Shown piece by piece: positions 1 to 44,864 of a stretch of DNA of 44,864 nt. The position numbers were made by a program, and so were the translations under genes. Positions within the stretch are counted from its first letter, which is position 1. Each line of letters begins with the position of its first letter. Under the pieces are notes generated by a model. It did no database searches. It saw only the letters and a program-made list of their open reading frames with translations, and was not told the origin of the DNA. The DNA is taken from positions 1 through 44,864 of the forward strand of contig DAITOE010000001.1 in assembly GCA_036834245.1 (NCBI GenBank), given 5' to 3'. Source of the DNA: Clostridia bacterium (lineage in GTDB: Bacteria; Bacillota; Clostridia; Christensenellales; Aristaeellaceae).

Positions 1-433
1 GGCCCAGGCCCCCGGCCCGCACCACCTGCCCCGCCTGGTTGCGCCCCAGGGCAAAGGAGCCCGTGCCGGCGATGAGGCAATAGCCCGACAGGCTGCCGGT
101 GCTGCCCACCAGGAGGATCTCCCCGTCGCTGCACACATGGAGGGGGGCCTTGGTGAGCCCCTGCAGGAAATCCAAAAAAACGGCCTGCTCCCCGGGGCGG
201 CCCAGGCCGGCAGAGCCCAGGCAGCCGCAGGCCAGGCCGGATACAGGCACCTGCAGCGCCCGGCAGCCTTCGTAAAGCAGTTTGCGCAGGTTGTCCATGG
301 CGCCCTCCACGCCTGCGCTGTGGGGGTTGGTGGGCCCCCCTTCCTCCCGGTGCAGCACCCGCAGGCTGCCCGGTTCAAACAGCACCAGGCGGGACCGGGT
401 GCCCCCGCCGTCAATGCCAAAGCCGATGTTCAT
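1..433 (-). CDS. BadF/BadG/BcrA/BcrD-type sugar kinase (GlcNAc/MurNAc kinase-like), N-terminal 144 codons only; the rest lies beyond the left edge
   Basis: Hand translation of the minus strand from ATG (431-433) gives MNIGFGIDGGGTRSRLVLFEPGSLRVLHREEGGPTNPHSAG...LIAGTGSFALGRN. It shows the GIDGGGT phosphate loop and AGTGS motif of this ATPase family. The frame is open to position 1, and the ORF is absent from the track because it is edge-truncated. Confidence 0.75.
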   Translation of the reverse strand, partial: MNIGFGIDGGGTRSRLVLFEPGSLRVLHREEGGPTNPHSAGVEGAMDNLRKLLYEGCRALQVPVSGLACGCLGSAGLGRPGEQAVFLDFLQGLTKAPLHVCSDGEILLVGSTGSLSGYCLIAGTGSFALGRNQAGQVVRAGGLG

Positions 434-532
434 AGCGCCTCCTGATTAGCTGCTGCTGCAGCCTGTTTTCCGCCCCAAATGTAGCAAGCCCCTGCTGCGG
501 CGTCAAGGGAAAAGGGGCCGGATCTGGAAAAA

Positions 533-633
533 TGTTTCAAGAATGTATTTATCTCATGAAACGAACTTGCCAAAGGCCGGCGCTTGGTTTATACTGCAGG
601 CAGCATCAAACATACCTTGAGATGTTTGAAACA
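533..633. promoter_or_regulatory. Candidate operator half-sites GTTTCA/TGAAAC (inverted repeat 534-539/557-562; palindrome TGTTTGAAACA 623-633)
   Basis: Read directly from the sequence: aaTGTTTCAagaatgtatttatctcaTGAAACg and gaTGTTTgAAACAg. Both flank the candidate promoter between the kinase gene and murR. Confidence 0.3.
567..595 (+). promoter_or_regulatory. Candidate sigma-70-type promoter for murR operon (TTGCCA-17 nt-TATACT)
   Basis: -35 TTGCCA at 567-572, an exact 17-nt spacer, and -10 TATACT at 590-595. It lies in the divergent intergenic region. The same TATACT -10 with a 17-nt spacer recurs at 16690 and 31683. Confidence 0.4.
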
Positions 634-750
634 GACGAATGAACCGGCACCCGCCCCTGCAGGGCGCGGCCCTGCCCCCTTCCCAGGACTGGACCGACGC
701 TGTTTTAAAGCCCATGCGCATGTGGATGCAAGCAGCAGAAAGAGCACCCC

Positions 751-1626
751 ATGGACGATTGCCTGATTCGGATGACCCAGATGCGGGACCAGCTCACCCA
801 GACGGAAGCGAAGGCGGTGTCCCATCTGCTGGCCCACGGGCCGGACATGATGGGGCTGACCATTGCCGCCATGGCGGAGGCCTGCGGCGTGTCCGCCTCC
901 ACCCTGGTGCGCCTCAGCCGCAGCCTGGGCTACAAGGGCTTTAAAGAGTTTTCCCTGGCCTTTTCCATCTCCCTGGCCGCCGGGGGCAACAGCCGCATCG
1001 ATTTTTCCGACCTGGCCATCACCGACGACCTGCAGGCCATTGCAGCCTCGGTGACGGAGAACAGCCAGGCCGCCATCACCGACACCATGAGCGTGATGAA
1101 CATGAAGGACCTGGACCAGGCGGTGGGCCTGCTGCACGCCGCCCGCCGGGTGGATTTTTACGGGGTGGGGGTGTCCGCCCTGGTGGCCCTGGATGCCCAG
1201 ATGAAGTTTCAGCGCCTGGGCAAGGAAACCCAGGGCTCCTTTGACCCCCATGTCCAGGTGGTGACGGCGGCCAGCCTAAAGCCCGGGGACGTGGCGGTGC
1301 TGTTTTCCTATTCCGGGGAAACCAGCGACACCCTGGACACCCTGGCCTCTGTAAAGCGCTCCGGCGCCCAGGTGGTGTCCATCACCCGGCTGGGCAAAAC
1401 CAGCCTCAGCGAGCGGGCCGACATCCCCCTGTACGTGGCCTCCTCCGAGGTGCTGATGCGCACGGCGGCCATGTCCTCCCGGATCTGCATGATGCACCTG
1501 ATTGACATCATATTTTCCGCGGTGGCGGCCCGGGGCTATGAGGGCTACAAGCCCTGCCTGGACCGCACCCACCTGGAAGGCAACGCCAAGCGGCGCATCC
1601 ACAACAGCAACAAAGGCGGTATCTGA
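751..1626 (+). CDS. murR: MurR/RpiR-family transcriptional regulator (HTH + SIS domain)
   Basis: The N-terminal HTH is LTIAAMAEACGVSASTLVRLSRSLGYKGFKEF. The C-terminal SIS domain shows FYGVGVSALVA and VLFSYSGETSDTL. The gene sits immediately upstream of murQ. The true start could be an in-frame ATG at 772 or 781. Confidence 0.8.
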   Translation: MDDCLIRMTQMRDQLTQTEAKAVSHLLAHGPDMMGLTIAAMAEACGVSASTLVRLSRSLGYKGFKEFSLAFSISLAAGGNSRIDFSDLAITDDLQAIAASVTENSQAAITDTMSVMNMKDLDQAVGLLHAARRVDFYGVGVSALVALDAQMKFQRLGKETQGSFDPHVQVVTAASLKPGDVAVLFSYSGETSDTLDTLASVKRSGAQVVSITRLGKTSLSERADIPLYVASSEVLMRTAAMSSRICMMHLIDIIFSAVAARGYEGYKPCLDRTHLEGNAKRRIHNSNKGGI

Positions 1627-1628
1627 TC

Positions 1629-2558
1629 GTGAATTCCCAGGACAACCACTACCTCTCCCGGCTGCCCTCAGAGCAGGTGAACCCGGACAGCCTGAACCTG
1701 GACCGTCTGGACGGCGCCGGCATCGCCCGGCTGATGAACCAGGCGGACGCCAGCGTCCACCAGGCCGTCCTGCGGGCCCTGCCCCAGATTGGCCGGGCCA
1801 TTGATGAAATTGCCCTGCGGCTCAAGGCCGGCGGCCGCCTGTTTTATATCGGGGCAGGCACCTCCGGCCGCCTGGGGGTGCTGGATGCCAGCGAATGTCC
1901 CCCAACCTTCGGGGTGGAGCCGGACCTGGTCCAGGGCATCATCGCCGGGGGGGACAGCGCCCTGCGCCTCGCCAGCGAGGGGGCGGAGGACAGCGCGGAG
2001 AACGGCCGGGCGGACCTGGCGGCGGCGGGCATCACCGGGCAGGACGCCCTGGTGTCCATCAGCGCCAGCGGCTACGCCCCCTACTGCTGCGCCGCCCTGG
2101 ACTATGCCCGTGAGGTGGGCGCCCTGGCCATCGCCCTGTCCTGCAATGAGGACACCCTGCTCTCCCGCCACGGGGACATCGCCATTGAAACCCCCACCGG
2201 CCCCGAGGTGCTGATGGGCTCCACCCGCTTGAAGGCCGGCACCGCCACCAAGATGGTGCTGAACATGCTGTCCACCGGCGCCCTGGTGCGCACCGGGCGG
2301 GTCTACCGCAACCTGATGGTGGACATGTCCGCCTCCAACAACAAACTGAAGGCCCGTGCCCTGCGCATCCTGAACCACGCTGCCGGGGTCACGGGGGAGG
2401 AGGCGGAGCGGCTGCTCACAGCCGCAGGGGGCAGCAGCAAGACCGCCATCGTCATGGCCCTGACCGGGGCCGGCGCCCTCCAGGCCCAGGAGGCCCTCGC
2501 CGCATCCGGCGGCTGGGTGCGGGAGGCGGTGGCCCGCCTGGAAGGCAGCACGCCGTGA
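1629..2558 (+). CDS. murQ: N-acetylmuramic acid 6-phosphate etherase
   Basis: 309 aa with a GTG start. It carries the LPSEQVNPDSLNLDRL N-terminus and the YIGAGTSGRLGVLDASECPPTFG SIS motif typical of MurQ. Confidence 0.9.
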   Translation: MNSQDNHYLSRLPSEQVNPDSLNLDRLDGAGIARLMNQADASVHQAVLRALPQIGRAIDEIALRLKAGGRLFYIGAGTSGRLGVLDASECPPTFGVEPDLVQGIIAGGDSALRLASEGAEDSAENGRADLAAAGITGQDALVSISASGYAPYCCAALDYAREVGALAIALSCNEDTLLSRHGDIAIETPTGPEVLMGSTRLKAGTATKMVLNMLSTGALVRTGRVYRNLMVDMSASNNKLKARALRILNHAAGVTGEEAERLLTAAGGSSKTAIVMALTGAGALQAQEALAASGGWVREAVARLEGSTP

Positions 2559-3607
2559 ACCGCGCCATGCTGGAAGCCAGGCTCAAGGACACCGCGGCCG
2601 CTTTCAGCCAGGAAGGCTATTTCCCCTCCCTGTCCCTGTCCGTGTTCACCAAAGACGATATCCTCATCCGCCACACCCTGGGGGAGGCCCGGGCAGACAG
2701 CCTCTTTGACATCGCCTCCCTCACCAAGATTGCAACCGCTACCATGGTCCTGGGCCTGGTGGAGCAGGGCATCCTGGCCCTGGACACCCCCCTGGCAGCG
2801 GCCGACCCAGTTCTCTTCCAAACCGGCGCCCTGGGGGAGGCCCTGGGGGGCATCACCATCTTCCAGCTGCTCACCCACACCGCCACCCTTCCTGCCTGGT
2901 ACCCCGTCTACACCCAGCCGGATTTCCCCGCCGCCCTGCAGCAAGCCCTCAGCATGGACCGGCCCCAGGGGGTCAACTACTCCGACCTCAACTTCATGAT
3001 CCTGGCCCGGGTGCTGAAGGCCCGGGGCCGGACGGACCAAAGCGGCAGCCCCTTGGGCCCGATGCTGTGCCAGCCCCTGGGCATCACCGGCATGTACGAC
3101 GCCCTGCCTCCGGCACTCATGGACAAAGCCATCCCCTCTGGCTACGGCAACCCCCAGGAGGAGGCCATGTGCGCCCGGATGGGCCTCGCCTTCACCGGCT
3201 TCCGGCCTCACAGCGCAATCAAAGGGGAGGTTCACGACGGCAATGCCCATTACGCCTTTTACCGGCAGTTTGCGGGCCACGCCGGCATTTTCTCCGACAT
3301 GGACAGCCTCGTCACCCTGACGCAGCACCATTTGGCCACCGATTCCACCCTGTTCATCACCGCCACGGAAGAACAGGCCGAGGGCCGGGGCCTGGGCTGG
3401 CAGGTGGGGGAGATGTACCCCATGGGCTGCGGCCACACCGGCTTCACCGGCACCAGCATCTACCTGTCCCGGCAGCTGGACATCGGCTGCGTCCTCCTCA
3501 CCAACCGCTGCTATTACCAAAACCAGGACCACAAGCTCACCAACCCCTTCCGCACCCGGGTCCACCACCTGGTGGCGGACTACGCACAAGCGCAGCAAAG
3601 GGCATAG
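2555..3607 (+). CDS. Serine hydrolase of the beta-lactamase/PBP (S12) family; possible AmiE-like muropeptide amidase or DD-peptidase
   Basis: It has the SxxK motif (IASLTK), a YxN-like motif (NYSDLN) and an HTG box (GHTGFTGTS). It overlaps the murQ stop by 4 nt and ends 1 nt before anmK. An alternative ATG start is at 2567. Confidence 0.75.
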   Translation: MNRAMLEARLKDTAAAFSQEGYFPSLSLSVFTKDDILIRHTLGEARADSLFDIASLTKIATATMVLGLVEQGILALDTPLAAADPVLFQTGALGEALGGITIFQLLTHTATLPAWYPVYTQPDFPAALQQALSMDRPQGVNYSDLNFMILARVLKARGRTDQSGSPLGPMLCQPLGITGMYDALPPALMDKAIPSGYGNPQEEAMCARMGLAFTGFRPHSAIKGEVHDGNAHYAFYRQFAGHAGIFSDMDSLVTLTQHHLATDSTLFITATEEQAEGRGLGWQVGEMYPMGCGHTGFTGTSIYLSRQLDIGCVLLTNRCYYQNQDHKLTNPFRTRVHHLVADYAQAQQRA

Positions 3608-3608
3608 C

Positions 3609-4754
3609 ATGACGAAGCACCCGCAGCTTTTCATCGGCCTCATCAGCGGCACCTCCATGGACGGCTGCGATGCTGCCCTGGTGCGTTTTCAGGAGGGCCG
3701 GGCGCAGCTGGTTCACTACCTGCTGCACCCCTATCCGGAAGCCCTCAGGCAGCAGGTGGTGGCCTGCTGCTCCCTAACGCACTCCAACATCGCCCTCACC
3801 TGCAGCCTCAACATGGAGCTGGGCCACTGGTTTGCGGAGGCCGCCTGGGCCCTCTGCCAGGCGGCAGGGGTACCCCTTAAGGACATCACCGCCATCGGCT
3901 CCCACGGCCAGACCGTCTGGCACATCCCCTTCCCGGAGGGGGCCTTCGTGCCCTCCACCCTCCAACTGGGGGAGCCTGCCGCCATCGCCTACGCCACCGG
4001 CGTGCCGGTGGCCAGCAATTTCCGGGCCATGGACATGGCCGCCGGCGGCCAGGGTGCGCCCCTGGTGCCCCTGGCGGAATACCTGCTCTACCGCGGCGAT
4101 GCGGACATCGCCCTGCAAAACCTGGGGGGCATCGGCAACGTCACCGTGCTGCCGGCCAACTGCCGGCCGGAGGAGGTCTTTGCCTTTGACACCGGCCCGG
4201 CCAACATGATCATGGACGGCTTCATGCGCCTGTTCTACGGCCTGCCCTTTGATGAGGGCGGCCAGGTGGCAGCCCGGGGACGGGTCCGGGTAGATATACT
4301 GAAAGCCTGGATGGCGATGCCCTATGTGGATGCCCCGCCCCCCAAGTCCACCGGCCGGGAGCTGTACGGCGACGCCTTCATCAGCAGTCAGGCGCAGATT
4401 CACAGGGGCATCCCGCCGGAGGACCTGGTGGCCACCGCCTGCGCCTATACCGCCCTCAGCATGCGCCGCAACTACGACCTGTACGTCTTTCCCCGCTGTC
4501 CCGCCCTGCGCCGCATCGTCCTGGGCGGCGGCGGCGCCCACAACCCCGCGCTGCGGCGCATGATTGCGGAGCAGTTCCCCGTCTGCGAGATCCTCACCCA
4601 GGAGGACCTGGGCTTCCATTCCGACGCCAAGGAGGCCATGGCCTTTGCCATCATCGCCAGGGAGACCATGGCCCGCCGCCCCGGCAACCTGCCCTCCGCC
4701 ACCGGCGCTGCCCGCGCCGTGCCCCTGGGCAGCATCACCTGGCCGCCCGGCTGA
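3609..4754 (+). CDS. anmK: Anhydro-N-acetylmuramic acid kinase
   Basis: 381 aa. The N-terminal GLISGTSMDGCDAALV, then NLGGIGNVT and FDTGPANMIMD, match the conserved AnmK pattern. Confidence 0.9.
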   Translation: MTKHPQLFIGLISGTSMDGCDAALVRFQEGRAQLVHYLLHPYPEALRQQVVACCSLTHSNIALTCSLNMELGHWFAEAAWALCQAAGVPLKDITAIGSHGQTVWHIPFPEGAFVPSTLQLGEPAAIAYATGVPVASNFRAMDMAAGGQGAPLVPLAEYLLYRGDADIALQNLGGIGNVTVLPANCRPEEVFAFDTGPANMIMDGFMRLFYGLPFDEGGQVAARGRVRVDILKAWMAMPYVDAPPPKSTGRELYGDAFISSQAQIHRGIPPEDLVATACAYTALSMRRNYDLYVFPRCPALRRIVLGGGGAHNPALRRMIAEQFPVCEILTQEDLGFHSDAKEAMAFAIIARETMARRPGNLPSATGAARAVPLGSITWPPG

Positions 4755-4841
4755 GGCGGCCCCGCCCCCCTGTTTCCTGGCCGGGCGCCTGCTCACCCCG
4801 GTCAACCATAGATGGAACCAACAAAAAAAAGGAGGAACCCC

Positions 4842-6365
4842 ATGAAGAAAACCCTGTCCCTGCTCCTGGCCCTCATGATGATGCTGGGCCTCGTGTCCTT
4901 TGCATCCGCAGAGGCGCCCATCGAAATCTCCCTGTACTACTCCGACAACGCCACCCTGCCCTTCCGCCAGGACTGGCCCGTGATTGTGGCCCTGGAAAAG
5001 CAGTACAACGTCAAGCTCAACTTCGAGCCCATCCCCATGGGTGACTACGGCACCAAGGCCGGCCTGGGCCTGTCCACCGGGGAGAACACCCCGGATGTCA
5101 TGCTCTACCTGTCTACCGGCGGCACCTATGCCTCCTTCGCCTTAAACGGCGCCATTGTGCCCATCTCCGACTACGCAGACTGGACCCCCGAGTTCAACGC
5201 CCGGGTGGAGGAAATGGGCCTGCAGCAGGATGTGGACATGCTGAAGCTGGGGGACGGCAAGCGCTACTACATGCCCTCCCTCTTTGACAAGCCCTTCTAC
5301 GACGGCGGCCTCATCATGCGGGAGGACTACCTCATCGCAAAAGGCTTTGAGCCCCCCAAGACCTTTGATGATTTCTACAACATCCTGAAGGCCTACAAAG
5401 AAGACTTCCCGGACAGCTACCCCCTCACCTCCATTGTGGCCCTGCGTGTCGTCCAGCGGATGACCATGCCTTCCTTCGGCGTTTCCGTGGGCCGCAACTC
5501 CTCCACCGGCACCGGCACCCTGGGCTGGAACTACGAGAAGAAGGAATACTTCGCCGGCGCCATCTCCGATGAATACAAGGCCTACATCACCTACATGGCC
5601 AAACTCCACGCCGAAGGCCTCCTGGACCCGGAACTGGAGCAGGACAATGCCTCTACCGCCAAGAAGCTGGCCACCGGCGCTGCCATGGCCGTCTACGGCT
5701 ACTATGACCAGATCGGCGGCTGGGAGCAGGCCTCTGAAATCGAAGGCCTCAAGCTGCAGATGTACCCGCCCCTGGAAGGCCCCGGCGGCGCCCACCACCA
5801 GCCCAAGAACAAGACGGGCGGCGGGCTGCTCTTCCCCATCGGCGTCACCAAGCGCGCGGACTTTGAGCAGGTGGTCCGCAAGCTGGACGAGATCTTCTAT
5901 TCCAAGGATGCAGCCAAGCTCTGGTGCTTCGGCCCCGAGGGCGACAGCTACACCATGGACGGCGACAAGGTCGTCTACAACGACGACATCTTAAACAGCC
6001 AGGACGGCATCTACAAGTACATGCAAAACGCCTACGGCACCGGCTGCGCAGGATTGCAGAACATCTGGTACCTGGAGCAGGAGCTCACCAAGTACGACGA
6101 GAACTACGCCCGCATCAACGCTGAGGTGGCCGCCATGGACGATGCCATCCAGTATGCGCCGCCACCCCCCACCTTTGACGACGTCACCGCCGAGGATGCC
6201 GCCCTCCTGCAGACCGCCCTCCTGGACGCCTTCAACATCTGGGACGACGAGTTCCGCACCGGCAAGAAATCTGTGGAGGACGACTGGGACACCTACGTCC
6301 AGGAAATGAAGGACAAGGGCATCGAGCAGTTCCTGAAGTTCTACAACGACAACAAAAAGCTTTAA
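4842..6365 (+). CDS. Large (about 507 aa) extracellular solute-binding protein, LplA-like, of a carbohydrate ABC importer
   Basis: An AGGAGG RBS lies 7 nt upstream of the ATG at 4842; the track ORF starts at 4812. The signal peptide is MKKTLSLLLALMMMLGLVSFASA. Its size and composition are typical of LplA-type binding proteins, and it is followed by LplB/LplC-like permeases. Confidence 0.8.
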   Translation: MKKTLSLLLALMMMLGLVSFASAEAPIEISLYYSDNATLPFRQDWPVIVALEKQYNVKLNFEPIPMGDYGTKAGLGLSTGENTPDVMLYLSTGGTYASFALNGAIVPISDYADWTPEFNARVEEMGLQQDVDMLKLGDGKRYYMPSLFDKPFYDGGLIMREDYLIAKGFEPPKTFDDFYNILKAYKEDFPDSYPLTSIVALRVVQRMTMPSFGVSVGRNSSTGTGTLGWNYEKKEYFAGAISDEYKAYITYMAKLHAEGLLDPELEQDNASTAKKLATGAAMAVYGYYDQIGGWEQASEIEGLKLQMYPPLEGPGGAHHQPKNKTGGGLLFPIGVTKRADFEQVVRKLDEIFYSKDAAKLWCFGPEGDSYTMDGDKVVYNDDILNSQDGIYKYMQNAYGTGCAGLQNIWYLEQELTKYDENYARINAEVAAMDDAIQYAPPPPTFDDVTAEDAALLQTALLDAFNIWDDEFRTGKKSVEDDWDTYVQEMKDKGIEQFLKFYNDNKKL

Positions 6366-6445
6366 GACCGACGGGACGGGGGACCTTGGGGGCTTCGCCC
6401 CCAAACCCCCGCCCGGGGCCATTGGCCCCGGACCCCGGAATCTCA
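6366..6445 (+). repeat. Intergenic repeat family B, copy 1 (G-rich head + GGGGGCTTCGCCCCC hairpin + CCGGGGCCATTGGCCCCGG palindrome)
   Basis: It starts directly after the TAA at 6363-6365. About 75-80 percent of positions are identical by eye to the reverse complements of 30779-30873 and 39594-39686. Confidence 0.85.
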
Positions 6446-6593
6446 CTTGAACCAAAACATTCCATCCTGACCACCTGCTCCCTGCCCCGTCGGGGGCAGG
6501 GGGCAGCAGAGGGCCTGACAGACCAGATTTCAGGAGTGTCAACCGCCAAAGTGACCGCAGTCACTTGGGCGATCCATAAAGGAAGGTGCCACC

Positions 6594-7544
6594 ATGAAAA
6601 CGCCCCAGGGCAACCTGCGTCCCGGCAAATCAACCCGGGCCTGGCGCTATTTGCACAACAACTGGCAGCTCTACCTCATGATGCTGCTGCCCCTCATATA
6701 TTTCCTGTTGTTCAAATATGTGCCCATGTTTGGCAACATCCTGGCCTTCCGCCGTTTCAAGCCCTTGACCGGCCCCTTCGGGGTGCGCTGGGAAGGCCTG
6801 CGCTATTTCAACCAGTTTTTGTCCCAGCCGGATTTCTGGCGCGCCTTCTCCAACACCCTCACCCTGGCGGCCCTCAACCTCATCATCAACTTTCCCATGC
6901 CCATCATCTTCGCCATCCTCTTAAACGAGCTGCGCTCCCTGCGCTTCAAGAAGCTGGTGCAGACGGTCAGCTATATGCCCCGCTTTGTGTCCACCGTGGT
7001 GGTCATCTCCATCCTGGGGGAACTGCTGTCCCCCTCCTCTGGCGCCTTGAACCGGCTCATCCAGCAGCTCACCGGGGCCAAGCCCGTCTTTTATATGAAT
7101 GAAGCTGCCTATTTCCGGCCCCTGTACATCCTCACCGACATGTGGCAGTACACGGGCTGGTCCGCCATCATTTACCTGGCGGCCATCACCGGCATCAACA
7201 ACGACCTGTTTGAGGCCGCCCGCATCGACGGCGCCAACCGGACACAGCTGATCCGCTACGTCACCCTGCCCACCATCCTGCCCACCATCATGGTGATGTT
7301 CATTTTACGGGTGGGGCACCTGCTGTCCCTGGGCTTTGAAAAAATCCTGCTGATGTATACCCCGGCCAATTCCATGGTGTCGGACATCATCGACACCTAT
7401 GTCTACCGGATGTCCGTGGCGGCCACAGCCCCCCAGTACAGCTACGCCACCGCCATCGGCCTCTTCTCCGGCATCATCGGCCTGGTGCTGGTCACCTCCA
7501 GCAACCTGCTCTCCCGCCGCCTCACCGGCGAGGGCATCTATTAA
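6594..7544 (+). CDS. ABC transporter permease, LplB-like (MalF-type, carbohydrate uptake)
   Basis: 316 aa. It has the N-terminal WQLYLMMLLPLIYFLLFKYVPMFGNILAFRRF signature of LplB-type permeases and an EAA loop (FEAARIDGANRTQLIRYVTLP). Confidence 0.85.
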   Translation: MKTPQGNLRPGKSTRAWRYLHNNWQLYLMMLLPLIYFLLFKYVPMFGNILAFRRFKPLTGPFGVRWEGLRYFNQFLSQPDFWRAFSNTLTLAALNLIINFPMPIIFAILLNELRSLRFKKLVQTVSYMPRFVSTVVVISILGELLSPSSGALNRLIQQLTGAKPVFYMNEAAYFRPLYILTDMWQYTGWSAIIYLAAITGINNDLFEAARIDGANRTQLIRYVTLPTILPTIMVMFILRVGHLLSLGFEKILLMYTPANSMVSDIIDTYVYRMSVAATAPQYSYATAIGLFSGIIGLVLVTSSNLLSRRLTGEGIY

Positions 7545-7554
7545 GGGGGCCGCC

Positions 7555-8427
7555 ATGAAAACACACGTCATCAAGGACAAAAGCCCCATCCTGGACGTCT
7601 TCATCTGGATCACCATGATCCTGGTGCTCCTGGCCTGCGTGACGCCCTTCCTGTACATCATCGCCATGTCCTTCTCCTCCTCCCGGGCCATCCTCAACAA
7701 CCGGGTCTCCCTCTGGCCCGTGGGCTTCAATGTGGATGCCTACCGCCAGGTCTTCGCCTACCCCAATTTTTTCAAGGCCTACGGGCACACCCTGTTTTAC
7801 ACCTTTTTCGGCACCCTGATTGCCCTGGTGATGATGGTGCTCTTCGCCTACCCCCTGAGCAAAAAACGCCTGAAGGGCCAGCCCATCGTGATGAAGCTGG
7901 TGGTCTTTTCCATGTTCTTCGGCGGCGGCCTGGTGCCCAACTACCTGCTGATTTCCTCCCTGCGCCTGGTGAACACCGTCTATGCCATCCTGCTGCCCTT
8001 TGCCATCAACCAGTTCAACCTCATCATCCTCATCAATTTTATCCGCTCTATCCCCGAGGAACTGGAGGAAGCCGCCCGCATCGACGGCCTCAACTATTTC
8101 GGCATCCTGATCAAAATCATCGTGCCTCTGCTCACCGCCGCCCTGGCCACCGTGGGCCTCTACACCGCCGTCTTCTTCTGGAACGACTGGTTCTACGCCC
8201 TCATCTACCTGCGCAGCCCCCAGTACCCCGTCATGCTGCTGCTGCGCAACATCGTCAACGGCACCACCATGGTGGGGGAGGCCGGCGGCGTGGGGGAGAA
8301 GGCCTCCGTGGCCATCGCCATCAAGTCCTCCGTCATCATCTCCTCCACCCTGCCCATCATCCTGCTGTATCCCTTCCTGCAGAAGTATTTCGTCAAGGGC
8401 ATGCTGGTGGGGGCTGTGAAAGGATAG
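7555..8427 (+). CDS. ABC transporter permease, LplC-like (MalG-type, carbohydrate uptake)
   Basis: The internal ATG at 7555 (MKTHVIKDKSPILDVFIWI) lies 10 nt after the upstream stop. The sequence upstream in the track ORF is Pro/Ser/Ala-rich junk. The EAA loop is EEAARIDGLNYFGILIKIIVP. Confidence 0.85.
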   Translation: MKTHVIKDKSPILDVFIWITMILVLLACVTPFLYIIAMSFSSSRAILNNRVSLWPVGFNVDAYRQVFAYPNFFKAYGHTLFYTFFGTLIALVMMVLFAYPLSKKRLKGQPIVMKLVVFSMFFGGGLVPNYLLISSLRLVNTVYAILLPFAINQFNLIILINFIRSIPEELEEAARIDGLNYFGILIKIIVPLLTAALATVGLYTAVFFWNDWFYALIYLRSPQYPVMLLLRNIVNGTTMVGEAGGVGEKASVAIAIKSSVIISSTLPIILLYPFLQKYFVKGMLVGAVKG

Positions 8428-8514
8428 GACGGGAACGGGGAACGGGGAACGGGGAAACGGGGAGACGCCTACCTTTTTTGAAAAAAAGGTAGGGCCAAAA
8501 AACTTTGATAGGGG
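8428..8514 (+). repeat. Intergenic repeat family A, copy 1 (GGGGAAC x3 G-rich head + CCTACCTTTTTTGAAAAAAAGGTAGG hairpin + CAAAAAACTTTGATAGGGG tail)
   Basis: It starts directly after the TAG at 8425-8427. The 26-nt hairpin at 8468-8493 is identical to the reverse complement of 37605-37630. The head and tail are also shared with the reverse complement of 41345-41417. Confidence 0.85.
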
Positions 8515-8554
8515 TATTTTCGGCTCAAGATTATATGGATTGATGCCCCAGCAG

Positions 8555-8591
8555 CAAACAGGCTGCCGCGTTTCGTGCGGCAGCCTGTTTG
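8555..8591. terminator. Strong hairpin between convergent genes (15-bp stem CAAACAGGCTGCCGC / GCGGCAGCCTGTTTG, 7-nt loop)
   Basis: A perfect inverted repeat read from the sequence, located between the lplC-like gene (+) and the bceB-like gene (-). The A/T runs at the stem ends would give U tracts in either direction. Confidence 0.6.
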
Positions 8592-8604
8592 TTCTATCAT
8601 GCAG

Positions 8605-10701
8605 TTAAGCTGGCTGGTTCACAATCTTGTAGTAGGTCTGGGCGGTTTTCAGGTAGATGCCCAGGTAGATCAGGCTGAAGGCCAGGAAGGTGATGAGGGT
8701 CACCACCGCGTACAGGCCCCGGTTGGACAGGGAGAAGAGGTCCAGGATCAGGGTCAAAATGTTGAAGGCCATCAGGGTGTGGACGGCGGCGGCCACCAGG
8801 GGCAGGAAGAACACCAGCAGCACCTGGCTTTTGATGGAGTGCTTCACCTCCCTCTGGCTCATCCCCACCTGGCGCAGGATAGTGAAGCGGCCTGCGTCCT
8901 CATAGCCCTCGGACACCTGCTTGTAGTAGATGATCAGCACCATGGCCATCATGAACAGGAGACCCAGGAACACCGCCACAAAGAGCAGCCCGCCGAACAT
9001 GGCGTTGAACTCCGCCTTCATCAGGGCAGCGTGCTGGAAATTGGAGGAGAAAGAGCCGGGCCGTTCCTCCAGCACCAGCTGGCTGATGCGCTGCTGGGCC
9101 CGGTTGTAAAAGGCGTCCACCCGCTCTGTGGACTGGGTGCCGGTGTCAAAGGCATAGACCCTGGAAAACTGCAGCCCGTAGCCTTCCCAATCCTCCCGGG
9201 TGGGGAAGATCTCCCCTGCTTCCGCCGCCTCGGCAGACAGCCGGGCGTACAGGTTGTCATCATACAGGGCAACAATCCGCCTGATGTCCTGCTCCTTCAT
9301 CACCAGCAGCGGGCTGACCACATGGTCCATCCGCACACTTTCCGTGATGGGGAAAAAGCCGCTCAGCCGCTCCTTGATATGAAGCTGCTGGCCAAAGAGG
9401 CTGAAGCTGTCCGGCAGCCGGTAGCTGTCCTGGGAATAGGCCAGCACCTCCCAGTCATCAAGCTGCAAGTCGCGCCCGATGACCTTGCCGTAGTCCTCCG
9501 CCGGCACAAAGGTGACCGGGCCGTTTGCATGGGGCAGGTAGTTTTCGATGCTGTGGGCATCGCTGCTGTCCACCCCCCGGTCCATCTCCTTATTGAAGGA
9601 GGCCCAGAGCTGGGTGGTGCGGTAGCGGATCTCGTTGGACATGGAGATGTCCAGGTTTTCTGCCTCCTCCTTAATGATGGCGATGGCCTGCCGGTCCAGG
9701 TCCGTGTCCGCGGTGATGTCCGTCTTGAGTACTGCGTCCCGGCCCAGGGTGTCCCGGATGTGGTGGCTGGTGCCGATAAACAGGCTGGCGGTGGTGGAGA
9801 TCATCACCAGCACCATGGTGGACAGGATGCAGATGGTGGCCAGGCCGGTGGCGTTGCGCTTCATCCGGTGGATGAGGCCCGCCACCACGGAGAAATGCCG
9901 GGGCTGATAGTAGAACCTTTTGTTTTTTCTCAGCGCCTTCAGCAGGCTCACCGAGCCCGCCAGAAAGAGGGCATAGGTGCCCAGAATCACCAGCAGCACG
10001 GCGATGAAGAAGGACTGGTAGCCCTGGATGACATCCCTGGCCGATAGGGAGAGGTAGTAGCCGGCCCCCAGGGACAGAAGGCCAAAGAGGGCCAGCCACA
10101 CCCGGGCCGGGGGGTCCTTCTCGCCCAGGCTTTCCGCCCGCAGCAGCTCCGCCGGCTTGACTCCGGCCACCTGGCGCAGGGCATTGAGCAGGGTCAGCCC
10201 GTGGATGATGAGGAAGAGGATCACCGTGCCCCAGTAGGCCTGCTGGGGGATGTGCAGCTGGGGTACCAGGCCGCTGCCTAGCAGGCGCAGCAGGATCATG
10301 TACAAGAGCTTCGCAAACACCATCCCCAGGCCGATGCCCAGGGCCAGGGTGATTGCGGCCGTCAACAGGGTCTCATGCAGCAGCACCCGGCCGATGTGCC
10401 GCTTTTCCATCCCCAGGACGGCATACAGGCCCAGCTCCTTCTTCCGCTGGCGCATCAGGAAGCTGTGGGTGTAAAACACCACGATGACAGAGAACACCAT
10501 CATCACATAGCTGCCAAACTCCAGGTTGCGCCGCAGGGTGCGGGCGCCGTAGATCTCCGTCAAGGAATCGGTGCCCGCCAGGGTCTGGAGCAGGAAATAC
10601 ATCATGACAATCCCCGCGCAGGACAGCAGGTAGGGCAGGCTGGCCCGGCGGTTGCGCACCAGGCCCCGGAGGGCCAGGGAGGAATACAGCCGCCGTTTCA
10701 T
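8605..10701 (-). CDS. BceB-type ABC transporter permease (FtsX-domain, about 10 TM, large extracellular loop)
   Basis: 698 aa. It starts MKRRLYSSLALRGLVRNRRASLPYLLS, has a long soluble insertion between hydrophobic blocks, and overlaps the upstream ATPase stop (ATGA). Confidence 0.85.
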   Translation of the reverse strand: MKRRLYSSLALRGLVRNRRASLPYLLSCAGIVMMYFLLQTLAGTDSLTEIYGARTLRRNLEFGSYVMMVFSVIVVFYTHSFLMRQRKKELGLYAVLGMEKRHIGRVLLHETLLTAAITLALGIGLGMVFAKLLYMILLRLLGSGLVPQLHIPQQAYWGTVILFLIIHGLTLLNALRQVAGVKPAELLRAESLGEKDPPARVWLALFGLLSLGAGYYLSLSARDVIQGYQSFFIAVLLVILGTYALFLAGSVSLLKALRKNKRFYYQPRHFSVVAGLIHRMKRNATGLATICILSTMVLVMISTTASLFIGTSHHIRDTLGRDAVLKTDITADTDLDRQAIAIIKEEAENLDISMSNEIRYRTTQLWASFNKEMDRGVDSSDAHSIENYLPHANGPVTFVPAEDYGKVIGRDLQLDDWEVLAYSQDSYRLPDSFSLFGQQLHIKERLSGFFPITESVRMDHVVSPLLVMKEQDIRRIVALYDDNLYARLSAEAAEAGEIFPTREDWEGYGLQFSRVYAFDTGTQSTERVDAFYNRAQQRISQLVLEERPGSFSSNFQHAALMKAEFNAMFGGLLFVAVFLGLLFMMAMVLIIYYKQVSEGYEDAGRFTILRQVGMSQREVKHSIKSQVLLVFFLPLVAAAVHTLMAFNILTLILDLFSLSNRGLYAVVTLITFLAFSLIYLGIYLKTAQTYYKIVNQPA

Positions 10702-11477
10702 GCCGGGCCTCCCTTGCCGTTTGTGGCGGTGGACAGGGCGGTCAAGGCATCTGAAATCCGCTGGTAAAAGGCAGTCTTGCCCTCGTCCCCCTGGTAAATC
10801 TGGTGGAAGATGGTGCCGTCCTTGATGAACAGCACCCGTTTTGCATGGCTGGCCGCCTTGATGGAGTGGGTCACCATCAAAATGGTCTGGCCCTGGCGGT
10901 TCACCTCGGTGAGGAGGCTCAGCAGGCTGTCAGAGGCCCGGGAGTCCAAGGCCCCGGTGGGCTCGTCCGCCAGCAGCAGGCGGGGGCCGGTGATCAGGGC
11001 CCGTGCGATGGCGGTGCGCTGCTTCTCGCCGCCGGAGATCTCATAGGGATATTTGTTCAGCAGGGGCAGGATGCCCAGGCGGTCGGCCAGGGGGGTCACC
11101 CGCTGCTCCATTTCCTGTGGGCTGACCCTGCCGGATAGCACCAGGGGCAACAGGATGTTGTCCTTCACCGAGAAGGTGTCCAGCAGGTTGAAATCCTGGA
11201 ACACAAAGCCCAGGTTCTCCCGGCGGAACCGGGCCAGCTCCGCATCCCCCACCAGGCTCATGTCCTCCCCGTCCAGCAGCACCTCCCCGGCGGTCTGCCT
11301 GTCCAGGGCGGCCAGGATGTTCAGCAGCGTGGTCTTGCCCGAGCCCGATTCCCCCATGATGGCAACAAACTCCCGGTCCTCCACCAGGAAGCTCACGTCC
11401 CGCAGGGCCTCCACCTGGATGGTGCCAAAGCGGGTGGTATAGGTTTTTTTCAGGTGTTTTACGTCTAAGATGGCCAA
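10698..11477 (-). CDS. BceA-type ABC transporter ATP-binding protein
   Basis: It has Walker A (GESGSGKTT), the signature SGGEKQR and Walker B (LLLADEPTGALD). I prefer the TTG start at 11475-11477, which sits 8 nt after AAGGAG and gives M-AILDVKHLKKTY like BceA N-termini. The track start is the GTG at 11486. Confidence 0.85.
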   Translation of the reverse strand: MAILDVKHLKKTYTTRFGTIQVEALRDVSFLVEDREFVAIMGESGSGKTTLLNILAALDRQTAGEVLLDGEDMSLVGDAELARFRRENLGFVFQDFNLLDTFSVKDNILLPLVLSGRVSPQEMEQRVTPLADRLGILPLLNKYPYEISGGEKQRTAIARALITGPRLLLADEPTGALDSRASDSLLSLLTEVNRQGQTILMVTHSIKAASHAKRVLFIKDGTIFHQIYQGDEGKTAFYQRISDALTALSTATNGKGGPA

Positions 11478-11586
11478 TTCCTTCACTCCTTCCCTGGCGG
11501 ACAGGCAGTCCGGCCGGTTGTGGCCTCAGGATGCCAGAAAAAGGGAGACCCTGCCTTAATCATGGCTTACAAAGGGCAGGGGCAAA

Positions 11587-11603
11587 CGAACAGTTTTGTC
11601 ACA
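11587..11603 (-). promoter_or_regulatory. Candidate BceR-type response-regulator box (minus strand TGTGACAAAACTGTTCG)
   Basis: It lies about 100 nt upstream of the bceA-like start. From memory it resembles the inverted-repeat sites described upstream of bceA-type genes (TNACA-N4-TGT..). Confidence 0.35.
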
Positions 11604-11614
11604 TAGGGCAGGCA

Positions 11615-12637
11615 TCAGTCCCGGGGCGGCTGCTGGCGGCCAAAGGCCAGGGTGGCGGTGGTGCCGGCACCGGGGGCGGACATGAAGTGCAGGCCGATGT
11701 CCATGCGCTCGCAGGCGGCCCGGGCCAGGTAGAGGCCCATGCCGGTGGCCCGGGGGTCCAGGTGGCCGTTTTCCCCGGTGTAGCCCTGCTCCGTGATCCG
11801 GGGCAGGTCCTGCTTTGGGATGCCCATGCCGCTGTCCGTCACCTGGAGGCAGCCTGCGGCCCCGTCCCAGTGGATGCGGATGCCCCCCGCCGCCGTGTAC
11901 TTGATGGCGTTGGACAGCAGCTGGTCCAGCACGAAGCCCAGCTGCTTGTCATCGGTGGTCACCTGGATGTCATCAGGGATTGCAACCTGAAGGGACAGCT
12001 GCTTGAGCACAAACAGCCGGGCATGGCGCCGGGCCGCGGCAGCGGCAATGTCCTTGAGGCGGTGGGGCGCAAACAGGTAGTCGTCCATCCGGGCGTCCAG
12101 CTTGAAGAAGTTCAGGGCCATGTCCACCTGGCGCTCGATTTTGTACAGCTCGTCCAGCAGCGGCGCCCGGCGGGGGCTGTCCACATGGCCCAGCAGCAGC
12201 CGGGAGGCCGCGATGGGGGTTTTGATCTGGTGGCTGAAGGAGGCGGTGTAGGCCTGCAGGCGCTGGTAGCGCTCCTGCTCCCGGCCGGCGGCCTCCTGGT
12301 GCAGCCTTGCCAGCTGGCGCAGCAAATCCTGGTAGTCCCCTTCCAGGGTGCCCCCGGGGGGCGGCAGGTGCTGGAGGGAGGCCGGCAGGGCGCTTTGCAG
12401 CCCGGCCAGGTCCCGGTGCTTTTTCCGCACCCGGGCCAGGTCCCAGATGCCCAGGAACAACAGCAAAACCAGGCAGATTTCCCCGGCATACAGGGCCGGC
12501 GCCGTCGGCACCTGGTGCAGCGCCAGCACCAGGGCAAAGATGGCCGTCGCCGCCGCCAGGATCAGCAGGGCTGGCCAGCGCTGGCCCAGGTATGCCTTCC
12601 ATAGGGGCCTGACGCCCCCTTTTGCCTGCGTCTTCAT
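11615..12637 (-). CDS. BceS-type intramembrane-sensing histidine kinase
   Basis: 340 aa. Two N-terminal TM helices are separated by a 7-residue loop (HQVPTAP). It has the H-box FSHQIKTPIAA and an HATPase_c tail (DSGMGIP, GMGLYLA). It overlaps the regulator stop (ATGA). Confidence 0.85.
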   Translation of the reverse strand: MKTQAKGGVRPLWKAYLGQRWPALLILAAATAIFALVLALHQVPTAPALYAGEICLVLLLFLGIWDLARVRKKHRDLAGLQSALPASLQHLPPPGGTLEGDYQDLLRQLARLHQEAAGREQERYQRLQAYTASFSHQIKTPIAASRLLLGHVDSPRRAPLLDELYKIERQVDMALNFFKLDARMDDYLFAPHRLKDIAAAAARRHARLFVLKQLSLQVAIPDDIQVTTDDKQLGFVLDQLLSNAIKYTAAGGIRIHWDGAAGCLQVTDSGMGIPKQDLPRITEQGYTGENGHLDPRATGMGLYLARAACERMDIGLHFMSAPGAGTTATLAFGRQQPPRD

Positions 12638-13305
12638 GGCAGCAAATACCCCATGCCCTTTTTGGTTTCAATGAAGTCGGTGAGGCCGATGTCCGCCAGC
12701 TTCCTGCGCAGGCGGGCCACGTTCACCGTCAGGGTGTTGTCGTCCACATAGCTGTCATCCTCCCACAGGGCCACCATTAATTCCTCCCGGGGCACGATGC
12801 TGCCCTTGTTTTGCAGCAGGGTCTGGAGGATGCGGTGCTCGTTGCGGGTCAATTCGGCCTCCCGGTCCCCGTGGCGCACCAGGGCCAGGGCCCGGTCGTA
12901 TTCCAGGCCCCGGTGGGACAGCACCGGGCTGGGGGCGGCATAGCCGTAGCTGCGCCGCAAGAGGGCCTCCACCTTGGCGGTTAAGAGGGACAGGTCAAAG
13001 GGCTTGGCCAGCAGGTCGTCCGCCCCCAGGCCCATGGCGGTGACGGCGTTCATGTTGTCCCCGGCGGAGGTGATGAACAAAATGGGCACGGGGGAGAGCT
13101 TGCGGATCTCCCGGCACCAGTGAAAGCCGTTGCGGCCGGGCAGCATCAGGTCCATCAGCACCAGGTGGGGGTCCAGTGCTTCAAACTCGGTTTCCAGGTC
13201 CAAAAACCCTTCCCGGATGACCACCTCATAGCCCCAGCCCGTCAGGTGGCGGGCCACCTCCTGGGCGATGACCGGGTCGTCCTCAACCAGCAGTATTCTG
13301 TACAT
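12634..13305 (-). CDS. OmpR-family response regulator (BceR-like)
   Basis: The start is MYRILLVEDDPVIAQEV at 13305, preceded by AAGGAGGG. It has the receiver Asp (LVLMDLMLPG) and a winged-helix C-terminus (LTVNVARLRRKL). The upstream part of the track ORF (13306-13431) is not coding. Confidence 0.9.
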   Translation of the reverse strand: MYRILLVEDDPVIAQEVARHLTGWGYEVVIREGFLDLETEFEALDPHLVLMDLMLPGRNGFHWCREIRKLSPVPILFITSAGDNMNAVTAMGLGADDLLAKPFDLSLLTAKVEALLRRSYGYAAPSPVLSHRGLEYDRALALVRHGDREAELTRNEHRILQTLLQNKGSIVPREELMVALWEDDSYVDDNTLTVNVARLRRKLADIGLTDFIETKKGMGYLLP

Positions 13306-13433
13306 CCTCGCGCCCTCCTTCTGCCAAAGTATAGCACGCTTTGGCGGGATTGTTGCCGCAGCGCCCCTGTTTTGGTGTATACTGGGGAAGGAATCAAGGC
13401 GCCTAAACAGGCGAAGAAACGGAGGACACATTT

Positions 13434-13913
13434 TTGATAGCCCTGGGAAGCGACCATGCGGGACTGCCGCTGAAAACCGAGATCATCAAGCTCTTAAAGG
13501 AGCGTAACCTGGACTTCATCGACTTTGGCACCGACAGCAATGAGCGGGTGGACTACCCGGTCTTCGGCCGCAGGGCGGCGGAGGCCGTGGCCAGCGGCCA
13601 GTGCGAAAAAGGCCTCATCTTCTGCGGCAGCGGCATCGGCATTTCCATCTCCGCCAACAAGGTGGCGGGCATCCGCTGCGCGGTGTGCTCGGACTGCTAT
13701 TCTGCCGTCATGTCAAGGGCCCACAACGACGCCAACATGCTGGCCCTGGGGGCCAGGGTGGTGGGGGTGGACCTGGCCAGGATGATTGTGAACCTCTTCC
13801 TGGACACGGAATTTGAGGGCGGCCGCCACGCAGACCGGGTGAAACTGATCCACGGCATCGAGGCGGATTACCGCGGCCAGTATACGGAGGAGGAGCGCTC
13901 CGCGGGCTGCTGA
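13434..13913 (+). CDS. rpiB: Ribose-5-phosphate isomerase B (RpiB/LacAB family)
   Basis: TTG start. The motifs are IALGSDHAGLPLK, CGSGIGISISANKVAGIRCA and RAHNDANMLALGARV. Confidence 0.85.
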   Translation: MIALGSDHAGLPLKTEIIKLLKERNLDFIDFGTDSNERVDYPVFGRRAAEAVASGQCEKGLIFCGSGIGISISANKVAGIRCAVCSDCYSAVMSRAHNDANMLALGARVVGVDLARMIVNLFLDTEFEGGRHADRVKLIHGIEADYRGQYTEEERSAGC

Positions 13914-14046
13914 GCCTGCTGATAAACAAGAGGAGGGAACCCGAAGCGGATACCTCCTTCACTCAACATATCGGAGACATAAAGATGCTCGGCCCACGAG
14001 TGGGTTTATTCCTTCGTCTGGTATGAGGAACTGTCATCAAAAGATC

Positions 14047-14069
14047 AACCCGGCGGAAACCGCCGGGTT
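14047..14069. terminator. Hairpin AACCCGGCGG-aaa-CCGCCGGGTT between convergent rpiB and the dockerin-protein gene
   Basis: A perfect 10-bp stem with a 3-nt loop. TT/AA at the stem ends and a following TTGCCTTTG are compatible with bidirectional intrinsic termination. Confidence 0.55.
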
Positions 14070-14094
14070 GCCTTTGTCCGCTTGATAATCAGGA

Positions 14095-16434
14095 TCAGTT
14101 TCCTACCAGCATGCTAATAAGCGCAACCAGCTCCTCCGGGCTCACAGTGCCGTCATTGTTCAGGTCCACGTTGCCCAGGCGTTTGATGGGGCTTTTGTTG
14201 ACCATGTGGTTCACGGTAACCAGGAGGTCCTGGAACGTAACTTTGCCGTCGCCATCTGCATCCCCTTTTACGCCGGAGAGGATGTTGAAGCGGGGGGAAT
14301 AGCTGGCCACCACGATTCCGGCTGCGTCCCACACCTCAATGAAGAGCTGGCCGCTGACCCCGGTGGGTACTTTCAGGCTGGTGGTGCTGGTTTCGGGTTT
14401 TTGCGAAATGGCGCCGTAATACTGATCCTTGTCATAGATGACCCACTCACAGTGATAGGTATAGGGCTTCACTCCGCCGCTTACCTCCCAGGAGGCGGAG
14501 ATGGTCCCGCCCTCTTCCACCCTGGTCCGGTCCAGGGCCAGGCTGAGGTTCATCTTTTCATATCTGGGAGCACCTGTGATGGTCACTATCCGGGATTCTT
14601 CCTGCTTCCGCCCATCCTGATCCCGCACCTGCAGGTAAATGGTGGCCTGGGTGCCCATCACCGGGGTTGTGGCAAAGCTTCCCTTCAAAGGCGCTTCATC
14701 CAGATCTTGATACGATGCTACCTGAGAGATTCTCGAATCCACCACTGTCCAGTGGCAAGCTTCGACATAGGGCCCATTTCCCCCTTGAATGTCCCAGGAG
14801 GCGGTTACCGTTCCTCCCAGGGCCAGGGTGGCTGTGTCCACCTTCAGGTTCAGGTTGATGGGGTTCACATCCCCGGCCACGGTGATGGGCAGTTCCCTGG
14901 AGTGAATGGGGGGCGAGGTCTCGTTGTTTTCACGCACATTGATTCTGATGGTGCCCGTCCCTTGCATATAGGGGGTGAAATCGGCAGAAAAGGGGCCTGA
15001 TTTGGTGCCATTGAAGTTTGTGTCGAAAGCGCCGGGGAAACTGCAGGAAATGCTGTATTGATATTCCGTGGCATCTGTGCTGTCCACCGGGGCGACTTGG
15101 ACCTTGATGGTTTCTCCTGCCTTCACAATGGAACGGTCCAGGCTGACGTTGAACTTTCTGGTGGACATCAACACGGGGTCGCTTTTGAAAGCGTAGACCC
15201 GGCCATCTGCATCGGTGACGTTCACCTTAAAATGGACAGGTGCGGAGTAATCGGCGCGTATGGTATAGGTCTTGCTGCCGGAAGCGTCCAGGGTTTCATC
15301 GTTTATCCACCAGAAATCCGGCCTGCCTTTGATGCTCTGGTAGGGCGTTTTTCCGCCGGTCACCTGCCAGGTGAAGGTGACGGCTTCCCCGGGGTTGAAT
15401 TCCGCCCCGGAGGAAGTGATCACACAGGTGGGCGGGTTCGCTGCGTAGCCGGTGATACCGATGGTCCCACGAACGCTGGATTCATATCCGTTTGCGTCTT
15501 GGAAATGCACGCGCACATCAGCGCGGTCGCCGAATGCTGGGGTATAGGTGAAGGTGCCGGCGGGCTTTTCAATCAGAACGCTTTGGATAAACGTGTTGTT
15601 TTCATAGAGTTCGATCTGTGCTCGTTTTGCATTATAGGGCGCCACGCCACCCAGGGCCGACCAGGTGATCTCAATGGGCACACCCACTGCCATCACCGGG
15701 GCAGAAAACTGAATGTTCCCTTCAAGATAGCCGCTTGCGCCGGTGATCTCAAACCATTCAGAGGAAAAGTGAAGGCTCTCGTCCGTCTCCTTGTGGTCCA
15801 GGGCCACATTGAAAGCCCCGCTGTTCCCAGTTGTAGGCACAAAGGTGATATGGCCCGGGGCTTCCGTTGTTTCTCCCCAGGTTCCATTCATCCAGACCCG
15901 GAGGTCATACTTGCTGATGTCCCCGGTCAGCTTATAACTGGCCTTGATGGCTTCTCCCACCTTCACAGTGGTTTTGTCCAGGGTGAAGGTACAGGTGATG
16001 GGGTTGTTGTTCTGGGGGGAGGTGACATGGAAATAAGGGGTGACGGCTTCCAGGTCATGGCCTGTGCCGGTCCGGGGATTGGTGGTGATGTGGACAAGAA
16101 ATTTCAGCTGCCCCTTGACGCCGCCCCGGGGCCTGATGGCAAACGGTCCGCCGGTGTCCCGGGAGGTGTCCACCCCCTCATCCGTCCTCACAAAGGAGAA
16201 GGTGGAGCCGTCTGCATTGTGTCTGGTGTAGATATAGTCCAGGTGGACATAGGTATAGTTTTCCGGCATCCCTGTTATCTGCCAGGTGCCCGTCAACATG
16301 CCGTCCTCAGGCACGCTGCTCTGATCCAGGGTGATTGACAGCACCGGTTCGGCGGCAGCAGCCCGGGTCGGCAGCGACACCAGGGCAGCCAGGCAGACCA
16401 CAGCCAGCAGGAGGCCTATTGCACGTTTTTTCAA
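14095..16434 (-). CDS. Secreted multi-domain protein: signal peptide, about 7 tandem Ig-like beta-sandwich modules, C-terminal type-I-like dockerin
   Basis: The signal peptide is MKKRAIGLLLAVVCLAALVSLPTRAAAAEP. A module motif recurs: xTxxWxxxGGxxPY (ITWSALGGVAPY, FTWQVTGGKTPY, ASWDIQGGNGPY, ASWEVSGGVKPY). The C-terminus has two Ca-binding loops, GDADGDGKVTFQD and VDLNNDGTVSPEE. Confidence 0.8.
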   Translation of the reverse strand: MKKRAIGLLLAVVCLAALVSLPTRAAAAEPVLSITLDQSSVPEDGMLTGTWQITGMPENYTYVHLDYIYTRHNADGSTFSFVRTDEGVDTSRDTGGPFAIRPRGGVKGQLKFLVHITTNPRTGTGHDLEAVTPYFHVTSPQNNNPITCTFTLDKTTVKVGEAIKASYKLTGDISKYDLRVWMNGTWGETTEAPGHITFVPTTGNSGAFNVALDHKETDESLHFSSEWFEITGASGYLEGNIQFSAPVMAVGVPIEITWSALGGVAPYNAKRAQIELYENNTFIQSVLIEKPAGTFTYTPAFGDRADVRVHFQDANGYESSVRGTIGITGYAANPPTCVITSSGAEFNPGEAVTFTWQVTGGKTPYQSIKGRPDFWWINDETLDASGSKTYTIRADYSAPVHFKVNVTDADGRVYAFKSDPVLMSTRKFNVSLDRSIVKAGETIKVQVAPVDSTDATEYQYSISCSFPGAFDTNFNGTKSGPFSADFTPYMQGTGTIRINVRENNETSPPIHSRELPITVAGDVNPINLNLKVDTATLALGGTVTASWDIQGGNGPYVEACHWTVVDSRISQVASYQDLDEAPLKGSFATTPVMGTQATIYLQVRDQDGRKQEESRIVTITGAPRYEKMNLSLALDRTRVEEGGTISASWEVSGGVKPYTYHCEWVIYDKDQYYGAISQKPETSTTSLKVPTGVSGQLFIEVWDAAGIVVASYSPRFNILSGVKGDADGDGKVTFQDLLVTVNHMVNKSPIKRLGNVDLNNDGTVSPEELVALISMLVGN

Positions 16435-16689
16435 TGGGATGTCCTCAACTTTCTATTTTCTTTGCATGTTCGATACCTGTATTATACTGATATAATCAGA
16501 TTTGTACAGATGCCGTGAGATGGTCACCTGGTTTTTGCCTGGTTCCGGCTGATTTTTCCAGGCCTCCAGTATATTGTATACAATCCGGCTGATTTATCGC
16601 CAGAAAAGACGGTATATTGATAGTGCAATGGATGGGTTTTCAGCGTGTGCGTCCTGCACAGTCTGGAAAACAACAAAACACTGGCAGGA

Positions 16690-16718
16690 TTGACAAACAA
16701 CGGAAATCCATCTATACT
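16690..16718 (+). promoter_or_regulatory. Candidate promoter for the 16804 binding-protein gene (TTGACA-17 nt-TATACT)
   Basis: A consensus -35, an exact 17-nt spacer and a near-consensus -10, about 85 nt upstream of the AGGAGG RBS and ATG at 16804. Confidence 0.5.
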
Positions 16719-16803
16719 TGCATCAACGGAAGCATGCTGTGTCATGTTTCAAGCAAACTGAATCCAAGCCCGGGATGGGCAAAATAAAAGGAGGATTTCT
16801 GGA

Positions 16804-18237
16804 ATGAAGAAACTCGTAACCCTGCTTGTGGCTTTGTCGATGCTTTTGGGCATCATGGGCCTGGCAAGCGCCGAGGAAGCTGCCTACGACCTGGGCGGCA
16901 ACACCGTGAAGGTACGCCTGTGGGACAGCCCCAACCCCTACGCGGAAGACGTGTCCGAGGTGGACAAGGAAAAATGGCTGCCCATCTACGAGGGGCTCAA
17001 GGAAAAATACAACGTCAATTTTGAGTTCTACACCACCACCACCGAGTGGGGCGAGATGCCCAACGAATGGATCATGTCCGTGGCGTCCGGCACCCCCGCC
17101 TGGCACATCACCAACAACTTCTCCGTCATGTGGCTGCCCCAGATGGTGGCCAACAAGGCGGTGGCCGATGTGAAGGCAGGTGTGGACACCCTGGACATCC
17201 CCCAGGGCTTGAAGGAACTGGCGGTGTTCTCCGGCGTCACCGCCGGCTTCAACACCGGCTATCCCGGCACCGAGGTGCTCACCTTCAACCGCAAGATGAT
17301 CAAGGATGCGGGCATGGAGTATGACCCGGGCGAGATGTTCAAGATGGGCAAGTGGAGCTATGACGACTTCTATGCCTACATGACCGAATTGCAGAGCAAG
17401 CTGCCCGAAGACACCTATGCCTTCTTCATCGACCCCTACTACTGGGCCATCTTTGCACCTCCCGGCAACAACACCATGATGGTCAACACCGACTTCACCG
17501 TCAACATGGCCACCGACCCCTACATCGAGTCCTTTGAAGCCCTGAAGAAGCTCTTCGATGCCAAGGTGGTCCGTCCCGCCAACACCAACGACGCCGGCGA
17601 CCCCGACTACTGGGGCACCCCCGCCGCCACCTTTGACCAGGGCGTGGAAGTGGCCATGACCCACCGGGCCATGTGGCAGGTGGGCACCCTGAACTCGAAC
17701 CAGCTGGACTGGGGCATCGTGCCCTATCCCTGGGGCAGCAGCGTGAAGCTGGGCACCGAGGGCGACTACACCACCCTGTCTGAGGAATACCACACCGCCT
17801 ACTACGACATGGGCGTCATGGGCGTGATGCTGGAAGGCGTAGAGAAGGACTTCCCCGGCCTGGAGAAGGACTATGTCATCAAGGCCCTCACCAACCTGAC
17901 CTATGACCTGTTTGTGGACGACGAGGCCAAGGAGCGCCTGGCCAAGGAAGCGGCCGAGCCCGCCCAGGACGATGAGGAGATCGACATCGGCTCCTTCCAG
18001 GACGAGCTCTCTGCCGAGCTGTATGCCTGGATGAACAAGCGCGTCCTCTTCAACCCCCTGCCTGCCATCGGCGGCCTGAACCTGTGGGTGTCCTCCTCCT
18101 TTGACGAGGAGCGCCAGGTGGGCATGGGCGGCATCAACCGCATCATCTACGACAAGAACCTCCCCATCCGCGCCACCTTCGAGGCGGCCGCTGTGGAGCT
18201 GGAGACTGCCTTTAAGGATGCAGGCTTCCTGAAATAA
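16804..18237 (+). CDS. Extracellular solute-binding protein (carbohydrate ABC, family 1-like), monocistronic
   Basis: 477 aa with an AAAGGAGG RBS and signal peptide MKKLVTLLVALSMLLGIMGLASAEE. It has its own promoter and terminator. Confidence 0.7.
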   Translation: MKKLVTLLVALSMLLGIMGLASAEEAAYDLGGNTVKVRLWDSPNPYAEDVSEVDKEKWLPIYEGLKEKYNVNFEFYTTTTEWGEMPNEWIMSVASGTPAWHITNNFSVMWLPQMVANKAVADVKAGVDTLDIPQGLKELAVFSGVTAGFNTGYPGTEVLTFNRKMIKDAGMEYDPGEMFKMGKWSYDDFYAYMTELQSKLPEDTYAFFIDPYYWAIFAPPGNNTMMVNTDFTVNMATDPYIESFEALKKLFDAKVVRPANTNDAGDPDYWGTPAATFDQGVEVAMTHRAMWQVGTLNSNQLDWGIVPYPWGSSVKLGTEGDYTTLSEEYHTAYYDMGVMGVMLEGVEKDFPGLEKDYVIKALTNLTYDLFVDDEAKERLAKEAAEPAQDDEEIDIGSFQDELSAELYAWMNKRVLFNPLPAIGGLNLWVSSSFDEERQVGMGGINRIIYDKNLPIRATFEAAAVELETAFKDAGFLK

Positions 18238-18263
18238 TTCAACACACCAAACCAACAAGGGGG

Positions 18264-18285
18264 GGCTGCCGCTGCTGCGGCAGCC
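18264..18285 (+). terminator. Intrinsic terminator after the 16804 gene (GGCTGCCGC-tgct-GCGGCAGCC then TCCTTTTG)
   Basis: A perfect 9-bp GC-rich stem followed by a T-rich tract, 27 nt after the stop codon. Confidence 0.65.
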
Positions 18286-18503
18286 TCCTTTTGCTGTACC
18301 CGCCGGGTGTTTGACTGGCAAAAAAACGGGGATATACCAAGAATTGGAGGCTGCGGAAGCAGCTGTAACAGGGGCTGCAGGCGGGGGGCGCGGCCTTGCG
18401 CCACCGGGTCAAATCTGTTACAATTCAAACAATTCACAACGAAAACCCATGCTGTGTCTGGCGGACTCTGTCCGCTCCTTGACTGTATGATCTGGGGTAA
18501 CAC

Positions 18504-21389
18504 ATGAAGAGATTGCTGCTATTGTTCATAGCCCTGTGCCTGGTCTGCGGGTGTGTCACCGCGCTTGCCCAGAGCAAAACGGTGCCCCCCTACCGGGACA
18601 CCCTGTTCCGCTTTGCGGAACTGCCCCGCAACCAGCCGGAGGTCACCATCGCCGCCAGGGACTACCTGGATGCTGACATGGCGGACCTGAAAGTGCTGGC
18701 GGATGGCAGCCTGTTTACCGGGGATGCGGGCCAGGTGGATTTCCTGGTGGAGGTGCCGGAAACCGCCCTGTACACCATCCACGTCACCTACCAGCCGGTG
18801 CCCAGCATGGGGGGCGACATCCAGCGGGCCATCCTCATCAACGGAAGCCTGCCCTTCTCTGAGGCCGGGGAAATCGTCTTCTCCCGCCAGTGGGGGGACA
18901 TCAGCCAGGACTATAAGCAGGTGGCGGGCAACCAGCCCTTCCCCTCCCAGGTGGAAACCCCCGCCTTTGCCACCGTCCCCCTGAAGGACGCCATGGGCTA
19001 CGAGGTGGAGCCCCTGCTGTTCCGCTTTGAACAGGGCAGCAACATCCTGTCCTTCAAGTCCCTGCGCCAGGCCATGCTCATCCGCGACATCACTTTGGGC
19101 CAGGCCCGGCAGCTGCCGGACTACGACACCTACCTGCAGGGCCACCTGGAAGCAGGCGCCCGGGAATATGCCGGGGCGCCGGTGAAAATCCAGGCGGAGG
19201 ATGCCATTCTCAAATCCAGCCCCAGCTTCTACCCCGTCAACGACCGCACCTCCCCCCTGACGGAGCCCTACCACCCCAGCTACATCGTCCTCAACACCAT
19301 CGGCGGCACCGCCTGGAACGAGCCGGGGGAGTGGATCACCTGGGAGGTGGAAGTGCCGGAGGACGGCCTCTACCGCATTGTCACCCGCTTCAGCCAGTCG
19401 GAGATGCGGGGCCTGTACGCCGCCCGGCAGCTGTCCATCAACGGGGAGATTCCCTTCAAAGAGGCGGCGGACCTGCGCTTTTACCACGGCACGGGCTTTC
19501 AGCTGCAGCCCCTGGGGGCCCACCGGGCCGACCCCGCCCGGGCGGAGGACACCGCGGCCTATTGGTTTTATTTCACAAAGGGCACCCACCGGCTGACCCT
19601 GGAAATGTCCCTGGGGGAATTGGGCCAGGTGCTTAGGAAACTGGAGCAGGTCATCGGCCAGCTCAACAGCCTCTACCGCCAGATTGTGTCCATCACCGGC
19701 TCCGTGCCCGATGTCTACCGGGACTACCTGCTCTACACCCGGGTGCCCGGCCTGGCCCGGCAGACGGAGGAGCGCCTCATCGACCTGCGCGCCCTGAAGG
19801 ACGAGCTGCTGGCCCTCACCGGCCAGAGCAGCGAATACACCGCCGGCCTCACCCGCCTCATCGCCACCATGGAGGCCTTTGACAACGACAGCGAGGAGGT
19901 GGTGAAGCGGCTTTCCCCCATGAAGGAGTCCATCTCCGCCGTGGGCAAGGCCCTGCTGGACATGAAAAACCAGCCCCTGAAACTGGACTACCTCCTCCTG
20001 GCCGGGGAGGACCTGGGGGGCGCCCGGGCGGAAGGGAATGTCCTGGAGAAAGCCCTGCACACCGTCCTGTCCTTTGCCGGCTCCTTCAGCAATGATTATT
20101 CCGTGGCCGGGGCCCTCACCGAAGACACCAGCAAGGAGCTGGAGGTGTGGCTGTCCACCGGCCGGGACCAGTACGACGTCATCCGCCGGCTGGTGAACGA
20201 GTCCTATGAAAACCAGTACGGCACCAAGGTGAACATCAAATTGATCAGCCCGGATGTGATGCTGCCCAGCATCATGACCGGCCGGGGCCCGGACCTCACC
20301 ATCCAGATTGCCAACACCGCGCCGGTGAACTTCGCCTTCCGGGGCGCCGCCCTGGACCTGACGGAGTTCCCGGATTATGAGGAGGTGGCTGCCGCCTTCC
20401 TCCCCGCCGCCATGACCTCCTTCCTCTACCAGGACGGGGTCTATGCCCTGCCGGACCAGATGTCCTTCCCGGTGATGTACTACCGCAGCGACATCCTGGA
20501 TGCCCTGGGCCTTGACATCCCCGAAACCTGGGAGGACCTGGTGGCCCTGATCCCCCAGTTGCAGCGCAACAACATGGAGATCTACCTGGACACCGCCCCC
20601 CCGGCCAGCCTGGGCACCGCGGTGTCCATGGGCAGCGGCAAGCCGGTGAACACCATCTTCCTCTCCCGCCTGTTCCAGACCGGGGGGGAACTGTATCAGC
20701 CGGACGGCCGCGCCAGCGACCTGAACACCGCAGCAGCCTACGAGGCCTTCAAGTTCTGGACCCAGTTCTACACCCAGCACGGCTTCCCCCTGGAGATGGA
20801 CTTCGTCACCCGCTTCCGCATTGGCGAGGTGCCCCTGGGCATTGTGGATTTGTCCACCTACACCCGCCTGGCGGTGTCGGCACCGGAGATCAAGGGGGCC
20901 TGGAGCATCGCCCAGGTGCCCGGCACCCGGGATGAAGAAGGCCGCCTGGTCCGGGCGGTGCCCGCGGTGACCGGCGCCTGCATGATCGTCAAAAACAGCG
21001 TGGAAGCCCGGGACCGCAAGCAGGAGGCCTGGGACTTCCTCAAGTGGTGGACCAGCGCCCAGACCCAATTGCACTATGCCCGGGAGATGGAAACCGTCCT
21101 GGGCCAGGCCGGCCGCTACCTGGTGGCCAACCTGCAGGCCTTTGACACCGTGGCCTGGCCGCCCCAGGTGACCCCGGTTTTGAAAGCCACCCTGCCCACT
21201 TTGAGGGGCATCCCCCAGGTGCCCGGGGGCTATATCACCGGGCGCTACCTGGACAACGCCTTTGTCACCGTCATCACCAAGTATGAAAACACCTCTGACA
21301 CCCTGTATGACATGACCCGGCTGATTGACGAGGAAATTGCCGCCAAGCGGGCGGAGTTCCATCTGGATGAGGAAGGGGTGAAGAAATGA
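18504..21389 (+). CDS. Giant (961 aa) secreted protein: two tandem CBM-like beta-sandwich modules + helical linker + C-terminal ABC solute-binding domain
   Basis: The signal peptide is MKRLLLLFIALCLVCGCVTALAQS. There is an internal duplication (FLVEVPETALYTIHV..RAILINGSLPFSEAGEI versus WEVEVPEDGLYRIVT..RQLSINGEIPFKEAADL). The C-terminal about 420 aa look like SBP family 1 (KELEVWLSTGRDQYDVIRRLVNESYENQYGTKVNIKL). Confidence 0.75.
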   Translation: MKRLLLLFIALCLVCGCVTALAQSKTVPPYRDTLFRFAELPRNQPEVTIAARDYLDADMADLKVLADGSLFTGDAGQVDFLVEVPETALYTIHVTYQPVPSMGGDIQRAILINGSLPFSEAGEIVFSRQWGDISQDYKQVAGNQPFPSQVETPAFATVPLKDAMGYEVEPLLFRFEQGSNILSFKSLRQAMLIRDITLGQARQLPDYDTYLQGHLEAGAREYAGAPVKIQAEDAILKSSPSFYPVNDRTSPLTEPYHPSYIVLNTIGGTAWNEPGEWITWEVEVPEDGLYRIVTRFSQSEMRGLYAARQLSINGEIPFKEAADLRFYHGTGFQLQPLGAHRADPARAEDTAAYWFYFTKGTHRLTLEMSLGELGQVLRKLEQVIGQLNSLYRQIVSITGSVPDVYRDYLLYTRVPGLARQTEERLIDLRALKDELLALTGQSSEYTAGLTRLIATMEAFDNDSEEVVKRLSPMKESISAVGKALLDMKNQPLKLDYLLLAGEDLGGARAEGNVLEKALHTVLSFAGSFSNDYSVAGALTEDTSKELEVWLSTGRDQYDVIRRLVNESYENQYGTKVNIKLISPDVMLPSIMTGRGPDLTIQIANTAPVNFAFRGAALDLTEFPDYEEVAAAFLPAAMTSFLYQDGVYALPDQMSFPVMYYRSDILDALGLDIPETWEDLVALIPQLQRNNMEIYLDTAPPASLGTAVSMGSGKPVNTIFLSRLFQTGGELYQPDGRASDLNTAAAYEAFKFWTQFYTQHGFPLEMDFVTRFRIGEVPLGIVDLSTYTRLAVSAPEIKGAWSIAQVPGTRDEEGRLVRAVPAVTGACMIVKNSVEARDRKQEAWDFLKWWTSAQTQLHYAREMETVLGQAGRYLVANLQAFDTVAWPPQVTPVLKATLPTLRGIPQVPGGYITGRYLDNAFVTVITKYENTSDTLYDMTRLIDEEIAAKRAEFHLDEEGVKK

Positions 21390-22327
21390 GCCAGCGCGTC
21401 ATGAAGCGCCCGGCGCCCGCCGGCATCACCCGGTGGCAGTACCAGCGCCAGGTGATGAGAAAATCCCGCCAATTGTACCTGATGCTGACGCCCTACATGC
21501 TGTTTTTTGGACTGTTCACGGTGATCCCGGTGTTCATGTCCATCTATTACAGCTTCACCCGGTTTGACCTCCTGCAGCCGGCGCAGTTTGTGGGCTTCTC
21601 CAACTACATGCGCCTCTTCCTGGACGACCCCATCTTCCTAAAGGCCGTCCAGAACACCTTCATCCTGGCCATGATCATCGGCCCCTTCGGCTATATCTTC
21701 TCCTTCCTCATGGCCTGGCTCATCAACGAGCTGCCGGCCAAGTTAAGGGCGGTGTTGACGGTGATCTTCTACGCCCCCTCCATCTCCGGCAATGCCTATA
21801 TGATTTTCGCCATGCTCTTTTCCGGGGATGCCTACGGCTATATCAACGCCTACCTCCTCAACTGGGGCATCATCACCGGGCCCATCCTCTTCCTCAGGGA
21901 TGAGCGCTACATGATGCTCATCGTCATCCTGGTGTCCCTGTGGATGAGCCTGGGTGTGGGCTTCCTGTCCTTCATCGCAGGCCTTCAGGGGGTGGATAAG
22001 GCCCAGTACGAGGCGGCGGAGATTGACGGCATCAAAAACCGCTGGCAGGAATTGTGGTACATCACCCTGCCCAACATGCGGCCCCAGCTGCTCTTTGGCG
22101 CGGTGATGGCGGTGACGGGCTCCCTGTCGGTGGCGGATGTCACCGTGGCCCTAAACGGCTTCCCCTCCACCAACTACGCCACCCACACCATCATCAACCA
22201 CCTAAACGACTACGGGGTCATCCGCCTGGAGATGGGCTACGCCTGCGCCATTGCGGTGCTGCTGTTCTTCATCATGCTGGGGCTGAACCAGCTGATCCAG
22301 CGGCTGCTCAGAAAGGTGGGCACCTGA
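21386..22327 (+). CDS. Carbohydrate ABC transporter permease (MalF-like), pair 1
   Basis: 313 aa with an ATGA overlap with the upstream stop. It is multi-TM and its EAA loop is YEAAEIDGIKNRWQELWYITLPNMRP. Confidence 0.85.
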   Translation: MSQRVMKRPAPAGITRWQYQRQVMRKSRQLYLMLTPYMLFFGLFTVIPVFMSIYYSFTRFDLLQPAQFVGFSNYMRLFLDDPIFLKAVQNTFILAMIIGPFGYIFSFLMAWLINELPAKLRAVLTVIFYAPSISGNAYMIFAMLFSGDAYGYINAYLLNWGIITGPILFLRDERYMMLIVILVSLWMSLGVGFLSFIAGLQGVDKAQYEAAEIDGIKNRWQELWYITLPNMRPQLLFGAVMAVTGSLSVADVTVALNGFPSTNYATHTIINHLNDYGVIRLEMGYACAIAVLLFFIMLGLNQLIQRLLRKVGT

Positions 22328-23277
22328 TGGACAGAAAGCTGACCCGCAAGGAGCGCCAGTTCCAGAAAATGCTGGCGGCCACCCAGCAAAAACCTAAACG
22401 GCTGCCCAGAACGGCCCTGGGCCGCTTCCTCACCAGCCACAAGTCCAACCGCTCGGTGGGGGGCAGCCTCACCCTGCTGGCCTTCCTCTTCGCCTTTGCC
22501 CTGTTGAGCCTCTTCCCGGTGGTGTTCATGGTGTCAAACGCCTTCAAGCCCTTAAACGAGCTGTTCATCTTCCCGCCCAAGCTCTTTGTGATGCAGCCCA
22601 CCACCGCCAATTTTTCGGACCTCTTTGGCCTCTTGGCCAATTCCCTGGTGCCCTTCCTGCGGTATTTGTTCAACACCCTCTTCATCGTTGTGCTGGGCAG
22701 CGTGGGCCATGTGCTGCTGTCCTCCATGGCGGCCTTCCCCCTGGCCAAGTTCAACTTCCCCGGGGTGAAGCTCTTAAACCGCATGATCCTGCTGGCCCTG
22801 ATGTTTAGTACCGCTGTCACCGCGGTGCCCAACTTCATGATGCTCAGCTGGCTGCGGCTCATCGACACCTACTGGGCGGTGATCCTGCCCTCCCTGGCCC
22901 TGTCCGTGGGCCTCTTCCTGATGAAAAACTTCATGGAGCAGGTGCCCGACGCCCTGATTGACGCCGCCAGCATCGACGGCTGCAGCTATTTCACCATGCT
23001 GTGGAAGATTGTGATGCCGGCGGTGAAGCCCGCCTGGATCACCCTGTTCATCATCTCCTTCCAGGGCCTCTGGGGGGCCACCGGCGGCAGCTTCCTGTAC
23101 AAGGAAAACATCAAGCCCCTCTCCGCCATGCTGGGGCAGATTGCCGGCGGCGGCGTGGGCCGCACCGGTGTGGTGGCCGCCATCAGTCTGATGATGTTCA
23201 TGGTGCCCGTCACCATCTTCATCATCTCCCAGAGCAACGTGCTGGAAACCATGACCACTTCCGGCATCAAGGAATAA
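22327..23277 (+). CDS. Carbohydrate ABC transporter permease (MalG-like), pair 1, with about 50-aa basic N-terminal tail
   Basis: The start MDRKLTRKERQFQK at 22327 overlaps the upstream TGA (TGATG). The EAA loop is IDAASIDGCSYFTMLWKIVMPAVKP. The track ORF extension (22054-22326) is an overlap artefact. Confidence 0.85.
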   Translation: MDRKLTRKERQFQKMLAATQQKPKRLPRTALGRFLTSHKSNRSVGGSLTLLAFLFAFALLSLFPVVFMVSNAFKPLNELFIFPPKLFVMQPTTANFSDLFGLLANSLVPFLRYLFNTLFIVVLGSVGHVLLSSMAAFPLAKFNFPGVKLLNRMILLALMFSTAVTAVPNFMMLSWLRLIDTYWAVILPSLALSVGLFLMKNFMEQVPDALIDAASIDGCSYFTMLWKIVMPAVKPAWITLFIISFQGLWGATGGSFLYKENIKPLSAMLGQIAGGGVGRTGVVAAISLMMFMVPVTIFIISQSNVLETMTTSGIKE

Positions 23278-23289
23278 GGGGGTGACGGC

Positions 23290-24732
23290 ATGAAAAAAAG
23301 AACCTGGCTCCTCATGGTCTGCGCCCTGTTGCTGATAGCCAGCCTGCAGGCAACAGCTGAGCAGGGCAGCGCCAACTACCTGTATTCCCCCCACAAGGAG
23401 CTGCTGCCCGTGCCCCCGGCCTATGTGTGGGAGCGCTCCTTAACCGCCAGCCGCCTGCCCGGGGTGGACAACCTGGCCAATCTCAGTGACGCCACGGTGA
23501 AGGACGGCAGAATCTACGTCCTCTGCCAGGACAAGCTGCTGGTCTTTGACGAGGACTTTGGCCTCATCTCCCTGGTCCTGGCCTACCAGGAAGAGGGGGA
23601 GAGCCAGATGCTCGCCGGCTGCACCGGGCTGTTTGTGAACCCGGATGACAGCCTCTACATCACCCAGGCCGAGCAGGCCCGGATCTTGCACTTAAACCCG
23701 GACTTCACCCTGAAACGGGTGCTGGAGCGGCCCCGGATTGACGGCTTTGAAAACGTCAACTACCGCCCCACCAAGCTGGTGGCGGACGAGGCCGGCCGCC
23801 TGTACGTGGTGGCCAAGGGCATGTACGAGGGCATCGTGGAACTGCAGCAGGACGGCAGCTTCTCCCGCTTTTACGGGGTCAACGAGGTGCGCTTCAACGC
23901 GGCGGACCTGCTCTGGCGCCGCCTGGCCACCAAGGAGCAGCGGGCCCGGCAGCAGCTGTGGCTGCCCACGGACTTCACCAACGTGGCCATCGACAAGGAC
24001 GGCTTCATCTTCGCCACCATTATGGAATCCCGGGGCCAGCTGATCAAGCGCCTAAACGCCAAGGGGCAGAACATCCTGCGCACCGGCGCCCAGGTGGACT
24101 ACCCCGGCGGGGACATGCGGGTGAACCAGGCCGGCTACGGCATCCCCACCGGCCCCTCCCAGTTCATTGCGGTGGACGTCAACGACTACGGCGTCTTCAT
24201 CCTGCTGGACAGCACCAGAAGCCGCCTCTTCGCCTACAACGAGGACGGCAGGCTGCTGTACACCCTGGGGGGCCAGGGGGACAGGCGGGGCTATTTCCGC
24301 AGCCCTGTGGACGTGGACTTCCTGGGGGACCGCATCGTGGTGCTGGACCAATTGGCCCAGTCCATCGAGATTTTTGCCCCCACCGACTACGGCCGGGCCC
24401 TGAACCTGGCGGTGGCGCACCAGCACTTCAACCGCTTTGAAGAGGCGGCGGAGGCCTGGCGGGTAGCCCTCGGGTACAACCACAACCTCACCCTGGCCTA
24501 TTCCGGCATCGGCCGCTCCCTGCTGCGGGAGGGCAAATACGAGGAGGCCCTGAACTACCTCCAGCGGGGGGACGACCGGGAGTATTACTCCAAGGCCTAC
24601 GCCCAGGTGCGCAACGACTACCTGAAAACCCATTTTGACATCATCGTCCTGGGGCTCCTGGCGGTGATCATCCTGCCCCTGGTGGCAGTGAAGCTGCTGC
24701 GCCGCAGGTCGCGCAAGGAGGTGCAGGCATGA
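23290..24732 (+). CDS. Membrane-anchored extracytoplasmic protein: signal peptide, about 6-bladed NHL-like beta-propeller, TPR-like helical region, C-terminal TM anchor
   Basis: The signal peptide is MKKRTWLLMVCALLLIASLQATA. Six blade-like repeats are visible (DGRIYVLCQDKLLVFD, DSLYITQAEQARILHLN, AGRLYVVAKGMYEGIVEL, DGFIFATIMESRGQLIKRL, YGVFILLDSTRSRLFAYN, GDRIVVLDQLAQSIEIFA). Helical repeats include EEAAEAWRVALGYN and GKYEEALNYLQRG. The anchor is IIVLGLLAVIILPLVAVKLLRRRSRK. Confidence 0.6.
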   Translation: MKKRTWLLMVCALLLIASLQATAEQGSANYLYSPHKELLPVPPAYVWERSLTASRLPGVDNLANLSDATVKDGRIYVLCQDKLLVFDEDFGLISLVLAYQEEGESQMLAGCTGLFVNPDDSLYITQAEQARILHLNPDFTLKRVLERPRIDGFENVNYRPTKLVADEAGRLYVVAKGMYEGIVELQQDGSFSRFYGVNEVRFNAADLLWRRLATKEQRARQQLWLPTDFTNVAIDKDGFIFATIMESRGQLIKRLNAKGQNILRTGAQVDYPGGDMRVNQAGYGIPTGPSQFIAVDVNDYGVFILLDSTRSRLFAYNEDGRLLYTLGGQGDRRGYFRSPVDVDFLGDRIVVLDQLAQSIEIFAPTDYGRALNLAVAHQHFNRFEEAAEAWRVALGYNHNLTLAYSGIGRSLLREGKYEEALNYLQRGDDREYYSKAYAQVRNDYLKTHFDIIVLGLLAVIILPLVAVKLLRRRSRKEVQA

Positions 24733-25382
24733 CCAGTTTTGCAAAAAGCGGGACCCGTTTTGTGGACACCTTCTGGCGCTTCCCCTTCAGCATCCTGGGC
24801 AGGCCCTTCAAGGGCTTTGACGAGATGAAATGGGGGGGCAAGGGCCGGTACAGCTTTGCCATCTTCGTCCTGGTCTTTGCCTGCCTGCTGTCGGTGGCCG
24901 AGTTTGTCTACACGGGCTTTCTCATCAACACCGGCAACCCCTACCTGTTCAACTCCCTCTTCCTGGCCCTGGGCACCGCCTTCCCGGTGATGCTGTTTGT
25001 CACCGCCAACTGGTCCATCACCACCCTGCTGGACGGCAAGGGCCGCTACGGCGAAATCTTCCAGGCCACCATGTACGCCATGTTCCCCATGACCATCCTG
25101 CGCCTGCTGGCCCTGATTTTAAGCCGGGTGCTGACCCTGGAGGAAATGACGGTGGTCACCACCCTGCGCACCCTGGGTGGGGTCATCTTCTTCCTCTACC
25201 TCTTCATCGCCCTGGTGGTGGTGCACGAGTACACCTTCGGCAAGGCCCTGGGCAGCCTGCTGCTCACCGTGGCCAGCATGATGGTGATCACTTTCGTATT
25301 GATGCTGTTCTTCGCCCTGGTGGCGGATGTGGCGGATTTCTTCCGCATCATCACCAAGGAAATCATCTTCAAGTATTTTTAG
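24729..25382 (+). CDS. Yip1-family integral membrane protein (about 5 TM)
   Basis: 217 aa with an ATGA overlap with the upstream gene. It has five hydrophobic segments. The FDEMKWGGKG...SFAIFVLVFACLL and ANWSITTLLDGKGRYGEIFQATMYAMFP pattern is typical of bacterial Yip1-domain proteins. The family call is from memory. Confidence 0.6.
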   Translation: MTSFAKSGTRFVDTFWRFPFSILGRPFKGFDEMKWGGKGRYSFAIFVLVFACLLSVAEFVYTGFLINTGNPYLFNSLFLALGTAFPVMLFVTANWSITTLLDGKGRYGEIFQATMYAMFPMTILRLLALILSRVLTLEEMTVVTTLRTLGGVIFFLYLFIALVVVHEYTFGKALGSLLLTVASMMVITFVLMLFFALVADVADFFRIITKEIIFKYF

Positions 25383-25396
25383 AAAGGGGTGTCCGC

Positions 25397-27859
25397 ATGA
25401 AAAAAATCTTCTGTCTCCTGTTGCTTGTGGCACTCCTGATGCCGGGCCTGCCCCCCGCCGGGGCCAGCGGCCTGGCCCCTGAGGGCTTCACCCTGATGGC
25501 GGAAAACGAGGCGCTGGCCCTGTACCTGCGGGAAAAGGACATGCTTTTGCAGGTGACCCACAAGGCCACCGGACGGTTCATCCAGTCCAGCCTCATGGGC
25601 GGCCAGCAGGGCAACCAGGTGGTGAAGAACCTGCAAAAATCCATGTTCAACGTCACCTTCATCGTCAACGCCAAAAGCGGCACCGTCTCCGCCATGGACA
25701 GCCATTCCATGGGGGTGATGATGGGGGGCGTCACGGCAGAGCAGACGGCAGGCGGCCTGCGCCTCCATTTCACCGTGGGGGACACCAAGCTGACGGAGGA
25801 CGACCTGCCCAAGATGATCCCCCTGGAGAAATACAACGCGCTGCTCAAGCCCCATTTCAGCGAGAAAAACGACAAAACCTTCCGGGGCACCTATGTCCTG
25901 GTGGGGGGCAACCAGTGGATCCGGTCCAAGGATCAGGGCATGGGGGCCCTGGCCATCAAGCAGCTGTATGCCCTGCTGTTTGAAACCGGCCAGTACACCC
26001 AGGAGGACCTGATTGAAGACAACCTGGCCTTCGGCCACGAGCGCGCCGTCTTCAACCCCCGCTTGTCCCTGGCCCTGGATTTCCGCCTGGACGGGGATGA
26101 CCTGCTGGTCTCCCTGCCCCTTGACAGCGTGGAAACCACCCCGGACAACCACCTGACCGTGGTGGAAATCCTGCCCTATTTCCTCTCCGCCACCCGGGAG
26201 GACAGCGGCTATTTCCTGGTGCCCGACGGCCCCGGGGGGCTGATTCCCTTCAACTCCGGCAACACCACGGCCCTGTCCTATCTGGACCAGGTCTACGGGC
26301 CGGACCCATTGAAGAACATCAACCGCTACCAGAGCCCCCGGTCCCGGATTCAACTGCCGGTCCTGGGCATGAAGAAAAACGGCCTCTCCGCCCTGGCCAT
26401 CATCGAGGAAGGGGCCGAGATGGCAGAATTGTTCGCCGACATCTCCGGCCGGGCGGACGAGTTCAACCGGGCCAGCATCCGCTTTGTGCTGCGGGACATC
26501 GAGGCGGTCTCCCTGCTGGGCAACCAGTCCATCACCGTGCCCCGCTTCAGCGACGACGTGTACACCGGCAGCTTCCGGGTGCGTTACAAGCTCTTCTTTG
26601 AAGAGGATTTCGGCTATGTGGAGATGGCCAGGGCCTATCAGGACTACCTGATCAAGCGGGGGATGCTGACATCATCCGCCCCCCTGGAGACGGCCCCCGT
26701 CTTCATCGAAACCCTGGGTGCCTTTTCCAAACAGAAGTTCTTCCTGGGCATCCCCTACCGCTCCACCGTCACCGCGGGCAGCCTGCCCCAGATCAAAAGC
26801 ATCTACGAGGCCTTGAAAGCAAAGGGCCTGGGCAGGATCCACCTGTCGGTCTACGGCCTGCTGGAAGGGGGCATGAAGCATTATTCCCTCAGCAGCCTGA
26901 AGCTGGACCCCAACATGGGGGGGCTTGCGGAATGGAACCGGCTGCGGGACGCGGTGACCGCCGGGGGGGACGAGATCCTGCCCAGCGTCTACATGAACAC
27001 CGTCTACGGGCGCAAGCGCTTCAACTACTACCAGGACGCTGCCAGGCTCCACAACGGGGACGCGGCCAGCGTCATGGTGATGCAGGAAAGCACCATGCTG
27101 CCGGCCCTGATGCCCTACCAGAGCTATTACCTCTCCCCCCACAGCCTGAAGGACTATGTGGAAAAGGCGGCCCAGTCCCTGTCGGGCCTGTCGCCCTCGG
27201 CCCTCCATGTCAGGGACCTGGGCTTCAGCCTGGTGCCGGACTATGCCAGGCGCAAGAACATCTCCAGGGTGCATGCCAGGCCCGGCTACCAGGAAGCCCT
27301 CAAGGAGCTGGCGGCCAGTTTTCCCCTGGCCCTCAGCCGCCCCAATGACTATGCCTTCCCGCATGCCACCTACGCCATGAACCTGCCCACCTCGGGCAAC
27401 GGCTTCAAGGTGGTGGAGACGGCGGTGCCCTTCCTGCCCCTGGTGCTGGAGGGTTGCCTGCCAGGGGCGGTGAGCCCCATGAACCTGGCCGCCCACCAGA
27501 ACCCCGGGGTGCTGCTGCTTCACGCCATGGAGGCCCGGCTCTTCCCGGCCTTCACCTTAAGCCATGCCCCGGAAACCGTCTTCCACGACACCCAGGACAA
27601 GGAGTTCATGAGCTTTTTCACCACCCAGTATGAGGGCCAGCTGGACCGGATTGCCGACATCAGCCAGCAGTATGAGGCCTTCTACCAGCAGGTGAAAGGC
27701 GCCCGCACCCTCTCCCACGAGGTGGTGAACCAGCAGGTGCGCCGCATCCGCTACGACAACGGGATGACCCTGCTCATCAACTACGGCAGCGCACCCTATC
27801 TGAGCCCTGAAGGCACCGTGGAAGGCGGTTTCTACCTTCTGACAGGAGGCCAGCAATGA
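25397..27859 (+). CDS. Secreted 820-aa protein of unknown function, DUF5696-like (possible cryptic glycan-active enzyme)
   Basis: The internal ATG at 25397 (MKKIFCLLLLVALLMPGLPPAGASG signal peptide) lies 14 nt after the Yip1 stop. The motif LPYFLSATREDSGYFLVPDGPGGLIPFNSG resembles what I recall for DUF5696 proteins, which I could not verify. The track ORF extension (24830-25396) overlaps the Yip1 gene out of frame. Confidence 0.55.
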   Translation: MKKIFCLLLLVALLMPGLPPAGASGLAPEGFTLMAENEALALYLREKDMLLQVTHKATGRFIQSSLMGGQQGNQVVKNLQKSMFNVTFIVNAKSGTVSAMDSHSMGVMMGGVTAEQTAGGLRLHFTVGDTKLTEDDLPKMIPLEKYNALLKPHFSEKNDKTFRGTYVLVGGNQWIRSKDQGMGALAIKQLYALLFETGQYTQEDLIEDNLAFGHERAVFNPRLSLALDFRLDGDDLLVSLPLDSVETTPDNHLTVVEILPYFLSATREDSGYFLVPDGPGGLIPFNSGNTTALSYLDQVYGPDPLKNINRYQSPRSRIQLPVLGMKKNGLSALAIIEEGAEMAELFADISGRADEFNRASIRFVLRDIEAVSLLGNQSITVPRFSDDVYTGSFRVRYKLFFEEDFGYVEMARAYQDYLIKRGMLTSSAPLETAPVFIETLGAFSKQKFFLGIPYRSTVTAGSLPQIKSIYEALKAKGLGRIHLSVYGLLEGGMKHYSLSSLKLDPNMGGLAEWNRLRDAVTAGGDEILPSVYMNTVYGRKRFNYYQDAARLHNGDAASVMVMQESTMLPALMPYQSYYLSPHSLKDYVEKAAQSLSGLSPSALHVRDLGFSLVPDYARRKNISRVHARPGYQEALKELAASFPLALSRPNDYAFPHATYAMNLPTSGNGFKVVETAVPFLPLVLEGCLPGAVSPMNLAAHQNPGVLLLHAMEARLFPAFTLSHAPETVFHDTQDKEFMSFFTTQYEGQLDRIADISQQYEAFYQQVKGARTLSHEVVNQQVRRIRYDNGMTLLINYGSAPYLSPEGTVEGGFYLLTGGQQ

Positions 27860-28773
27860 CTGCCCTGCGCAAACAAAACCCAAAAACCGGCTCCTGGTAC
27901 TACCGGCTGCCCTTCCCCAAGAAGATGGGGCTGTGGGGGATCATCTTCCTGATTCCCTGGCTCATCGGCTTCTTCGTCTTTTTCCTCTACCCCATGGTCC
28001 AGGTGGTACGCTACAGCTTCCACGACATGTCCATCATCCCGGAGTTGGAGCTCACCTTCACCGGCCTGGCCAACTACAACCAGGCCCTGCGGGTGGACCC
28101 CAACTACCTGCGGGCCATGGTGAACACCCTGGGGGAGGTGCTGCTGATGACCCCCCTGGTGGTGATCTTCTCCCTCTTGTGCGCCATTCTGCTCAACGGA
28201 AAGTTCCGGGGCCGGGCCATCGCCCGGGCGGTCTTCTTCATCCCCATCATCATGGCCACAGGCCTGATGCTGGACCGGGTCACCAACCTCTCTGCCCAGC
28301 TGGTCACCGCCGGCGCCCAGACCGCACCCTCCTTTGGCGCGGGCACCATTGCCGAGCTGCTGTTTTCCATCGGCATCGGCCGGGAGGCAGTCAGCTACCT
28401 CCTGCGCTCCGTCAACGACATCTTCAAGGTGGTGTCCCTCTCGGGCATCCAGATCTTGATCTTCCTCTCCGCCCTCCAGTCCATCAGCCCCTCCCTGTAT
28501 GAGGTGGCGAAGATTGAGGGGGCCACCGGCTATGAAACCTTCTGGAAGGTGACGGTGGTGATGGTGTCCCCCATGGTGCTCACCGTCAGCGTCTACACCC
28601 TGGCCGACCTCTTCCTGCGCTCCCCGGTGATCGAACTCACCTACGCGGTTGCCTTCAGGCGCTCCCAGTTCGGCCTGTCCGCCGCCATGAGCGTGCTGTA
28701 CCTGTTGATGTGCATCCTGGTGATCGGCATCGTCAGCTGGCTGATTAAAAAGGTGGTGTTCTATTATGACTGA
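27856..28773 (+). CDS. Carbohydrate ABC transporter permease (MalF-like), pair 2
   Basis: 305 aa with an ATGA overlap with the upstream stop. The EAA-like loop is YEVAKIEGATGYETFWKVTVVMVSP. Confidence 0.8.
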   Translation: MTALRKQNPKTGSWYYRLPFPKKMGLWGIIFLIPWLIGFFVFFLYPMVQVVRYSFHDMSIIPELELTFTGLANYNQALRVDPNYLRAMVNTLGEVLLMTPLVVIFSLLCAILLNGKFRGRAIARAVFFIPIIMATGLMLDRVTNLSAQLVTAGAQTAPSFGAGTIAELLFSIGIGREAVSYLLRSVNDIFKVVSLSGIQILIFLSALQSISPSLYEVAKIEGATGYETFWKVTVVMVSPMVLTVSVYTLADLFLRSPVIELTYAVAFRRSQFGLSAAMSVLYLLMCILVIGIVSWLIKKVVFYYD

Positions 28774-29788
28774 CAAGGCCCTGCGCCTGACACGGAGCGC
28801 CCGGGACAAGCGGCACTTCAACAAGCCCCTGCTGCAAAAGAAGGCCAAGGGCCTGCTGGTGAGCGTGCTGCGCTTCGCCCTGATTGTGTGCCTCAGCTAC
28901 CTGATCCTGGCCCCCATTTTGCGGAACCTCACCCAGGCCTTCACCCACCCGGACGACCTGGGCATGGCCACCAGCATCTGGCTGCCCCAGCGCATCTCCA
29001 CCCAGAACTGGCATGTGTCCCTATTAATGCTGGACTACTGGAAGGCCCTGCCCTACACCTTTTTGCACACCAGCATCATGGTGCTGCTGCAAACCCTGTG
29101 CGCCATGCTGGCGGGCTATTCCTTCGCCCGGTTCAAGTTCCGCTTCCGGGGGCTGCTGTTCGCCTTTGTGGTGTTCACCATCATCGTGCCGCCCCAGGTG
29201 TTCATGATGCCCCAGTACCTCTTCTTCCGGAAGTTTGACATCTTCGGCATCATCACCCTGATTACCGGCAAGCCCCTGAACCTGCTCAACAGCAGCATGT
29301 CCCTGTATGTGATGAGCGCAGTGGGCATGGGGATCAAAAGCGGGCTGTACATCTACATCTTCCGACAGACCTTCAGGAGCCTGCCCCGGGAATTGGAGGA
29401 GGCCGCCTACATCGACGGCGCCGGCTTCCTGCGCACCTTCACCTCCATTGTGGTGCCGGCAGCCAAGGCGGGCATCCTGACGGTGGTGGTGTTGAGCTTT
29501 GTGTGGAACTGGAACGACTCCTACTACACCAACCTCTTTGACAACAACAACGTGCGCCACCTGATGCTGGCCTACGGCAAGGCGGTGGCCTCGGTGGACG
29601 AGGCCCTGGCCAGCATCTCCAGCAAAGTGCCGGCAGGCTACTCCTTCCTCACCAAGAACCCGGTCTATGAGGGCGCCATCGCCAAGACGGCCAGCATGCT
29701 GGTCTTCCTGCCCCTGGTCTTCCTCTACCTCTTTGTCCAGCGCCGCTTCGTCCAGGGGGTGGAGCGCTCCGGCATCGCAGGGGACTGA
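28766..29788 (+). CDS. Carbohydrate ABC transporter permease (MalG-like), pair 2, with basic N-terminal tail
   Basis: 340 aa with an 8-nt overlap with the upstream gene. The EAA loop is EEAAYIDGAGFLRTFTSIVVPAAKA. Confidence 0.8.
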   Translation: MTDKALRLTRSARDKRHFNKPLLQKKAKGLLVSVLRFALIVCLSYLILAPILRNLTQAFTHPDDLGMATSIWLPQRISTQNWHVSLLMLDYWKALPYTFLHTSIMVLLQTLCAMLAGYSFARFKFRFRGLLFAFVVFTIIVPPQVFMMPQYLFFRKFDIFGIITLITGKPLNLLNSSMSLYVMSAVGMGIKSGLYIYIFRQTFRSLPRELEEAAYIDGAGFLRTFTSIVVPAAKAGILTVVVLSFVWNWNDSYYTNLFDNNNVRHLMLAYGKAVASVDEALASISSKVPAGYSFLTKNPVYEGAIAKTASMLVFLPLVFLYLFVQRRFVQGVERSGIAGD

Positions 29789-29795
29789 TTCATTT

Positions 29796-29839
29796 ATCCT
29801 GAACGCAAGCGTCAGTTTGTTGATGCTTGCGTTCAGGAT
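29796..29839 (+). terminator. Strong intrinsic terminator closing the 18504-29788 operon (15-bp stem ATCCTGAACGCAAGC / GCTTGCGTTCAGGAT, then TGCTATTTTCT)
   Basis: A perfect 15-bp inverted repeat with a 14-nt loop and a T-rich tail, beginning 8 nt after the stop codon. Confidence 0.75.
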
Positions 29840-29882
29840 TGCTATTTTCTAATGCTTTAACTGCTCATTCAGGAGGTTTTTC

Positions 29883-30698
29883 ATGGCTCTCATCAGCCTC
29901 AACTACCCTTCCGCCGCCCTGTATCAGAACACCGAGGTCACGGTGATCCTGCCGGACCCGGGGGAGGGGCTGCTGCGCCCGGGCAAAGGGGAACAGAGTC
30001 AGCCCCGCTACCCGGTGCTCTACCTGCTGCACGGCACCCACGGCGACCACACGGACTGGTGCCGTTACACCGCGATTGAGCGCTATGCCAGGGAGCGGGG
30101 GCTGGCGGTGGTGATGCCCGCCTGCGGCAACTCCTTCTACCAGGACATGGCCTCCGGCCCCCGGTACAAAAGCTTTGTGCTGGATGAATTGCCTGCCTAT
30201 TTGAGCGCCATCCTGCCCCTGTCCCGGAAACGGGAGGAAGTCTTCATCGCCGGCCTGTCCATGGGGGGCTACGGGGCCTTGCACCTGGCCCTGAGCCGGC
30301 CCCGGCAGTTCGCGGCGGCGGCCTCCCTCTCCGGCATTTTTTCCTTCGCGAAGCCCTACCGGGAGGTGAAGGACCAGCCGGATTTGCCCTGGCCCTTCCT
30401 GGCCATCCTGGGGGAAGGGGTCAACCCAACGGCCCTCCAGCGCAGCAACCGCAACGTGCTGGTGCAGGTGAAGCGCCTGATGGACCGGAAGGAGCCCCTG
30501 CCCCAGCTGTTCATCTCCGTGGGCACGGAGGACTTTACCCTGCCCTACAACCGGGAGGCCTGGCAGAAACTGCACGCCCTGGGGGCAGACTTCACCTATG
30601 AGGAGCACCCCGGTGCCCACACCTGGGATTACTGGGACACCCACATTCAGCGGGTGCTGGACTGGTTGCCGCTTCCAGAAAAAGAAGGTACGGAGTAG
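29883..30698 (+). CDS. Esterase-family alpha/beta hydrolase (putative-esterase / tributyrin-esterase-like, CE1-like)
   Basis: 271 aa with an AGGAGG RBS. It has YPVLYLLHGTHGDHTDW and the nucleophile elbow GLSMGGYGAL. Confidence 0.8.
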   Translation: MALISLNYPSAALYQNTEVTVILPDPGEGLLRPGKGEQSQPRYPVLYLLHGTHGDHTDWCRYTAIERYARERGLAVVMPACGNSFYQDMASGPRYKSFVLDELPAYLSAILPLSRKREEVFIAGLSMGGYGALHLALSRPRQFAAAASLSGIFSFAKPYREVKDQPDLPWPFLAILGEGVNPTALQRSNRNVLVQVKRLMDRKEPLPQLFISVGTEDFTLPYNREAWQKLHALGADFTYEEHPGAHTWDYWDTHIQRVLDWLPLPEKEGTE

Positions 30699-30724
30699 TG
30701 GGTCCAGGTGTAAATCCACAACAA

Positions 30725-30749
30725 AAAGGACGGCGCAGGGCCGTCCTTT
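30725..30749 (+). terminator. Hairpin AAAGGACGGC-gcagg-GCCGTCCTTT after the esterase gene
   Basis: A 10-bp perfect stem 27 nt after the stop. The T tract is part of the stem, so the tail is weak. Confidence 0.45.
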
Positions 30750-30778
30750 AATAATGATTACAATTCAAAATGATTCCC

Positions 30779-30873
30779 AGATAAACTACCGGGGTCCGGG
30801 GCCGATGGCCCCGGGCTGGGGGTTTGGGGGATGCAATCCCCCAAGGTCTTCGGACTTTCCCGTTCCTTCGTCC
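30779..30873 (-). repeat. Intergenic repeat family B, copy 2 (oriented with the aquaporin gene)
   Basis: The reverse complement reads TAG-GGACGAAGGAACGGGAAAG...CCTTGGGGGATTGCATCCCCCAAACCCCCAGCCCGGGGCCATCGGCCCCGGACCCCGGTAGTTTATCT. It begins at the stop codon at 30874-30876. Confidence 0.85.
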
Positions 30874-31560
30874 CTACGCCTTCAAGCCTTCCTTGTCATC
30901 CAGCACCTGCCAGACCAGGGCAGCCAGGGCGCCGCCCACCAGGGGGGCGAGGATGAAGACCCAGACGATGTTCAGGGCATCGGGCTGGCCGATGAGGGAG
31001 AGGATGAGGGCGGGGCCGAAGCTGCGGGCGGGGTTGACGCTGGTGCCGGTGAAATAGATGCCCAGGATGTGCACCAGGGTGAGGGTGAGGCCGATGACCA
31101 GGCCGGCTTTTCTGGCGGAGGCCTCCCGGGAGGTGACCCCCAGGATGGTGAGGACGAAGACGAAGGTGAGGATGACCTCGACGAGGAGGGATTTCATGAG
31201 GTCCCCCTGGTAGAGGGCGTTCTGGCCCAGGCCCATCCCGCCGCCGATGATGAGGTAGAGGATGCCGGCCCCGGCGATGGCGCCCAGGAACTGGGCGATG
31301 AGGTAGCCGATGAAGTCCCGGCCTGTCATGCGCCCGGTGAGGAGCATGCCGGTGGAGACGGCGGGGTTGATGTGGCAGCCGGAGATGTGGCCGATGGAGT
31401 AGGCCATGGCGACGATGACCAAGCCAAAGGCGAAGGCGGTCATCAGGTAGCTGACGGTGGCGGCGCCTTCCACCATCTTGGCGCCGGTGACGGCGGCGGT
31501 GCCGCAGGCGAAGAGCACCAGCACCAGGGTGCCGATGAATTCCGAGGCATATTTCTTCAT
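30874..31560 (-). CDS. aqpZ: MIP-family channel, aquaporin Z-like
   Basis: The start MKKYASEFIGTLVLV at 31560 follows AAGGAGG. It has two NPA boxes (HINPAVS, SVNPARS). The track ORF upstream extension is not coding. Confidence 0.85.
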   Translation of the reverse strand: MKKYASEFIGTLVLVLFACGTAAVTGAKMVEGAATVSYLMTAFAFGLVIVAMAYSIGHISGCHINPAVSTGMLLTGRMTGRDFIGYLIAQFLGAIAGAGILYLIIGGGMGLGQNALYQGDLMKSLLVEVILTFVFVLTILGVTSREASARKAGLVIGLTLTLVHILGIYFTGTSVNPARSFGPALILSLIGQPDALNIVWVFILAPLVGGALAALVWQVLDDKEGLKA

Positions 31561-31682
31561 TCCGGGTTCCTCCTTATCGGGGTTTGGTATACCAGGTATG
31601 GGTGTCGCCCATATCATACCACCGCCGCCATGGTTTCCACCAGCCGGATTGACGGGATTTGCCTGTTTCATCGCCAATTTTC

Positions 31683-31711
31683 TTGAATAAAGGCCCTTTT
31701 GGTGGTATACT
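31683..31711 (+). promoter_or_regulatory. Candidate promoter for the BMP-type ABC operon (TTGAAT-17 nt-TATACT)
   Basis: Hexamers with an exact 17-nt spacer. It is followed by a small 5' UTR hairpin (AGAAAC-tgt-GTTTCT) and the AGGAGG RBS. Confidence 0.45.
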
Positions 31712-31763
31712 ACCTGTACTTAGAAACTGTGTTTCTACAGCGAATAATAAGGAGGAACCATTC

Positions 31764-32837
31764 ATGAGGAAACTTTTGGCCCTTGTTCTGATCCTGGCGC
31801 TGGCGCTGCCGCTGGTGTCCCTGGCTCAGGAAACCTACGAGATTGCCATGGTCACCGACATTGGCACCATCGACGACAAGAGCTTCAACCAGGGCTCCTG
31901 GGAGGGCATTGTGGCCTTCGCCGAAGCCAATGGCAAGACCTACAACTACTACCAGCCTACGGCCCAGTCCACGGACATCTACCTGGACTTCATCGAGCAG
32001 GCAGTGAACGCGGGCGCCAAGGTCATCGTCACCCCCGGCTTCCTGTTTGAGGAGCCCATCTTCCGGGCCCAGGACATGTACCCGGAGGTCATGTTCGTGC
32101 TGATTGACGGCAACCCCAACGACGGCGACTGGAGCAAGCCGGAAGGCCCTGAGTTCCGCACCGAAGCCAATGCTGTGGGCATTGTCTTTGCGGAAGAGCA
32201 GGCGGGCTTCCTGGCCGGCTACGCTGCGGTGAAGGACGGCTACACCAAGCTGGGCTTCATGGGCGGCATGGCGGTTCCCGCGGTGGTGCGCTTTGGCTAC
32301 GGCTATGTGCAGGGCGCTGAAATGGCGGCTGCCGAACTGGGCATTGAAGGCCTGGTGATGAACTACCACTACACCGGCGGCTTCGCTGCCACCCCCGAGG
32401 CCCAGGCCCTGGCCGCATCCTGGTATGCGGACGGGATCGAGGTCATCTTTGCCTGCGGCGGCGCCGTGGGTGACTCCGTGATGGCGGCTGCGGAAGCGGC
32501 CGGCGCCAAGGTGATCGGCGTGGACGTGGACCAGAGCGCCCAGTCCGAGACCGTCATCACCTCTGCTGCCAAGGGCCTGGCCCCGGCGGTGGAGCAGACC
32601 CTGGCGGCCTACTATGCCGGCGAATTCCCCGGCGGCCAGGCCCTGGTGAAGGATGCCAAGGTGGACGGCGTGGAACTGCCCATGGCCAACTCCCGCTTCA
32701 ACACCTTCTCCCAGGCCGACTATGACGCCATCTTCGCCAAACTGGTGGCGGACGAGGTCAAGCTGCTGAAGGACACCGACATCACCAGCGTGGTGGAGAT
32801 TCCTGTGGAGCGCATGACCGTCACCGAGATCAAGTAA
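31764..32837 (+). CDS. BMP-family (PnrA/Med-like) ABC transporter substrate-binding protein, probably nucleoside/purine-type
   Basis: The start is MRKLLALVLILALALPLVSLAQ at 31764. The motif IAMVTDIGTIDDKSFNQGSWEG is characteristic of the basic membrane protein family. Confidence 0.85.
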   Translation: MRKLLALVLILALALPLVSLAQETYEIAMVTDIGTIDDKSFNQGSWEGIVAFAEANGKTYNYYQPTAQSTDIYLDFIEQAVNAGAKVIVTPGFLFEEPIFRAQDMYPEVMFVLIDGNPNDGDWSKPEGPEFRTEANAVGIVFAEEQAGFLAGYAAVKDGYTKLGFMGGMAVPAVVRFGYGYVQGAEMAAAELGIEGLVMNYHYTGGFAATPEAQALAASWYADGIEVIFACGGAVGDSVMAAAEAAGAKVIGVDVDQSAQSETVITSAAKGLAPAVEQTLAAYYAGEFPGGQALVKDAKVDGVELPMANSRFNTFSQADYDAIFAKLVADEVKLLKDTDITSVVEIPVERMTVTEIK

Positions 32838-32845
32838 CATCCCCC

Positions 32846-32873
32846 AACCGGCTGCCCCACCGGGCAGCCGGTT
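32846..32873 (+). terminator. Intra-operon hairpin/attenuating terminator after the binding-protein gene (AACCGGCTGCCC-cacc-GGGCAGCCGGTT + TTTTCT)
   Basis: A perfect 12-bp stem plus a T run, 9 nt after the stop. This is the usual arrangement for giving excess binding-protein mRNA. Confidence 0.65.
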
Positions 32874-32904
32874 TTTTCTACATAAATATAGGTTAGGGAA
32901 TGCA

Positions 32905-34431
32905 ATGAGCGATTATATCATCCAGATGCTGAACATCACCAAGGATTTTCCGGGCATCCGGGCCAATGACAACATCACCCTGGAGTTGAAACGCGGCGAG
33001 ATCCACGCCCTGCTGGGGGAGAACGGCGCCGGGAAATCCACCCTGATGAGCATCCTCTTTGGCCTGTACCAGGCGGAGGAGGGGAAGATTCTGAAGGATG
33101 GCAGGGAGGTCCACGTGAAGGACCCCAACGATGCCAACGCCCTGGGCATCGGCATGGTGCACCAGCATTTCAAACTGGTGCACAATTTTACGGTGCTGGA
33201 AAACATCGTTTTGGGGGTGGAAACCACCAAAAGCGGGATGCTGCGGATGGAGGAGGCCCGGCAGAAGGTGATGGCCCTGTCCCAGCAGTACGGCCTGCTC
33301 ATCCAGCCCGATGCCCTGATTTCCGACATCACGGTGGGCATGCAGCAGCGGGTGGAAATCCTCAAGATGCTGTACCGGGACAACGAGATTTTGATCTTTG
33401 ACGAGCCCACGGCGGTGTTGACCCCCCAGGAGATCGAGGAACTGATGCGCATCATGCGCTCCCTGGCGGCGGAGGGCAAGTCCATCCTCTTCATCACCCA
33501 CAAGCTGGCGGAGATCATGGCGGTGGCGGACCGCTGCTCCGTGCTGCGCAAGGGCAAATACATCGGCACGGTCAACGTGAAGGACTCCAGCGCCCAGCAA
33601 CTGGCGGAGATGATGGTGGGCCGCAAGGTGGACTTCAAGGTGCAAAAGGACAAGGCACAGCCGGGGGCCTCCGCCCTAAGGGTGAAGGACCTGACGGTGG
33701 AAGGCCACGGCGGCAAGAAGGCGGTGAACAAGGTCTCCTTTGATGTCAGGAAGGGGGAGATTGTCTGCATCGCCGGGATTGATGGCAACGGCCAGAGCGA
33801 ACTGGTCTATGCCATCACGGGGCTGATGCCATCAGCCGGGGACATCCTGCTCAACGACGGCCACATCGACCACCATTCCATCCGCAAGCGCAACCAGGCA
33901 GGCCTGGCCCACATCCCGGAGGACCGGCACAAGCACGGCCTGGTGCTGGATTACGACCTGCAGCAGAACCTGTCCTTGAAGCGCTACACCACCGGGGAGA
34001 TGCAGCGCCACGGCTTCATCCGCTTTGACAGGGTGCGGGCGTATGCAGACAAACTGATTGCGCAGTTTGACATCCGCTCCGGCCAGGGGGCCGACACGGT
34101 GACCCGCAGCATGTCCGGCGGCAACCAGCAAAAGGCCATCATCGCACGGGAGATTGACATCAACCCCGAGGTGCTGGTGGCGGTGCAGCCCACCCGGGGC
34201 CTGGACGTGGGGGCGATGCTCTACATCCACGAGCAGCTGGTGCGGGTGCGGGACGAGGGCAAGGCGGTGCTGTTGATTTCCCTGGAACTGGACGAGGTCT
34301 TCCAGCTGGCGGACCGCATCCTGGTGATCTATGAAGGGGAGATTGTGGCGGAGCTCAATCCCACCGTCACCACCCCCCAGGAGCTGGGGCTTTACATGTC
34401 CGGCAGCAAGCGGCAGGAGGTGCACGCATGA
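32905..34431 (+). CDS. ABC transporter ATP-binding protein with two fused ABC domains (BMP/ribose-type importer)
   Basis: 508 aa. It has Walker A (GENGAGKST), a second P-loop (GIDGNGQSEL), and signatures VGMQQRVEI and SGGNQQK. Confidence 0.9.
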   Translation: MSDYIIQMLNITKDFPGIRANDNITLELKRGEIHALLGENGAGKSTLMSILFGLYQAEEGKILKDGREVHVKDPNDANALGIGMVHQHFKLVHNFTVLENIVLGVETTKSGMLRMEEARQKVMALSQQYGLLIQPDALISDITVGMQQRVEILKMLYRDNEILIFDEPTAVLTPQEIEELMRIMRSLAAEGKSILFITHKLAEIMAVADRCSVLRKGKYIGTVNVKDSSAQQLAEMMVGRKVDFKVQKDKAQPGASALRVKDLTVEGHGGKKAVNKVSFDVRKGEIVCIAGIDGNGQSELVYAITGLMPSAGDILLNDGHIDHHSIRKRNQAGLAHIPEDRHKHGLVLDYDLQQNLSLKRYTTGEMQRHGFIRFDRVRAYADKLIAQFDIRSGQGADTVTRSMSGGNQQKAIIAREIDINPEVLVAVQPTRGLDVGAMLYIHEQLVRVRDEGKAVLLISLELDEVFQLADRILVIYEGEIVAELNPTVTTPQELGLYMSGSKRQEVHA

Positions 34432-35561
34432 GCAAGATGAGAAAAGGCCTGTCCAGCATGTCCGCCTCCCTGGTGGCCATCCTGGCCGGGCTGATTGCAG
34501 GCTTTTTGATCCTGCTGCTGTCCAACCCCGCCAACGCGGTGCGGGGGCTCACCACCATATTGATTGGCGGCTGGAACAACGGCATGAAGGGCGTGGGCCA
34601 GGTGCTGTACTATGCCACCCCCATCATCATGACGGGGCTGGCGGTGGGCTTTGCCTTTAAGACAGGGATGTTCAACATCGGCGCCACGGGGCAGTTGATG
34701 GTGGGCGGCTTTGTGTCCATTTATGTGGGCGCCACCTGGACCTTCCTGCCAGGGGCCCTTCACTGGGTGGTGGCTCTGATCCTGGGTGCCATGGCGGGGA
34801 TGCTCTGGGGCATGATTGTGGGGGTGTTCAAGGCCCTGCTGAATGTCCACGAGGTGATCACCTCCATCATGCTCAACTACATCGCCCTGTACGGCATCAA
34901 CTACCTGATTAAAAACTCCCACCTGTATGATTCCCTGAAGAACCAGACGGTGAACGTGGCGGCCAACGCGGTGATCCCGAAGGCCGGGCTGGACCGCATC
35001 TTCTACATCATGAAGGGCCGGCTCAACGACCCCAGCTCGGTGAACGCGGGCATCCTGATCGCCATCGGCCTGGCCATCCTGATGTATATCCTGTTAAACA
35101 AAACCACCTTCGGTTTTGAACTCAAGGCCTGCGGCTACAACCGCCACGCCAGCCGCTATGCCGGCATCAGCGAGAACCGGGCCATCATCACCTCCATGGC
35201 CATCGCCGGCAGCCTGGCCGGCACGGCAGGCGCCCTGATGTACCTGGCCCCGGCCTCGGGCCTGCACATCCATGTGGAGGAGGTGCTGGTGGCCCAGGGC
35301 TTCACCGGCATCGCCGTGGCCCTTCTGGGCATGTCCAACCCCCTGGGGATCATCTTCTCAGGCCTCTTCATCGCCCACATCACCGTGGGGGGCTTTTACC
35401 TGCAGTCCCTCAAGTACATGAAGGAGATCATCGAGGTCATCATCGGCCTGATCATCTACTTCAGCGCCTTCTCCCTCCTGGTGCGGGACCTGATTGCAAA
35501 AGCAGGGAAGCGCCGGGCCAGGAAGGGCAGGCATCAAACAGAAACGGAGGCGGCGAACTGA
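34428..35561 (+). CDS. ABC transporter permease (BMP-type importer, first permease)
   Basis: 377 aa, multi-TM, with an ATGA overlap with the ATPase stop. It has a basic C-terminal tail. Confidence 0.85.
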   Translation: MSKMRKGLSSMSASLVAILAGLIAGFLILLLSNPANAVRGLTTILIGGWNNGMKGVGQVLYYATPIIMTGLAVGFAFKTGMFNIGATGQLMVGGFVSIYVGATWTFLPGALHWVVALILGAMAGMLWGMIVGVFKALLNVHEVITSIMLNYIALYGINYLIKNSHLYDSLKNQTVNVAANAVIPKAGLDRIFYIMKGRLNDPSSVNAGILIAIGLAILMYILLNKTTFGFELKACGYNRHASRYAGISENRAIITSMAIAGSLAGTAGALMYLAPASGLHIHVEEVLVAQGFTGIAVALLGMSNPLGIIFSGLFIAHITVGGFYLQSLKYMKEIIEVIIGLIIYFSAFSLLVRDLIAKAGKRRARKGRHQTETEAAN

Positions 35562-36520
35562 TGGACGCAATCTATTTCCTGGTTCAACAGATGATGTTCT
35601 TCTCCATCCCGCTGCTTATTGTGGCGCTGGGGGGCATGTATTCCGAGCGCTCAGGCGTGGTGAACATCGCCCTGGAGGGCATCATGGTGTCGGGGGCTTT
35701 CACCTCCATCCTCCTAATCAGCAACCTGCAGTCCGGCATGAGCGGCCAGGGCCTTTTATTGATTGCCATTGTGGTGGCGGTGGTGACGGGGGCGCTGTTT
35801 TCGCTGCTCCACGCCTATGCGGCCATCAGCCTGCGCTCGGACCAGACCATCTCCGGCACGGCGTTGAACATGATCGCCCCGGCCAGCGCCATCTACCTGG
35901 CCCGGATGATCCAGCCCAACGGCGTGCAGCAGGTGCAGTTCACCAACACCTTCCGGATTGAGAAGGTGCCCCTGTTGGGAGACATCCCGGTATTGGGCCG
36001 GCTGCTGTTTCAGAACGCCTACATCACCACCTATATCGGGCTCATCATCTTCGCCGCGGCCGCCATTGTGCTGTACCGCACCCGCTTCGGCCTGCGCCTG
36101 CGGGCCTGCGGCGAGCACCCCCAGGCGGCGGACAGCGTGGGCATCAACGTGTACAAGATCCGCTACGCCGGCGTGCTGATTTCCGGCGCCCTGGCGGGGC
36201 TGGGGGGGCTGGTGTACGTGATTCCCACCTCCACCAACTTCAACGCCACGGTGTCCGGCTACGGCTTCCTGGCGCTGGCGGTATTGATCTTCGGCCAGTG
36301 GAAGCCCCTGCGGATCCTGGGGGCGGCCTTTTTCTTCGGCCTGATGAAAACGGTGGCCTCCGCCTATTCCGGCATCCCCTTCCTAAGGGACCTGGGCATC
36401 CCCAGCGACATCTACAAGATGGTGCCCTTCATCGCCACCCTGATCGCCCTGGCCTTCACCAGCAAGCGCAGCCAGGCCCCCCGGGCCAGCGGCGTGCCCT
36501 ATGACAAGGGGCTGAGGTAA
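35561..36520 (+). CDS. ABC transporter permease (BMP-type importer, second permease)
   Basis: 319 aa, multi-TM, with a TGATG overlap with the upstream gene. Confidence 0.85.
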   Translation: MDAIYFLVQQMMFFSIPLLIVALGGMYSERSGVVNIALEGIMVSGAFTSILLISNLQSGMSGQGLLLIAIVVAVVTGALFSLLHAYAAISLRSDQTISGTALNMIAPASAIYLARMIQPNGVQQVQFTNTFRIEKVPLLGDIPVLGRLLFQNAYITTYIGLIIFAAAAIVLYRTRFGLRLRACGEHPQAADSVGINVYKIRYAGVLISGALAGLGGLVYVIPTSTNFNATVSGYGFLALAVLIFGQWKPLRILGAAFFFGLMKTVASAYSGIPFLRDLGIPSDIYKMVPFIATLIALAFTSKRSQAPRASGVPYDKGLR

Positions 36521-36523
36521 GCC

Positions 36524-37543
36524 ATGAAGGCCTTTCAGCCTGATTTCAACCAGCTGCTGACGGTGCTGGACCGGAAGGCGCCCAGCCGGCCAGTGCTGTT
36601 TGAATTGTTCATGAACTACCCCCTCTACGCCCGGGTGCTGGGGGAGGACTTCCGCCACACCAGCCGGCTGGAGGATTTGCGCTTTGTGGTGCGGGCATTT
36701 GAGAAGATGGGCTATGACTATGCCACGGCCCATGCCTCCTCCTTCCGTTTCGGGGTGGACCTGGTGAAGAAGGAGACCCGCTCCCTCAACGACAGCGCCG
36801 GCATCCACGACGAGGAGAGTTTCCTGGCCTATCCCTGGCCGGACCCGGAGGATTACAGCTGCGAGGTGCTGACAGACATCAAGCCCGATTTGCCTGACGG
36901 GATGCAGCTGATGCTGATGGGCCCCGGGGGCGTGCTGGAAAACGTGATTGAGCTGGTGGGCTACGAGCCCCTGTGCCTGATGGTGTATGACGAACCGGAG
37001 CTGGCCCAGCAGATTTTTGACGCCGTGGGCTCCCGGCTGCTGCGGTATTACGAACTGGCCCTGGAGCACGACAGCGTGGGCCTGGTGTCTTCCAATGACG
37101 ACTGGGGCTTCAACATGCAGCCCTTCTTAAGCCCTGAGATGATGCGGCAGTACGTCTTCCCCTGGCACCAGAAAATCGTGCAAGCGGTCCATGCGGCCGG
37201 GCGCAGGGTGTTCCTGCACTCCTGCGGCAACCTGCGCAGCGTGATGGCGGACGTCATCGGGATGGGCTATGACGCCAAGCACTCCTTTGAGGACAAGATC
37301 CAGCCCATTGAGGAGGCCTACGAGGAATATGGCGCCCGGATCGCCCTGCTGGGGGGCATCGACGTGGACTACCTGTGCAGCCACAGCCCGGAGGACATCT
37401 ACCGCCGCACCATGAAGATGCTGGAGCGCACGGCGGACCGGGGCGGCTGGGCGGTGGGCAGCGGCAACAGCATCCCGGAATACATCCCCCATGACGCCCT
37501 GTTTGCTATGCAAAAAGCGGCCCGGGACTTCGTGCGCTCATAG
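36524..37543 (+). CDS. Uroporphyrinogen-decarboxylase (URO-D) superfamily protein, function unknown
   Basis: 339 aa, starting 3 nt after the permease stop. The overall pattern (PSRPVLFELFMN..., DDWGFNMQPFLSPEMMRQYVFPWHQKIV, HSCGNL, GGWAVGSGNSIPEYIP) resembles clostridial URO-D/MtaA-like family proteins. The family call is from memory. Confidence 0.55.
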   Translation: MKAFQPDFNQLLTVLDRKAPSRPVLFELFMNYPLYARVLGEDFRHTSRLEDLRFVVRAFEKMGYDYATAHASSFRFGVDLVKKETRSLNDSAGIHDEESFLAYPWPDPEDYSCEVLTDIKPDLPDGMQLMLMGPGGVLENVIELVGYEPLCLMVYDEPELAQQIFDAVGSRLLRYYELALEHDSVGLVSSNDDWGFNMQPFLSPEMMRQYVFPWHQKIVQAVHAAGRRVFLHSCGNLRSVMADVIGMGYDAKHSFEDKIQPIEEAYEEYGARIALLGGIDVDYLCSHSPEDIYRRTMKMLERTADRGGWAVGSGNSIPEYIPHDALFAMQKAARDFVRS

Positions 37544-37590
37544 CGCACGCCATCGGAGGCCGCAACTAACTCTTCAATAAACTCAAATAC

Positions 37591-37654
37591 TAAAGTTTTT
37601 TGGTCCTACCTTTTTTTCAAAAAAGGTAGGCGTTCTTTAATCCCGTCTACCGTC
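37591..37654 (-). repeat. Intergenic repeat family A, copy 2 (oriented with the P-type ATPase gene)
   Basis: The reverse complement reads TAG-GACGGTAGACGGGATTAAAGAACG-CCTACCTTTTTTGAAAAAAAGGTAGG-ACCAAAAAACTTTAG. The hairpin is at 37605-37630. It lies between convergent genes. Confidence 0.85.
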
Positions 37655-39526
37655 CTACACCCCGGGCAGGGCGCAGGCCTGGCAGCCGGGGGGCACCCGG
37701 AGGGCGCGCATGGCATTGAGGATGGCCAGGACGGCGACCCCGACGTCGGCAAAGACGGCCATCCAGAGGGTGGACAGACCCAGGGTGGAGAGGATGAGGA
37801 CCAGGACCTTGACGCCGATGGCGAAGGCGGCGTTTTGCTTGGCGATCCGGAGGGTCTTGCGGGAGATGGTGAGGGCGGCGGCCATTTTGCAGGGGTCGTC
37901 ATTCATGATGACGATGTCCGCGGCCTCGATGGCGGCGTCGGAGCCCAGGGCGCCCATGGCAAAGCCCACATCGGCCCGGGCCAGGACGGGGGCGTCGTTG
38001 ACGCCGTCCCCGGCGAAAACCAGCTTGCCCTTTCTGCCGGGGGCCTCCAGCAGCTCTTCTACTTTGAGCACCTTGTCCTGGGGCAGCAGGCCGGTGTGGA
38101 CCACGTCGATGTCCAATTCAGCGGCCACCTGGCCAGCGCTTCTGGCATTGTCCCCGGTGAGCATCACCAACTGGCGGATGCCCTGCTGCTTGAGGCGGGC
38201 CAGGGCCTCCCTGGCGCAGGGCTTCACGGTGTCCTCCACGGTGATAAAGCCGATGTAGGCGCCGTCACGGGCTACATGGCTGACGGTGCCGCTGTGGTCT
38301 GATTCCGGCAGGGGGATGCCGTGGGCGGCCATGAGGCGGGGGTTGCCCAGCAGCACGGTGTGCCCGTTGACGCGGGCTTTGACGCCGCCGCCGGGCATCT
38401 CTTCCACATCGGTTACCAGGCTGGCGTCCAGCTCCCGGCCGTGGGCGGCCCTGATGGCGGCGCCGATGGGGTGGAGGGAGTGGATCTCCGCGTGGGCGGC
38501 CAGGCGCAGCAGCTCGGCCTCGGTGACGCCTAGGGGCTGAAGGTCGGTCACGGTGAAGCTGCCCCGGGTGAGGGTGCCGGTTTTGTCAAAGACAAAGGTG
38601 TCCGCCTGGGCCAGGGCCTCCAGGTAGTTGGAGCCCTTCACCAGGATGCCGGCCCGGGAGGCGCCGCCGATGCCGCCGAAAAAGGCCAGGGGGATGGAGA
38701 TCACCAGGGCACAGGGGCAGGACACCACCAGGAAGTTGAGGGCCCGGTACACCCAGTCGGACAGCTGGGCGCCGGGGATGAAGAGGGGCGGGACAAAGGC
38801 CAGCAGCAGGGCCAGGATCACCACCACCGGGGTGTAAACGGCGGAAAACCGGGTGATGAAGGCTTCCTGGCGGGATTTTTTGTCGGTGGCGTTTTCCACC
38901 ATCTCCAGGATGCGGCTGACGGTGGACTGGTGGAAGGGCTTGGTAACCTGCACGGTGAGGACCCCGGTGAGGTTGACGCAGCCGGAGAGGACCTCATCCC
39001 CGGTGTTCACCTCCCGGGGCAGGGACTCCCCGGTGAGGGCGGCGGTGTCCAGCTGGCTGGTGCCGGAGACGACGATGCCGTCCAGGGGCAGGCGCTCCCC
39101 GGGGCGCAGCAGGATGCGGCTGCCAACGGGCACTTCTTCGGGGTCCACCAACAGGGTGTCCCCGGCTTCGGTGAGCAGGTTCGCGCTGTCAGGCCGCAGG
39201 TCCATGGCGCCGGCGATGGAACGGCGGGACTTGTCCAGGGCGTGGTGCTCAAACATCTCCCCGGTCTGGAAAAAGACCATCACGGCCACGGCCTCGGCGT
39301 ATTCCCCGATGACGATGGCACCGATGGTGGCCAGGGACATGAGGAAGTTCTCGTCAAAGACCTGGCCCCGGAGGATGCCCTGGAGGGCGCCCCACAGGAC
39401 GTCATAGCCGGCGATGAAGTAACTGAGGAGGAACAGGGGGATGGCCACGGCCGAGCTGGCGCGGAACAACAGCCCTGCAATCAGTAAAAGCAGGGCTGCG
39501 GGGATGCGGTAGATTCGTTTTGTCAT
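37655..39526 (-). CDS. Heavy-metal translocating P1B-type ATPase (Cd/Zn/Co-type, CadA-like) lacking an N-terminal metal-binding domain
   Basis: 623 aa. It has the CPC motif (VSCPCALVISIP), DKTGTLT, MLTGDN and GDGVNDAPVLA. Confidence 0.9.
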   Translation of the reverse strand: MTKRIYRIPAALLLLIAGLLFRASSAVAIPLFLLSYFIAGYDVLWGALQGILRGQVFDENFLMSLATIGAIVIGEYAEAVAVMVFFQTGEMFEHHALDKSRRSIAGAMDLRPDSANLLTEAGDTLLVDPEEVPVGSRILLRPGERLPLDGIVVSGTSQLDTAALTGESLPREVNTGDEVLSGCVNLTGVLTVQVTKPFHQSTVSRILEMVENATDKKSRQEAFITRFSAVYTPVVVILALLLAFVPPLFIPGAQLSDWVYRALNFLVVSCPCALVISIPLAFFGGIGGASRAGILVKGSNYLEALAQADTFVFDKTGTLTRGSFTVTDLQPLGVTEAELLRLAAHAEIHSLHPIGAAIRAAHGRELDASLVTDVEEMPGGGVKARVNGHTVLLGNPRLMAAHGIPLPESDHSGTVSHVARDGAYIGFITVEDTVKPCAREALARLKQQGIRQLVMLTGDNARSAGQVAAELDIDVVHTGLLPQDKVLKVEELLEAPGRKGKLVFAGDGVNDAPVLARADVGFAMGALGSDAAIEAADIVIMNDDPCKMAAALTISRKTLRIAKQNAAFAIGVKVLVLILSTLGLSTLWMAVFADVGVAVLAILNAMRALRVPPGCQACALPGV

Positions 39527-39593
39527 GTCGGTACTTTCTTAATCATCACGAGTCATTCTGCAAGCATGCAATGCACTCTGTGGCTTTGCACAA

Positions 39594-39686
39594 AGATAAA
39601 TATTGGGGTCCGGGGCCAATGGCCCCGGGCTGGGGGCCAGGGGGATGCAGTCCCCCTGCGTACCCTTTGGTCTTTCCTCCCCGTCC
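39594..39686 (-). repeat. Intergenic repeat family B, copy 3 (between the HMA gene and the ATPase gene)
   Basis: The reverse complement reads TAG-GGACGGGGAGGAAAGACC...CAGGGGGACTGCATCCCCCTGGCCCCCAGCCCGGGGCCATTGGCCCCGGACCCCAATATTTATCT. It begins at the stop codon at 39687-39689. Confidence 0.85.
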
Positions 39687-39914
39687 CTATCTGGCGGTCA
39701 CCACGAGGCGGGCCTGGGGCTCGATGGTTTTGATGATGTCGCCGGCCTGTTTGAGGATGCTGTCCACCTGGGCGTCATCGGCTTCCAGGGTGAGGCGCTG
39801 GGTTAAGAAATTGACCCGGGCGCTGCTGACGCCGCGCAGGGCGCAGATTTTCCGTTCCATCTTGGCGGCGCAGCTGGCGCAGCCCAGGTTCTTGATCTTG
39901 TAGGCACAGGTCAT
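39687..39914 (-). CDS. Heavy-metal-associated (HMA) domain protein, CopZ/CadA-N-terminus-like
   Basis: It contains MTCAYKIKNLGCASCAAKMERKICALRGVSSARVNFLTQRLTLEADD with the GCxxC metal-binding motif. The ATG at 39914 is 8 nt after AGGAGG. An alternative ATG is at 39920. Confidence 0.8.
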   Translation of the reverse strand: MTCAYKIKNLGCASCAAKMERKICALRGVSSARVNFLTQRLTLEADDAQVDSILKQAGDIIKTIEPQARLVVTAR

Positions 39915-39933
39915 GGGCATTCCCTCCTGACAC

Positions 39934-39949
39934 TTGAATGTTCGTTCAA
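39934..39949. promoter_or_regulatory. Candidate ArsR/SmtB-type operator (TTGAATGTTCGTTCAA, imperfect palindrome)
   Basis: 12 of 16 positions are self-complementary, with TTGAA/TTCAA arms. It sits immediately upstream of the HMA gene RBS in the divergent intergenic region. A second TTGAACA half-site lies about 25 nt away. Confidence 0.3.
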
Positions 39950-40096
39950 CCATCGCCAGTATACTTGAACACCCGCTCAATTGTCAACAGGAAACCAGGT
40001 GGTTTTTCCGGCGCTTTACAGGGCCGTAAAAAACGTTTAAGATTGTGTCAGCGAGCATGCATATCCGGGTGTGAACCGGGAGAAAGGAAGAGGGCT

Positions 40097-40759
40097 TTGA
40101 GAAGGTTTATCTGTATGGTCTGCGGCTATGAATATGACGAGGCGGCGGGGGACAAAAGCCAGGGGATTGCGCCGGGCACCAAATGGGAGGACCTGCCGGA
40201 GGGCTGGGTATGCCCCATCTGCGGCGCGGACAAGACCTTGTTTGAACTGGCGGGCGGTGAGCAGGTGCAGGCTGCAAGGCCTGCGGCCGGTGCCCGCGCG
40301 CCTGAACAGAAGAAGGGGATGAGCGCCCTGGAGCAGGCCATCCTGTGCAGCAACCTGGCAAAGGCGGGGGACAAGCAGCACAACGCGCCCCTGGCCAGCC
40401 TGTTTGACCGCCTGGCCCAGTATTTTGAGGCAGCCAGCGTGCCCGAGGGGGATTTGGAAGGGGCTTCTAAGCTGGTGAACGAGGACATCGCCAGCCGCTA
40501 TGTGGCGGCCTTCAACACCGGGCGGGAGATCGGGGACCGGGGGGCGCTGCGGGCTTTGACCTGGGGGGAGAAGGTGACCAAGATCCAGGCCAACCTGCTG
40601 GGGCGCTATTTGAAGGAAGGGGACGCAGCCTTTGAATCAAGCAAGCTCTTTGTGTGTGAGGCCTGCGGCTTTATCTATGCGGGTGCGGAGGCGCCGGAGA
40701 TCTGCCCGGTGTGCAAGGTGCCCCGCTTCAAGTTCAACAAGGTGAAAAGGGGGGCATGA
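40097..40759 (+). CDS. Rubredoxin-domain fusion protein: N-terminal rubredoxin + helical middle domain without di-iron ligands + C-terminal rubrerythrin-type CxxC..CxxC knuckle
   Basis: The N-terminus is [15 protein letters not shown]...[10 protein letters not shown] and the C-terminus is [30 protein letters not shown] prefer the TTG start at 40097 (GAAAGGAAGAGG upstream) so that the first Cys knuckle is complete. The ATG at 40115 is the alternative. Confidence 0.65.
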
Positions 40760-40760
40760 C

Positions 40761-41249
40761 ATGAAAGCTGTACGCAACATCCGCCTGTGCACCAAGGACT
40801 GCCTGTGCTTGTTTGTGTGCCCGACGGGGGCCACCAATACGGACGACGGCCAGATTGATGCCAGCCGCTGCCTGGACGCCTGCCGGGCCTGTGTGGACGC
40901 CTGCCCTTCCGGGGCCATCTCCAAGGTGCCTTTCAACTTCCCGCCCCAGCAGCCAAAAGAGGAAGCGGTGGTGCAGGCGCTGCGGGCGCTGTTCCACAGC
41001 AAGGCCCGCCAGGAGGCGGCCATGGACGCGGTGCTGGCGGATAATGAGGCCAGCTCTGTGAAAAAGCAATTGGCCCGGGCGCTGAAGGCATCCATCCGCA
41101 TCGTGGCGGAGGACATGCTGCGGGAAAGCGGCTATATGCTGCCCCAGGGGGCTCCTGCAAAGGCGTACCTCAAGGGCCTGCTGGAGAGCGCGCAGGGCCC
41201 GGGCTTCCCCCGGGATGCGGTGGAAGAGCTGCTGGAGATGCTAAAATAA
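40761..41249 (+). CDS. 4Fe-4S dicluster-domain protein with helical C-terminal extension
   Basis: Two Cys clusters are present, CTKDCLCLFVCP and CLDACRACVDACP. It starts 1 nt after the upstream stop. Confidence 0.7.
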   Translation: MKAVRNIRLCTKDCLCLFVCPTGATNTDDGQIDASRCLDACRACVDACPSGAISKVPFNFPPQQPKEEAVVQALRALFHSKARQEAAMDAVLADNEASSVKKQLARALKASIRIVAEDMLRESGYMLPQGAPAKAYLKGLLESAQGPGFPRDAVEELLEMLK

Positions 41250-41266
41250 CAAAAGGGCGCACACAA

Positions 41267-41302
41267 AACCCGGGCTGCAGCTAATGAGTTACAGCCCGGG
41301 TT
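41267..41302 (+). terminator. Intrinsic terminator after the 4Fe-4S gene (AACCCGGGCTG ... CAGCCCGGGTT + TTTTT)
   Basis: An 11-bp perfect stem with a 14-nt loop, followed by a run of T, 18 nt after the stop. Confidence 0.7.
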
Positions 41303-41344
41303 TTTTTATATTGACCCCATGTGACAACCAATCCAGAAAACAGC

Positions 41345-41417
41345 CCTATTAAAGTTTTTTGCGCACTTTTTTTCAAAAAAGTGCCGTTTTCTCCGTTCCC
41401 ATCCCCGTTTTCCGTCC
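41345..41417 (-). repeat. Intergenic repeat family A, copy 3 (oriented with the ArsR-family gene)
   Basis: The reverse complement reads TAA-GGACGGAAAACGGGGATGGGAACGGAGAAAACG-GCACTTTTTTGAAAAAAAGTGC-GCAAAAAACTTTAATAGGGCTG. The T6-G-A7 core is conserved, and the stem base is changed from CCTACC/GGTAGG to GCAC/GTGC (compensatory). Confidence 0.8.
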
Positions 41418-41780
41418 TTACACCATCTCCTCCATGGCGTGCTCGACGCAGCCGGTGAGCATCTGGCTGACGTGCTCATCGGCCAGGGAATAGAAGATGT
41501 TTTTGCCGTCCCGGCGGGATTTGACCAGTTTGTTGTCCCGGAGGCGTGCCAGCTGGTGGCTGACGGCGGAGACGCTCATGCCCAGGAGGTTGGCCAGGTC
41601 GCAGACGCACAGCTCGTGCTTGTCCAGGGCGAAGAGGATGCGGAAGCGGGTGTTATCGCCCATGACCTTGAAGAAGTTGGCGGAGGCGGAGAAGAGGCTG
41701 TCGCTGAGCATCAGGGCGTGGACGGCCTGGACGGCCTCCTCGTGGACCAGGGTGCCCTCGCAGATATAGCGCTTTTCCAT
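41418..41780 (-). CDS. ArsR/SmtB-family metalloregulator (CadC-like)
   Basis: The start MEKRYICEG at 41780 follows AAGGAGG. The HTH is ELCVCDLANLLGMSVSAVSHQLARLRDNKLV, with the CVC metal-sensing motif. Confidence 0.85.
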   Translation of the reverse strand: MEKRYICEGTLVHEEAVQAVHALMLSDSLFSASANFFKVMGDNTRFRILFALDKHELCVCDLANLLGMSVSAVSHQLARLRDNKLVKSRRDGKNIFYSLADEHVSQMLTGCVEHAMEEMV

Positions 41781-41844
41781 AGCTGCCTCCTTGTATACAA
41801 TGCTCACCATCATCCTATCACGCTGGTATAGGAGGGGTCAAGAA

Positions 41845-41870
41845 AGGCGCGGTCGGGAAGGGCCGCGCCT
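41845..41870 (-). terminator. Hairpin AGGCGCGG...CCGCGCCT after the VWA gene
   Basis: An 8-bp GC stem with a 10-nt loop. On the minus strand it is followed by TTCTTGA. It lies 20 nt downstream of the VWA stop. Confidence 0.45.
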
Positions 41871-41889
41871 GGTTTAGGGCCTTCTGGTG

Positions 41890-42540
41890 TCAACTAGAGC
41901 GCTTTTTCCTGCTGCCCCGCTCCTTGATGTCCCGGTCCCAGTCCTGGGGGATGGGACGGCTGGCCCGCACTTCCGAGGCCAGGCGGCTGACGGCGTCAAA
42001 ATTCATCCCCACCCCCTGGGGGTCGTTCATGTAGGTCTGGGCGCGGTCCGGGGAGAAGCCGTAGCCCTCGGCCACCTGGATGGCATCCATGTTGGCCCCC
42101 AGGAAGATGAACTCCCAGCCCATCTGCCGGCGGCTGTGCACCAGTTGCACAACCTGCTCTCGGGTGAAGCGCCGGCTGGCGTTTTCCATGCCGTCGGTGA
42201 TGATGACAAACAGCACTTGGTGAGGACGGTGCTCCGGGTCGGTAGCGGCCATGACCCGGTCCACCTTCTGGATGCTTTTGCCCATGGCGTCCAGCAGGGC
42301 GGTGCTGCCCCGGACGAAATAGCTGTCCGGGTTCAGGGGGGAGACGGCGGCCAGGTCCAGGCGGTCGTGGATGAACTCATGGGCGTTGTCAAACAGCAAG
42401 GTGGTGACCCGGGCCTGGCCGGGCTGGGCCTGCTGCTTTTTCAGCATGGCGTTGAAGCCGCCGATGGTGTCGGCTTCCAGGCCGGCCATGGAGCCGCTGC
42501 GGTCCAGGATGAAGACCAGTTCGGTGATGTTGGTTGTCAT
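41890..42540 (-). CDS. von Willebrand factor type A (VWA) domain protein, cytoplasmic, 216 aa
   Basis: The start MTTNITELVFILDRSGSM at 42540 lies 8 nt after GGAGGA. MIDAS residues are present: DRSGS, GSTAL, ITDGMEN. Confidence 0.8.
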   Translation of the reverse strand: MTTNITELVFILDRSGSMAGLEADTIGGFNAMLKKQQAQPGQARVTTLLFDNAHEFIHDRLDLAAVSPLNPDSYFVRGSTALLDAMGKSIQKVDRVMAATDPEHRPHQVLFVIITDGMENASRRFTREQVVQLVHSRRQMGWEFIFLGANMDAIQVAEGYGFSPDRAQTYMNDPQGVGMNFDAVSRLASEVRASRPIPQDWDRDIKERGSRKKRSS

Positions 42541-42627
42541 AAAGGAAATCCTCCAATCAGTTGATGATTGAAGGATAGCGGGTTTCAAGGGGCCTGTGGT
42601 CGCCTGGCAGGCGACAAATCCCACGTG

Positions 42628-43656
42628 CTATGAAACCCCCAGCAGCTCCTGGTCATATTCAAAAAGGGCCAGGTTGATGTCGTCAATCCGGTAGATGCCC
42701 GCGTCGATGAAATAGCCCACGATGATGTCCTGCTTGTGGCTGGGGGAGAGGGCGTAGCCGGCCCGGGCCAGCAGGTCCTCCGTCTGCTCCCGGGTGAGTT
42801 CCAGGGCGATGCATAAGGCCAGCACCGTGCGCTTGCCGGGGGTGTAATTGGGGTTTGAGCGGATCTTGGAAAAATGCTTCCGGTCCAGGTTGGCTTTCTT
42901 GTAAGCCTGGGCATCGGTCATGCCCCTGGCATCGATGAGGCGCAGCAGGGTGGCGGAGAAGCCCTCGTCCATGTGCGCAAGGAGGGCGTCCAGCCCCAGG
43001 GCGGCTTTCTCGGAAATGGGCAGGGCCGGGGCCGCATCCATGGAGATTTCGGCCGCCAGGCTGTCCAGGTGGCGGAGGTCCCGCTGCTGCTGGGCTTCGT
43101 ACACCAGGCGCCTGGCCTGCTCCGTCTCCGCCTGTTGAAGAAGCAGGTCCAGGCGCTGCCGGAGGCCCGGGTCCAGCTGGGGGACGGCCTTGTCATACAG
43201 CACCAGGGTGACCTGCATTTCTTCCTGCTGGGTGGCCAGGAAATCCCGGATGCTCTGGGCGGCCACCTGCAGGGCCTCCTGCCGGGGGTAGCCATAGATG
43301 CCGGCGGAGATGAGGGGAAAGGCAATGGACTTTAGCCCCCGGGCCTCCGCCAGGCGCAGGGCGCTGGTGTAGGCGCCGCGCAGCAGGGCCTCCTCCCCCT
43401 GCTGGCCGCCCAGATAGACGGGGCCCACGGCGTGGATGACATATTGGGCCGGGAGGCCGAAGGCCGGGGTGATGACGGCCTCCCCCGTCCTGCAGCCGCC
43501 GATGTTGTCGCAGGCAGCCTGCAGTTGCTGGCGCCCGGCTGCTTGAAACAGCGCGCCGCAAACGCCGCCCCCCTCCGTAAGACGGGTGTTGGCGGCGTTC
43601 ACCAGGGCATCCGCTTTAAACAGGGTCAGGTCCCCTGTGACGATTTGAAACGGCAT
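42628..43656 (-). CDS. Macro-domain (MacroD/YmdB-type ADP-ribose-binding/hydrolase) protein fused to a C-terminal HTH-like domain
   Basis: The N-terminus is GDLTLFKADALVNAANTRLTEGGGVCGALF...VIHAVGPVY...IAFPLISAGIYGYP. The C-terminus, AYKKANLDRKHFSKIRSNPNYTPGKRTVLALCIALELTREQTEDLLARAGYALS, looks like an XRE-type HTH. Confidence 0.8.
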   Translation of the reverse strand: MPFQIVTGDLTLFKADALVNAANTRLTEGGGVCGALFQAAGRQQLQAACDNIGGCRTGEAVITPAFGLPAQYVIHAVGPVYLGGQQGEEALLRGAYTSALRLAEARGLKSIAFPLISAGIYGYPRQEALQVAAQSIRDFLATQQEEMQVTLVLYDKAVPQLDPGLRQRLDLLLQQAETEQARRLVYEAQQQRDLRHLDSLAAEISMDAAPALPISEKAALGLDALLAHMDEGFSATLLRLIDARGMTDAQAYKKANLDRKHFSKIRSNPNYTPGKRTVLALCIALELTREQTEDLLARAGYALSPSHKQDIIVGYFIDAGIYRIDDINLALFEYDQELLGVS

Positions 43657-43666
43657 GACAGGCTCC

Positions 43667-44032
43667 TTAGGGGGTTTCCCCTCGGCCCAGGGCTTCCGCC
43701 CAGGCTTTTTCGTTGAAGCCCACCAGCACGGTGTCCCCGTGCACCAGGATGGGCCGGCGCACCAGCATGCCGTCGGTGGCCAGGATCTGAAGCTGCTCCT
43801 CCTCGGTCATGTCCGGCAGCCGGGCGGACAGGTCCATGCCCCGGTACAATTGGCCGCTGGTGTTGAAGAAGCGCCGCAGGGGCAGCCCGCTTTTTTGATG
43901 GAAGTCCGCCAGCTGGGATGCATCGGGGTGGTGTTCCCGGATGTCCAATTCAGTGTAGGCAAGGCCCCTGCTGTCCAGGAAATCCCGGGCCTTTTTGCAG
44001 GTGGTGCAGACGGGGTGGCAGTAAAAGGTCAT
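43667..44032 (-). CDS. ArsC/Spx/YffB-family thioredoxin-fold protein
   Basis: 121 aa. It has MTFYCHPVCTTCKKARDFLDSRGLAYTELDI and RRPILV. There is a GGAGG RBS, and the stop lies 10 nt before the macro gene start. Confidence 0.8.
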   Translation of the reverse strand: MTFYCHPVCTTCKKARDFLDSRGLAYTELDIREHHPDASQLADFHQKSGLPLRRFFNTSGQLYRGMDLSARLPDMTEEEQLQILATDGMLVRRPILVHGDTVLVGFNEKAWAEALGRGETP

Positions 44033-44125
44033 GGTGTTCCTCCGATTATCAGGCTCGCAAAAAAACTGTACGCTAACCCCCGCGCATCGCTGTTAGGCGC
44101 GGGGTGCACAAACCTAAGGGGCGGA

Positions 44126-44509
44126 TCAGTCCCGGTAGGCGATCAGCTCAACCTCCACCAGGGCGCCCTTGGGCAGGCCCTTCACCGCCACGGTGGAGCG
44201 GGCGGGCTTGCTGATGAAGGCCTTGCCGTACACCTCGTTGAAGGCGGCAAAATTGGCCATGTCGGTGAGGAAACAGGTGGTCTTGATCACCTTGTCAAAA
44301 CCGCTGCCGGCGGCTTCCAGCACCGCCTGCAGGTTGGCGATGACCTGGGCGGTCTGCTCCGCGATGCCGCCTGCCACCAGTTCCCCGGTTTCGGGGACGA
44401 TGGGGGTCTGCCCGGAGAGGAAGAGGAGGTTTTCAAAGGCCATGGCGGCGGAATAGGGGCCCAGGGCGGCAGGGGCCTTGGGGGCGGTGACGGGGGTGAT
44501 TCTGTTCAT
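44126..44509 (-). CDS. ridA: RidA/YjgF-family reactive-intermediate deaminase
   Basis: The start is MNRITPVTAPKAPAALGPYSAA at 44509. It has FLSGQTP and TCFLTDMANFAAFNEVY, and ends ARSTVAVKGLPKGALVEVELIA. Confidence 0.85.
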   Translation of the reverse strand: MNRITPVTAPKAPAALGPYSAAMAFENLLFLSGQTPIVPETGELVAGGIAEQTAQVIANLQAVLEAAGSGFDKVIKTTCFLTDMANFAAFNEVYGKAFISKPARSTVAVKGLPKGALVEVELIAYRD

Positions 44510-44864
44510 CGGGATGCTCGCTTTCTCTGGGTATTTGCTGAATGGGGCACATCCTCCCCTGGGGGAGGCGTATTCAGCATAATCTGTGCTTATACTAAAC
44601 GCACTCATTCATGCTTCCATGAATCGGTGTTTTTGCGTCTCTGCGTCGTCTCATTCACTCAACGTAGGCTACGGCTACGCCTCGTTCATTCGACTTAGCA
44701 GAGCCATCAAAAATCCTCGATCCATGAGTGCATCAACTCGTGTGTTTAGTATCAATGTATCACAGCCGAAGGCCCCGCGCAAGAAAATGCCGGCAGGGAT
44801 CAGGCCCCCGCAGGGTAGACTGTATACAGGATTTTGCGGAAGACGGAGGGATGTGCCATGTACC

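Follow-up and report, generated by a model that had tools for sequence, protein, structure and literature searches.

The REP/BIME sequences of Enterobacteria and Pseudomonas are short GC-rich palindromes that occur in tens to hundreds of extragenic copies, with species-specific variants, and are associated with RAYT, a Y1 HUH transposase whose gene they usually flank. They lie mostly at gene 3′ ends or between operon cistrons, for example between the genes for a binding protein and its permeases, and the classic REP arrangement is that of malE-malF. Their loops receive other mobile DNA: IS1397 inserts in the loops of E. coli PUs. Part of the E. coli REPs lie within 1–20 nt of stop codons (PMC12306157). 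Bacterial MITEs (Correia/NEMIS, RUP, ERIC, Nezha) are small and non-coding, differ in copy number between close species in a burst-like manner, are co-transcribed with their neighbours, and harbour nested insertions. Integron attC sites are structured imperfect palindromes with a variable centre and conserved flanks, located at or overlapping the stop codon of the upstream open reading frame (ORF). Intrinsic and hairpin-cluster terminators place GC-rich hairpins in the sense orientation tens of nucleotides past the stop, followed by T-rich sequence.

The double-hairpin repeat described here, family B, shares the listed traits of each of these systems and departs from all of them. Unlike REP/BIME sequences, it has neither a conserved GTAG head nor a detected RAYT/Y1 protein; its two hairpins stand in direct rather than inverted order, with ACCCC after each; its variable purine-rich head is fused to the stop codon; its orientation bias is strict; and its host belongs to the Gram-positive Clostridia. 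Unlike MITEs, it lacks clear terminal inverted repeats and a demonstrable target-site duplication, and no parent insertion sequence (IS) was found. It differs from attC in the absence of R″/R′ cores, in its hosts, which are chromosomal housekeeping genes in conserved order, and in its position upstream of native terminators. Unlike in intrinsic terminators, ACCCCGGAA separates the stem from the T-rich tail, and some copies are operon-internal. The finding is real, statistically solid, and only partly explained; it is best classed with REP/MITE-type repeats, as a form with an unusual, stop-rewriting placement.

Copies in the window and in the genus

The window is a whole stretch of 44,864 nucleotides, contig C1 of a 1.95-Mb Clostridia assembly of anaerobic-digester origin (306 contigs, 61% GC, 83.6% complete), hereafter G000. 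The first-pass annotation described three copies of family B, each oriented with its upstream gene and starting at that gene's stop codon, and read them as a dispersed REP/MITE-like module of common descent. All three are present, and they can be aligned over their whole length.

6366..~6448, + strand: copy B1 (83 bits); head 6366-6387, hairpin 1 6388-6402 with outer pairs 6386-6404, spacer between the hairpins AAACCCCCGC, hairpin 2 6413-6431, ACCCC 6432-6436, tail GGAATCTCACTT; solute-binding-protein gene (stop TAA 6363-6365) on the 5′ side, permease gene from 6594 on the 3′ side
30779..30873, − strand: copy B2 (79 bits); head 30873-30843, hairpin 1 30842-30826, hairpin 2 30814-30796, ACCCC 30795-30791, tail 30790-30779; adjoins the aquaporin stop TAG 30876-30874 without a gap
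30725..30749, − strand: native intrinsic terminator of the aquaporin gene, AAAGGACGGCC..GCCGTCCTTT plus T-tract, ~30 nt 3′ of B2
39594..39686, − strand: copy B3 (74 bits); head 39686-39657, hairpin 1 39656-39640, hairpin 2 39628-39610, ACCCC 39609-39605, tail 39604-39594; wedged in after the HMA gene (stop TAG 39689-39687), with the P-type ATPase gene (ATG at 39526) on the 3′ side
39527..39593, − strand: an extra ~65 nt between the B3 tail and the ATPase start codon, absent in sister species

The upstream genes named earlier as lplA-like, aqpZ, and HMA keep their identities as genes for an extracellular solute-binding protein (Pfam SBP_bac_8; LplA-like, where LplA is the B. subtilis binding protein), an MIP aquaporin, and an HMA-domain protein. 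Element-free aquaporin orthologues in sister species carry a similar terminator after the stop. The HMA stop and the ATPase ATG are only 2–4 nt apart in sister species (TAG ACAT ATG), whereas here they are separated by B3 and the ~65 nt. The idea that B3 had split a fused HMA-ATPase gene consequently fails, since element-free relatives already have two ORFs at that distance.

The pseudo-peptide GPGPMAPGWG, which had been noticed recurring in unrelated ORFs, is accounted for as frame 3 of the antisense strand across hairpin 2 and the spacer, as read from the sequence, and recognising the elements would help to avoid false ORF calls of this kind. A coding or read-through role was considered and ruled out: indels move the core between frames in different copies, and there is no conserved reading frame.

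The family extends well beyond the window. An nhmmer profile built from exact-core matches finds 41 copies in the 1.95-Mb assembly at E<1e-8, and the covariance model R1 finds 48; the reading as a dispersed REP/MITE-like module of common descent is supported. R1 has matches in 17 of the 23 other species of the genus; copy numbers among these species run from 0 to 68, with zero in two congeneric genomes that are 98% complete; a search of 17 other genera of the order with R1 gave nothing convincing. The dominant variants differ by species. G000 has a G5 hairpin 1 and several types of hairpin 2; a G4 hairpin 1 with an AGTTCCT hairpin 2 characterises G001, G008, and G017; and further congeners have a CAAGGG..CCCTTG outer stem.

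Structure and covariation

Following the stop codon, the parts are a purine-rich head, hairpin 1, a spacer of the form R-R-ACCCCC-N-G-C, hairpin 2, ACCCC, and the tail GGAATYTNTYT. The head is T-poor (G 45%, A 26%, T 12%) and consists of GGGRACG-like units in variable number. Hairpin 1 had been described as GGGGG-N5/6-CCCCC, with a kept stem and a free loop. The kept stem stands, and the rest does not: the stem has 7–9 bp plus 2–3 covarying outer pairs, the G5/C5 core being lengthened on the inside by 1–2 pairs, and the loop is a conserved T-K-C triloop. Hairpin 2 is CCGGGG-NN-loop-NN-CCCCGG, with 8 bp and a W-T-C loop.

Pairs were counted in 107 copies aligned to the model. Standard pairs fill 95.6% of cells, compared with 80.5% in shuffles, and two-sided changes number 258, compared with 81; 10 of the 15 pairs vary on both sides. 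The observed covariation values were reached by none of 500 shuffles, and in a control in which the 3′ partner was shifted, the covariation score fell from 0.408 to at most 0.081. At columns 17/24, the apparent covariation comes in part from the 15-nt and 17-nt forms of hairpin 1 being out of register; it is genuine at columns 19/23, 43/59, 44/58, 48/54, and 49/53. The palindromes, hairpin 1 included, are kept by compensatory change.

Watson-Crick pairs make up 97% of helix cells. An assignment of the RNA strand from wobble pairs was dropped, as there are too few such cells (12 G-U versus 23 A-C among 1490), and constraint on the palindromes seems to act on the DNA or on both strands. The loop letters hardly vary, and the same holds for the unpaired CCCC (100–103 of 107 copies), G40, and A61. 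Where the head is G-rich, a Y-shaped fold is predicted, at −46 to −52 kcal/mol; one head G-run is predicted to pair with the spacer C-run, extending hairpin 1, and another with the terminal ACCCC. A general G-quadruplex role of the head was considered and discarded, a canonical G4 motif occurring in only 9 of 46 heads.

Placement at stop codons

Gene calls were made for this analysis (coding density 91%). A co-oriented ORF ends 6–80 nt (median 24) before hairpin 1 in 33 of the 41 copies, and the head begins at the base after the stop in ~29 of those 33 (~88%). Sense orientation and abutment on the stop, as noted for the window copies, thus hold genome-wide, and abutment at this frequency is not explained by random 3′-UTR insertion of a selfish element. 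Orientation follows the adjacent gene: the fraction of co-oriented genes within 6 kb on each side averages 0.54, and the block surrounding the aquaporin copy is 94% oppositely oriented. Replication strand as the cause of orientation is ruled out, since the elements track the adjacent gene against an opposite neighbourhood.

The head side always reaches a functional boundary. This is mostly a stop; in a few cases it is the ribosome-binding site (RBS) of a divergent gene (three family copies and a single-hairpin variant on contig C4) or the T-tract of a canonical terminator, directly after which two copies begin. The tail side keeps a spacer of 18–290 nt.

Stop codons beside family B are TAG in 20 cases, TAA in 9, and TGA in 4 (n = 33), against 183 TAG, 626 TAA, and 838 TGA genome-wide, where TAG accounts for 11% (183/1647; Fisher p = 5e-12 for TAG). 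A G immediately precedes the stop in 17 of 31 copies, compared with a background of 24%. The junction itself varies, falling after the last sense codon, after T, after TA, or after the full stop. In one gene (C5), GGG TAG from the head has replaced the native TGA, with the gain of one residue; in another (C36), the stop is made up as T + GACGGG. An excess of TAG and a deficit of TGA follow from a head that opens with purines: T or TA plus the head gives TAA, TAG, or TGA, and only TGG would kill the stop. The elements have apparently turned many stops from TAA to TAG.

A wider modular family

A scan of all stops finds a T-poor, GGACGG-type head after the stop in at least 46 genes, with TAG in 30, TAA in 10, and TGA in 6; these head-bearing genes hold about one-sixth of all TAG stops (30/183). 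Automatic tags identify 14 of the 46 as carrying the double hairpin (family B) and 7 as carrying a T6-G-A7 hairpin (family A). The other members have different palindromes, such as TTCTTTTTCTTAGGAAAGAAAAAGAA, GAAACCTTTTCTGAAGAAAAGGTTTC, or G5-stemmed long hairpins followed by AGACCCCC, and their tails are combinations of AAAAACTTT and GGAATCT. Some members have just one hairpin, and others are arrays of three or four. The window contains members of family A:

8428..8514, + strand: family A member; head TAG|GACGGGAACGGGGAACGGGG..GACGCC, a different hairpin TACCTTTTTTGAAAAAAAGGTA, tail CCAAAAAACTTT
37591..37654, − strand: family A member after the ATPase stop TAG; head GACGGTAGACGGG..
41345..41417, − strand: family A variant after a TAA stop; hairpin GCACTTTTTTGAAAAAAAGTGC

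Family B, which had been presented as a repeat family in its own right, is therefore a real repeat family but not a self-contained one, because a common head precedes many hairpin modules in these genes. It is best classed as a subfamily, the one with two hairpins, within a larger modular family of non-coding repeats of small size. Members would share a plan of a purine-rich head, perfectly paired hairpins (one to four) with a single-stranded R-R-ACCCC behind each, and a short T-rich tail, either GGAATYTNTYT or, in other subfamilies, AAAAACTTT. A non-coding repeat would set stop identity in dozens of genes and skew the stop usage of the genome.

Comparison with sister species

At the aquaporin locus, the element is missing in 10 sister species, and the protein ends in ..LKA throughout. 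Where the tails can be aligned, they read ..ALKA followed by TAA in 8 and TGA in 2, compared with ..GLKA TAG in G000. At five further loci, the C-termini are likewise conserved, and the orthologue stops are mostly TAA where G000 has TAG, as in the following:

G000 ..GIIR TAG; orthologues ..GIIQ/R TAA
G000 ..ARAV TAG; orthologues ..PKAV TAA/TGA
G000 ..MESR TAG; orthologues ..QESK/R TAA
G000 ..EPLF TAG; orthologues ..PLF/PLY with stops TAA 7, TGA 3, TAG 1

Since element-free orthologues end at the same residue at all six loci, the element is taken to be an insertion that touches only the stop. G013 has the same insertion as G000 at two loci, which makes it heritable and old; at one of these, G013 has TAA where G000 has TAG, and the heads have diverged. 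A structured repeat of 118 nt, found also in other genera of the taxonomic family, is nested in the loop of hairpin 2 or hairpin 1 at six places, and in one G000 copy it splits a hairpin 2 that is intact in the orthologous G013 copy. Together with the 0–68 copy range within the genus and the differing dominant variants, these alignments mark the element as inserted, heritable, lineage-specific DNA, and they indicate that it altered the stop and did not alter the protein.

We infer mobility from between-species comparison only. The aquaporin-locus copy is identical in 10 of 10 public metagenome contigs encoding the identical aquaporin, and no within-species pair of filled and empty sites was seen among those 10 contigs; a metagenome scan for close relatives found none above 83% protein identity.

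A proposed mobile 3′-UTR element

The elements, in the sense orientation, occupy the space that separates the stop from the native terminator or from the following cistron. The preferred reading, to which we give an even chance, is a REP/MITE-like, modular, mobile 3′-UTR element that may act as an mRNA 3′-end stabiliser. Spread would occur at the DNA level, as for REPs and MITEs, with the hairpins and ACCCC serving as the recognition structure for a putative enzyme; nearly all compensation is of the Watson-Crick type, and the triloop sequences are kept. The last base or bases of the stop would now derive from the head, giving the dominance of TAG. Where an operon is read through, the element would be transcribed in the 3′ UTR or the intercistronic region, and the very stable three-way or double-hairpin fold could then form a barrier to 3′-to-5′ exonucleases, yielding more of the upstream cistron. 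By analogy with REPs, this stabilising role is the most likely one, and that of a protein-binding palindrome is plausible. Two window copies sit in operons, B1 between a binding-protein gene and permeases and B3 between a metal-chaperone gene and an ATPase gene, a placement that fits the malE-malF pattern. If this reading is correct, family B would be a Gram-positive counterpart of REPs with clean covariation and a modular build, useful for 3′-UTR annotation in MAGs and as a naturally occurring collection of highly stable 3′ structures.

Abutment on the stop may reflect either a choice of target or one-sided encroachment by the head, through deletion or expansion, that is halted by selection for an in-frame stop. 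The variable junctions and the copies abutting an RBS or a terminator favour encroachment, as do short-headed congener copies that keep a spacer of 25–55 nt after the stop. Targeting is favoured by the copy in a 2–4-nt gap and by the bias towards TAA hosts.

A further proposal can be advanced only tentatively, and it is on balance doubtful: that these repeats represent a previously undescribed class of post-stop-codon elements, built from a G-rich repeat head, an exchangeable hairpin module, and a tail, which integrate at or grow into the stops of expressed genes in the sense orientation and rewrite the stop. The process would be coupled to the direction of transcription or translation and would involve no known transposase family, and the actinobacterial and alphaproteobacterial repeats described below would be relatives within a widespread, overlooked element type. 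The setting of stop identity by a non-coding repeat, a side that always reaches a functional boundary, and the lack of a known mobilising enzyme among those searched for could each reveal a new mode of spread or of selection at gene ends.

Strict site specificity is unlikely. Under this explanation, a mobile element targets stop codons in the sense orientation, its first purine or purines complete the stop, and the mechanism is possibly linked to transcription or translation. It would account for the zero spacer at ~29 of 33 junctions, for the copy between two coupled genes only 2–4 nt apart, and for an orientation that tracks the adjacent gene and not the neighbourhood. The depletion of TGA hosts (6/46 versus 51% genome-wide) is likewise expected if T or TA plus a purine must remain a stop, and the mostly TAA stops of orthologues and the G before the stop in 17 of 31 copies (24% background) point the same way. 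Against it, the junction has no single fixed position, some copies abut an RBS or a terminator T-tract, and 25–55 nt of unrelated sequence separate stop and element in other congeners. No enzyme was found here in searches for Y1/RAYT, IS110, and TnpB, and we know of no DNA enzyme that reads reading frames.

Termination and translation

The first-pass annotation had also offered a terminator role, which the genome-wide counts do not sustain. In a search for a hairpin plus T-tract downstream of genes, canonical terminators follow element-bearing genes about as often as others, at 15/19 versus 160/225 convergent and 5/12 versus 175/387 tandem ends. A separate terminator scan calls the native aquaporin terminator at 30749-30725 and not B2, and the stem of the element is followed by ACCCCGGAAT instead of a U-tract within 0–2 nt, as an intrinsic terminator would have. 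Family B is not the main terminator of its genes.

A dedicated termination module of another type is quite unlikely as well. It could be an unconventional intrinsic terminator, formed by hairpin 2 and the GGAAUUUAUCU tail, or a compact Rho-loading site in which two single-stranded ACCCC(C) tracts are held apart by hairpins, like rutA-boxB-rutB of lambda tR1. The sense orientation at gene ends, the C-rich and nearly invariant unpaired segments (CCCC in 100–103 of 107), and a Rho gene in the genome are compatible with such a module, and at three loci the canonical terminator of sister species is not evident in G000, where the element takes its place. Canonical terminators are, however, as frequent after element-bearing genes as after others; the U-rich tail starts 10 nt past the stem and escapes the scan; two copies come after a canonical terminator; B1 and B3 are operon-internal and are followed by genes that need expression; and a G-rich head is unfavourable for Rho.

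A cis-acting RNA signal is very unlikely. Here, the head and hairpin near the terminating ribosome would tune termination, release, or re-initiation, or would bind a protein. The head is rich in Shine-Dalgarno-like sequences, is free of start and stop codons, and begins at the stop; hairpin 1 lies at a median distance of 24 nt, which would place it just beyond the footprint of the terminating ribosome; and conservation extends to the triloops and to the unpaired bases G40 and A61. According to PMC12306157, which cites Liang et al. 2015, translation in E. coli is affected by REPs that lie no more than 15 nt from a stop. Such a signal accords poorly with hosts that are functionally unrelated, with copy numbers of 0–68 among congeners, and with orthologous genes that do without the element; nor is there sense-strand G-U enrichment, and several copies are antisense beside divergent genes or behind terminators.

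Known structures and mobilising enzymes

Rfam gave no match to the window at the gathering threshold and only chance-level matches in E-value mode to the element loci and the nested module. PF01797 (Y1/RAYT) matches neither G000 (83.6% complete) nor any of the copy-rich G001, G007, G008, and G011, a result left in some doubt by MAG incompleteness, and it is present in the zero-copy G010. TnpB (PF07282) is absent from all 24 genomes of the genus, and across the genus none of PF01797, IS110 (PF01548), and PF07282 tracks copy number. The IS-rich genomes are instead the two that are well assembled and have zero copies.

Clear terminal inverted repeats are lacking, the 5′ GGGACGG.. and the 3′ ..GGAATYTNTYT not being complementary; a head unit and a tail unit share an imperfect, subterminal 9-nt match (GGGGACGG / CCGGACCCC). 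TA/TAA is enriched 11–12 nt after ACCCC (14 of 38 copies), which does not amount to a demonstrable target-site duplication. Neither of the attC cores RYYYAAC and GTTRRRY occurs in the column consensus of the 107 copies. GT[AG]G is not conserved 5′ of the palindrome, the 5′ flanks of the hairpins being ..ACGCY or ..CAGC, and GTAG is formed with the stop in only about half of the copies. There is also no fixed target of 4–5 nt 5′ of the left end, where the flank is a stop, an RBS, or a T-tract. Neither an attC site nor an IS end was thus found.

That family B is part of an attC site, an IS200/IS605-type end (PATE), or a RAYT-mobilised REP is scarcely credible: attC sites likewise begin at the stop codons of cassettes, both REPs and IS200/IS605 ends are hairpins that are strand-specific and have no terminal inverted repeats, and G before TAG in about half of the copies makes a GTAG-like motif, but the consensus lacks attC cores, the hosts are housekeeping genes in conserved synteny, Y1 was found neither in G000 nor in four other copy-rich genomes, TnpB is missing genus-wide, and Rfam has no match.

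Similar repeats in other phyla and environmental occurrence

An exact-pattern scan of species-representative genomes also matches Lentzea, Pseudonocardia, Amycolatopsis, Nocardia, Kutzneria, Rhodovulum, and others; in five such genomes, the Clostridial model gives 4–17 or more matches apiece. The actinobacterial and Rhodovulum repeats resemble family B in the order GGGGG-N-CCCCC, A-N-ACCCC(C), CCGGGG-N7-CCCCGG, and ACCCC(C)GG, most of the shared letters having been imposed by the search pattern. They differ in that they are preceded by a terminator-like hairpin and T-rich sequence, not by a stop, and in the absence of the GGGACG head. Beyond local synteny, no recurrent neighbouring protein family was found around the cross-phylum matches. 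The likeness is a lead and not evidence of homology.

One copy and its flanks (~125 nt) are letter-identical in a record of Clostridiales bacterium isolate AS06rmzACSIP_86. The other public contigs derive from digester, bioreactor, and fermentation metagenomes.

Modular relatives of the element in the window

Besides the stop-codon-abutting elements with two hairpins (family B), the window carries repeats built around a T6-G-A7 hairpin (family A):

8428-8514 (+), family A member
37591-37654 (-), family A member
41345-41417 (-), family A member

A post-stop GGACGG head is common to family A, with its T6-G-A7 palindrome, and family B, both being members of one modular family. Read antisense, the family A hairpin is called terminator-like by the terminator scan (37605-37630, +).

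The HMA-ATPase locus

The family B copy at 39594-39686 (-) follows the TAG of the HMA gene and is separated from the ATG of the P-type ATPase gene by about 65 nt (39527-39593, -) that have no counterpart in the sister species, in which only 2-4 nt lie between HMA stop and ATPase ATG. The ribosome-binding site of the ATPase gene, and perhaps a promoter, must now come from these 65 or so nt. Upstream of the HMA gene, positions 39958-39987 (-) strongly match a sigma-70-like promoter (11/12; TTGACA, 18 nt, TATACT).

A repeat nested in the hairpins

Elsewhere in the source assembly, the loop of hairpin 2 or of hairpin 1 is the insertion site of a highly structured 118-nt repeat starting CCCGCAAGCTCAATCGTCGCGGGCC, found on these contigs:

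C21:5987-6104, nested 118-nt repeat
C92:499-616, nested 118-nt repeat
C126:1-81, nested 118-nt repeat
C41:3591-3706, nested 118-nt repeat
C102:6630-6745, nested 118-nt repeat
C223:2774-2815, nested 118-nt repeat

The orthologue of the C21 element in a congeneric species (G013) is intact and lacks the insertion. The module, which had no match in Rfam, also occurs in further genera of the family, for example with 14 copies in G055.

Arrays, paralogous host genes and other taxa

Tandem arrays occur in a Clostridia MAG, where three complete copies are spaced 158 nt apart (L091:1183-1548), and in the source assembly, where there are three single-hairpin copies (C70:2746-2960), the intervening unit of the latter being about 135 nt with its own terminator-like hairpin. 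A family B copy comes after the TAG in each of a pair of paralogous genes (C174:3218-3784 and C133:4395-4961) whose 189-aa products both end in ..ISQGQ; either gene and element were duplicated together or two separate insertions occurred.

Multi-copy double-hairpin repeats of the same grammar (G5..C5, A-N-ACCCC, CCGGGG-N7-CCCCGG, ACCCC) occur at loci L048-L100 (including L049, L070, L071, L077, L088 and L058) in Pseudonocardiaceae, Nocardia, Streptomyces, Rhodovulum, Planctomycetota and Limnocylindria, usually preceded by a hairpin resembling a terminator and by a T-rich stretch; at L070, three tandem units adjoin tRNA genes. The sole match to a relaxed double-hairpin pattern in the viral contig collection was L256:11176-11222 (IMG/VR contig UViG_2816332357_000005).

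Spurious reading frames

Because the head and hairpins are nearly stop-free on both strands, long spurious ORFs traverse elements in the window, and such ORFs are one source of erroneous gene calls for the lineage:

6386-7102 (+), spurious ORF through element
5991-6542 (-), spurious ORF through element
30598-31686 (+), spurious ORF through element
39520-39903 (+), spurious ORF through element

Follow-up and report, generated by a model that had tools for sequence, protein, structure and literature searches.

Intrastrand triplex repeats are known from E. coli and other Proteobacteria, where the same elements have been called BoxC, PIT elements, and TM_ECO (Holder et al. 2015, PMC4666352, citing earlier work by Hoyne and Maher). 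They are the nearest described counterpart of the repeat family reported here, of which no describing paper was found in literature searches. Both are short intergenic repeats of three blocks in which a hairpin is accompanied by a segment that mirrors one of its arms. Both occur in tens of copies per genome, with very uneven numbers between close relatives, and neither has an associated mobile-element gene. BoxC is also without known promoter or terminator activity. The BoxC consensus is G+C-rich (CCCTCNCCC-N3-6-GGGNGAGGG-N3-GGGNGAGGG), whereas the fixed part of the present family is A/T; the arms differ, and the BoxC consensus was found in no copy of the present family. Furthermore, BoxC shows no strand bias relative to genes, whereas copies in the genus studied here are sense-oriented and abut stop codons.

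Other small elements resemble the family in part. REP/BIME elements of Enterobacteria and Pseudomonas, which are mobilised by RAYT (TnpA_REP), are likewise extragenic hairpin repeats built as mosaics of modules, enriched between convergent genes and inside operons, and transcribed in 3' untranslated regions. However, a REP carries a 5' GT[AG]G tetranucleotide, in place of which the present family has ACG (in this genus) or CTG, CGC, or CAC (elsewhere). Copies are also far fewer here, no RAYT gene is flanked by them, and the mirror tail has no REP counterpart. MITEs such as the Correia/NEMIS elements of Neisseria share with the family a small size, a non-autonomous and patchy occurrence, and bursts in single genomes, and the back-to-back unit pairs found in Acetobacteraceae resemble their terminal inverted repeats. 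The single units of the genome studied here, however, lack terminal inverted repeats, and no parent insertion sequence was found for them; TAGGG-like words stand at both ends of some copies, inconsistently. The single-strand origin (sso) of rolling-circle plasmids is an orientation-dependent folded DNA signal, and a family-A-type unit adjoins ssoA-like boxes on a plasmid. An sso is about 160 nt long, occurs once per plasmid, and is primed by RNA polymerase, whereas the present unit is 45 nt, chromosomal, and multi-copy. Finally, MALAT1 and PAN ENE are triple-helix RNA stabilisers with two U-rich strands and one A-rich tail. The present family is predicted to share with them a 3'-end structure that clamps an A-rich or U-rich strand along a helix, but its sense strand has one U-run and two A-runs.

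The family studied here, family A, was recognised in a 44,864-nt stretch of DNA from a Clostridia bacterium of the Aristaeellaceae (contig DAITOE010000001.1), hereafter the window. An earlier note on this DNA had reported copies at 8428-8514 (+), 37591-37654 (-), and 41345-41417 (-), and all three are present there (Table 1). The shared G-rich head, hairpin, and conserved tail that it described can be read directly in each copy, and the 26-nt hairpins of copies 1 and 2 are indeed identical. When folded as RNA, the hairpin has 11 pairs in copies 1 and 2 and nine pairs in copy 3, with a UGAA loop in all. In copy 1 the tail is the mirror of the apex, and the A-run of the tail equals the T-run in length. 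The window contains the string TTTTTTGAAAAAAA three times, compared to a value of 0.00 in 100 shuffles, and the tail pattern exactly three times, with 0.03 expected. Chance is excluded for the three copies because both counts are far above these values.

Table 1. Positions of the three family A copies, their neighbouring genes and terminators, and family B, in the window.
Feature	Position	Strand	Remarks
Permease gene upstream of copy 1	7399..8427	+	ABC-transporter inner-membrane permease; stop TAG 8425-8427; from the ORF list
Copy 1, G-rich head	8428..8467	+	quasi-tandem GGGGAAC units, from the first base after the stop
Copy 1, hairpin	8468..8493	+	CCTACC-T6-G-A7-GGTAGG; 11 pairs, UGAA loop; predicted by folding
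Copy 1, parts of the hairpin	CCTACC 8468-8473; T6 8474-8479; G 8480; A7 8481-8487; GGTAGG 8488-8493	+	
Copy 1, linker and tail	8494..8506	+	GCC 8494-8496; A6-C-TTT 8497-8506
Native terminator 3' of copy 1	8553..8593		two-way hairpin, 18 pairs; outside the repeat
P-type ATPase gene upstream of copy 2	37655..39526	-	heavy-metal type; stop TAG 37657-37655
Copy 2	37592..37654	-	head 37654-37631; hairpin 37630-37605; ACC linker; A6-C-TTT 37601-37592
Native terminator 3' of copy 2	37517..37563	-	followed by UUUUUG; predicted by folding
ArsR-family regulator gene upstream of copy 3	41418..41813	-	stop TAA 41420-41418
Copy 3	41351..41417	-	head 41417-41385; hairpin 41384-41363; GC linker; A6-C-TTT 41360-41351
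Copy 3, parts of the hairpin	GCAC 41384-41381; T6-G-A7 41380-41367; GTGC 41366-41363	-	
Native terminator 3' of copy 3	41262..41307 (bounds approximate)	-	orthologous to terminators directly 3' of arsR in sister species
Family B (of the earlier note)	6366-6445; 30779-30873; 39594-39686		

In the sense of the upstream gene, the hairpin is followed by an A-run and not by a U-run, so it had been held not to be a textbook intrinsic terminator. This holds, as a separate and much stronger hairpin with a U-run lies 30-50 nt 3' of the element in all three copies. The terminator hairpin behind copy 1 is common to the convergent gene 8605-10701 (the fold of 8460-8600 has a z-score of -5.85), and that behind copy 2 overlaps the end of the convergent gene 36524-37543. 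Since all three copies abut a stop codon and the stronger terminator stands further 3', the element comes after the stop codon and before the terminator that belongs to the gene. Upstream lie genes for a permease (a weak Pfam match to BPD_transp_1 that scores 24.5 bits, below the curated cut-off of 26.4), a P-type ATPase, and an ArsR regulator. They are functionally unrelated and thus form no common regulon.

The draft genome to which the window belongs (G000) measures 1.95 Mb in 306 contigs, with 61% G+C and 83.6% completeness. The further copies expected by the earlier note exist: a profile search found 15 copies of family A in this genome (E <= 2.6e-6). Their orientation relative to genes is non-random, as at least 12 of the 15 lie directly behind a co-oriented ORF with a strong coding signal. 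In these copies the gap between stop codon and stem is 13-41 nt and is filled entirely by the G-rich head. With gene calls made by crude ORF heuristics, the end of a convergent gene falls within 300 nt of 13 of the 15. The G-rich head is itself more widespread: it follows 59 of the genome's 1958 coding-like ORF ends, and its consensus is T-R-R overlapping AGGAC(G/C)G. The stop codon is TAG at 35 of these 59 ends, compared to 531 of 1958 overall. By eye, about three quarters of the 59 heads lead into a hairpin module, which is family A, family B, or a longer stem centred on TTTTGAAAA, TTCTTGAAAGAA, or CTTTTCTGAAGAAAAG, and nearly all of these modules terminate in AAAACTTT. On contig C9, an inverted pair of elements encloses a 296-aa ORF, a putative FMN-dependent dehydrogenase (identified by eye; the sole case inspected). 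Copies in this genus are most likely transcribed within the 3' untranslated region, because they lie exactly between the stop codon and the terminator of a gene. The abutment itself could reflect a target preference for T-R-R plus G, a stop codon borne by the element, or a functional need.

Both gain and loss of copies occur at gene ends. In two sister species (G020 and G022), the orthologue of the permease gene (85% and 84% identical, respectively) ends in the same stop codon and has no element. Likewise, the element is absent behind arsR in eight other species of the genus, where 15-25 nt separate the gene from a terminator that corresponds to the native one behind copy 3. At this locus, the distance from stop codon to terminator is about 110 bases longer in the window than in the sister species. 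No clean empty site with alignable flanks was present among the orthologous permease and arsR loci compared. The arsR locus was identical in five metagenome contigs, and thus no polymorphism was seen; for the permease protein, no database record was found. A cadA orthologue in another species (G013; 77% identical, about 23% divergence) has an element at the site of copy 2. Its stem reads CCCACC/GGaTGGG as opposed to CCTACC/GGTAGG, and its tail has decayed. The retention of this element with a compensatory stem change indicates that some copies are old and that their stems are maintained.

The distribution of family A crosses phyla and is patchy, with turnover, and it is wider than could be seen from the window. 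Among the relatives searched, 8 of the 24 species belonging to the genus have the pattern of core plus tail, and 17 genomes from other genera all lack it. In an order-wide sample of 301 genomes, 10 have it. Bursts of 45, 29, and 20 copies were present in genomes G096, G250, and G284, respectively, and most congeners have none; for G250 and G284, ten congeners are free of the element. A scan of one genome per species found at least 120 stretches. The listed matches include Clostridia (Acutalibacter, Ruminococcus, Faecalibacterium, Anaerotignum, Christensenellaceae, and Defluviitaleaceae), Acetobacteraceae (Komagataeibacter, Novacetimonas, Acetobacter, and Acidocella), as well as Bacteroidales, Aminicenantes, Desulfatibacillaceae, Cloacimonadota, and Poribacteria. 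Acutalibacter sp. 1XD8-33, Komagataeibacter xylinus, and Acetobacter musti are carriers that can be cultivated. Phage records gave no match to the repeat.

The sequence 5' of the hairpin is specific to the lineage. It consists of G-rich runs in this genus, of tandem 28-nt hairpin units in G250 and G284, of tandem GGGTACGCGCTTTTG in G096, and in many other genomes of a GGGG-loop-CCCC hairpin followed by a mirrored CCCC. In the Acetobacteraceae version, which is also found on plasmids of Komagataeibacter and Novacetimonas, two units stand back to back with their tails outward. With crude ORF calls, no orientation bias relative to genes was found outside this genus and G250/G284.

A search for partner genes that might mobilise the family gave negative results. 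The Y1/RAYT transposase (PF01797) had no match in G000 or G023. Weak single matches occurred in G096, G250, G284, and G002, the last of which has no family A copy by pattern search. No elements are present at the loci of these matches, and the matches do not track copy number. RAYT mobilisation was therefore rejected, with weak matches distant from elements and none in G000. The DUF559 nuclease (PF04480) had no match in five element-rich genomes (G000, G004, G096, G250, and G284), and control genomes responded to the same search. No mobilising enzyme, transposase, or parent insertion sequence was tied to the family, and no target-site duplication was demonstrable. As for the stop codon as a target-site duplication (CTT followed by TAA, TAG, or TGA after the tail), such matches were no commoner than chance in a by-eye reading.

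What is conserved in the repeat? The swap of the G+C stem for GCAC/GTGC in copy 3, with T6-G-A7 kept, is real, and it is one among many complementary stem variants. Covariation was assessed in 227 distinct copies, which are phylogenetically non-independent and were obtained partly with patterns of fixed minimum run length. An invariant C:G pair adjoins the core. Stem positions 2, 3, 4, and 5 are paired in 96, 83, 85, and 70% of the copies, compared to 38-45% when partners were shuffled. Every one of these positions shows the full range of four Watson-Crick pair types. This pairing bears out the earlier argument that the compensatory change reflects selection for structure. G:U pairs fill 10 of 908 stem cells, and the asymmetry of wobble pairs, a possible indicator of which strand folds, amounts to 3 versus 8 internal cases.

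The constant parts are the apex, C-T(n)-G-A(n+1)-G, and the tail, C-A(n)-C-TTT. The lengths of the T-run, A-run, and tail A-run were 5,6,5 in 135 of the 227 copies, 6,7,6 in 44, and 4,5,4 in 14. The A-run is one longer than the T-run in 201 copies, and the tail A-run equals the T-run in 211. Both main run-length classes are present inside single genomes. The linker of family A measures 1-3 nt and is longer with a longer stem (4-6 pairs).

The tail A(n)-C-TTT mirrors the apex TTT-G-A(n), and the same symmetry extends further in relatives with long stems. In 44 such relatives, found in 11 of the genus's 24 species, the bases that separate the hairpin from AAAACTTT mirror the 3' arm and do not complement it. 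One example reads GGGGAGAGAAC-TTTTGAAAAA-GTTCTCTCCCC-gta-CCCCTCTCTTC-AAAACTTT. The mirror score of the set was 5.41, as opposed to 3.53 +/- 0.16 in shuffles (maximum 4.00). With the comparison extended through the A-run, a base of the 3' arm is kept in the third segment in 76% of cases for A, 86% for C, and 66% for T, and a G of the 3' arm is answered mostly by T (41%) or C (30%). Sub-families with another apex keep the mirror as well. For example, the arm AAGAAT|GCCCCC is accompanied by CCCCC|TAAGAA, and where the arm lacks the T, the tail lacks it too.

From this symmetry, we infer a triple helix. The mirror substitutions fit C+.GC, T.AT, and T.CG triplets in the base-proximal part and A.AT triplets in the T:A part, with motif classes as in PMC4666352; work documenting alternate-strand recognition and the T.CG triple appears in the reference list of PMC2532714. 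In the predicted triplets, purines lie in the 5' arm at the C+.GC/T.AT part and in the 3' arm at the A.AT part. Relative to a third strand running from foot to apex, the first purine strand would be parallel and the second antiparallel, which is the orientation that each motif requires. The coupling of run lengths and the mirror tail thus point to a third strand and not to an alternative hairpin. The long-stem relatives would differ from BoxC in having a third strand made of a pyrimidine-type segment joined to one of purine type. Family A retains the A-run part alone of this strand and, compared to BoxC, has a truncated third strand that lacks a segment for the G+C stem. Its A-tail would therefore have to bridge 4-6 pairs with 1-3 bases.

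The published definition of an intrastrand triplex motif, as used in the ITxF search, comprises three blocks of 6-15 nt with at most one mismatch and loops of 1-6 nt; class II has the order pyrimidine, purine, reverse-Hoogsteen, and class III the order purine, pyrimidine, Hoogsteen (PMC4666352). The T(n)-A(n+1)-A(n) blocks of family A have the class II order, and the purine arm, pyrimidine arm, and mirrored pyrimidine segment of the long-stem relatives have the class III order. The size limits accommodate copy 3, whose blocks measure 6 nt and whose two loops measure 2 and 6 nt, and the long-stem relatives (10-17 aligned positions, turns of 1-4 nt). In copies 1 and 2, however, the second loop, made of the right arm plus the linker, is 9 nt and outside the limit, and the common T5/A6/A5 class has blocks of 5 as opposed to the minimum of 6.

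The explanation favoured here, with a probability of roughly 0.6, is that family A is the short-stem branch of a modular superfamily of small, non-coding interspersed repeats that are kept for a folded shape, potentially an intrastrand triplex. Its repeat nature, stem covariation, mirror rule, turnover, and placement are observed directly. The repeat unit consists of a freely varying stem, a fixed apex, 1-3 linker bases, and a fixed mirror tail. The downstream segment would lie along the hairpin as a third strand, and either strand may be the one that folds, as DNA or as RNA. The likeliest effect on the host would be a stable structure in the 3' untranslated region that slows 3'-to-5' decay, as REP hairpins do. 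Several points weigh against this explanation. Consecutive C+.GC triplets are unfavourable at neutral pH, and the tail of family A would have to span the G+C stem with very few bases. The run-length counts depend in part on the search patterns and on copies related by descent. No mobilising enzyme, target duplication, or clean empty site came to light, orientation bias was seen in this genus and in G250/G284 alone under crude ORF calls, and the arsR locus showed no polymorphism. In the gene sense, the A.AT part corresponds to the purine motif, which has been reported not to form in RNA, and the BoxC triplex itself was seen solely in isolated single strands and not in vivo (PMC4666352).

One model based on placement is that the host selected an RNA element in the 3' untranslated region that adjusts how stable or productive the upstream transcript is, as REP hairpins do in E. 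coli operons. In this model the mirror tail has no role of its own. The hairpin, possibly aided by a G-quadruplex formed by the head, would block 3'-to-5' exonucleases or hold terminating ribosomes. The sense orientation and the position between stop codon and terminator agree with this model, as do a hairpin stability of -9.6 to -14.1 kcal/mol and the cadA copy of G013, which was kept through about 23% gene divergence with a compensatory change. The related element at 6366-6445 lies between a binding-protein gene and permease genes, like the intergenic malE-malF REP in E. coli. However, most orthologues in sister species do without the element, its distribution is patchy even inside genera, and many other taxa show no orientation bias. 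G:U pairs are rare (10 of 908 stem cells), and both the mirror rule and the three-way coupling of run lengths are left unexplained. On balance, the model is doubtful.

A bolder proposal, and an unlikely one, is that the whole superfamily is a natural alternate-strand intramolecular triple helix, conserved across phyla for work at gene ends or on single-stranded replicons. The third strand would read the purine-left stem in the pyrimidine motif and then cross over to the T:A apex in the purine motif. Such a structure might seal the 3' ends of transcripts or DNA, arrest polymerases, or seed lagging-strand priming, and the G-rich head that abuts the stop codon would belong to the mechanism.

Small plasmids bring up a reading as a single-stranded-DNA signal, that is, an sso-like signal, a roadblock to replication or transcription, or an R-loop anchor. 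The folded strand would be exposed during replication, transfer, or transcription, with the G-rich head helping to open the duplex. A family-A-type unit of 44 nt, AAAGTTTTTGG-GGTTGCC-T6-C-A5-GGCAAGG, is conserved in small Bacillota plasmids (from Enterococcus, Staphylococcus, Streptococcus, and Bacillus), with one copy per plasmid and 91-100% identity. These plasmids include pER371 and pJAM1, and Rep or Mob genes are found on several of them. In the Enterococcus plasmid, by-eye comparison showed that the unit adjoins sequences resembling the RSB and CS-6 boxes of ssoA, as these boxes are quoted in PMC4598088. Furthermore, the order T(n)...T(n+1)-A(n) on the plasmid strand would permit T.AT triplets that do not depend on pH, the data fit triplex rules that need DNA, and BoxC oligonucleotides fold as DNA. 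On the other hand, a literature search gave no statement placing the plasmid unit in an sso, and the copies on plasmids might be passengers. No need of priming signals is known for the chromosomal copies, and nothing in the analysis indicates R-loops or pausing. The plasmid unit is therefore a lead towards a single-stranded-DNA role and no demonstration of one, and the reading as a whole is quite unlikely.

The earlier note had also proposed that the T-run could pair with either A-run, giving two mutually exclusive folds; such an RNA would be riboswitch-like or attenuator-like. What stands of this proposal is a link between the T-run and the two A-runs, whose lengths co-vary. In family A, moreover, the base before the tail A-run is usually C, which gives T(n)G:CA(n). 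The switch itself does not stand. The alternative U6G:CA6 helix reaches -1.4 kcal/mol, far weaker than the main hairpin, which makes a switch implausible. In the long-stem relatives, moreover, the base before the tail A-run is variable, and the alternative fold would have to open a G+C stem of 11-13 pairs. No Rfam family matched at gathering score in the window, and permissive thresholds gave chance-level matches alone in four carrier loci. A two-fold RNA is therefore very improbable.

The least credible reading, which merits hardly any weight, is that of a promoter, a terminator, or a site of protein binding of the ordinary kind. In its favour, TTGAAA is similar to a -35 box, a single weak promoter-like match extends over the tail of copy 1, and copies 2 and 3 are flagged as weakly terminator-like in antisense. 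Against it, the spacing from TTGAAA to a -10-like hexamer shifts with stem length, the promoter-like match is absent from other copies, no U-run follows the hairpin on the sense strand (a terminator scan of 8380-8640 found no intrinsic terminator, the hairpin there being followed by GCC-A6), the antisense T-richness is absent in copy 1 and most copies, and the upstream genes form no regulon. Rho is present in the genome, an observation that bears on the idea of an antisense rut site. Three further candidates were tried and rejected. A CsrA sponge was considered for the GGA-rich head, and no csrA was found in the 84%-complete genome. Read-through translation of the head into the TGA of the hairpin is inconsistent in frame among the listed copies (by-eye reading), and a mini-ORF or promoter inside the element is at odds with a spacing that changes with stem length. 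Literature searches for the core and tail strings returned unrelated matches only.

The family marks the 3' ends of genes, breaks metagenome assemblies, and could pass for terminators or small RNAs in annotation. Should the predicted fold prove real, the pairing rules of triple helices would govern sequence variation in a family of wide distribution, including the choice of base opposite pair inversions and the change of motif along one strand. Ordinary bacterial gene ends and small plasmids would then join the test tubes and few eukaryotic RNAs from which such a structure is mostly known. Because the family is present in cultivable strains of Acutalibacter, Komagataeibacter, and Acetobacter, its function is open to direct testing.

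Family B, the second repeat family of the window, and family A have a post-stop G-rich head in common. Family B includes GGGGG-loop-CCCCC followed by a mirrored ACCCCC, and this layout assigns it to the superfamily of family A as a G+C triplex-type module. Besides the copy next to the permease genes, another of the three copies in the table lies between an HMA-domain gene and the ATPase gene.

Features in the window and in contigs of its draft genome (G000)
Feature	Position	Strand	Context
Family B copy	6366-6445	+	between binding-protein gene and permease genes
Family B copy	30779-30873	-	
Family B copy	39594-39686	-	
C36 head	after ORF ending near base 1061	minus-strand reading	
Rho gene	C165, 1129-1341		in open frame of 663 aa

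Within family A, copy 3 (the copy after arsR) and a copy on contig C112 of the same genome resemble each other for ~45 nt past the tail (window 41310-41345, minus strand, versus about 3345-3390 in C112), with 84% identity over 84 nt. The stretch common to both holds a near-palindrome (TTGTCACATGGGGTCAA / TTGACAATCATGGGGTCA), and this sub-family may contain an additional module.

The G-rich heads look like products of slippage. On contig C36, a perfect (GGGGAC)x7 microsatellite begins at a TGA stop codon and continues into a GCTGGGGGC hairpin. A canonical G-quadruplex motif was found upstream in 4 of the 11 G000 elements checked. The Rho open frame of this genome is far longer than E. coli Rho, which is relevant to the heads because their antisense is C-rich and G-poor.

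Outside this genome, plasmids of five genera have in common the unit AAAGTTTTTGG-GGTTGCC-T6-C-A5-GGCAAGG. In S. aureus pKKS49 (L252), it is flanked by two additional G+C triplex-type modules, CCCCC-N8-GGGGG-TT-GGGGG and CCCCCC-N8-GGGGGG-TTA-GGGGG. Both are absent from loci L251, L253, and L254, providing a filled-versus-empty comparison for this type of module. Directly upstream is the word CTTGATA, which resembles the pC194-type nick site.

At four loci in Acetobacter and Komagataeibacter (L135, L154, L169, and L186), two units are arranged back to back, each with its tail facing outward, resembling the inverted ends of a MITE. The stems differ between the paired units at all four loci, and at L169 the pair is enclosed by a longer palindrome (CCTGAAGAGAAA...TTTTCTTCAGG). 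Back-to-back units of this type also occur on plasmids, two of which were typed as conjugative.

Across many loci in these draft genomes, elements are frequently separated from the end of a contig by no more than a few hundred bases. The repeats therefore probably break assemblies, and copy numbers from metagenome-assembled genomes are lower bounds. In G250 and G284, two genomes of the same order rich in family A, the repeated unit is longer (loci L039-L056). It comprises between one and five 28-nt hairpin units in tandem (GGGGACGCTGTCCCCGCACCCC...), followed by the family A hairpin and tail and then by a near-identical terminator (AAATTCGCTCGGCG...CGCCGAGCGAATTTTT). An entire gene-end cassette appears to have been copied in these genomes.

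Follow-up and report, generated by a model that had tools for sequence, protein, structure and literature searches.

A deeply conserved nine-gene module of two sugar importer sets and three envelope proteins with a probable role in glycan capture, processing and import

The segment 16804-29788 of the window, by which we mean the whole 44,864-nt stretch of DNA from a Clostridia bacterium analysed here, carries nine genes that probably constitute a deeply conserved core for the capture, processing and import of glycans, in which two importer sets are combined with a trio comprising an anchored propeller/TPR protein, a Yip1-family protein and a secreted DUF5696 protein. A preliminary description of this DNA had proposed an envelope system for glycan capture and import on the basis of eight of these genes, and the domain content, topology and synteny of the module back that proposal. 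The literature search found neither a published study nor a characterised locus of the nine-gene cassette, and no match to a characterised polysaccharide-utilisation locus was found.

Gene organisation and transcription signals

Eight tightly packed open reading frames occupy 18504-29788, all on the forward (+) strand, and their coordinates and junctions are verified in the sequence. Direct reading identifies ATGA overlaps at 21386, 24729 and 27856, a TGATG start/stop junction at 22325-22329 and an 8-nt overlap at 28766-28773, and the two remaining junctions are gaps of 12 nt (23278-23289) and 14 nt (25383-25396). A ribosome-binding site resembling GGAGG or AGGGG precedes every start in the eight-gene unit, which is closed by an intrinsic terminator on the + strand at 29796-29839 (15 perfect pairs, or 20 with two G-U pairs; -33.2 kcal/mol, z = -9.0). 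The small binding-protein gene further upstream (16804-18237, +) is preceded by a promoter-like site, TTGACA-17-TATACT, at 16690-16718 (+), which was located by a consensus scan and agrees at 11 of 12 positions as a consensus match only. It is followed by a 12-bp G+C-rich hairpin and TTTT at 18261-18292 (+), a candidate internal terminator or attenuator for which RNAfold gives -34.9 kcal/mol and z = -5.7 for the hairpin at 18261-18288. Because this gene has a strong hairpin of its own, the earlier view of one transcription unit is safe for 18504-29788 only and cannot be carried over to the ninth member of the module; the hairpin suggests that the small binding-protein gene is at least partly transcribed alone. 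Pfam and further domain searches on the eight products returned the domain content anticipated in the preliminary description and, in agreement with it, found no ATPase, regulator or classified glycoside hydrolase (GH) inside the eight-gene unit.

Two receptor and channel sets

The first gene of the unit (18504-21389, +) encodes a giant binding protein of 961 aa, in which the Pfam SBP_bac_1/8 match is confined to residues 559-860. As had been proposed, its binding domain is preceded by two CBM-like modules and a long helical part: a signal peptide is followed by two β-sandwich modules resembling CBM35 and Golvesin_C (about residues 47-199 and 227-368), after which residues 371-488 form a helical bundle and residues 492-951 the MalE-like oligosaccharide-binding domain. 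The AF2 model has a pLDDT of 85.7 and its Foldseek matches are MalE-like binding proteins, while the N-terminal profile matches the CBM35 of CITase (E 6.6e-6), and Golvesin_C and CBM_35 matches occur in 16 and 8 of 31 homologues, respectively. The 477-aa product of 16804-18237 has a signal peptide and by itself no Pfam match, and its family profile matches the arabino-oligosaccharide-binding protein AbnE (PDB 6rjy) with E 8.5e-43. Family profile and synteny together identify it as a genuine secreted oligosaccharide-binding protein and add it to the module as a ninth, co-conserved component.

The four permeases all carry an EAA-type coupling motif. The first pair consists of the MalF/UgpA-like P1F (21386-22327, +; BPD_transp_1 E 1.7e-12; EAA motif at residue 209), whose gene overlaps the upstream gene by 4 nt, and the MalG/UgpE-like P1G (22327-23277, +; BPD_transp_1 E 4e-11, with UgpE/MalG NCBIfam matches; EAA-like motif at residue 212). 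The second pair consists of the divergent MalF-like P2F (27856-28773, +), which at 25.9 bits falls just below the BPD_transp_1 cut-off of 26.4 bits and matches UgpA with E 3e-10 (EAA-like motif at residue 216), and the MalG-like P2G (28766-29788, +; BPD_transp_1 E 4.7e-14; EAA motif at residue 212). The long basic N-tails noted earlier for both MalG-like subunits are borne out by 12 (P1G) and 11 (P2G) Lys/Arg residues among the first 40. Identity between the two pairs is only 24-28%, which indicates that they did not arise by recent duplication.

Conservation and reduced forms of the module

At least 559 DUF5696 loci are present in species-representative genomes. The eight genes occur in identical order in 68 of the 84 loci examined, most of the remainder being broken by contig ends, and these loci span Bacilli, Clostridia and Spirochaetes. 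In Paenibacillus the order persists where DUF5696 identity is down to 20-27%, and Treponema has it as well, so that the earlier designation of a Gram-positive machine is too narrow. Trio and permeases are strictly conserved together across loci, in line with their proposed membership of one system, and in 18 loci one polypeptide combines the propeller and Yip1 proteins. The synteny refutes the notion that the two sugar importers and the three envelope genes are unrelated to one another and lie together by chance, for which only the abundance of sugar ABC operons in such genomes could be cited, and the overlapping start and stop codons and the propeller-Yip1 gene fusions speak against it as well.

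The small binding-protein gene lies directly upstream of the eight-gene core in 61 of the 68 loci and directly downstream in 6. Its adjacency in 67 of 68 loci means that the two permease pairs are matched by two binding proteins; it corrects both the earlier impression of two permease sets with only one binding protein and the treatment of the 16804 gene as a separate one. The receptor of the second permease pair is probably the small binding protein. Four reduced loci (L045, L051, L076 and L079) retain the order small binding protein, propeller/Yip1, DUF5696, P2F and P2G; in L079 the giant binding protein and P1F/P1G are relocated downstream, and three further loci (L067, L070 and L084) apparently have the same reduced form. 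The P2F gene comes after the DUF5696 gene in nearly all loci, and one Treponema locus retains only DUF5696-P2F-P2G amid housekeeping genes. The reduced loci mark the second permease pair, DUF5696, propeller/Yip1 and the small binding protein as one sub-module.

Divergence is consistently greatest in the small binding protein and DUF5696 and least in P1F/P1G, a pattern that fits a location of specificity in the sub-module around the second permease pair. Between copies in mannan and xylan contexts P1F/P1G are 70-75% identical. A substrate-specific channel would be expected to show a lower identity, and the value counts against the favoured explanation of the module.

The envelope trio and the fold of DUF5696

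The propeller protein (480 aa; 23290-24732, +) is a six-blade-type NHL β-propeller/TPR protein with a signal peptide and a C-terminal membrane anchor. By itself it gives weak NHL and TPR matches in Pfam; its family profile matches NHL propellers in the PDB with E 1e-44 to 1e-20 and also TPRs. Its hydrophobic segments lie at residues 5-23 and 451-469, and RRRSRK follows the anchor. The adjoining gene (24729-25382, +), which overlaps the propeller gene by 4 nt, encodes a 217-aa Yip1-family membrane protein with five hydrophobic helices (Pfam Yip1 36.8 bits; cut-off 28.6 bits). The propeller-Yip1 fusions are backed by independent gene calls (696 and 672 aa). YknW, a member of the Yip1 family, modulates assembly of the YknXYZ ABC transporter (PMC4887032), and this precedent and the gene fusions lend some support to the proposal that the propeller and Yip1 proteins may act as scaffold or gate.

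The DUF5696 protein (820 aa with signal peptide; 25397-27859, +; Pfam E 1e-138) is modelled by AF2 with a pLDDT of 90.3 as a three-domain fold of an N-terminal β-sandwich, a (β/α)8 barrel and a C-terminal β-sandwich. The Foldseek comparison bears out the expected GH-like barrel: the closest folds are GH129 (E 4e-28, TM 0.72), then GH101, GH36 and GH31. The profile matches the GH129 enzyme NagBb (E 3.7e-10), and hhalign gives 96.8-97%. The earlier suggestion of a cryptic glycanase thus stands as regards the core and is weakened as regards the catalytic residues. The GH129 acid/base (NagBb E478) aligns to S647, a non-conserved position, and the nucleophile-position Asp, D607, which adjoins a 4-residue gap in the alignment, is kept in 82% of 85 family members and replaced by T, V, Q, N, E, S or H in about 15 of the 85 (~18%). 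Residues D277, E337, N696, E712 and H774 are strictly invariant and have no counterparts in GH129 in the alignment comparison; together with D303 they are 97-100% invariant down to ~20% identity. With no GH129 acid/base and with an Asp at the nucleophile position in only 82% of members, enzymatic activity is plausible and unproven.

The same two features could be read to mean that DUF5696, though related to GH129, has no catalytic function and serves in glycan binding or as a structural part, and that the trio assists the second permease pair in assembly, gating or docking, with no cleavage at the membrane. The occurrence of the family at loci with chemically different substrates and the role of YknW in transporter assembly would also agree with this reading, which we nevertheless consider rather unlikely: the near-invariance of several acidic, His and Asn residues is what an active site typically shows, the active ZgGH129 (DagB) is likewise without the NagBb acid/base (PMC5698469), and DUF5696 diverges fastest together with the small binding protein, as expected of a substrate-contacting part.

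Variable neighbourhoods and substrate range

Among 98 downstream co-directional ORFs, GH10 was found in 22 and GH43 in 11, and GH18, GH26, GH38, GH29 and GH95 also occur. GH18 neighbours are present in 7 loci, and a Treponema module has a PNGase F-like neighbour. Of the two copies in P. prosopidis, one lies beside GH26, CBM35-GH26 and GH2 and the other beside GH10 and GH43. The flanking enzymes therefore vary by lineage (xylan, mannan, chitin, N-glycan) and even between the copies of one genome, which indicates a substrate-adaptable core. One DUF5696 family accompanies enzyme sets for β-xylan, β-mannan and chitin/N-glycan, which is odd for a linkage-specific hydrolase akin to α-glycosidases. 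A divergent AraC-type response regulator is found in 38 loci. The window contains neither a classified GH adjacent to the module nor an evident regulator; a divergently encoded dockerin protein is present. The gene that follows the module (29883-30698, +) encodes a PF00756 esterase (Pfam Esterase E 4e-22), predicted to be cytoplasmic, with no signal peptide or hydrophobic N-terminus, and its homologues adjoin the module in 5 loci by phmmer and 9 by jackhmmer. It is probably an accessory enzyme acting on imported esterified oligosaccharides. The expectation of an ATPase acting in trans is upheld by its absence from the unit and by one Paenibacillus locus (P. eucommiae) in which a MalK-type ATPase gene lies directly upstream.

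The neighbourhoods also bear on whether the module might recycle the cell's own envelope glycans, such as fragments of peptidoglycan, teichoic acid or capsule, instead of foraging externally. The flanks of one locus (L086) contain Amidase_2, GHL10, NamZ and a beta-lactamase-like gene, the neighbours of another (L001) include GH18 and LysM, and the window itself holds AnmK, a beta-lactamase-like gene and a third sugar ABC system 10 kb upstream; HexNAc-containing glycans are moreover substrates of GH129 and GH101. We regard turnover of own glycans as improbable, since most neighbours are plant-polysaccharide enzymes (GH10, GH43, GH26, GH2 and CE1-type esterases), the CBM35-like modules of the giant protein are typical for binding of plant or fungal glycans, several genomes have two or more copies with differing CAZyme sets, and an unrelated block of a Bce-type ABC transporter and a two-component system separates the wall-recycling genes of the window from the module.

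Proposed mechanism

In the favoured role, capture and import of external glycans, the module has two full receptor and channel sets of the CUT1 (MalEFG-like) type, each combining one substrate-binding protein with two permeases. Sub-module A comprises the giant binding protein and P1F/P1G, and its two CBM35-like modules on a helical stalk would keep a polymer or long oligosaccharide bound at the cell surface. Sub-module B comprises the small AbnE-like binding protein and P2F/P2G, always with DUF5696, the anchored propeller/TPR protein and Yip1. The polymer would be cut by lineage-specific secreted enzymes encoded beside the core (GH10/GH43, GH26/GH2, GH18 or PNGase F-like), the equivalent in this window possibly being the dockerin protein, and the fragments would be caught by the giant binding protein and fed to P1. 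DUF5696, tethered beside P2 by the propeller-Yip1 unit in a putative physical complex, may bind or trim the glycan, and the small binding protein would hand the product to P2. An MsmX/MalK-type ATPase shared by both importers and encoded elsewhere would supply the energy, and processing would be completed by cytoplasmic enzymes, in this case the esterase.

Comparison with known systems

The closest known relatives of DUF5696 include GH129, represented by the α-N-acetylgalactosaminidase NagBb of Bifidobacterium bifidum, the related GH101, and the GH129-like DagB, a 3,6-anhydro-D-galactosidase of Zobellia galactanivorans. GH129 and GH101 share its three-domain architecture and show profile and profile-profile homology over residues 320-803 at an identity of about 12-16%, and GH129-like fragments in databases have precomputed Pfam matches to both GH101 (PF12905) and DUF5696 (PF18952). 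Unlike GH129, DUF5696 lacks the NagBb acid/base Glu, has a nucleophile-position Asp that is not invariant and an invariant residue set of its own, and always occurs within an ABC importer operon beside a dedicated permease pair.

The transport components resemble CUT1 importers such as MalEFGK2, AbnEFJ of Geobacillus stearothermophilus and the MsmX-dependent systems of Bacillota in their MalE-like binding proteins, in the EAA loops of their MalF- and MalG-like permeases and in the separate location of the ATPase gene. Of the two binding proteins, the small one is nearest to AbnE and the giant one, in its binding domain, to binders of β-1,2-gluco-, malto- and manno-oligosaccharides. In contrast to these importers, the module interleaves two importer sets in one operon, extends one binding protein at its N-terminus by about 490 residues (the helical bundle and two CBM35-like modules) and places three non-transporter envelope proteins between its permease pairs. 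The likeness to YknWXYZ of Bacillus subtilis lies in a shared Pfam family, a small multi-helix Yip1-family protein being encoded with an ABC transporter in both cases, and YknW being required for its transporter complex to assemble; YknYZ, however, is an exporter of the MacB type accompanied by a membrane-fusion protein and not a binding-protein-dependent importer, and the system has no propeller or GH-like partner.

At the level of the locus, the module resembles the Gram-positive polysaccharide utilisation loci (gpPULs; Sheridan et al. 2016) in having a conserved transport core amid lineage- or substrate-specific CAZymes and regulators, with several differently equipped copies possible per genome. 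The copy in the window falls below the formal gpPUL minimum, as it has no adjacent regulator or classified GH. Beyond "a transporter", no conserved core is defined for the gpPULs, whereas the module is a fixed, recurring core of nine genes, and in this respect its likeness to the SusC/D core of Bacteroidota PULs is one of analogy and not of homology.

Organization of the gene cluster

The eight forward-strand open reading frames of the preliminary description were all present at the positions claimed for them (18504-29788), and its domain guesses were reproduced by Pfam and NCBIfam. Junctions read from the sequence include ATGA overlaps at 21386, 24729 and 27856, a TGATG at 22325-22329, an 8-nt overlap at 28766-28773 and otherwise gaps of 12 and 14 nt, and a purine-rich ribosome-binding site lies 5′ of all eight starts. 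The unit is closed by a terminator hairpin at 29796-29839 (+) with 15 perfect pairs, extendable to 20 (-33.2 kcal/mol; z = -9 versus shuffles). In agreement with the same description, the unit encodes no ATPase, no regulator and no classified glycoside hydrolase, and the basic N-tails of both MalG-like subunits can be seen in the sequence. Upstream of the unit is a gene for a small binding protein (16804-18237), preceded by a promoter-like site at 16690-16718 (+) with an 11/12 consensus match. Between the small and the giant binding-protein genes lies a hairpin followed by TTTT at 18261-18292 (+) (-34.9 kcal/mol, z = -5.7) and then a 211-nt leader without an Rfam match; Rfam found no riboswitch or leader RNA in the whole window. 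No promoter-like site in the 266-nt gap before 18504 passed the consensus scan, and reading by eye gave a weak candidate, TTGACT-16-TATACC at 18311-18338. The eight-gene unit may be expressed through readthrough of the hairpin or from this weak promoter of its own, excess small binding protein may come from its separate transcript, and the hairpin may function as an attenuator that sets the surplus.

Conservation of the module

A total of 85 related loci were gathered, 84 of them non-redundant, and the window proteins were mapped onto them by jackhmmer. The identical eight-gene order is found in 68 of the 84, with the three non-transporter genes (the trio of NHL-propeller/TPR, Yip1 and DUF5696 proteins) remaining with the two permease pairs, P1F/P1G and P2F/P2G, as the check on neighborhood conservation had called for. 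That the genes are neighbors merely by chance is excluded by this synteny. Among the 68 loci, the small binding-protein gene adjoins the unit directly upstream in 61, as in the window, and directly downstream in 6, mostly from Lachnospiraceae, the sole exception being at a contig end. The puzzle raised earlier, of two permease pairs served by one binding protein, disappears with this co-conserved gene, which adjoins the unit in 67 of the 68 loci. These nine genes (16804-29788) very probably constitute a conserved glycan-uptake core.

The module is present in Paenibacillus, Cohnella, Thermobacillus, Amphibacillus, Gracilibacillus and Lederbergia, in Lachnospiraceae, Christensenellales, Defluviitaleaceae and many Clostridia MAGs, and in Treponema, and one more contig carries a protein cluster to which a source gives the label Acholeplasmataceae. 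A genome scan revealed at least 559 DUF5696 loci in species-representative genomes, and a profile search of 1.84 billion representatives gave 3,937 DUF5696 clusters (50% identity) at E <= 1e-30. The closest genome representatives among the matches listed are uncultured Clostridia/Eubacteriales MAGs with 43-46% DUF5696 identity. Some loci are reduced to the small binding protein, propeller/Yip1, DUF5696, P2F and P2G, and in one locus the set of giant binding protein, P1F and P1G has moved behind these genes. The module is thus made up of two sub-modules, A (giant binding protein and first permease pair) and B (small binding protein, trio and second permease pair). The smallest association seen is an orphan DUF5696-P2F-P2G triplet in Treponema (L006, 9977-14429), which stands among flagellar, gyrase-like and peptidase genes without binding proteins, propeller or Yip1.

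Binding proteins and permeases

Both binding proteins carry cleavable signal peptides by hydropathy and correspond to CUT1-type oligosaccharide-binding proteins (class I/cluster B-type). The 477-aa product of the small gene has no Pfam match as a single sequence, and its family profile retrieves AbnE, the arabino-oligosaccharide-binding protein (6rjy), at E 8.5e-43, with other sugar-binding proteins trailing far behind. The signal peptide of the window protein (encoded at 16804-16880, +) is of the Ala-X-Ala kind without a lipobox cysteine; the family consensus has a lipoprotein box (L-x-A-C-S). In the 961-aa giant protein, Pfam limits SBP_bac_1/8 to the C-terminal 400 residues, and the structure matches MalE-like proteins in Foldseek with TM values of 0.7-0.8. 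Its AlphaFold2 model (pLDDT 85.7) has four parts, with two beta-sandwiches at residues ~47-199 and ~227-368, a helical bundle at residues 371-488 and, after the bundle, the MalE-like domain. Pfam matched nothing in residues 1-558 of the window protein, and the profile of the N-terminal family matches CBM35 of the cycloisomaltooligosaccharide glucanotransferase CITase (E 6.6e-6) and of CsxA (0.03), as well as designed coiled coils. Homologues carry Golvesin_C (16 of 31) or CBM_35 (8 of 31) in their N-termini. Because matches to the MalE-like domain swamped the Foldseek search, the fold of these modules rests on the profile and Pfam evidence. The preliminary description had placed CBM-like modules ahead of the binding domain, and on these sequence matches the label is reasonable, but membership in CBM35 is not established.

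All four permeases match BPD_transp_1 in Pfam, one of them marginally, NCBIfam adds UgpA/UgpE/MalG matches, and EAA-like coupling motifs occur at residues 209, 212, 216 and 212. Two differing permeases with EAA loops, as in CUT1 transporters, are therefore found in each pair, and with an identity of only 24-28% between the first and second pair there has been no recent duplication. A MalK/MsmX-type ATPase is absent from the eight-gene unit and from the window. Two ABC ATPases in the window were considered as partners and rejected, since that at 32905-34431 is part of a Bmp/PnrA-type transporter and that at 10698-11486 part of an FtsX/Bce-type system. Sharing of an MsmX-type ATPase in trans is known practice in Bacillota, and by analogy we infer that the ATPase of this module would be delivered in trans. 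In P. eucommiae, a MalK-type gene lies directly upstream of the module. The two rejected ATPases belong to blocks of their own. The first is in a block at 30874-36520, where a MIP-family channel (-) is succeeded by genes for a Bmp/PnrA-type binding protein and a double ABC ATPase, plus two ORFs that are probably permeases; it looks like a nucleoside-type importer. The second is in a Bce-type block at 8605-13431 (-) with an FtsX permease, ABC ATPase, histidine kinase and OmpR-type response regulator, which stands between wall-recycling genes and the module and is probably an unrelated unit for peptide-antibiotic sensing and efflux.

The propeller, Yip1 and DUF5696 proteins

As a single sequence, the 480-aa protein has weak NHL (18 bits) and TPR matches in Pfam. 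The profile of its family (33 sequences) makes the earlier NHL/TPR guess unambiguous, as it matches the NHL propellers of Pizza, PknD, TRIM71, TRIM2 and Brat at E 1e-44 to 1e-12, in 3-6 stretches each, together with TPR repeats. Hydropathy indicates a cleavable signal peptide and one C-terminal anchor helix, which is followed by RRRSRK. The Yip1 assignment (PF04893) also holds, at 36.8 bits over a gathering cut-off of 28.6 and model positions 3-172 of 173, with a membrane core of five hydrophobic helices. The two proteins form a single polypeptide in 18 loci, and source gene calls confirm fusions of 696 and 672 aa. Propeller/TPR and Yip1 must work as one. In the split form, the helix that serves as anchor is simply helix one of the fused protein.

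The 820-aa product of 25397-27859 matches DUF5696 (PF18952) at 463.8 bits (cut-off 25.6; E 1e-138) over model positions 2-609 of 612 and has a cleavable signal peptide by hydropathy. In its AlphaFold2 model (34 sequences; pLDDT 90.3, pTM 0.87), beta-rich domains at the N-terminus precede a (beta/alpha)8 barrel, after which comes a C-terminal beta-sandwich, so that the glycoside hydrolase-like core sought with AlphaFold and Foldseek is indeed there. The top PDB match is 5opq (DagB, a GH129-like 3,6-anhydro-D-galactosidase; E 4e-28, target TM 0.72), the top matches 5opq and 5wzr lie between E 4e-28 and 1e-22, and GH101, GH36 and GH31 come lower in the ranking. Homology is detectable as well, with the family profile retrieving NagBb at E 3.7e-10 and hhalign of the DUF5696 alignment giving probabilities of 96.8% and 97% with the C- and N-terminal halves of GH129 over residues 320-803. 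The GH129 homologue search gave fragments of at most 311 aa, and there is therefore no single full-length GH129 alignment. A sub-profile of the catalytic region (residues 560-770) returned only noise from PDB sequences (phycocyanin, E ~0.1). The GH129-like (NagBb-like) database fragments P0307-P0326 have precomputed Pfam matches to both Glyco_hydro_101 (PF12905) and DUF5696, which means that the DUF5696 model already extends into the GH101/GH129 superfamily. DUF5696 is read as a sister family of GH129/GH101.

The nucleophile of GH129 is an aspartate at the end of barrel strand 4 (D435 in NagBb, D486 in ZgGH129), and the acid/base is E478 of NagBb. The D435 equivalent falls in a 4-residue alignment gap beside D607 of the window protein, which is located two residues past the strand at 603-605, at the end of barrel strand 4, and is kept in only 70 of the 85 family members. 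The GH129 acid/base is missing, E478 being aligned to S647 at a non-conserved position near which the family keeps N650-x-Y652. DagB/ZgGH129 is also without the NagBb acid/base, yet it is an active enzyme (PMC5698469). Residues invariant in DUF5696 are D277 (in a PDGxG motif), D303, E337, N696, E712 and H774, none of which has a GH129 equivalent. Thus, the idea of a cryptic glycanase is borne out in its fold and GH129 homology, but the catalytic residues do not transfer cleanly, and an active enzyme is plausible but unproven, at somewhat less than an even chance. If DUF5696 were instead non-catalytic, the trio could serve as an assembly or gating factor, as suggested by analogy with the Yip1 protein YknW (PMC4887032), a reading that we regard as rather unlikely. 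The DUF5696 proteins of six reduced loci (L045, L051, L070, L076, L079 and L084) reach 917-964 aa, with ~100 extra residues, and align with the query in two separate segments, suggestive of a domain insertion in this subfamily.

Genomic context and substrate range

To count neighbors, the flanking ORFs were clustered and scanned with Pfam. An AraC-type response regulator in divergent orientation is found in 38 loci, a lipoprotein GH10 xylanase in 24 loci overall and directly downstream in 18, and GH43 beside the module in at least 17. GH18, present in 7 loci, is devoid of a signal peptide, its closest matches being ChiW and a GH18 N-acetylglucosaminidase. Other neighbors include GH26, GH2, GH38, GH29, GH95, BNR and beta-helix proteins, and PNGase F-like genes lie beside the Treponema module. 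Paenibacillus prosopidis has two full copies (L024, L043), one next to GH26, CBM35-GH26 and GH2 (mannan) and the other next to GH10 and GH43 (xylan); P. harenae has two copies as well (L039, L064). In comparisons of such copies, divergence is greatest for the small binding protein (35% identity) and DUF5696 (40%) and least for P1F/P1G (71-74%). Given these differing enzyme sets and the uneven divergence, the core is a platform reused for various glycans, and its specificity is probably set by sub-module B.

The accessory genes in the window are limited to a cytoplasmic PF00756 esterase downstream, homologues of which adjoin the module in 5-9 other loci, and a divergent gene upstream at 14095-16434 (-). 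The latter encodes a protein of 779 aa whose sole recognizable domain is a C-terminal type I dockerin, lies in a stretch of lower GC (0.56 versus 0.62) and has the same arrangement in a near-identical metagenome contig (L087). The dockerin protein may serve the module from a cellulosome, as an enzyme or as a binding protein. Set against the gpPUL definition of Sheridan et al. 2016 (PMC5320581), the window has the transport system, only the unclassified GH129-like protein and the esterase as enzyme candidates, and no regulator adjoining the module. Many related loci have all three elements, with AraC-type response regulators and GH10/GH43.

Further upstream, at 2555-8427 (+), a beta-lactamase-like gene and the gene for the anhydro-MurNAc kinase AnmK are grouped with one for a 517-aa sugar-binding protein and two ORFs that are probably permeases; this looks like a cluster for recycling and import of peptidoglycan fragments. 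The genes flanking the module in one locus (L086) include NamZ, one for an Amidase_2 protein and a homologue of this beta-lactamase-like gene. That the module recycles wall glycans of the cell itself could be argued from the NamZ and amidase of this one locus and from AnmK 10 kb upstream in the window, and is very unlikely. According to the preferred model, the nine-gene core would be a surface machine for the capture, processing and import of glycans, and as a whole this is moderately probable.

Significance and comparison with known systems

The transporters themselves are of a well-known kind. New are their fixed link to the trio, the presence of a CBM-bearing binding protein and the layout with twin importers. 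We found no paper naming DUF5696 or PF18952 and nothing relevant on Yip1 proteins with solute-binding or ABC proteins, including in Paenibacillus, and a 2026 review of bacterial glycoside transporters does not mention Yip1, NHL or CBM-fused binding proteins. Should the trio prove to form an enzyme-transporter complex, extracellular processing would be coupled to ABC import in a new way, a large DUF would gain a function and probably become the founder of a new glycoside hydrolase family, and a genomic marker would be at hand for glycan loci of Gram-positive bacteria from gut, rumen and soil. The question is directly testable in culturable Paenibacillus species that carry the module.

To our knowledge, glycan foraging in Bacillota is at present described in terms of one binding protein, a pair of permeases and some enzymes, and lacks a conserved core of the kind that SusC/D provides in Bacteroidota. 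A fixed nine-gene core found beside xylan, mannan, chitin or N-glycan enzyme sets, three proteins of which have had no role assigned to them, changes this picture. In its most far-reaching form, which we hold as a speculation with little likelihood, the cassette would correspond, in monoderms, to the SusC/D idea, as a universal surface core that can be adapted to the substrate and around which loci for glycan use are assembled. In it, a protein derived from GH129, whose active site would be new, would sit on a propeller-Yip1 membrane scaffold directly at a dedicated permease pair and physically couple cleavage (or chain handling) to the import of beta-1,4-linked glycan chains within a single enzyme-transporter supercomplex, with the giant binding protein and its own importer as the capture arm.

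Follow-up and report, generated by a model that had tools for sequence, protein, structure and literature searches.

The window analysed here, a 44,864-nt stretch of a Clostridia metagenome-assembled genome (MAG), encodes a small membrane protein of the Yip1 family directly followed by a large exported protein of the DUF5696 family. This raises the question of whether the two are an enzyme and its membrane anchor, as proposed by a sequence-only reading of the locus, or parts of a larger system. The gene descriptions of that reading stand. Open reading frames and Pfam confirm a 217-aa Yip1-family protein with five transmembrane (TM) segments (hereafter Y, 24729-25382) and an 820-aa DUF5696 protein with a signal peptide (D, 25397-27859), and the four peptide motifs quoted for D are all present in its translation. 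The stop codon of Y (25380-25382) is separated from the ATG of D at 25397 by a 14-nt spacer containing GAAAGGGG. A literature search returned no publication on the gene cassette described below and no mention of DUF5696 in the searchable literature.

The pair is the core of a single operon spanning approximately positions 16690 to 29839, and the real unit is therefore not the two genes initially singled out, but a nine-gene cassette with the order U-S-a-b-N-Y-D-c-d. It comprises two sugar-binding proteins (U and S), two pairs of ABC permeases (a/b and c/d), N, Y, and D, and all the features given here are on the + strand. A promoter-like site lies 5' of U (TTGACA-17-TATACT, 16690-16718), with 11 of 12 consensus matches, this being a consensus match only. 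U (16804-18237) has a strong ribosome-binding site at its start and encodes a 477-aa exported family-1 sugar-binding protein, the second solute-binding protein (SBP) of the cassette. On its own it has no Pfam match, and its profile identified in the PDB the arabino-oligosaccharide SBP AbnE (6rjy, E 1.3e-36) as well as many MalE-type SBPs. It is followed by a weak hairpin and a T-rich tail (18271-18284), which may be a partial terminator. S (18504-21389) is also a binding protein, 961 aa long. It combines two modules that resemble CBM35 with a helical bundle and, at residues 559-860, an SBP_bac_1/8 domain identified by Pfam; in profile searches of the PDB the modules matched the CBM35 of CITase (5x7g, E 1.3e-6) and that of CsxA (2vzp, E 0.009). 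From there on the genes are tightly packed: the start of the permease gene a (21386-22327) overlaps the stop of S, b (22327-23277) shares 1 nt with the stop of a, N occupies 23290-24732, the start of Y overlaps the stop of N (ATGA), the start of c (27856-28773) overlaps the stop of D, and d (28766-29788) overlaps c by 8 nt. The operon ends with a strong terminator-like hairpin that has a 20-bp stem and a T-rich tail (29796-29839).

The permeases a, b, and d have BPD_transp_1 domains above the Pfam cut-off, c is divergent and scores slightly below it (25.9 vs 26.4 bits), and EAA-type loops are visible in the translations of all four. Basic N-terminal tails are found in b and d. The operon thus encodes two CUT1-type translocators, a/b and c/d, plus the two binding proteins U and S. 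None of its nine genes encodes an ATPase. Matches to MalK/MsmX-like ATPases are found elsewhere in the genome, and the best of these (on contig C112) is a candidate that is 42% identical, across 315 aa, to the ATPase adjoining a Paenibacillus cassette. We also considered a role of the operon in export or in cell-wall synthesis, and ruled it out because each of the four permeases is a type-I importer transmembrane domain with EAA loops, and SBPs accompany them.

The association of Yip1 and DUF5696 genes extends, nearly without exception, beyond the source genome, so that none of the three grounds on which the sequence-only reading would have been given up applies. Y adjoins D in 81 of 83 loci, most of which have the full order U-S-a-b-N-Y-D-c-d (U is present in 73), and in 29 of 29 loci of an independent, evenly drawn sample of the phylum. 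Over the 112 loci examined, the adjacency Y-D-c-d is kept in 110. At the level of genomes, all 32 with D in a phylum sample of 401 have Y beside it. One genome that seemed to have D only carries a divergent fused N-Y protein adjoining D. An exception is a Treponema locus that has D-c-d but, in its vicinity, none of N, Y, S, a, and b. The operon is found again in many Gram-positive genomes and in some from spirochaetes, and the cassette is present in around 8% of the sampled genomes of the phylum. The source MAG has three paralogous cassettes, and some genomes of 2-3 Mb have at least seven. The D family alone makes up 3,888 clusters at 50% identity within a set of 1.84 billion representatives. 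Among the components of the cassette, D and U diverge fastest, as expected of parts that contact the substrate. In partial correlations U goes with d, S with b, and D with N, which is suggestive only.

Y matches the Pfam family Yip1 (PF04893, E 4.6e-9, 36.8 bits vs a cut-off of 28.6), and a hydropathy scan gives its five TM segments. Its AlphaFold2 (AF2) model consists of five long helices and two N-terminal helices (pLDDT 93.6), with no meaningful Foldseek match in the PDB (best E 1.9). The invariant polar residues N94, W95, T98, E139, H166, and E211 are located within the membrane part of Y or close to it. The protein encoded upstream, N, is a 480-aa exported protein with a six-blade NHL propeller and TPR repeats; its profile matched the NHL propellers of Pizza6, PknD, and TRIM71 (E 1e-31 to 1e-18) and consensus TPR (E 1e-40) in the PDB, and its C-terminus has a TM helix (451-469) and an RRRSRK tail. 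N and Yip1 are fused in about 20 of the 83 loci, and no fusion of Y with D was seen among the loci examined. N and Y are one unit, fused in many genomes, and the fixed partner of Yip1 is the upstream NHL/TPR protein and not D, for which it had been proposed as the anchor.

D matches DUF5696 (PF18952) over residues 203-810 (E 1.2e-138, 463.8 bits vs a cut-off of 25.6). Its N-terminus, with MKK, a hydrophobic run, and PGLPPAGA|SG, is a signal of the signal-peptidase-I type. This signal looks cleavable and leaves the D of the window with no anchor of its own, whereas Paenibacillus-type members have their own lipobox anchor. A diderm envelope was considered as the cause of the missing lipoboxes and ruled out, as Omp85 and LpxC were not found in the 84%-complete MAG; Lgt and LspA are present in it. 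The AF2 model of D (pLDDT 90.8, pTM 0.87) is composed of a beta-sandwich, a (beta/alpha)8 barrel, and a second beta-sandwich, in agreement with the rhythm of sandwich and barrel previously noticed in the sequence. The likeness to GH31 enzymes suggested at the time was not borne out, since GH129 and GH101 are closer to D than any other family. Foldseek matched the model to DagB (5opq, E 8e-30, TM-score 0.71), to NagBb (5wzn, E 1e-24, TM-score 0.73), and to GH101 enzymes (E 1e-15 to 1e-19), and the D profile matched NagBb with an E-value of 6e-10. As a single sequence D has no match in the PDB, GH129 being reached by profiles only, and it has no match to Glyco_hydro_129 (PF11308) even at E<=10. 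Conversely, the Pfam model of DUF5696 scores true GH129 proteins too. Judging from the predicted structure and the profiles, we confidently place D, as an exported protein, in the GH129/GH101 structural superfamily, with remote, profile-level homology to GH129.

D may be an enzyme or only a binder of glycans. Because HMMER alignments never reached the catalytic strands, we built an alignment of GH129 from genome matches and compared it with D using hhalign (probability 81%). In this comparison D607 falls opposite the invariant Asp of the GH129 motif F-I-D-C-D, which would make it the equivalent of the nucleophile, yet this column has an Asp in only 80 of 113 DUF5696 homologues. The GH129 acid/base Glu (the invariant Glu of the motif S-E-G-G-N-D, which we take to be Glu478 in NagBb) aligns with Ser647, and only 59 of the 113 homologues have an Asp or a Glu there. 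The two other D paralogues of the genome look even more degenerate. The nucleophile is Asp435 in NagBb, with Asp486 as its equivalent in DagB, where it is the only such residue common to the two enzymes and where an Asp of the N-domain is essential (PMC5698469). The conserved acidic residues that the sequence-only reading anticipated do exist in the D family: D277, D303, D674 (a Glu in the window copy), and E712 are near-invariant, as is N696. Altogether, four acids, one Asn, and one His are near-invariant at about 25% identity. We give D a nearly even chance of being a non-canonical glycosidase, a sizeable minority chance of being a non-catalytic holder of glycans, and a small chance of being something else. 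The proposal of a new glycanase family is thus unproven, because the acid/base position is a Ser in the window copy and variable across the family, and also because the cassettes adjoin enzymes for chemically unrelated glycans.

Most related loci have co-localised glycoside hydrolases. The enzymes adjoining related cassettes include GH43, GH10, GH35, GH38, GH95, GH53, and GH26, and they act on xylan, arabinan, mannan, galactan, pectin, and N-glycans. Two paralogous cassettes of the source MAG follow this trend, one adjoining a GH16 and the other a GH65, a GH5, and a GH10. No glycoside hydrolase adjoins the operon of the window, whose sole neighbour is a CE1-like esterase (PF00756) beyond the terminator. 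Enzymes of the GH129, GH101, GH36, and GH13 types act on alpha-linkages. Many cassettes nevertheless adjoin enzymes for beta-xylan, beta-mannan, or beta-galactan, an observation that goes against the main explanation given below.

The synteny agrees best with the fallback proposal of the sequence-only reading, in which the pair is a new accessory module of ABC importers. We consider it probable that N, Y, and D are an accessory complex with which the twin sugar importer U-S-a-b-N-Y-D-c-d engages glycans. N-Y and D would be joined in this complex, which would be extracytoplasmic and seated on c/d. S would use its CBM35 modules to capture a polymer or a long oligosaccharide, and D would engage the chain in its barrel pocket. 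Of the resulting fragments, U would receive those destined for c/d and the SBP domain of S those destined for a/b, and a shared MsmX-type ATPase would serve their import. More tentatively, N-Y-D could represent a new class of ABC-importer accessory, namely a complex tethered to the membrane and descended from a glycosidase fold, which would be seated on c/d and feed it with polymer-length glycans captured by the CBM35-bearing S, perhaps trimming them processively.

The alternatives differ mostly in what they make of D. It is possible, if doubtful, that D is a pseudo-glycosidase, i.e., a non-catalytic glycan receptor derived from GH129 that keeps hold of the substrate, or threads it, for import by c/d. 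D277, D303, D674, E712, and N696 would then be a metal- or hydroxyl-binding site instead of a catalytic centre, a notion consistent with the use of Ca2+ by NagBb in sugar recognition (PMC8106489). The variable or lost equivalents of the nucleophile and the acid/base, the service of the cassettes to chemically unrelated glycans, and a divergence as fast as that of a binding protein all point in this direction. However, near-invariant acids, Asn, and His are also the pattern of a relocated catalytic apparatus, DagB shows that the superfamily can move the acid/base (PMC5698469), and many operons, including that of the window, have no other exported depolymerase.

The two other explanations depart further from the accessory complex. 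The original idea of a new family of secreted glycanases with Yip1 as a dedicated membrane anchor, independent of the transporters, now seems very improbable: it accounts for the fold and conserved acids of D, for its cleavable-looking signal in the absence of an anchor of its own, and for the constant adjacency of Y, but the coupled or fused partner of Y is N, fusions of Y with D were not seen, D of the Paenibacillus type has its own lipobox, and D-c-d, where the stop of D overlaps the start of c, is as invariant as Y-D. It is somewhat less improbable, while still unlikely, that N-Y-D is an assembly or regulatory module that controls both translocators or signals the presence of substrate, either like YknW or as a transceptor. 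There is a precedent in YknW (PMC4887032), TPR and NHL are protein-interaction modules, Y has the invariant polar residues named above, and AraC-type response regulators are found upstream of the Paenibacillus loci. Yet these regulators are outside the conserved core, a cytoplasmic output domain is absent from all three proteins, and the glycosidase fold of D, together with its fast divergence, suggests contact with the substrate.

If the more tentative reading, that of a new class of importer accessory, holds, bacteria with a single membrane would own a "selfish" Sus-like uptake machine made of unrelated parts. Knowledge of what N-Y-D does would, in any case, provide a second functional context for bacterial Yip1 proteins. 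It might establish D as the type of a new family related to GH129, whether of enzymes or of pseudo-enzymes, and might account for the uptake of complex glycans by fibre-degrading Firmicutes in the gut, rumen, digester, and soil.

The closest known relatives of D are NagBb, a GH129 alpha-N-acetylgalactosaminidase of Bifidobacterium bifidum (5WZN), and DagB, a GH129-like 3,6-anhydro-D-galactosidase of Zobellia galactanivorans (5OPQ/8RZK). They have the same three-domain architecture and have in common with D the local motifs D..DY and GGN(D/A)(F/Y)A and a His in the C-domain. In contrast, D is around 150-180 residues longer, has Ser647 in place of the acid/base Glu, and is always inside an ABC-transporter cassette, next to enzymes that have nothing to do with GalNAc or carrageenan. 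The GH101 endo-alpha-N-acetylgalactosaminidases (EngBF, 2ZXQ; SpGH101, 5A55) also superpose with D in the barrel and in the sandwiches on either side of it, but with much lower coverage (TM-score 0.28-0.44) and with no sequence-level match found; these enzymes are large multi-domain cell-wall proteins, unlike D.

Among transporters, the cassette resembles the CUT1 (TC 3.A.1.1) sugar importers of Firmicutes that share an orphan MsmX-type ATPase, such as the arabino-oligosaccharide system AbnEFJ, in its family-1 SBPs (U and the C-terminal part of S), in its BPD_transp_1 permeases with EAA loops, and in the lack of an ATPase gene in the operon. It differs in that a single operon locks two translocators together and adds N, Y, and D to them, and in that one SBP, S, bears two CBM35-like modules and a helical bundle. 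The logic is similar to that of Sus-like loci of Bacteroidota and of Gram-positive PULs, with glycan capture at the surface by a CBM-bearing binder, a surface protein with a glycosidase fold, and a dedicated importer; in both cases a genome may hold many paralogous copies, found next to CAZymes of various kinds. Relative to Sus-like loci the parts are unrelated, with no SusC or SusD in the cassette, and the likeness is one of analogy only. The YknWXYZ system of Bacillus subtilis also pairs a Yip1-family protein with an ABC transporter. YknW modulates the assembly of the transporter, as an accessory membrane subunit (PMC4887032), and it is the sole bacterial Yip1-family protein with a described role found in our literature search. 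YknYZ is an exporter of the MacB type and works with a membrane-fusion protein, whereas the partner in the cassette is a type-I importer, and it is in the cassette that Yip1 is coupled to an NHL/TPR ectodomain.

The Yip1-family membrane protein Y (24729-25382, plus strand, 217 aa) scores 36.8 bits against a Pfam Yip1 threshold of 28.6 and shows five hydrophobic segments in a hydropathy scan. Between its stop codon and the ATG of D (25397-27859, plus strand, 820 aa; Pfam DUF5696, E 1.2e-138) lies a 14-nt gap containing GAAAGGGG. The N-terminus of D is a signal-peptidase-I type signal peptide, predicted to be cleaved at AGA|SG. ORF calls, Pfam and this N-terminus bear out the sequence-only reading of a Yip1 gene, a 14-nt gap, and a gene for an 820-aa protein with a signal peptide, and every motif it quoted from D is found in the translation. 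Its description of an enzyme-anchor pair was right in that both genes are real and co-occur, but too narrow, since they sit within a tightly packed nine-gene plus-strand operon, in a window of ca. 62% G+C.

The operon, which we call the cassette together with its relatives, has the order U-S-a-b-N-Y-D-c-d. U (16804-18237, plus strand) has no Pfam match and is a family-1 sugar-binding protein by homologue profile, the best match being the arabino-oligosaccharide binder AbnE (E 1.3e-36). In the second sugar-binding protein, S (18504-21389, plus strand), the SBP domain is confined to residues 559-860, and the N-terminal 550 residues comprise two CBM35-like modules and a helical bundle. The permeases a and b lie between S and N, and c and d lie 3' of D; all four have EAA-type loops. 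N (23290-24732, plus strand) combines a signal peptide with a six-blade NHL propeller, a TPR region, and, at its C-terminus, a TM helix. Neighbouring genes overlap through their start and stop codons at the junctions S/a, a/b, N/Y, D/c, and c/d. A promoter-like site lies 5' of U and a terminator with a 20-bp stem 3' of d (29796-29839), past which the next gene encodes a PF00756 esterase. There is no ATPase gene within the operon; MalK/MsmX-like matches are found on other contigs of the MAG. Directly upstream, on the opposite strand, is a gene (14095-16434) whose 778-aa product has a type-I dockerin at its C-terminus, in a GC-poorer stretch (0.56). Further upstream, 751-8427 has the look of an operon for the recycling of peptidoglycan sugars, with genes for an RpiR regulator, SIS-domain (MurQ-like) proteins, AnmK, a protein of beta-lactamase fold, and a further SBP.

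The MAG (1.95 Mb, 84% complete) has three paralogous cassettes, whose D proteins share only ca. 25% identity. Besides the window copy, one spans two contigs (C28:3762-13148 and C86:1-2168) and has GH65, an additional SBP, GH5, and GH10-CBM4_9 at its flanks. The other (C13:6949-16811) has N and Y fused in a 677-aa protein and adjoins GH16 and KDG-pathway genes; GH16, a 1061-aa protein without Pfam match, KDPG aldolase, and a PfkB kinase follow it. All SBPs examined in this MAG (window 4812-6365, 16804-18237, and 31659-32837; C86:2197-3606) have signal-peptidase-I type signals (e.g. ASA|EE, SLA|QE), and none has a lipobox Cys. The MAG nevertheless encodes Lgt and LspA, and we found neither Omp85 nor LpxC in the 84% recovered; its envelope is read as having a single membrane.

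We gathered D homologues of 20-99% identity. Gene order was already the same in the first three contexts (a Bacillota MAG, Treponema phagedenis, and Paenibacillus eucommiae), with N and Y fused (672-696 aa) in the latter two. A scan of species-representative genomes gave 80 loci with 10-kb flanks, and the ORFs of 83 loci were labelled with HMMs built from the window proteins. Y adjoins D in 81 of the 83; N is present in 79, U in 73, and S in 70. The dominant order is that of the window, with variants S a b N Y D c d U and U [NY] D c d, the latter without S-a-b. One exception to Y-D adjacency is a locus cut by the contig end (L076). The only true one among the loci examined, in a Treponema MAG (L009:9977-12532), has a true D-c-d with N, Y, S, a, and b absent upstream; its upstream genes are housekeeping (MCP, FliG, M16 peptidase, SPOR protein). 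In an independent, evenly drawn phylum sample, 32 of 401 genomes had a strong D match, and Y-D-c-d was present in 29/29 loci retrieved. The reciprocal search with the Y profile recovered the same genomes except G350, where inspection revealed a divergent fused N-Y adjoining D. This fusion is very divergent, and three extra ORFs (295, 415, and 408 aa) separate D from c-d (L155:7774-14991). Given the searches in both directions, and with G350 resolved, the co-occurrence of Y and D is essentially complete both ways. Several genomes of 2-3 Mb carry at least seven copies: G044, G054, G088, G172, and G236 (2.2-3.0 Mb) each have seven or more Yip1 matches of the cassette type, most of them as N-Y fusions (700-770 aa), a large share of their coding capacity. 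An exhaustive search gave 3,888 D-related clusters at 50% identity.

The AF2 model of D, built with 38 homologues, is confident (pLDDT 90.8, pTM 0.87). Foldseek against the PDB places the GH129-like 3,6-anhydro-D-galactosidase DagB on top (E 8e-30, TM 0.71) and NagBb, an alpha-N-acetylgalactosaminidase of family GH129, second (1e-24, TM 0.73), followed by GH101, then GH36-type and GH13 enzymes. The D profile matches NagBb (E 6e-10) and DagB (5e-8), the Pfam DUF5696 model scores genuine GH129 proteins, and hhalign against an alignment of 22 GH129 sequences reaches a probability of 81% across the barrel and C-domain. Homology of D to GH129 is, by these profile comparisons, visible in sequence as well as in fold. 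Since GH129 (PF11308) lipoproteins of Bacilli carry precomputed or weak PF18952 matches in their C-terminal domain (L118-L121, P0050, and others), the two families overlap and probably form one clan.

In our reading D engages the glycan, and may either hydrolyse it with a non-canonical apparatus or only hold it. By hhalign, D607 aligns with the Asp that is invariant in the F-I-D-C-D motif of GH129 (nucleophile region), D615-Y616 with the invariant D-Y, and N650-D651 with the N-D of S-E-G-G-N-D, whose Glu, the acid/base candidate, aligns with Ser647. Among 113 D proteins, 80 have Asp at position 607, 59 have Asp/Glu at position 647, and only 43 combine the two; the two other paralogues of the MAG look still more degenerate, with a less certain alignment. 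Conserved acids, which the sequence-only reading named as one check, do exist: D277 (P-D-G-x-G motif; 110/113), D303 (110/113), D674 (104/113, Glu solely in the window copy), and E712 (113/113) are, with N696 (112/113) and H774 (108/113), far better conserved than 607/647. NagBb and DagB share the nucleophile Asp alone, and DagB requires an N-terminal-domain Asp and two other Glu residues (PMC5698469). Given these needs, the missing NagBb-type Glu would not by itself rule out catalysis.

Over 51 complete cassettes, divergence decreases in the order U, D, N, Y, S, c, d, a, b; D is second-fastest, and so behaves in its evolution like a part that determines specificity. Co-divergence holds for all components (r 0.96-0.99). 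Partial correlations (U-d 0.56, S-b 0.54, D-N 0.39) fit the mirror-image gene orders, only a lead since the pairs are not independent. An N-terminal hydrophobic segment is present in 110/113 D proteins: the Paenibacillus type has a clear lipobox, others a TM-like anchor or, as in the window, a cleavable-looking signal. The CAZymes downstream in 38 related loci are diverse (GH43, GH10, GH35, GH38, GH42, GH95, GH53, GH26, alongside beta-helix proteins), and upstream in Paenibacillus loci lies a divergent response regulator of the AraC type. In T. phagedenis, a PNGase-type N-glycanase gene (PF09112/PF09113; L003:11939-13171) directly after the cassette hints at N-glycan uptake by this copy.

Our best reading of the cassette is a twin CUT1-type glycan importer, in which U would serve the c/d translocator and S the a/b translocator, while N-Y-D would be a constant extracytoplasmic accessory, linked above all to c/d. 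Y has invariant polar residues (an N-W-x-x-T...G-x-G motif, E139, H166, E211) and a confident AF2 model (pLDDT 93.6), for which Foldseek found no structural relative in the PDB. The searchable literature yielded no mention of DUF5696, PF18952, or its InterPro id, nothing relevant on Yip1 combined with a transporter and glycosidase, and no role for bacterial Yip1 proteins beyond YknW. The cassette is a real, widespread, and apparently unstudied variant of ABC sugar-import loci. YknW is an accessory that modulates the assembly of an ABC exporter (PMC4887032); by this precedent, Y could plausibly act as a scaffold.
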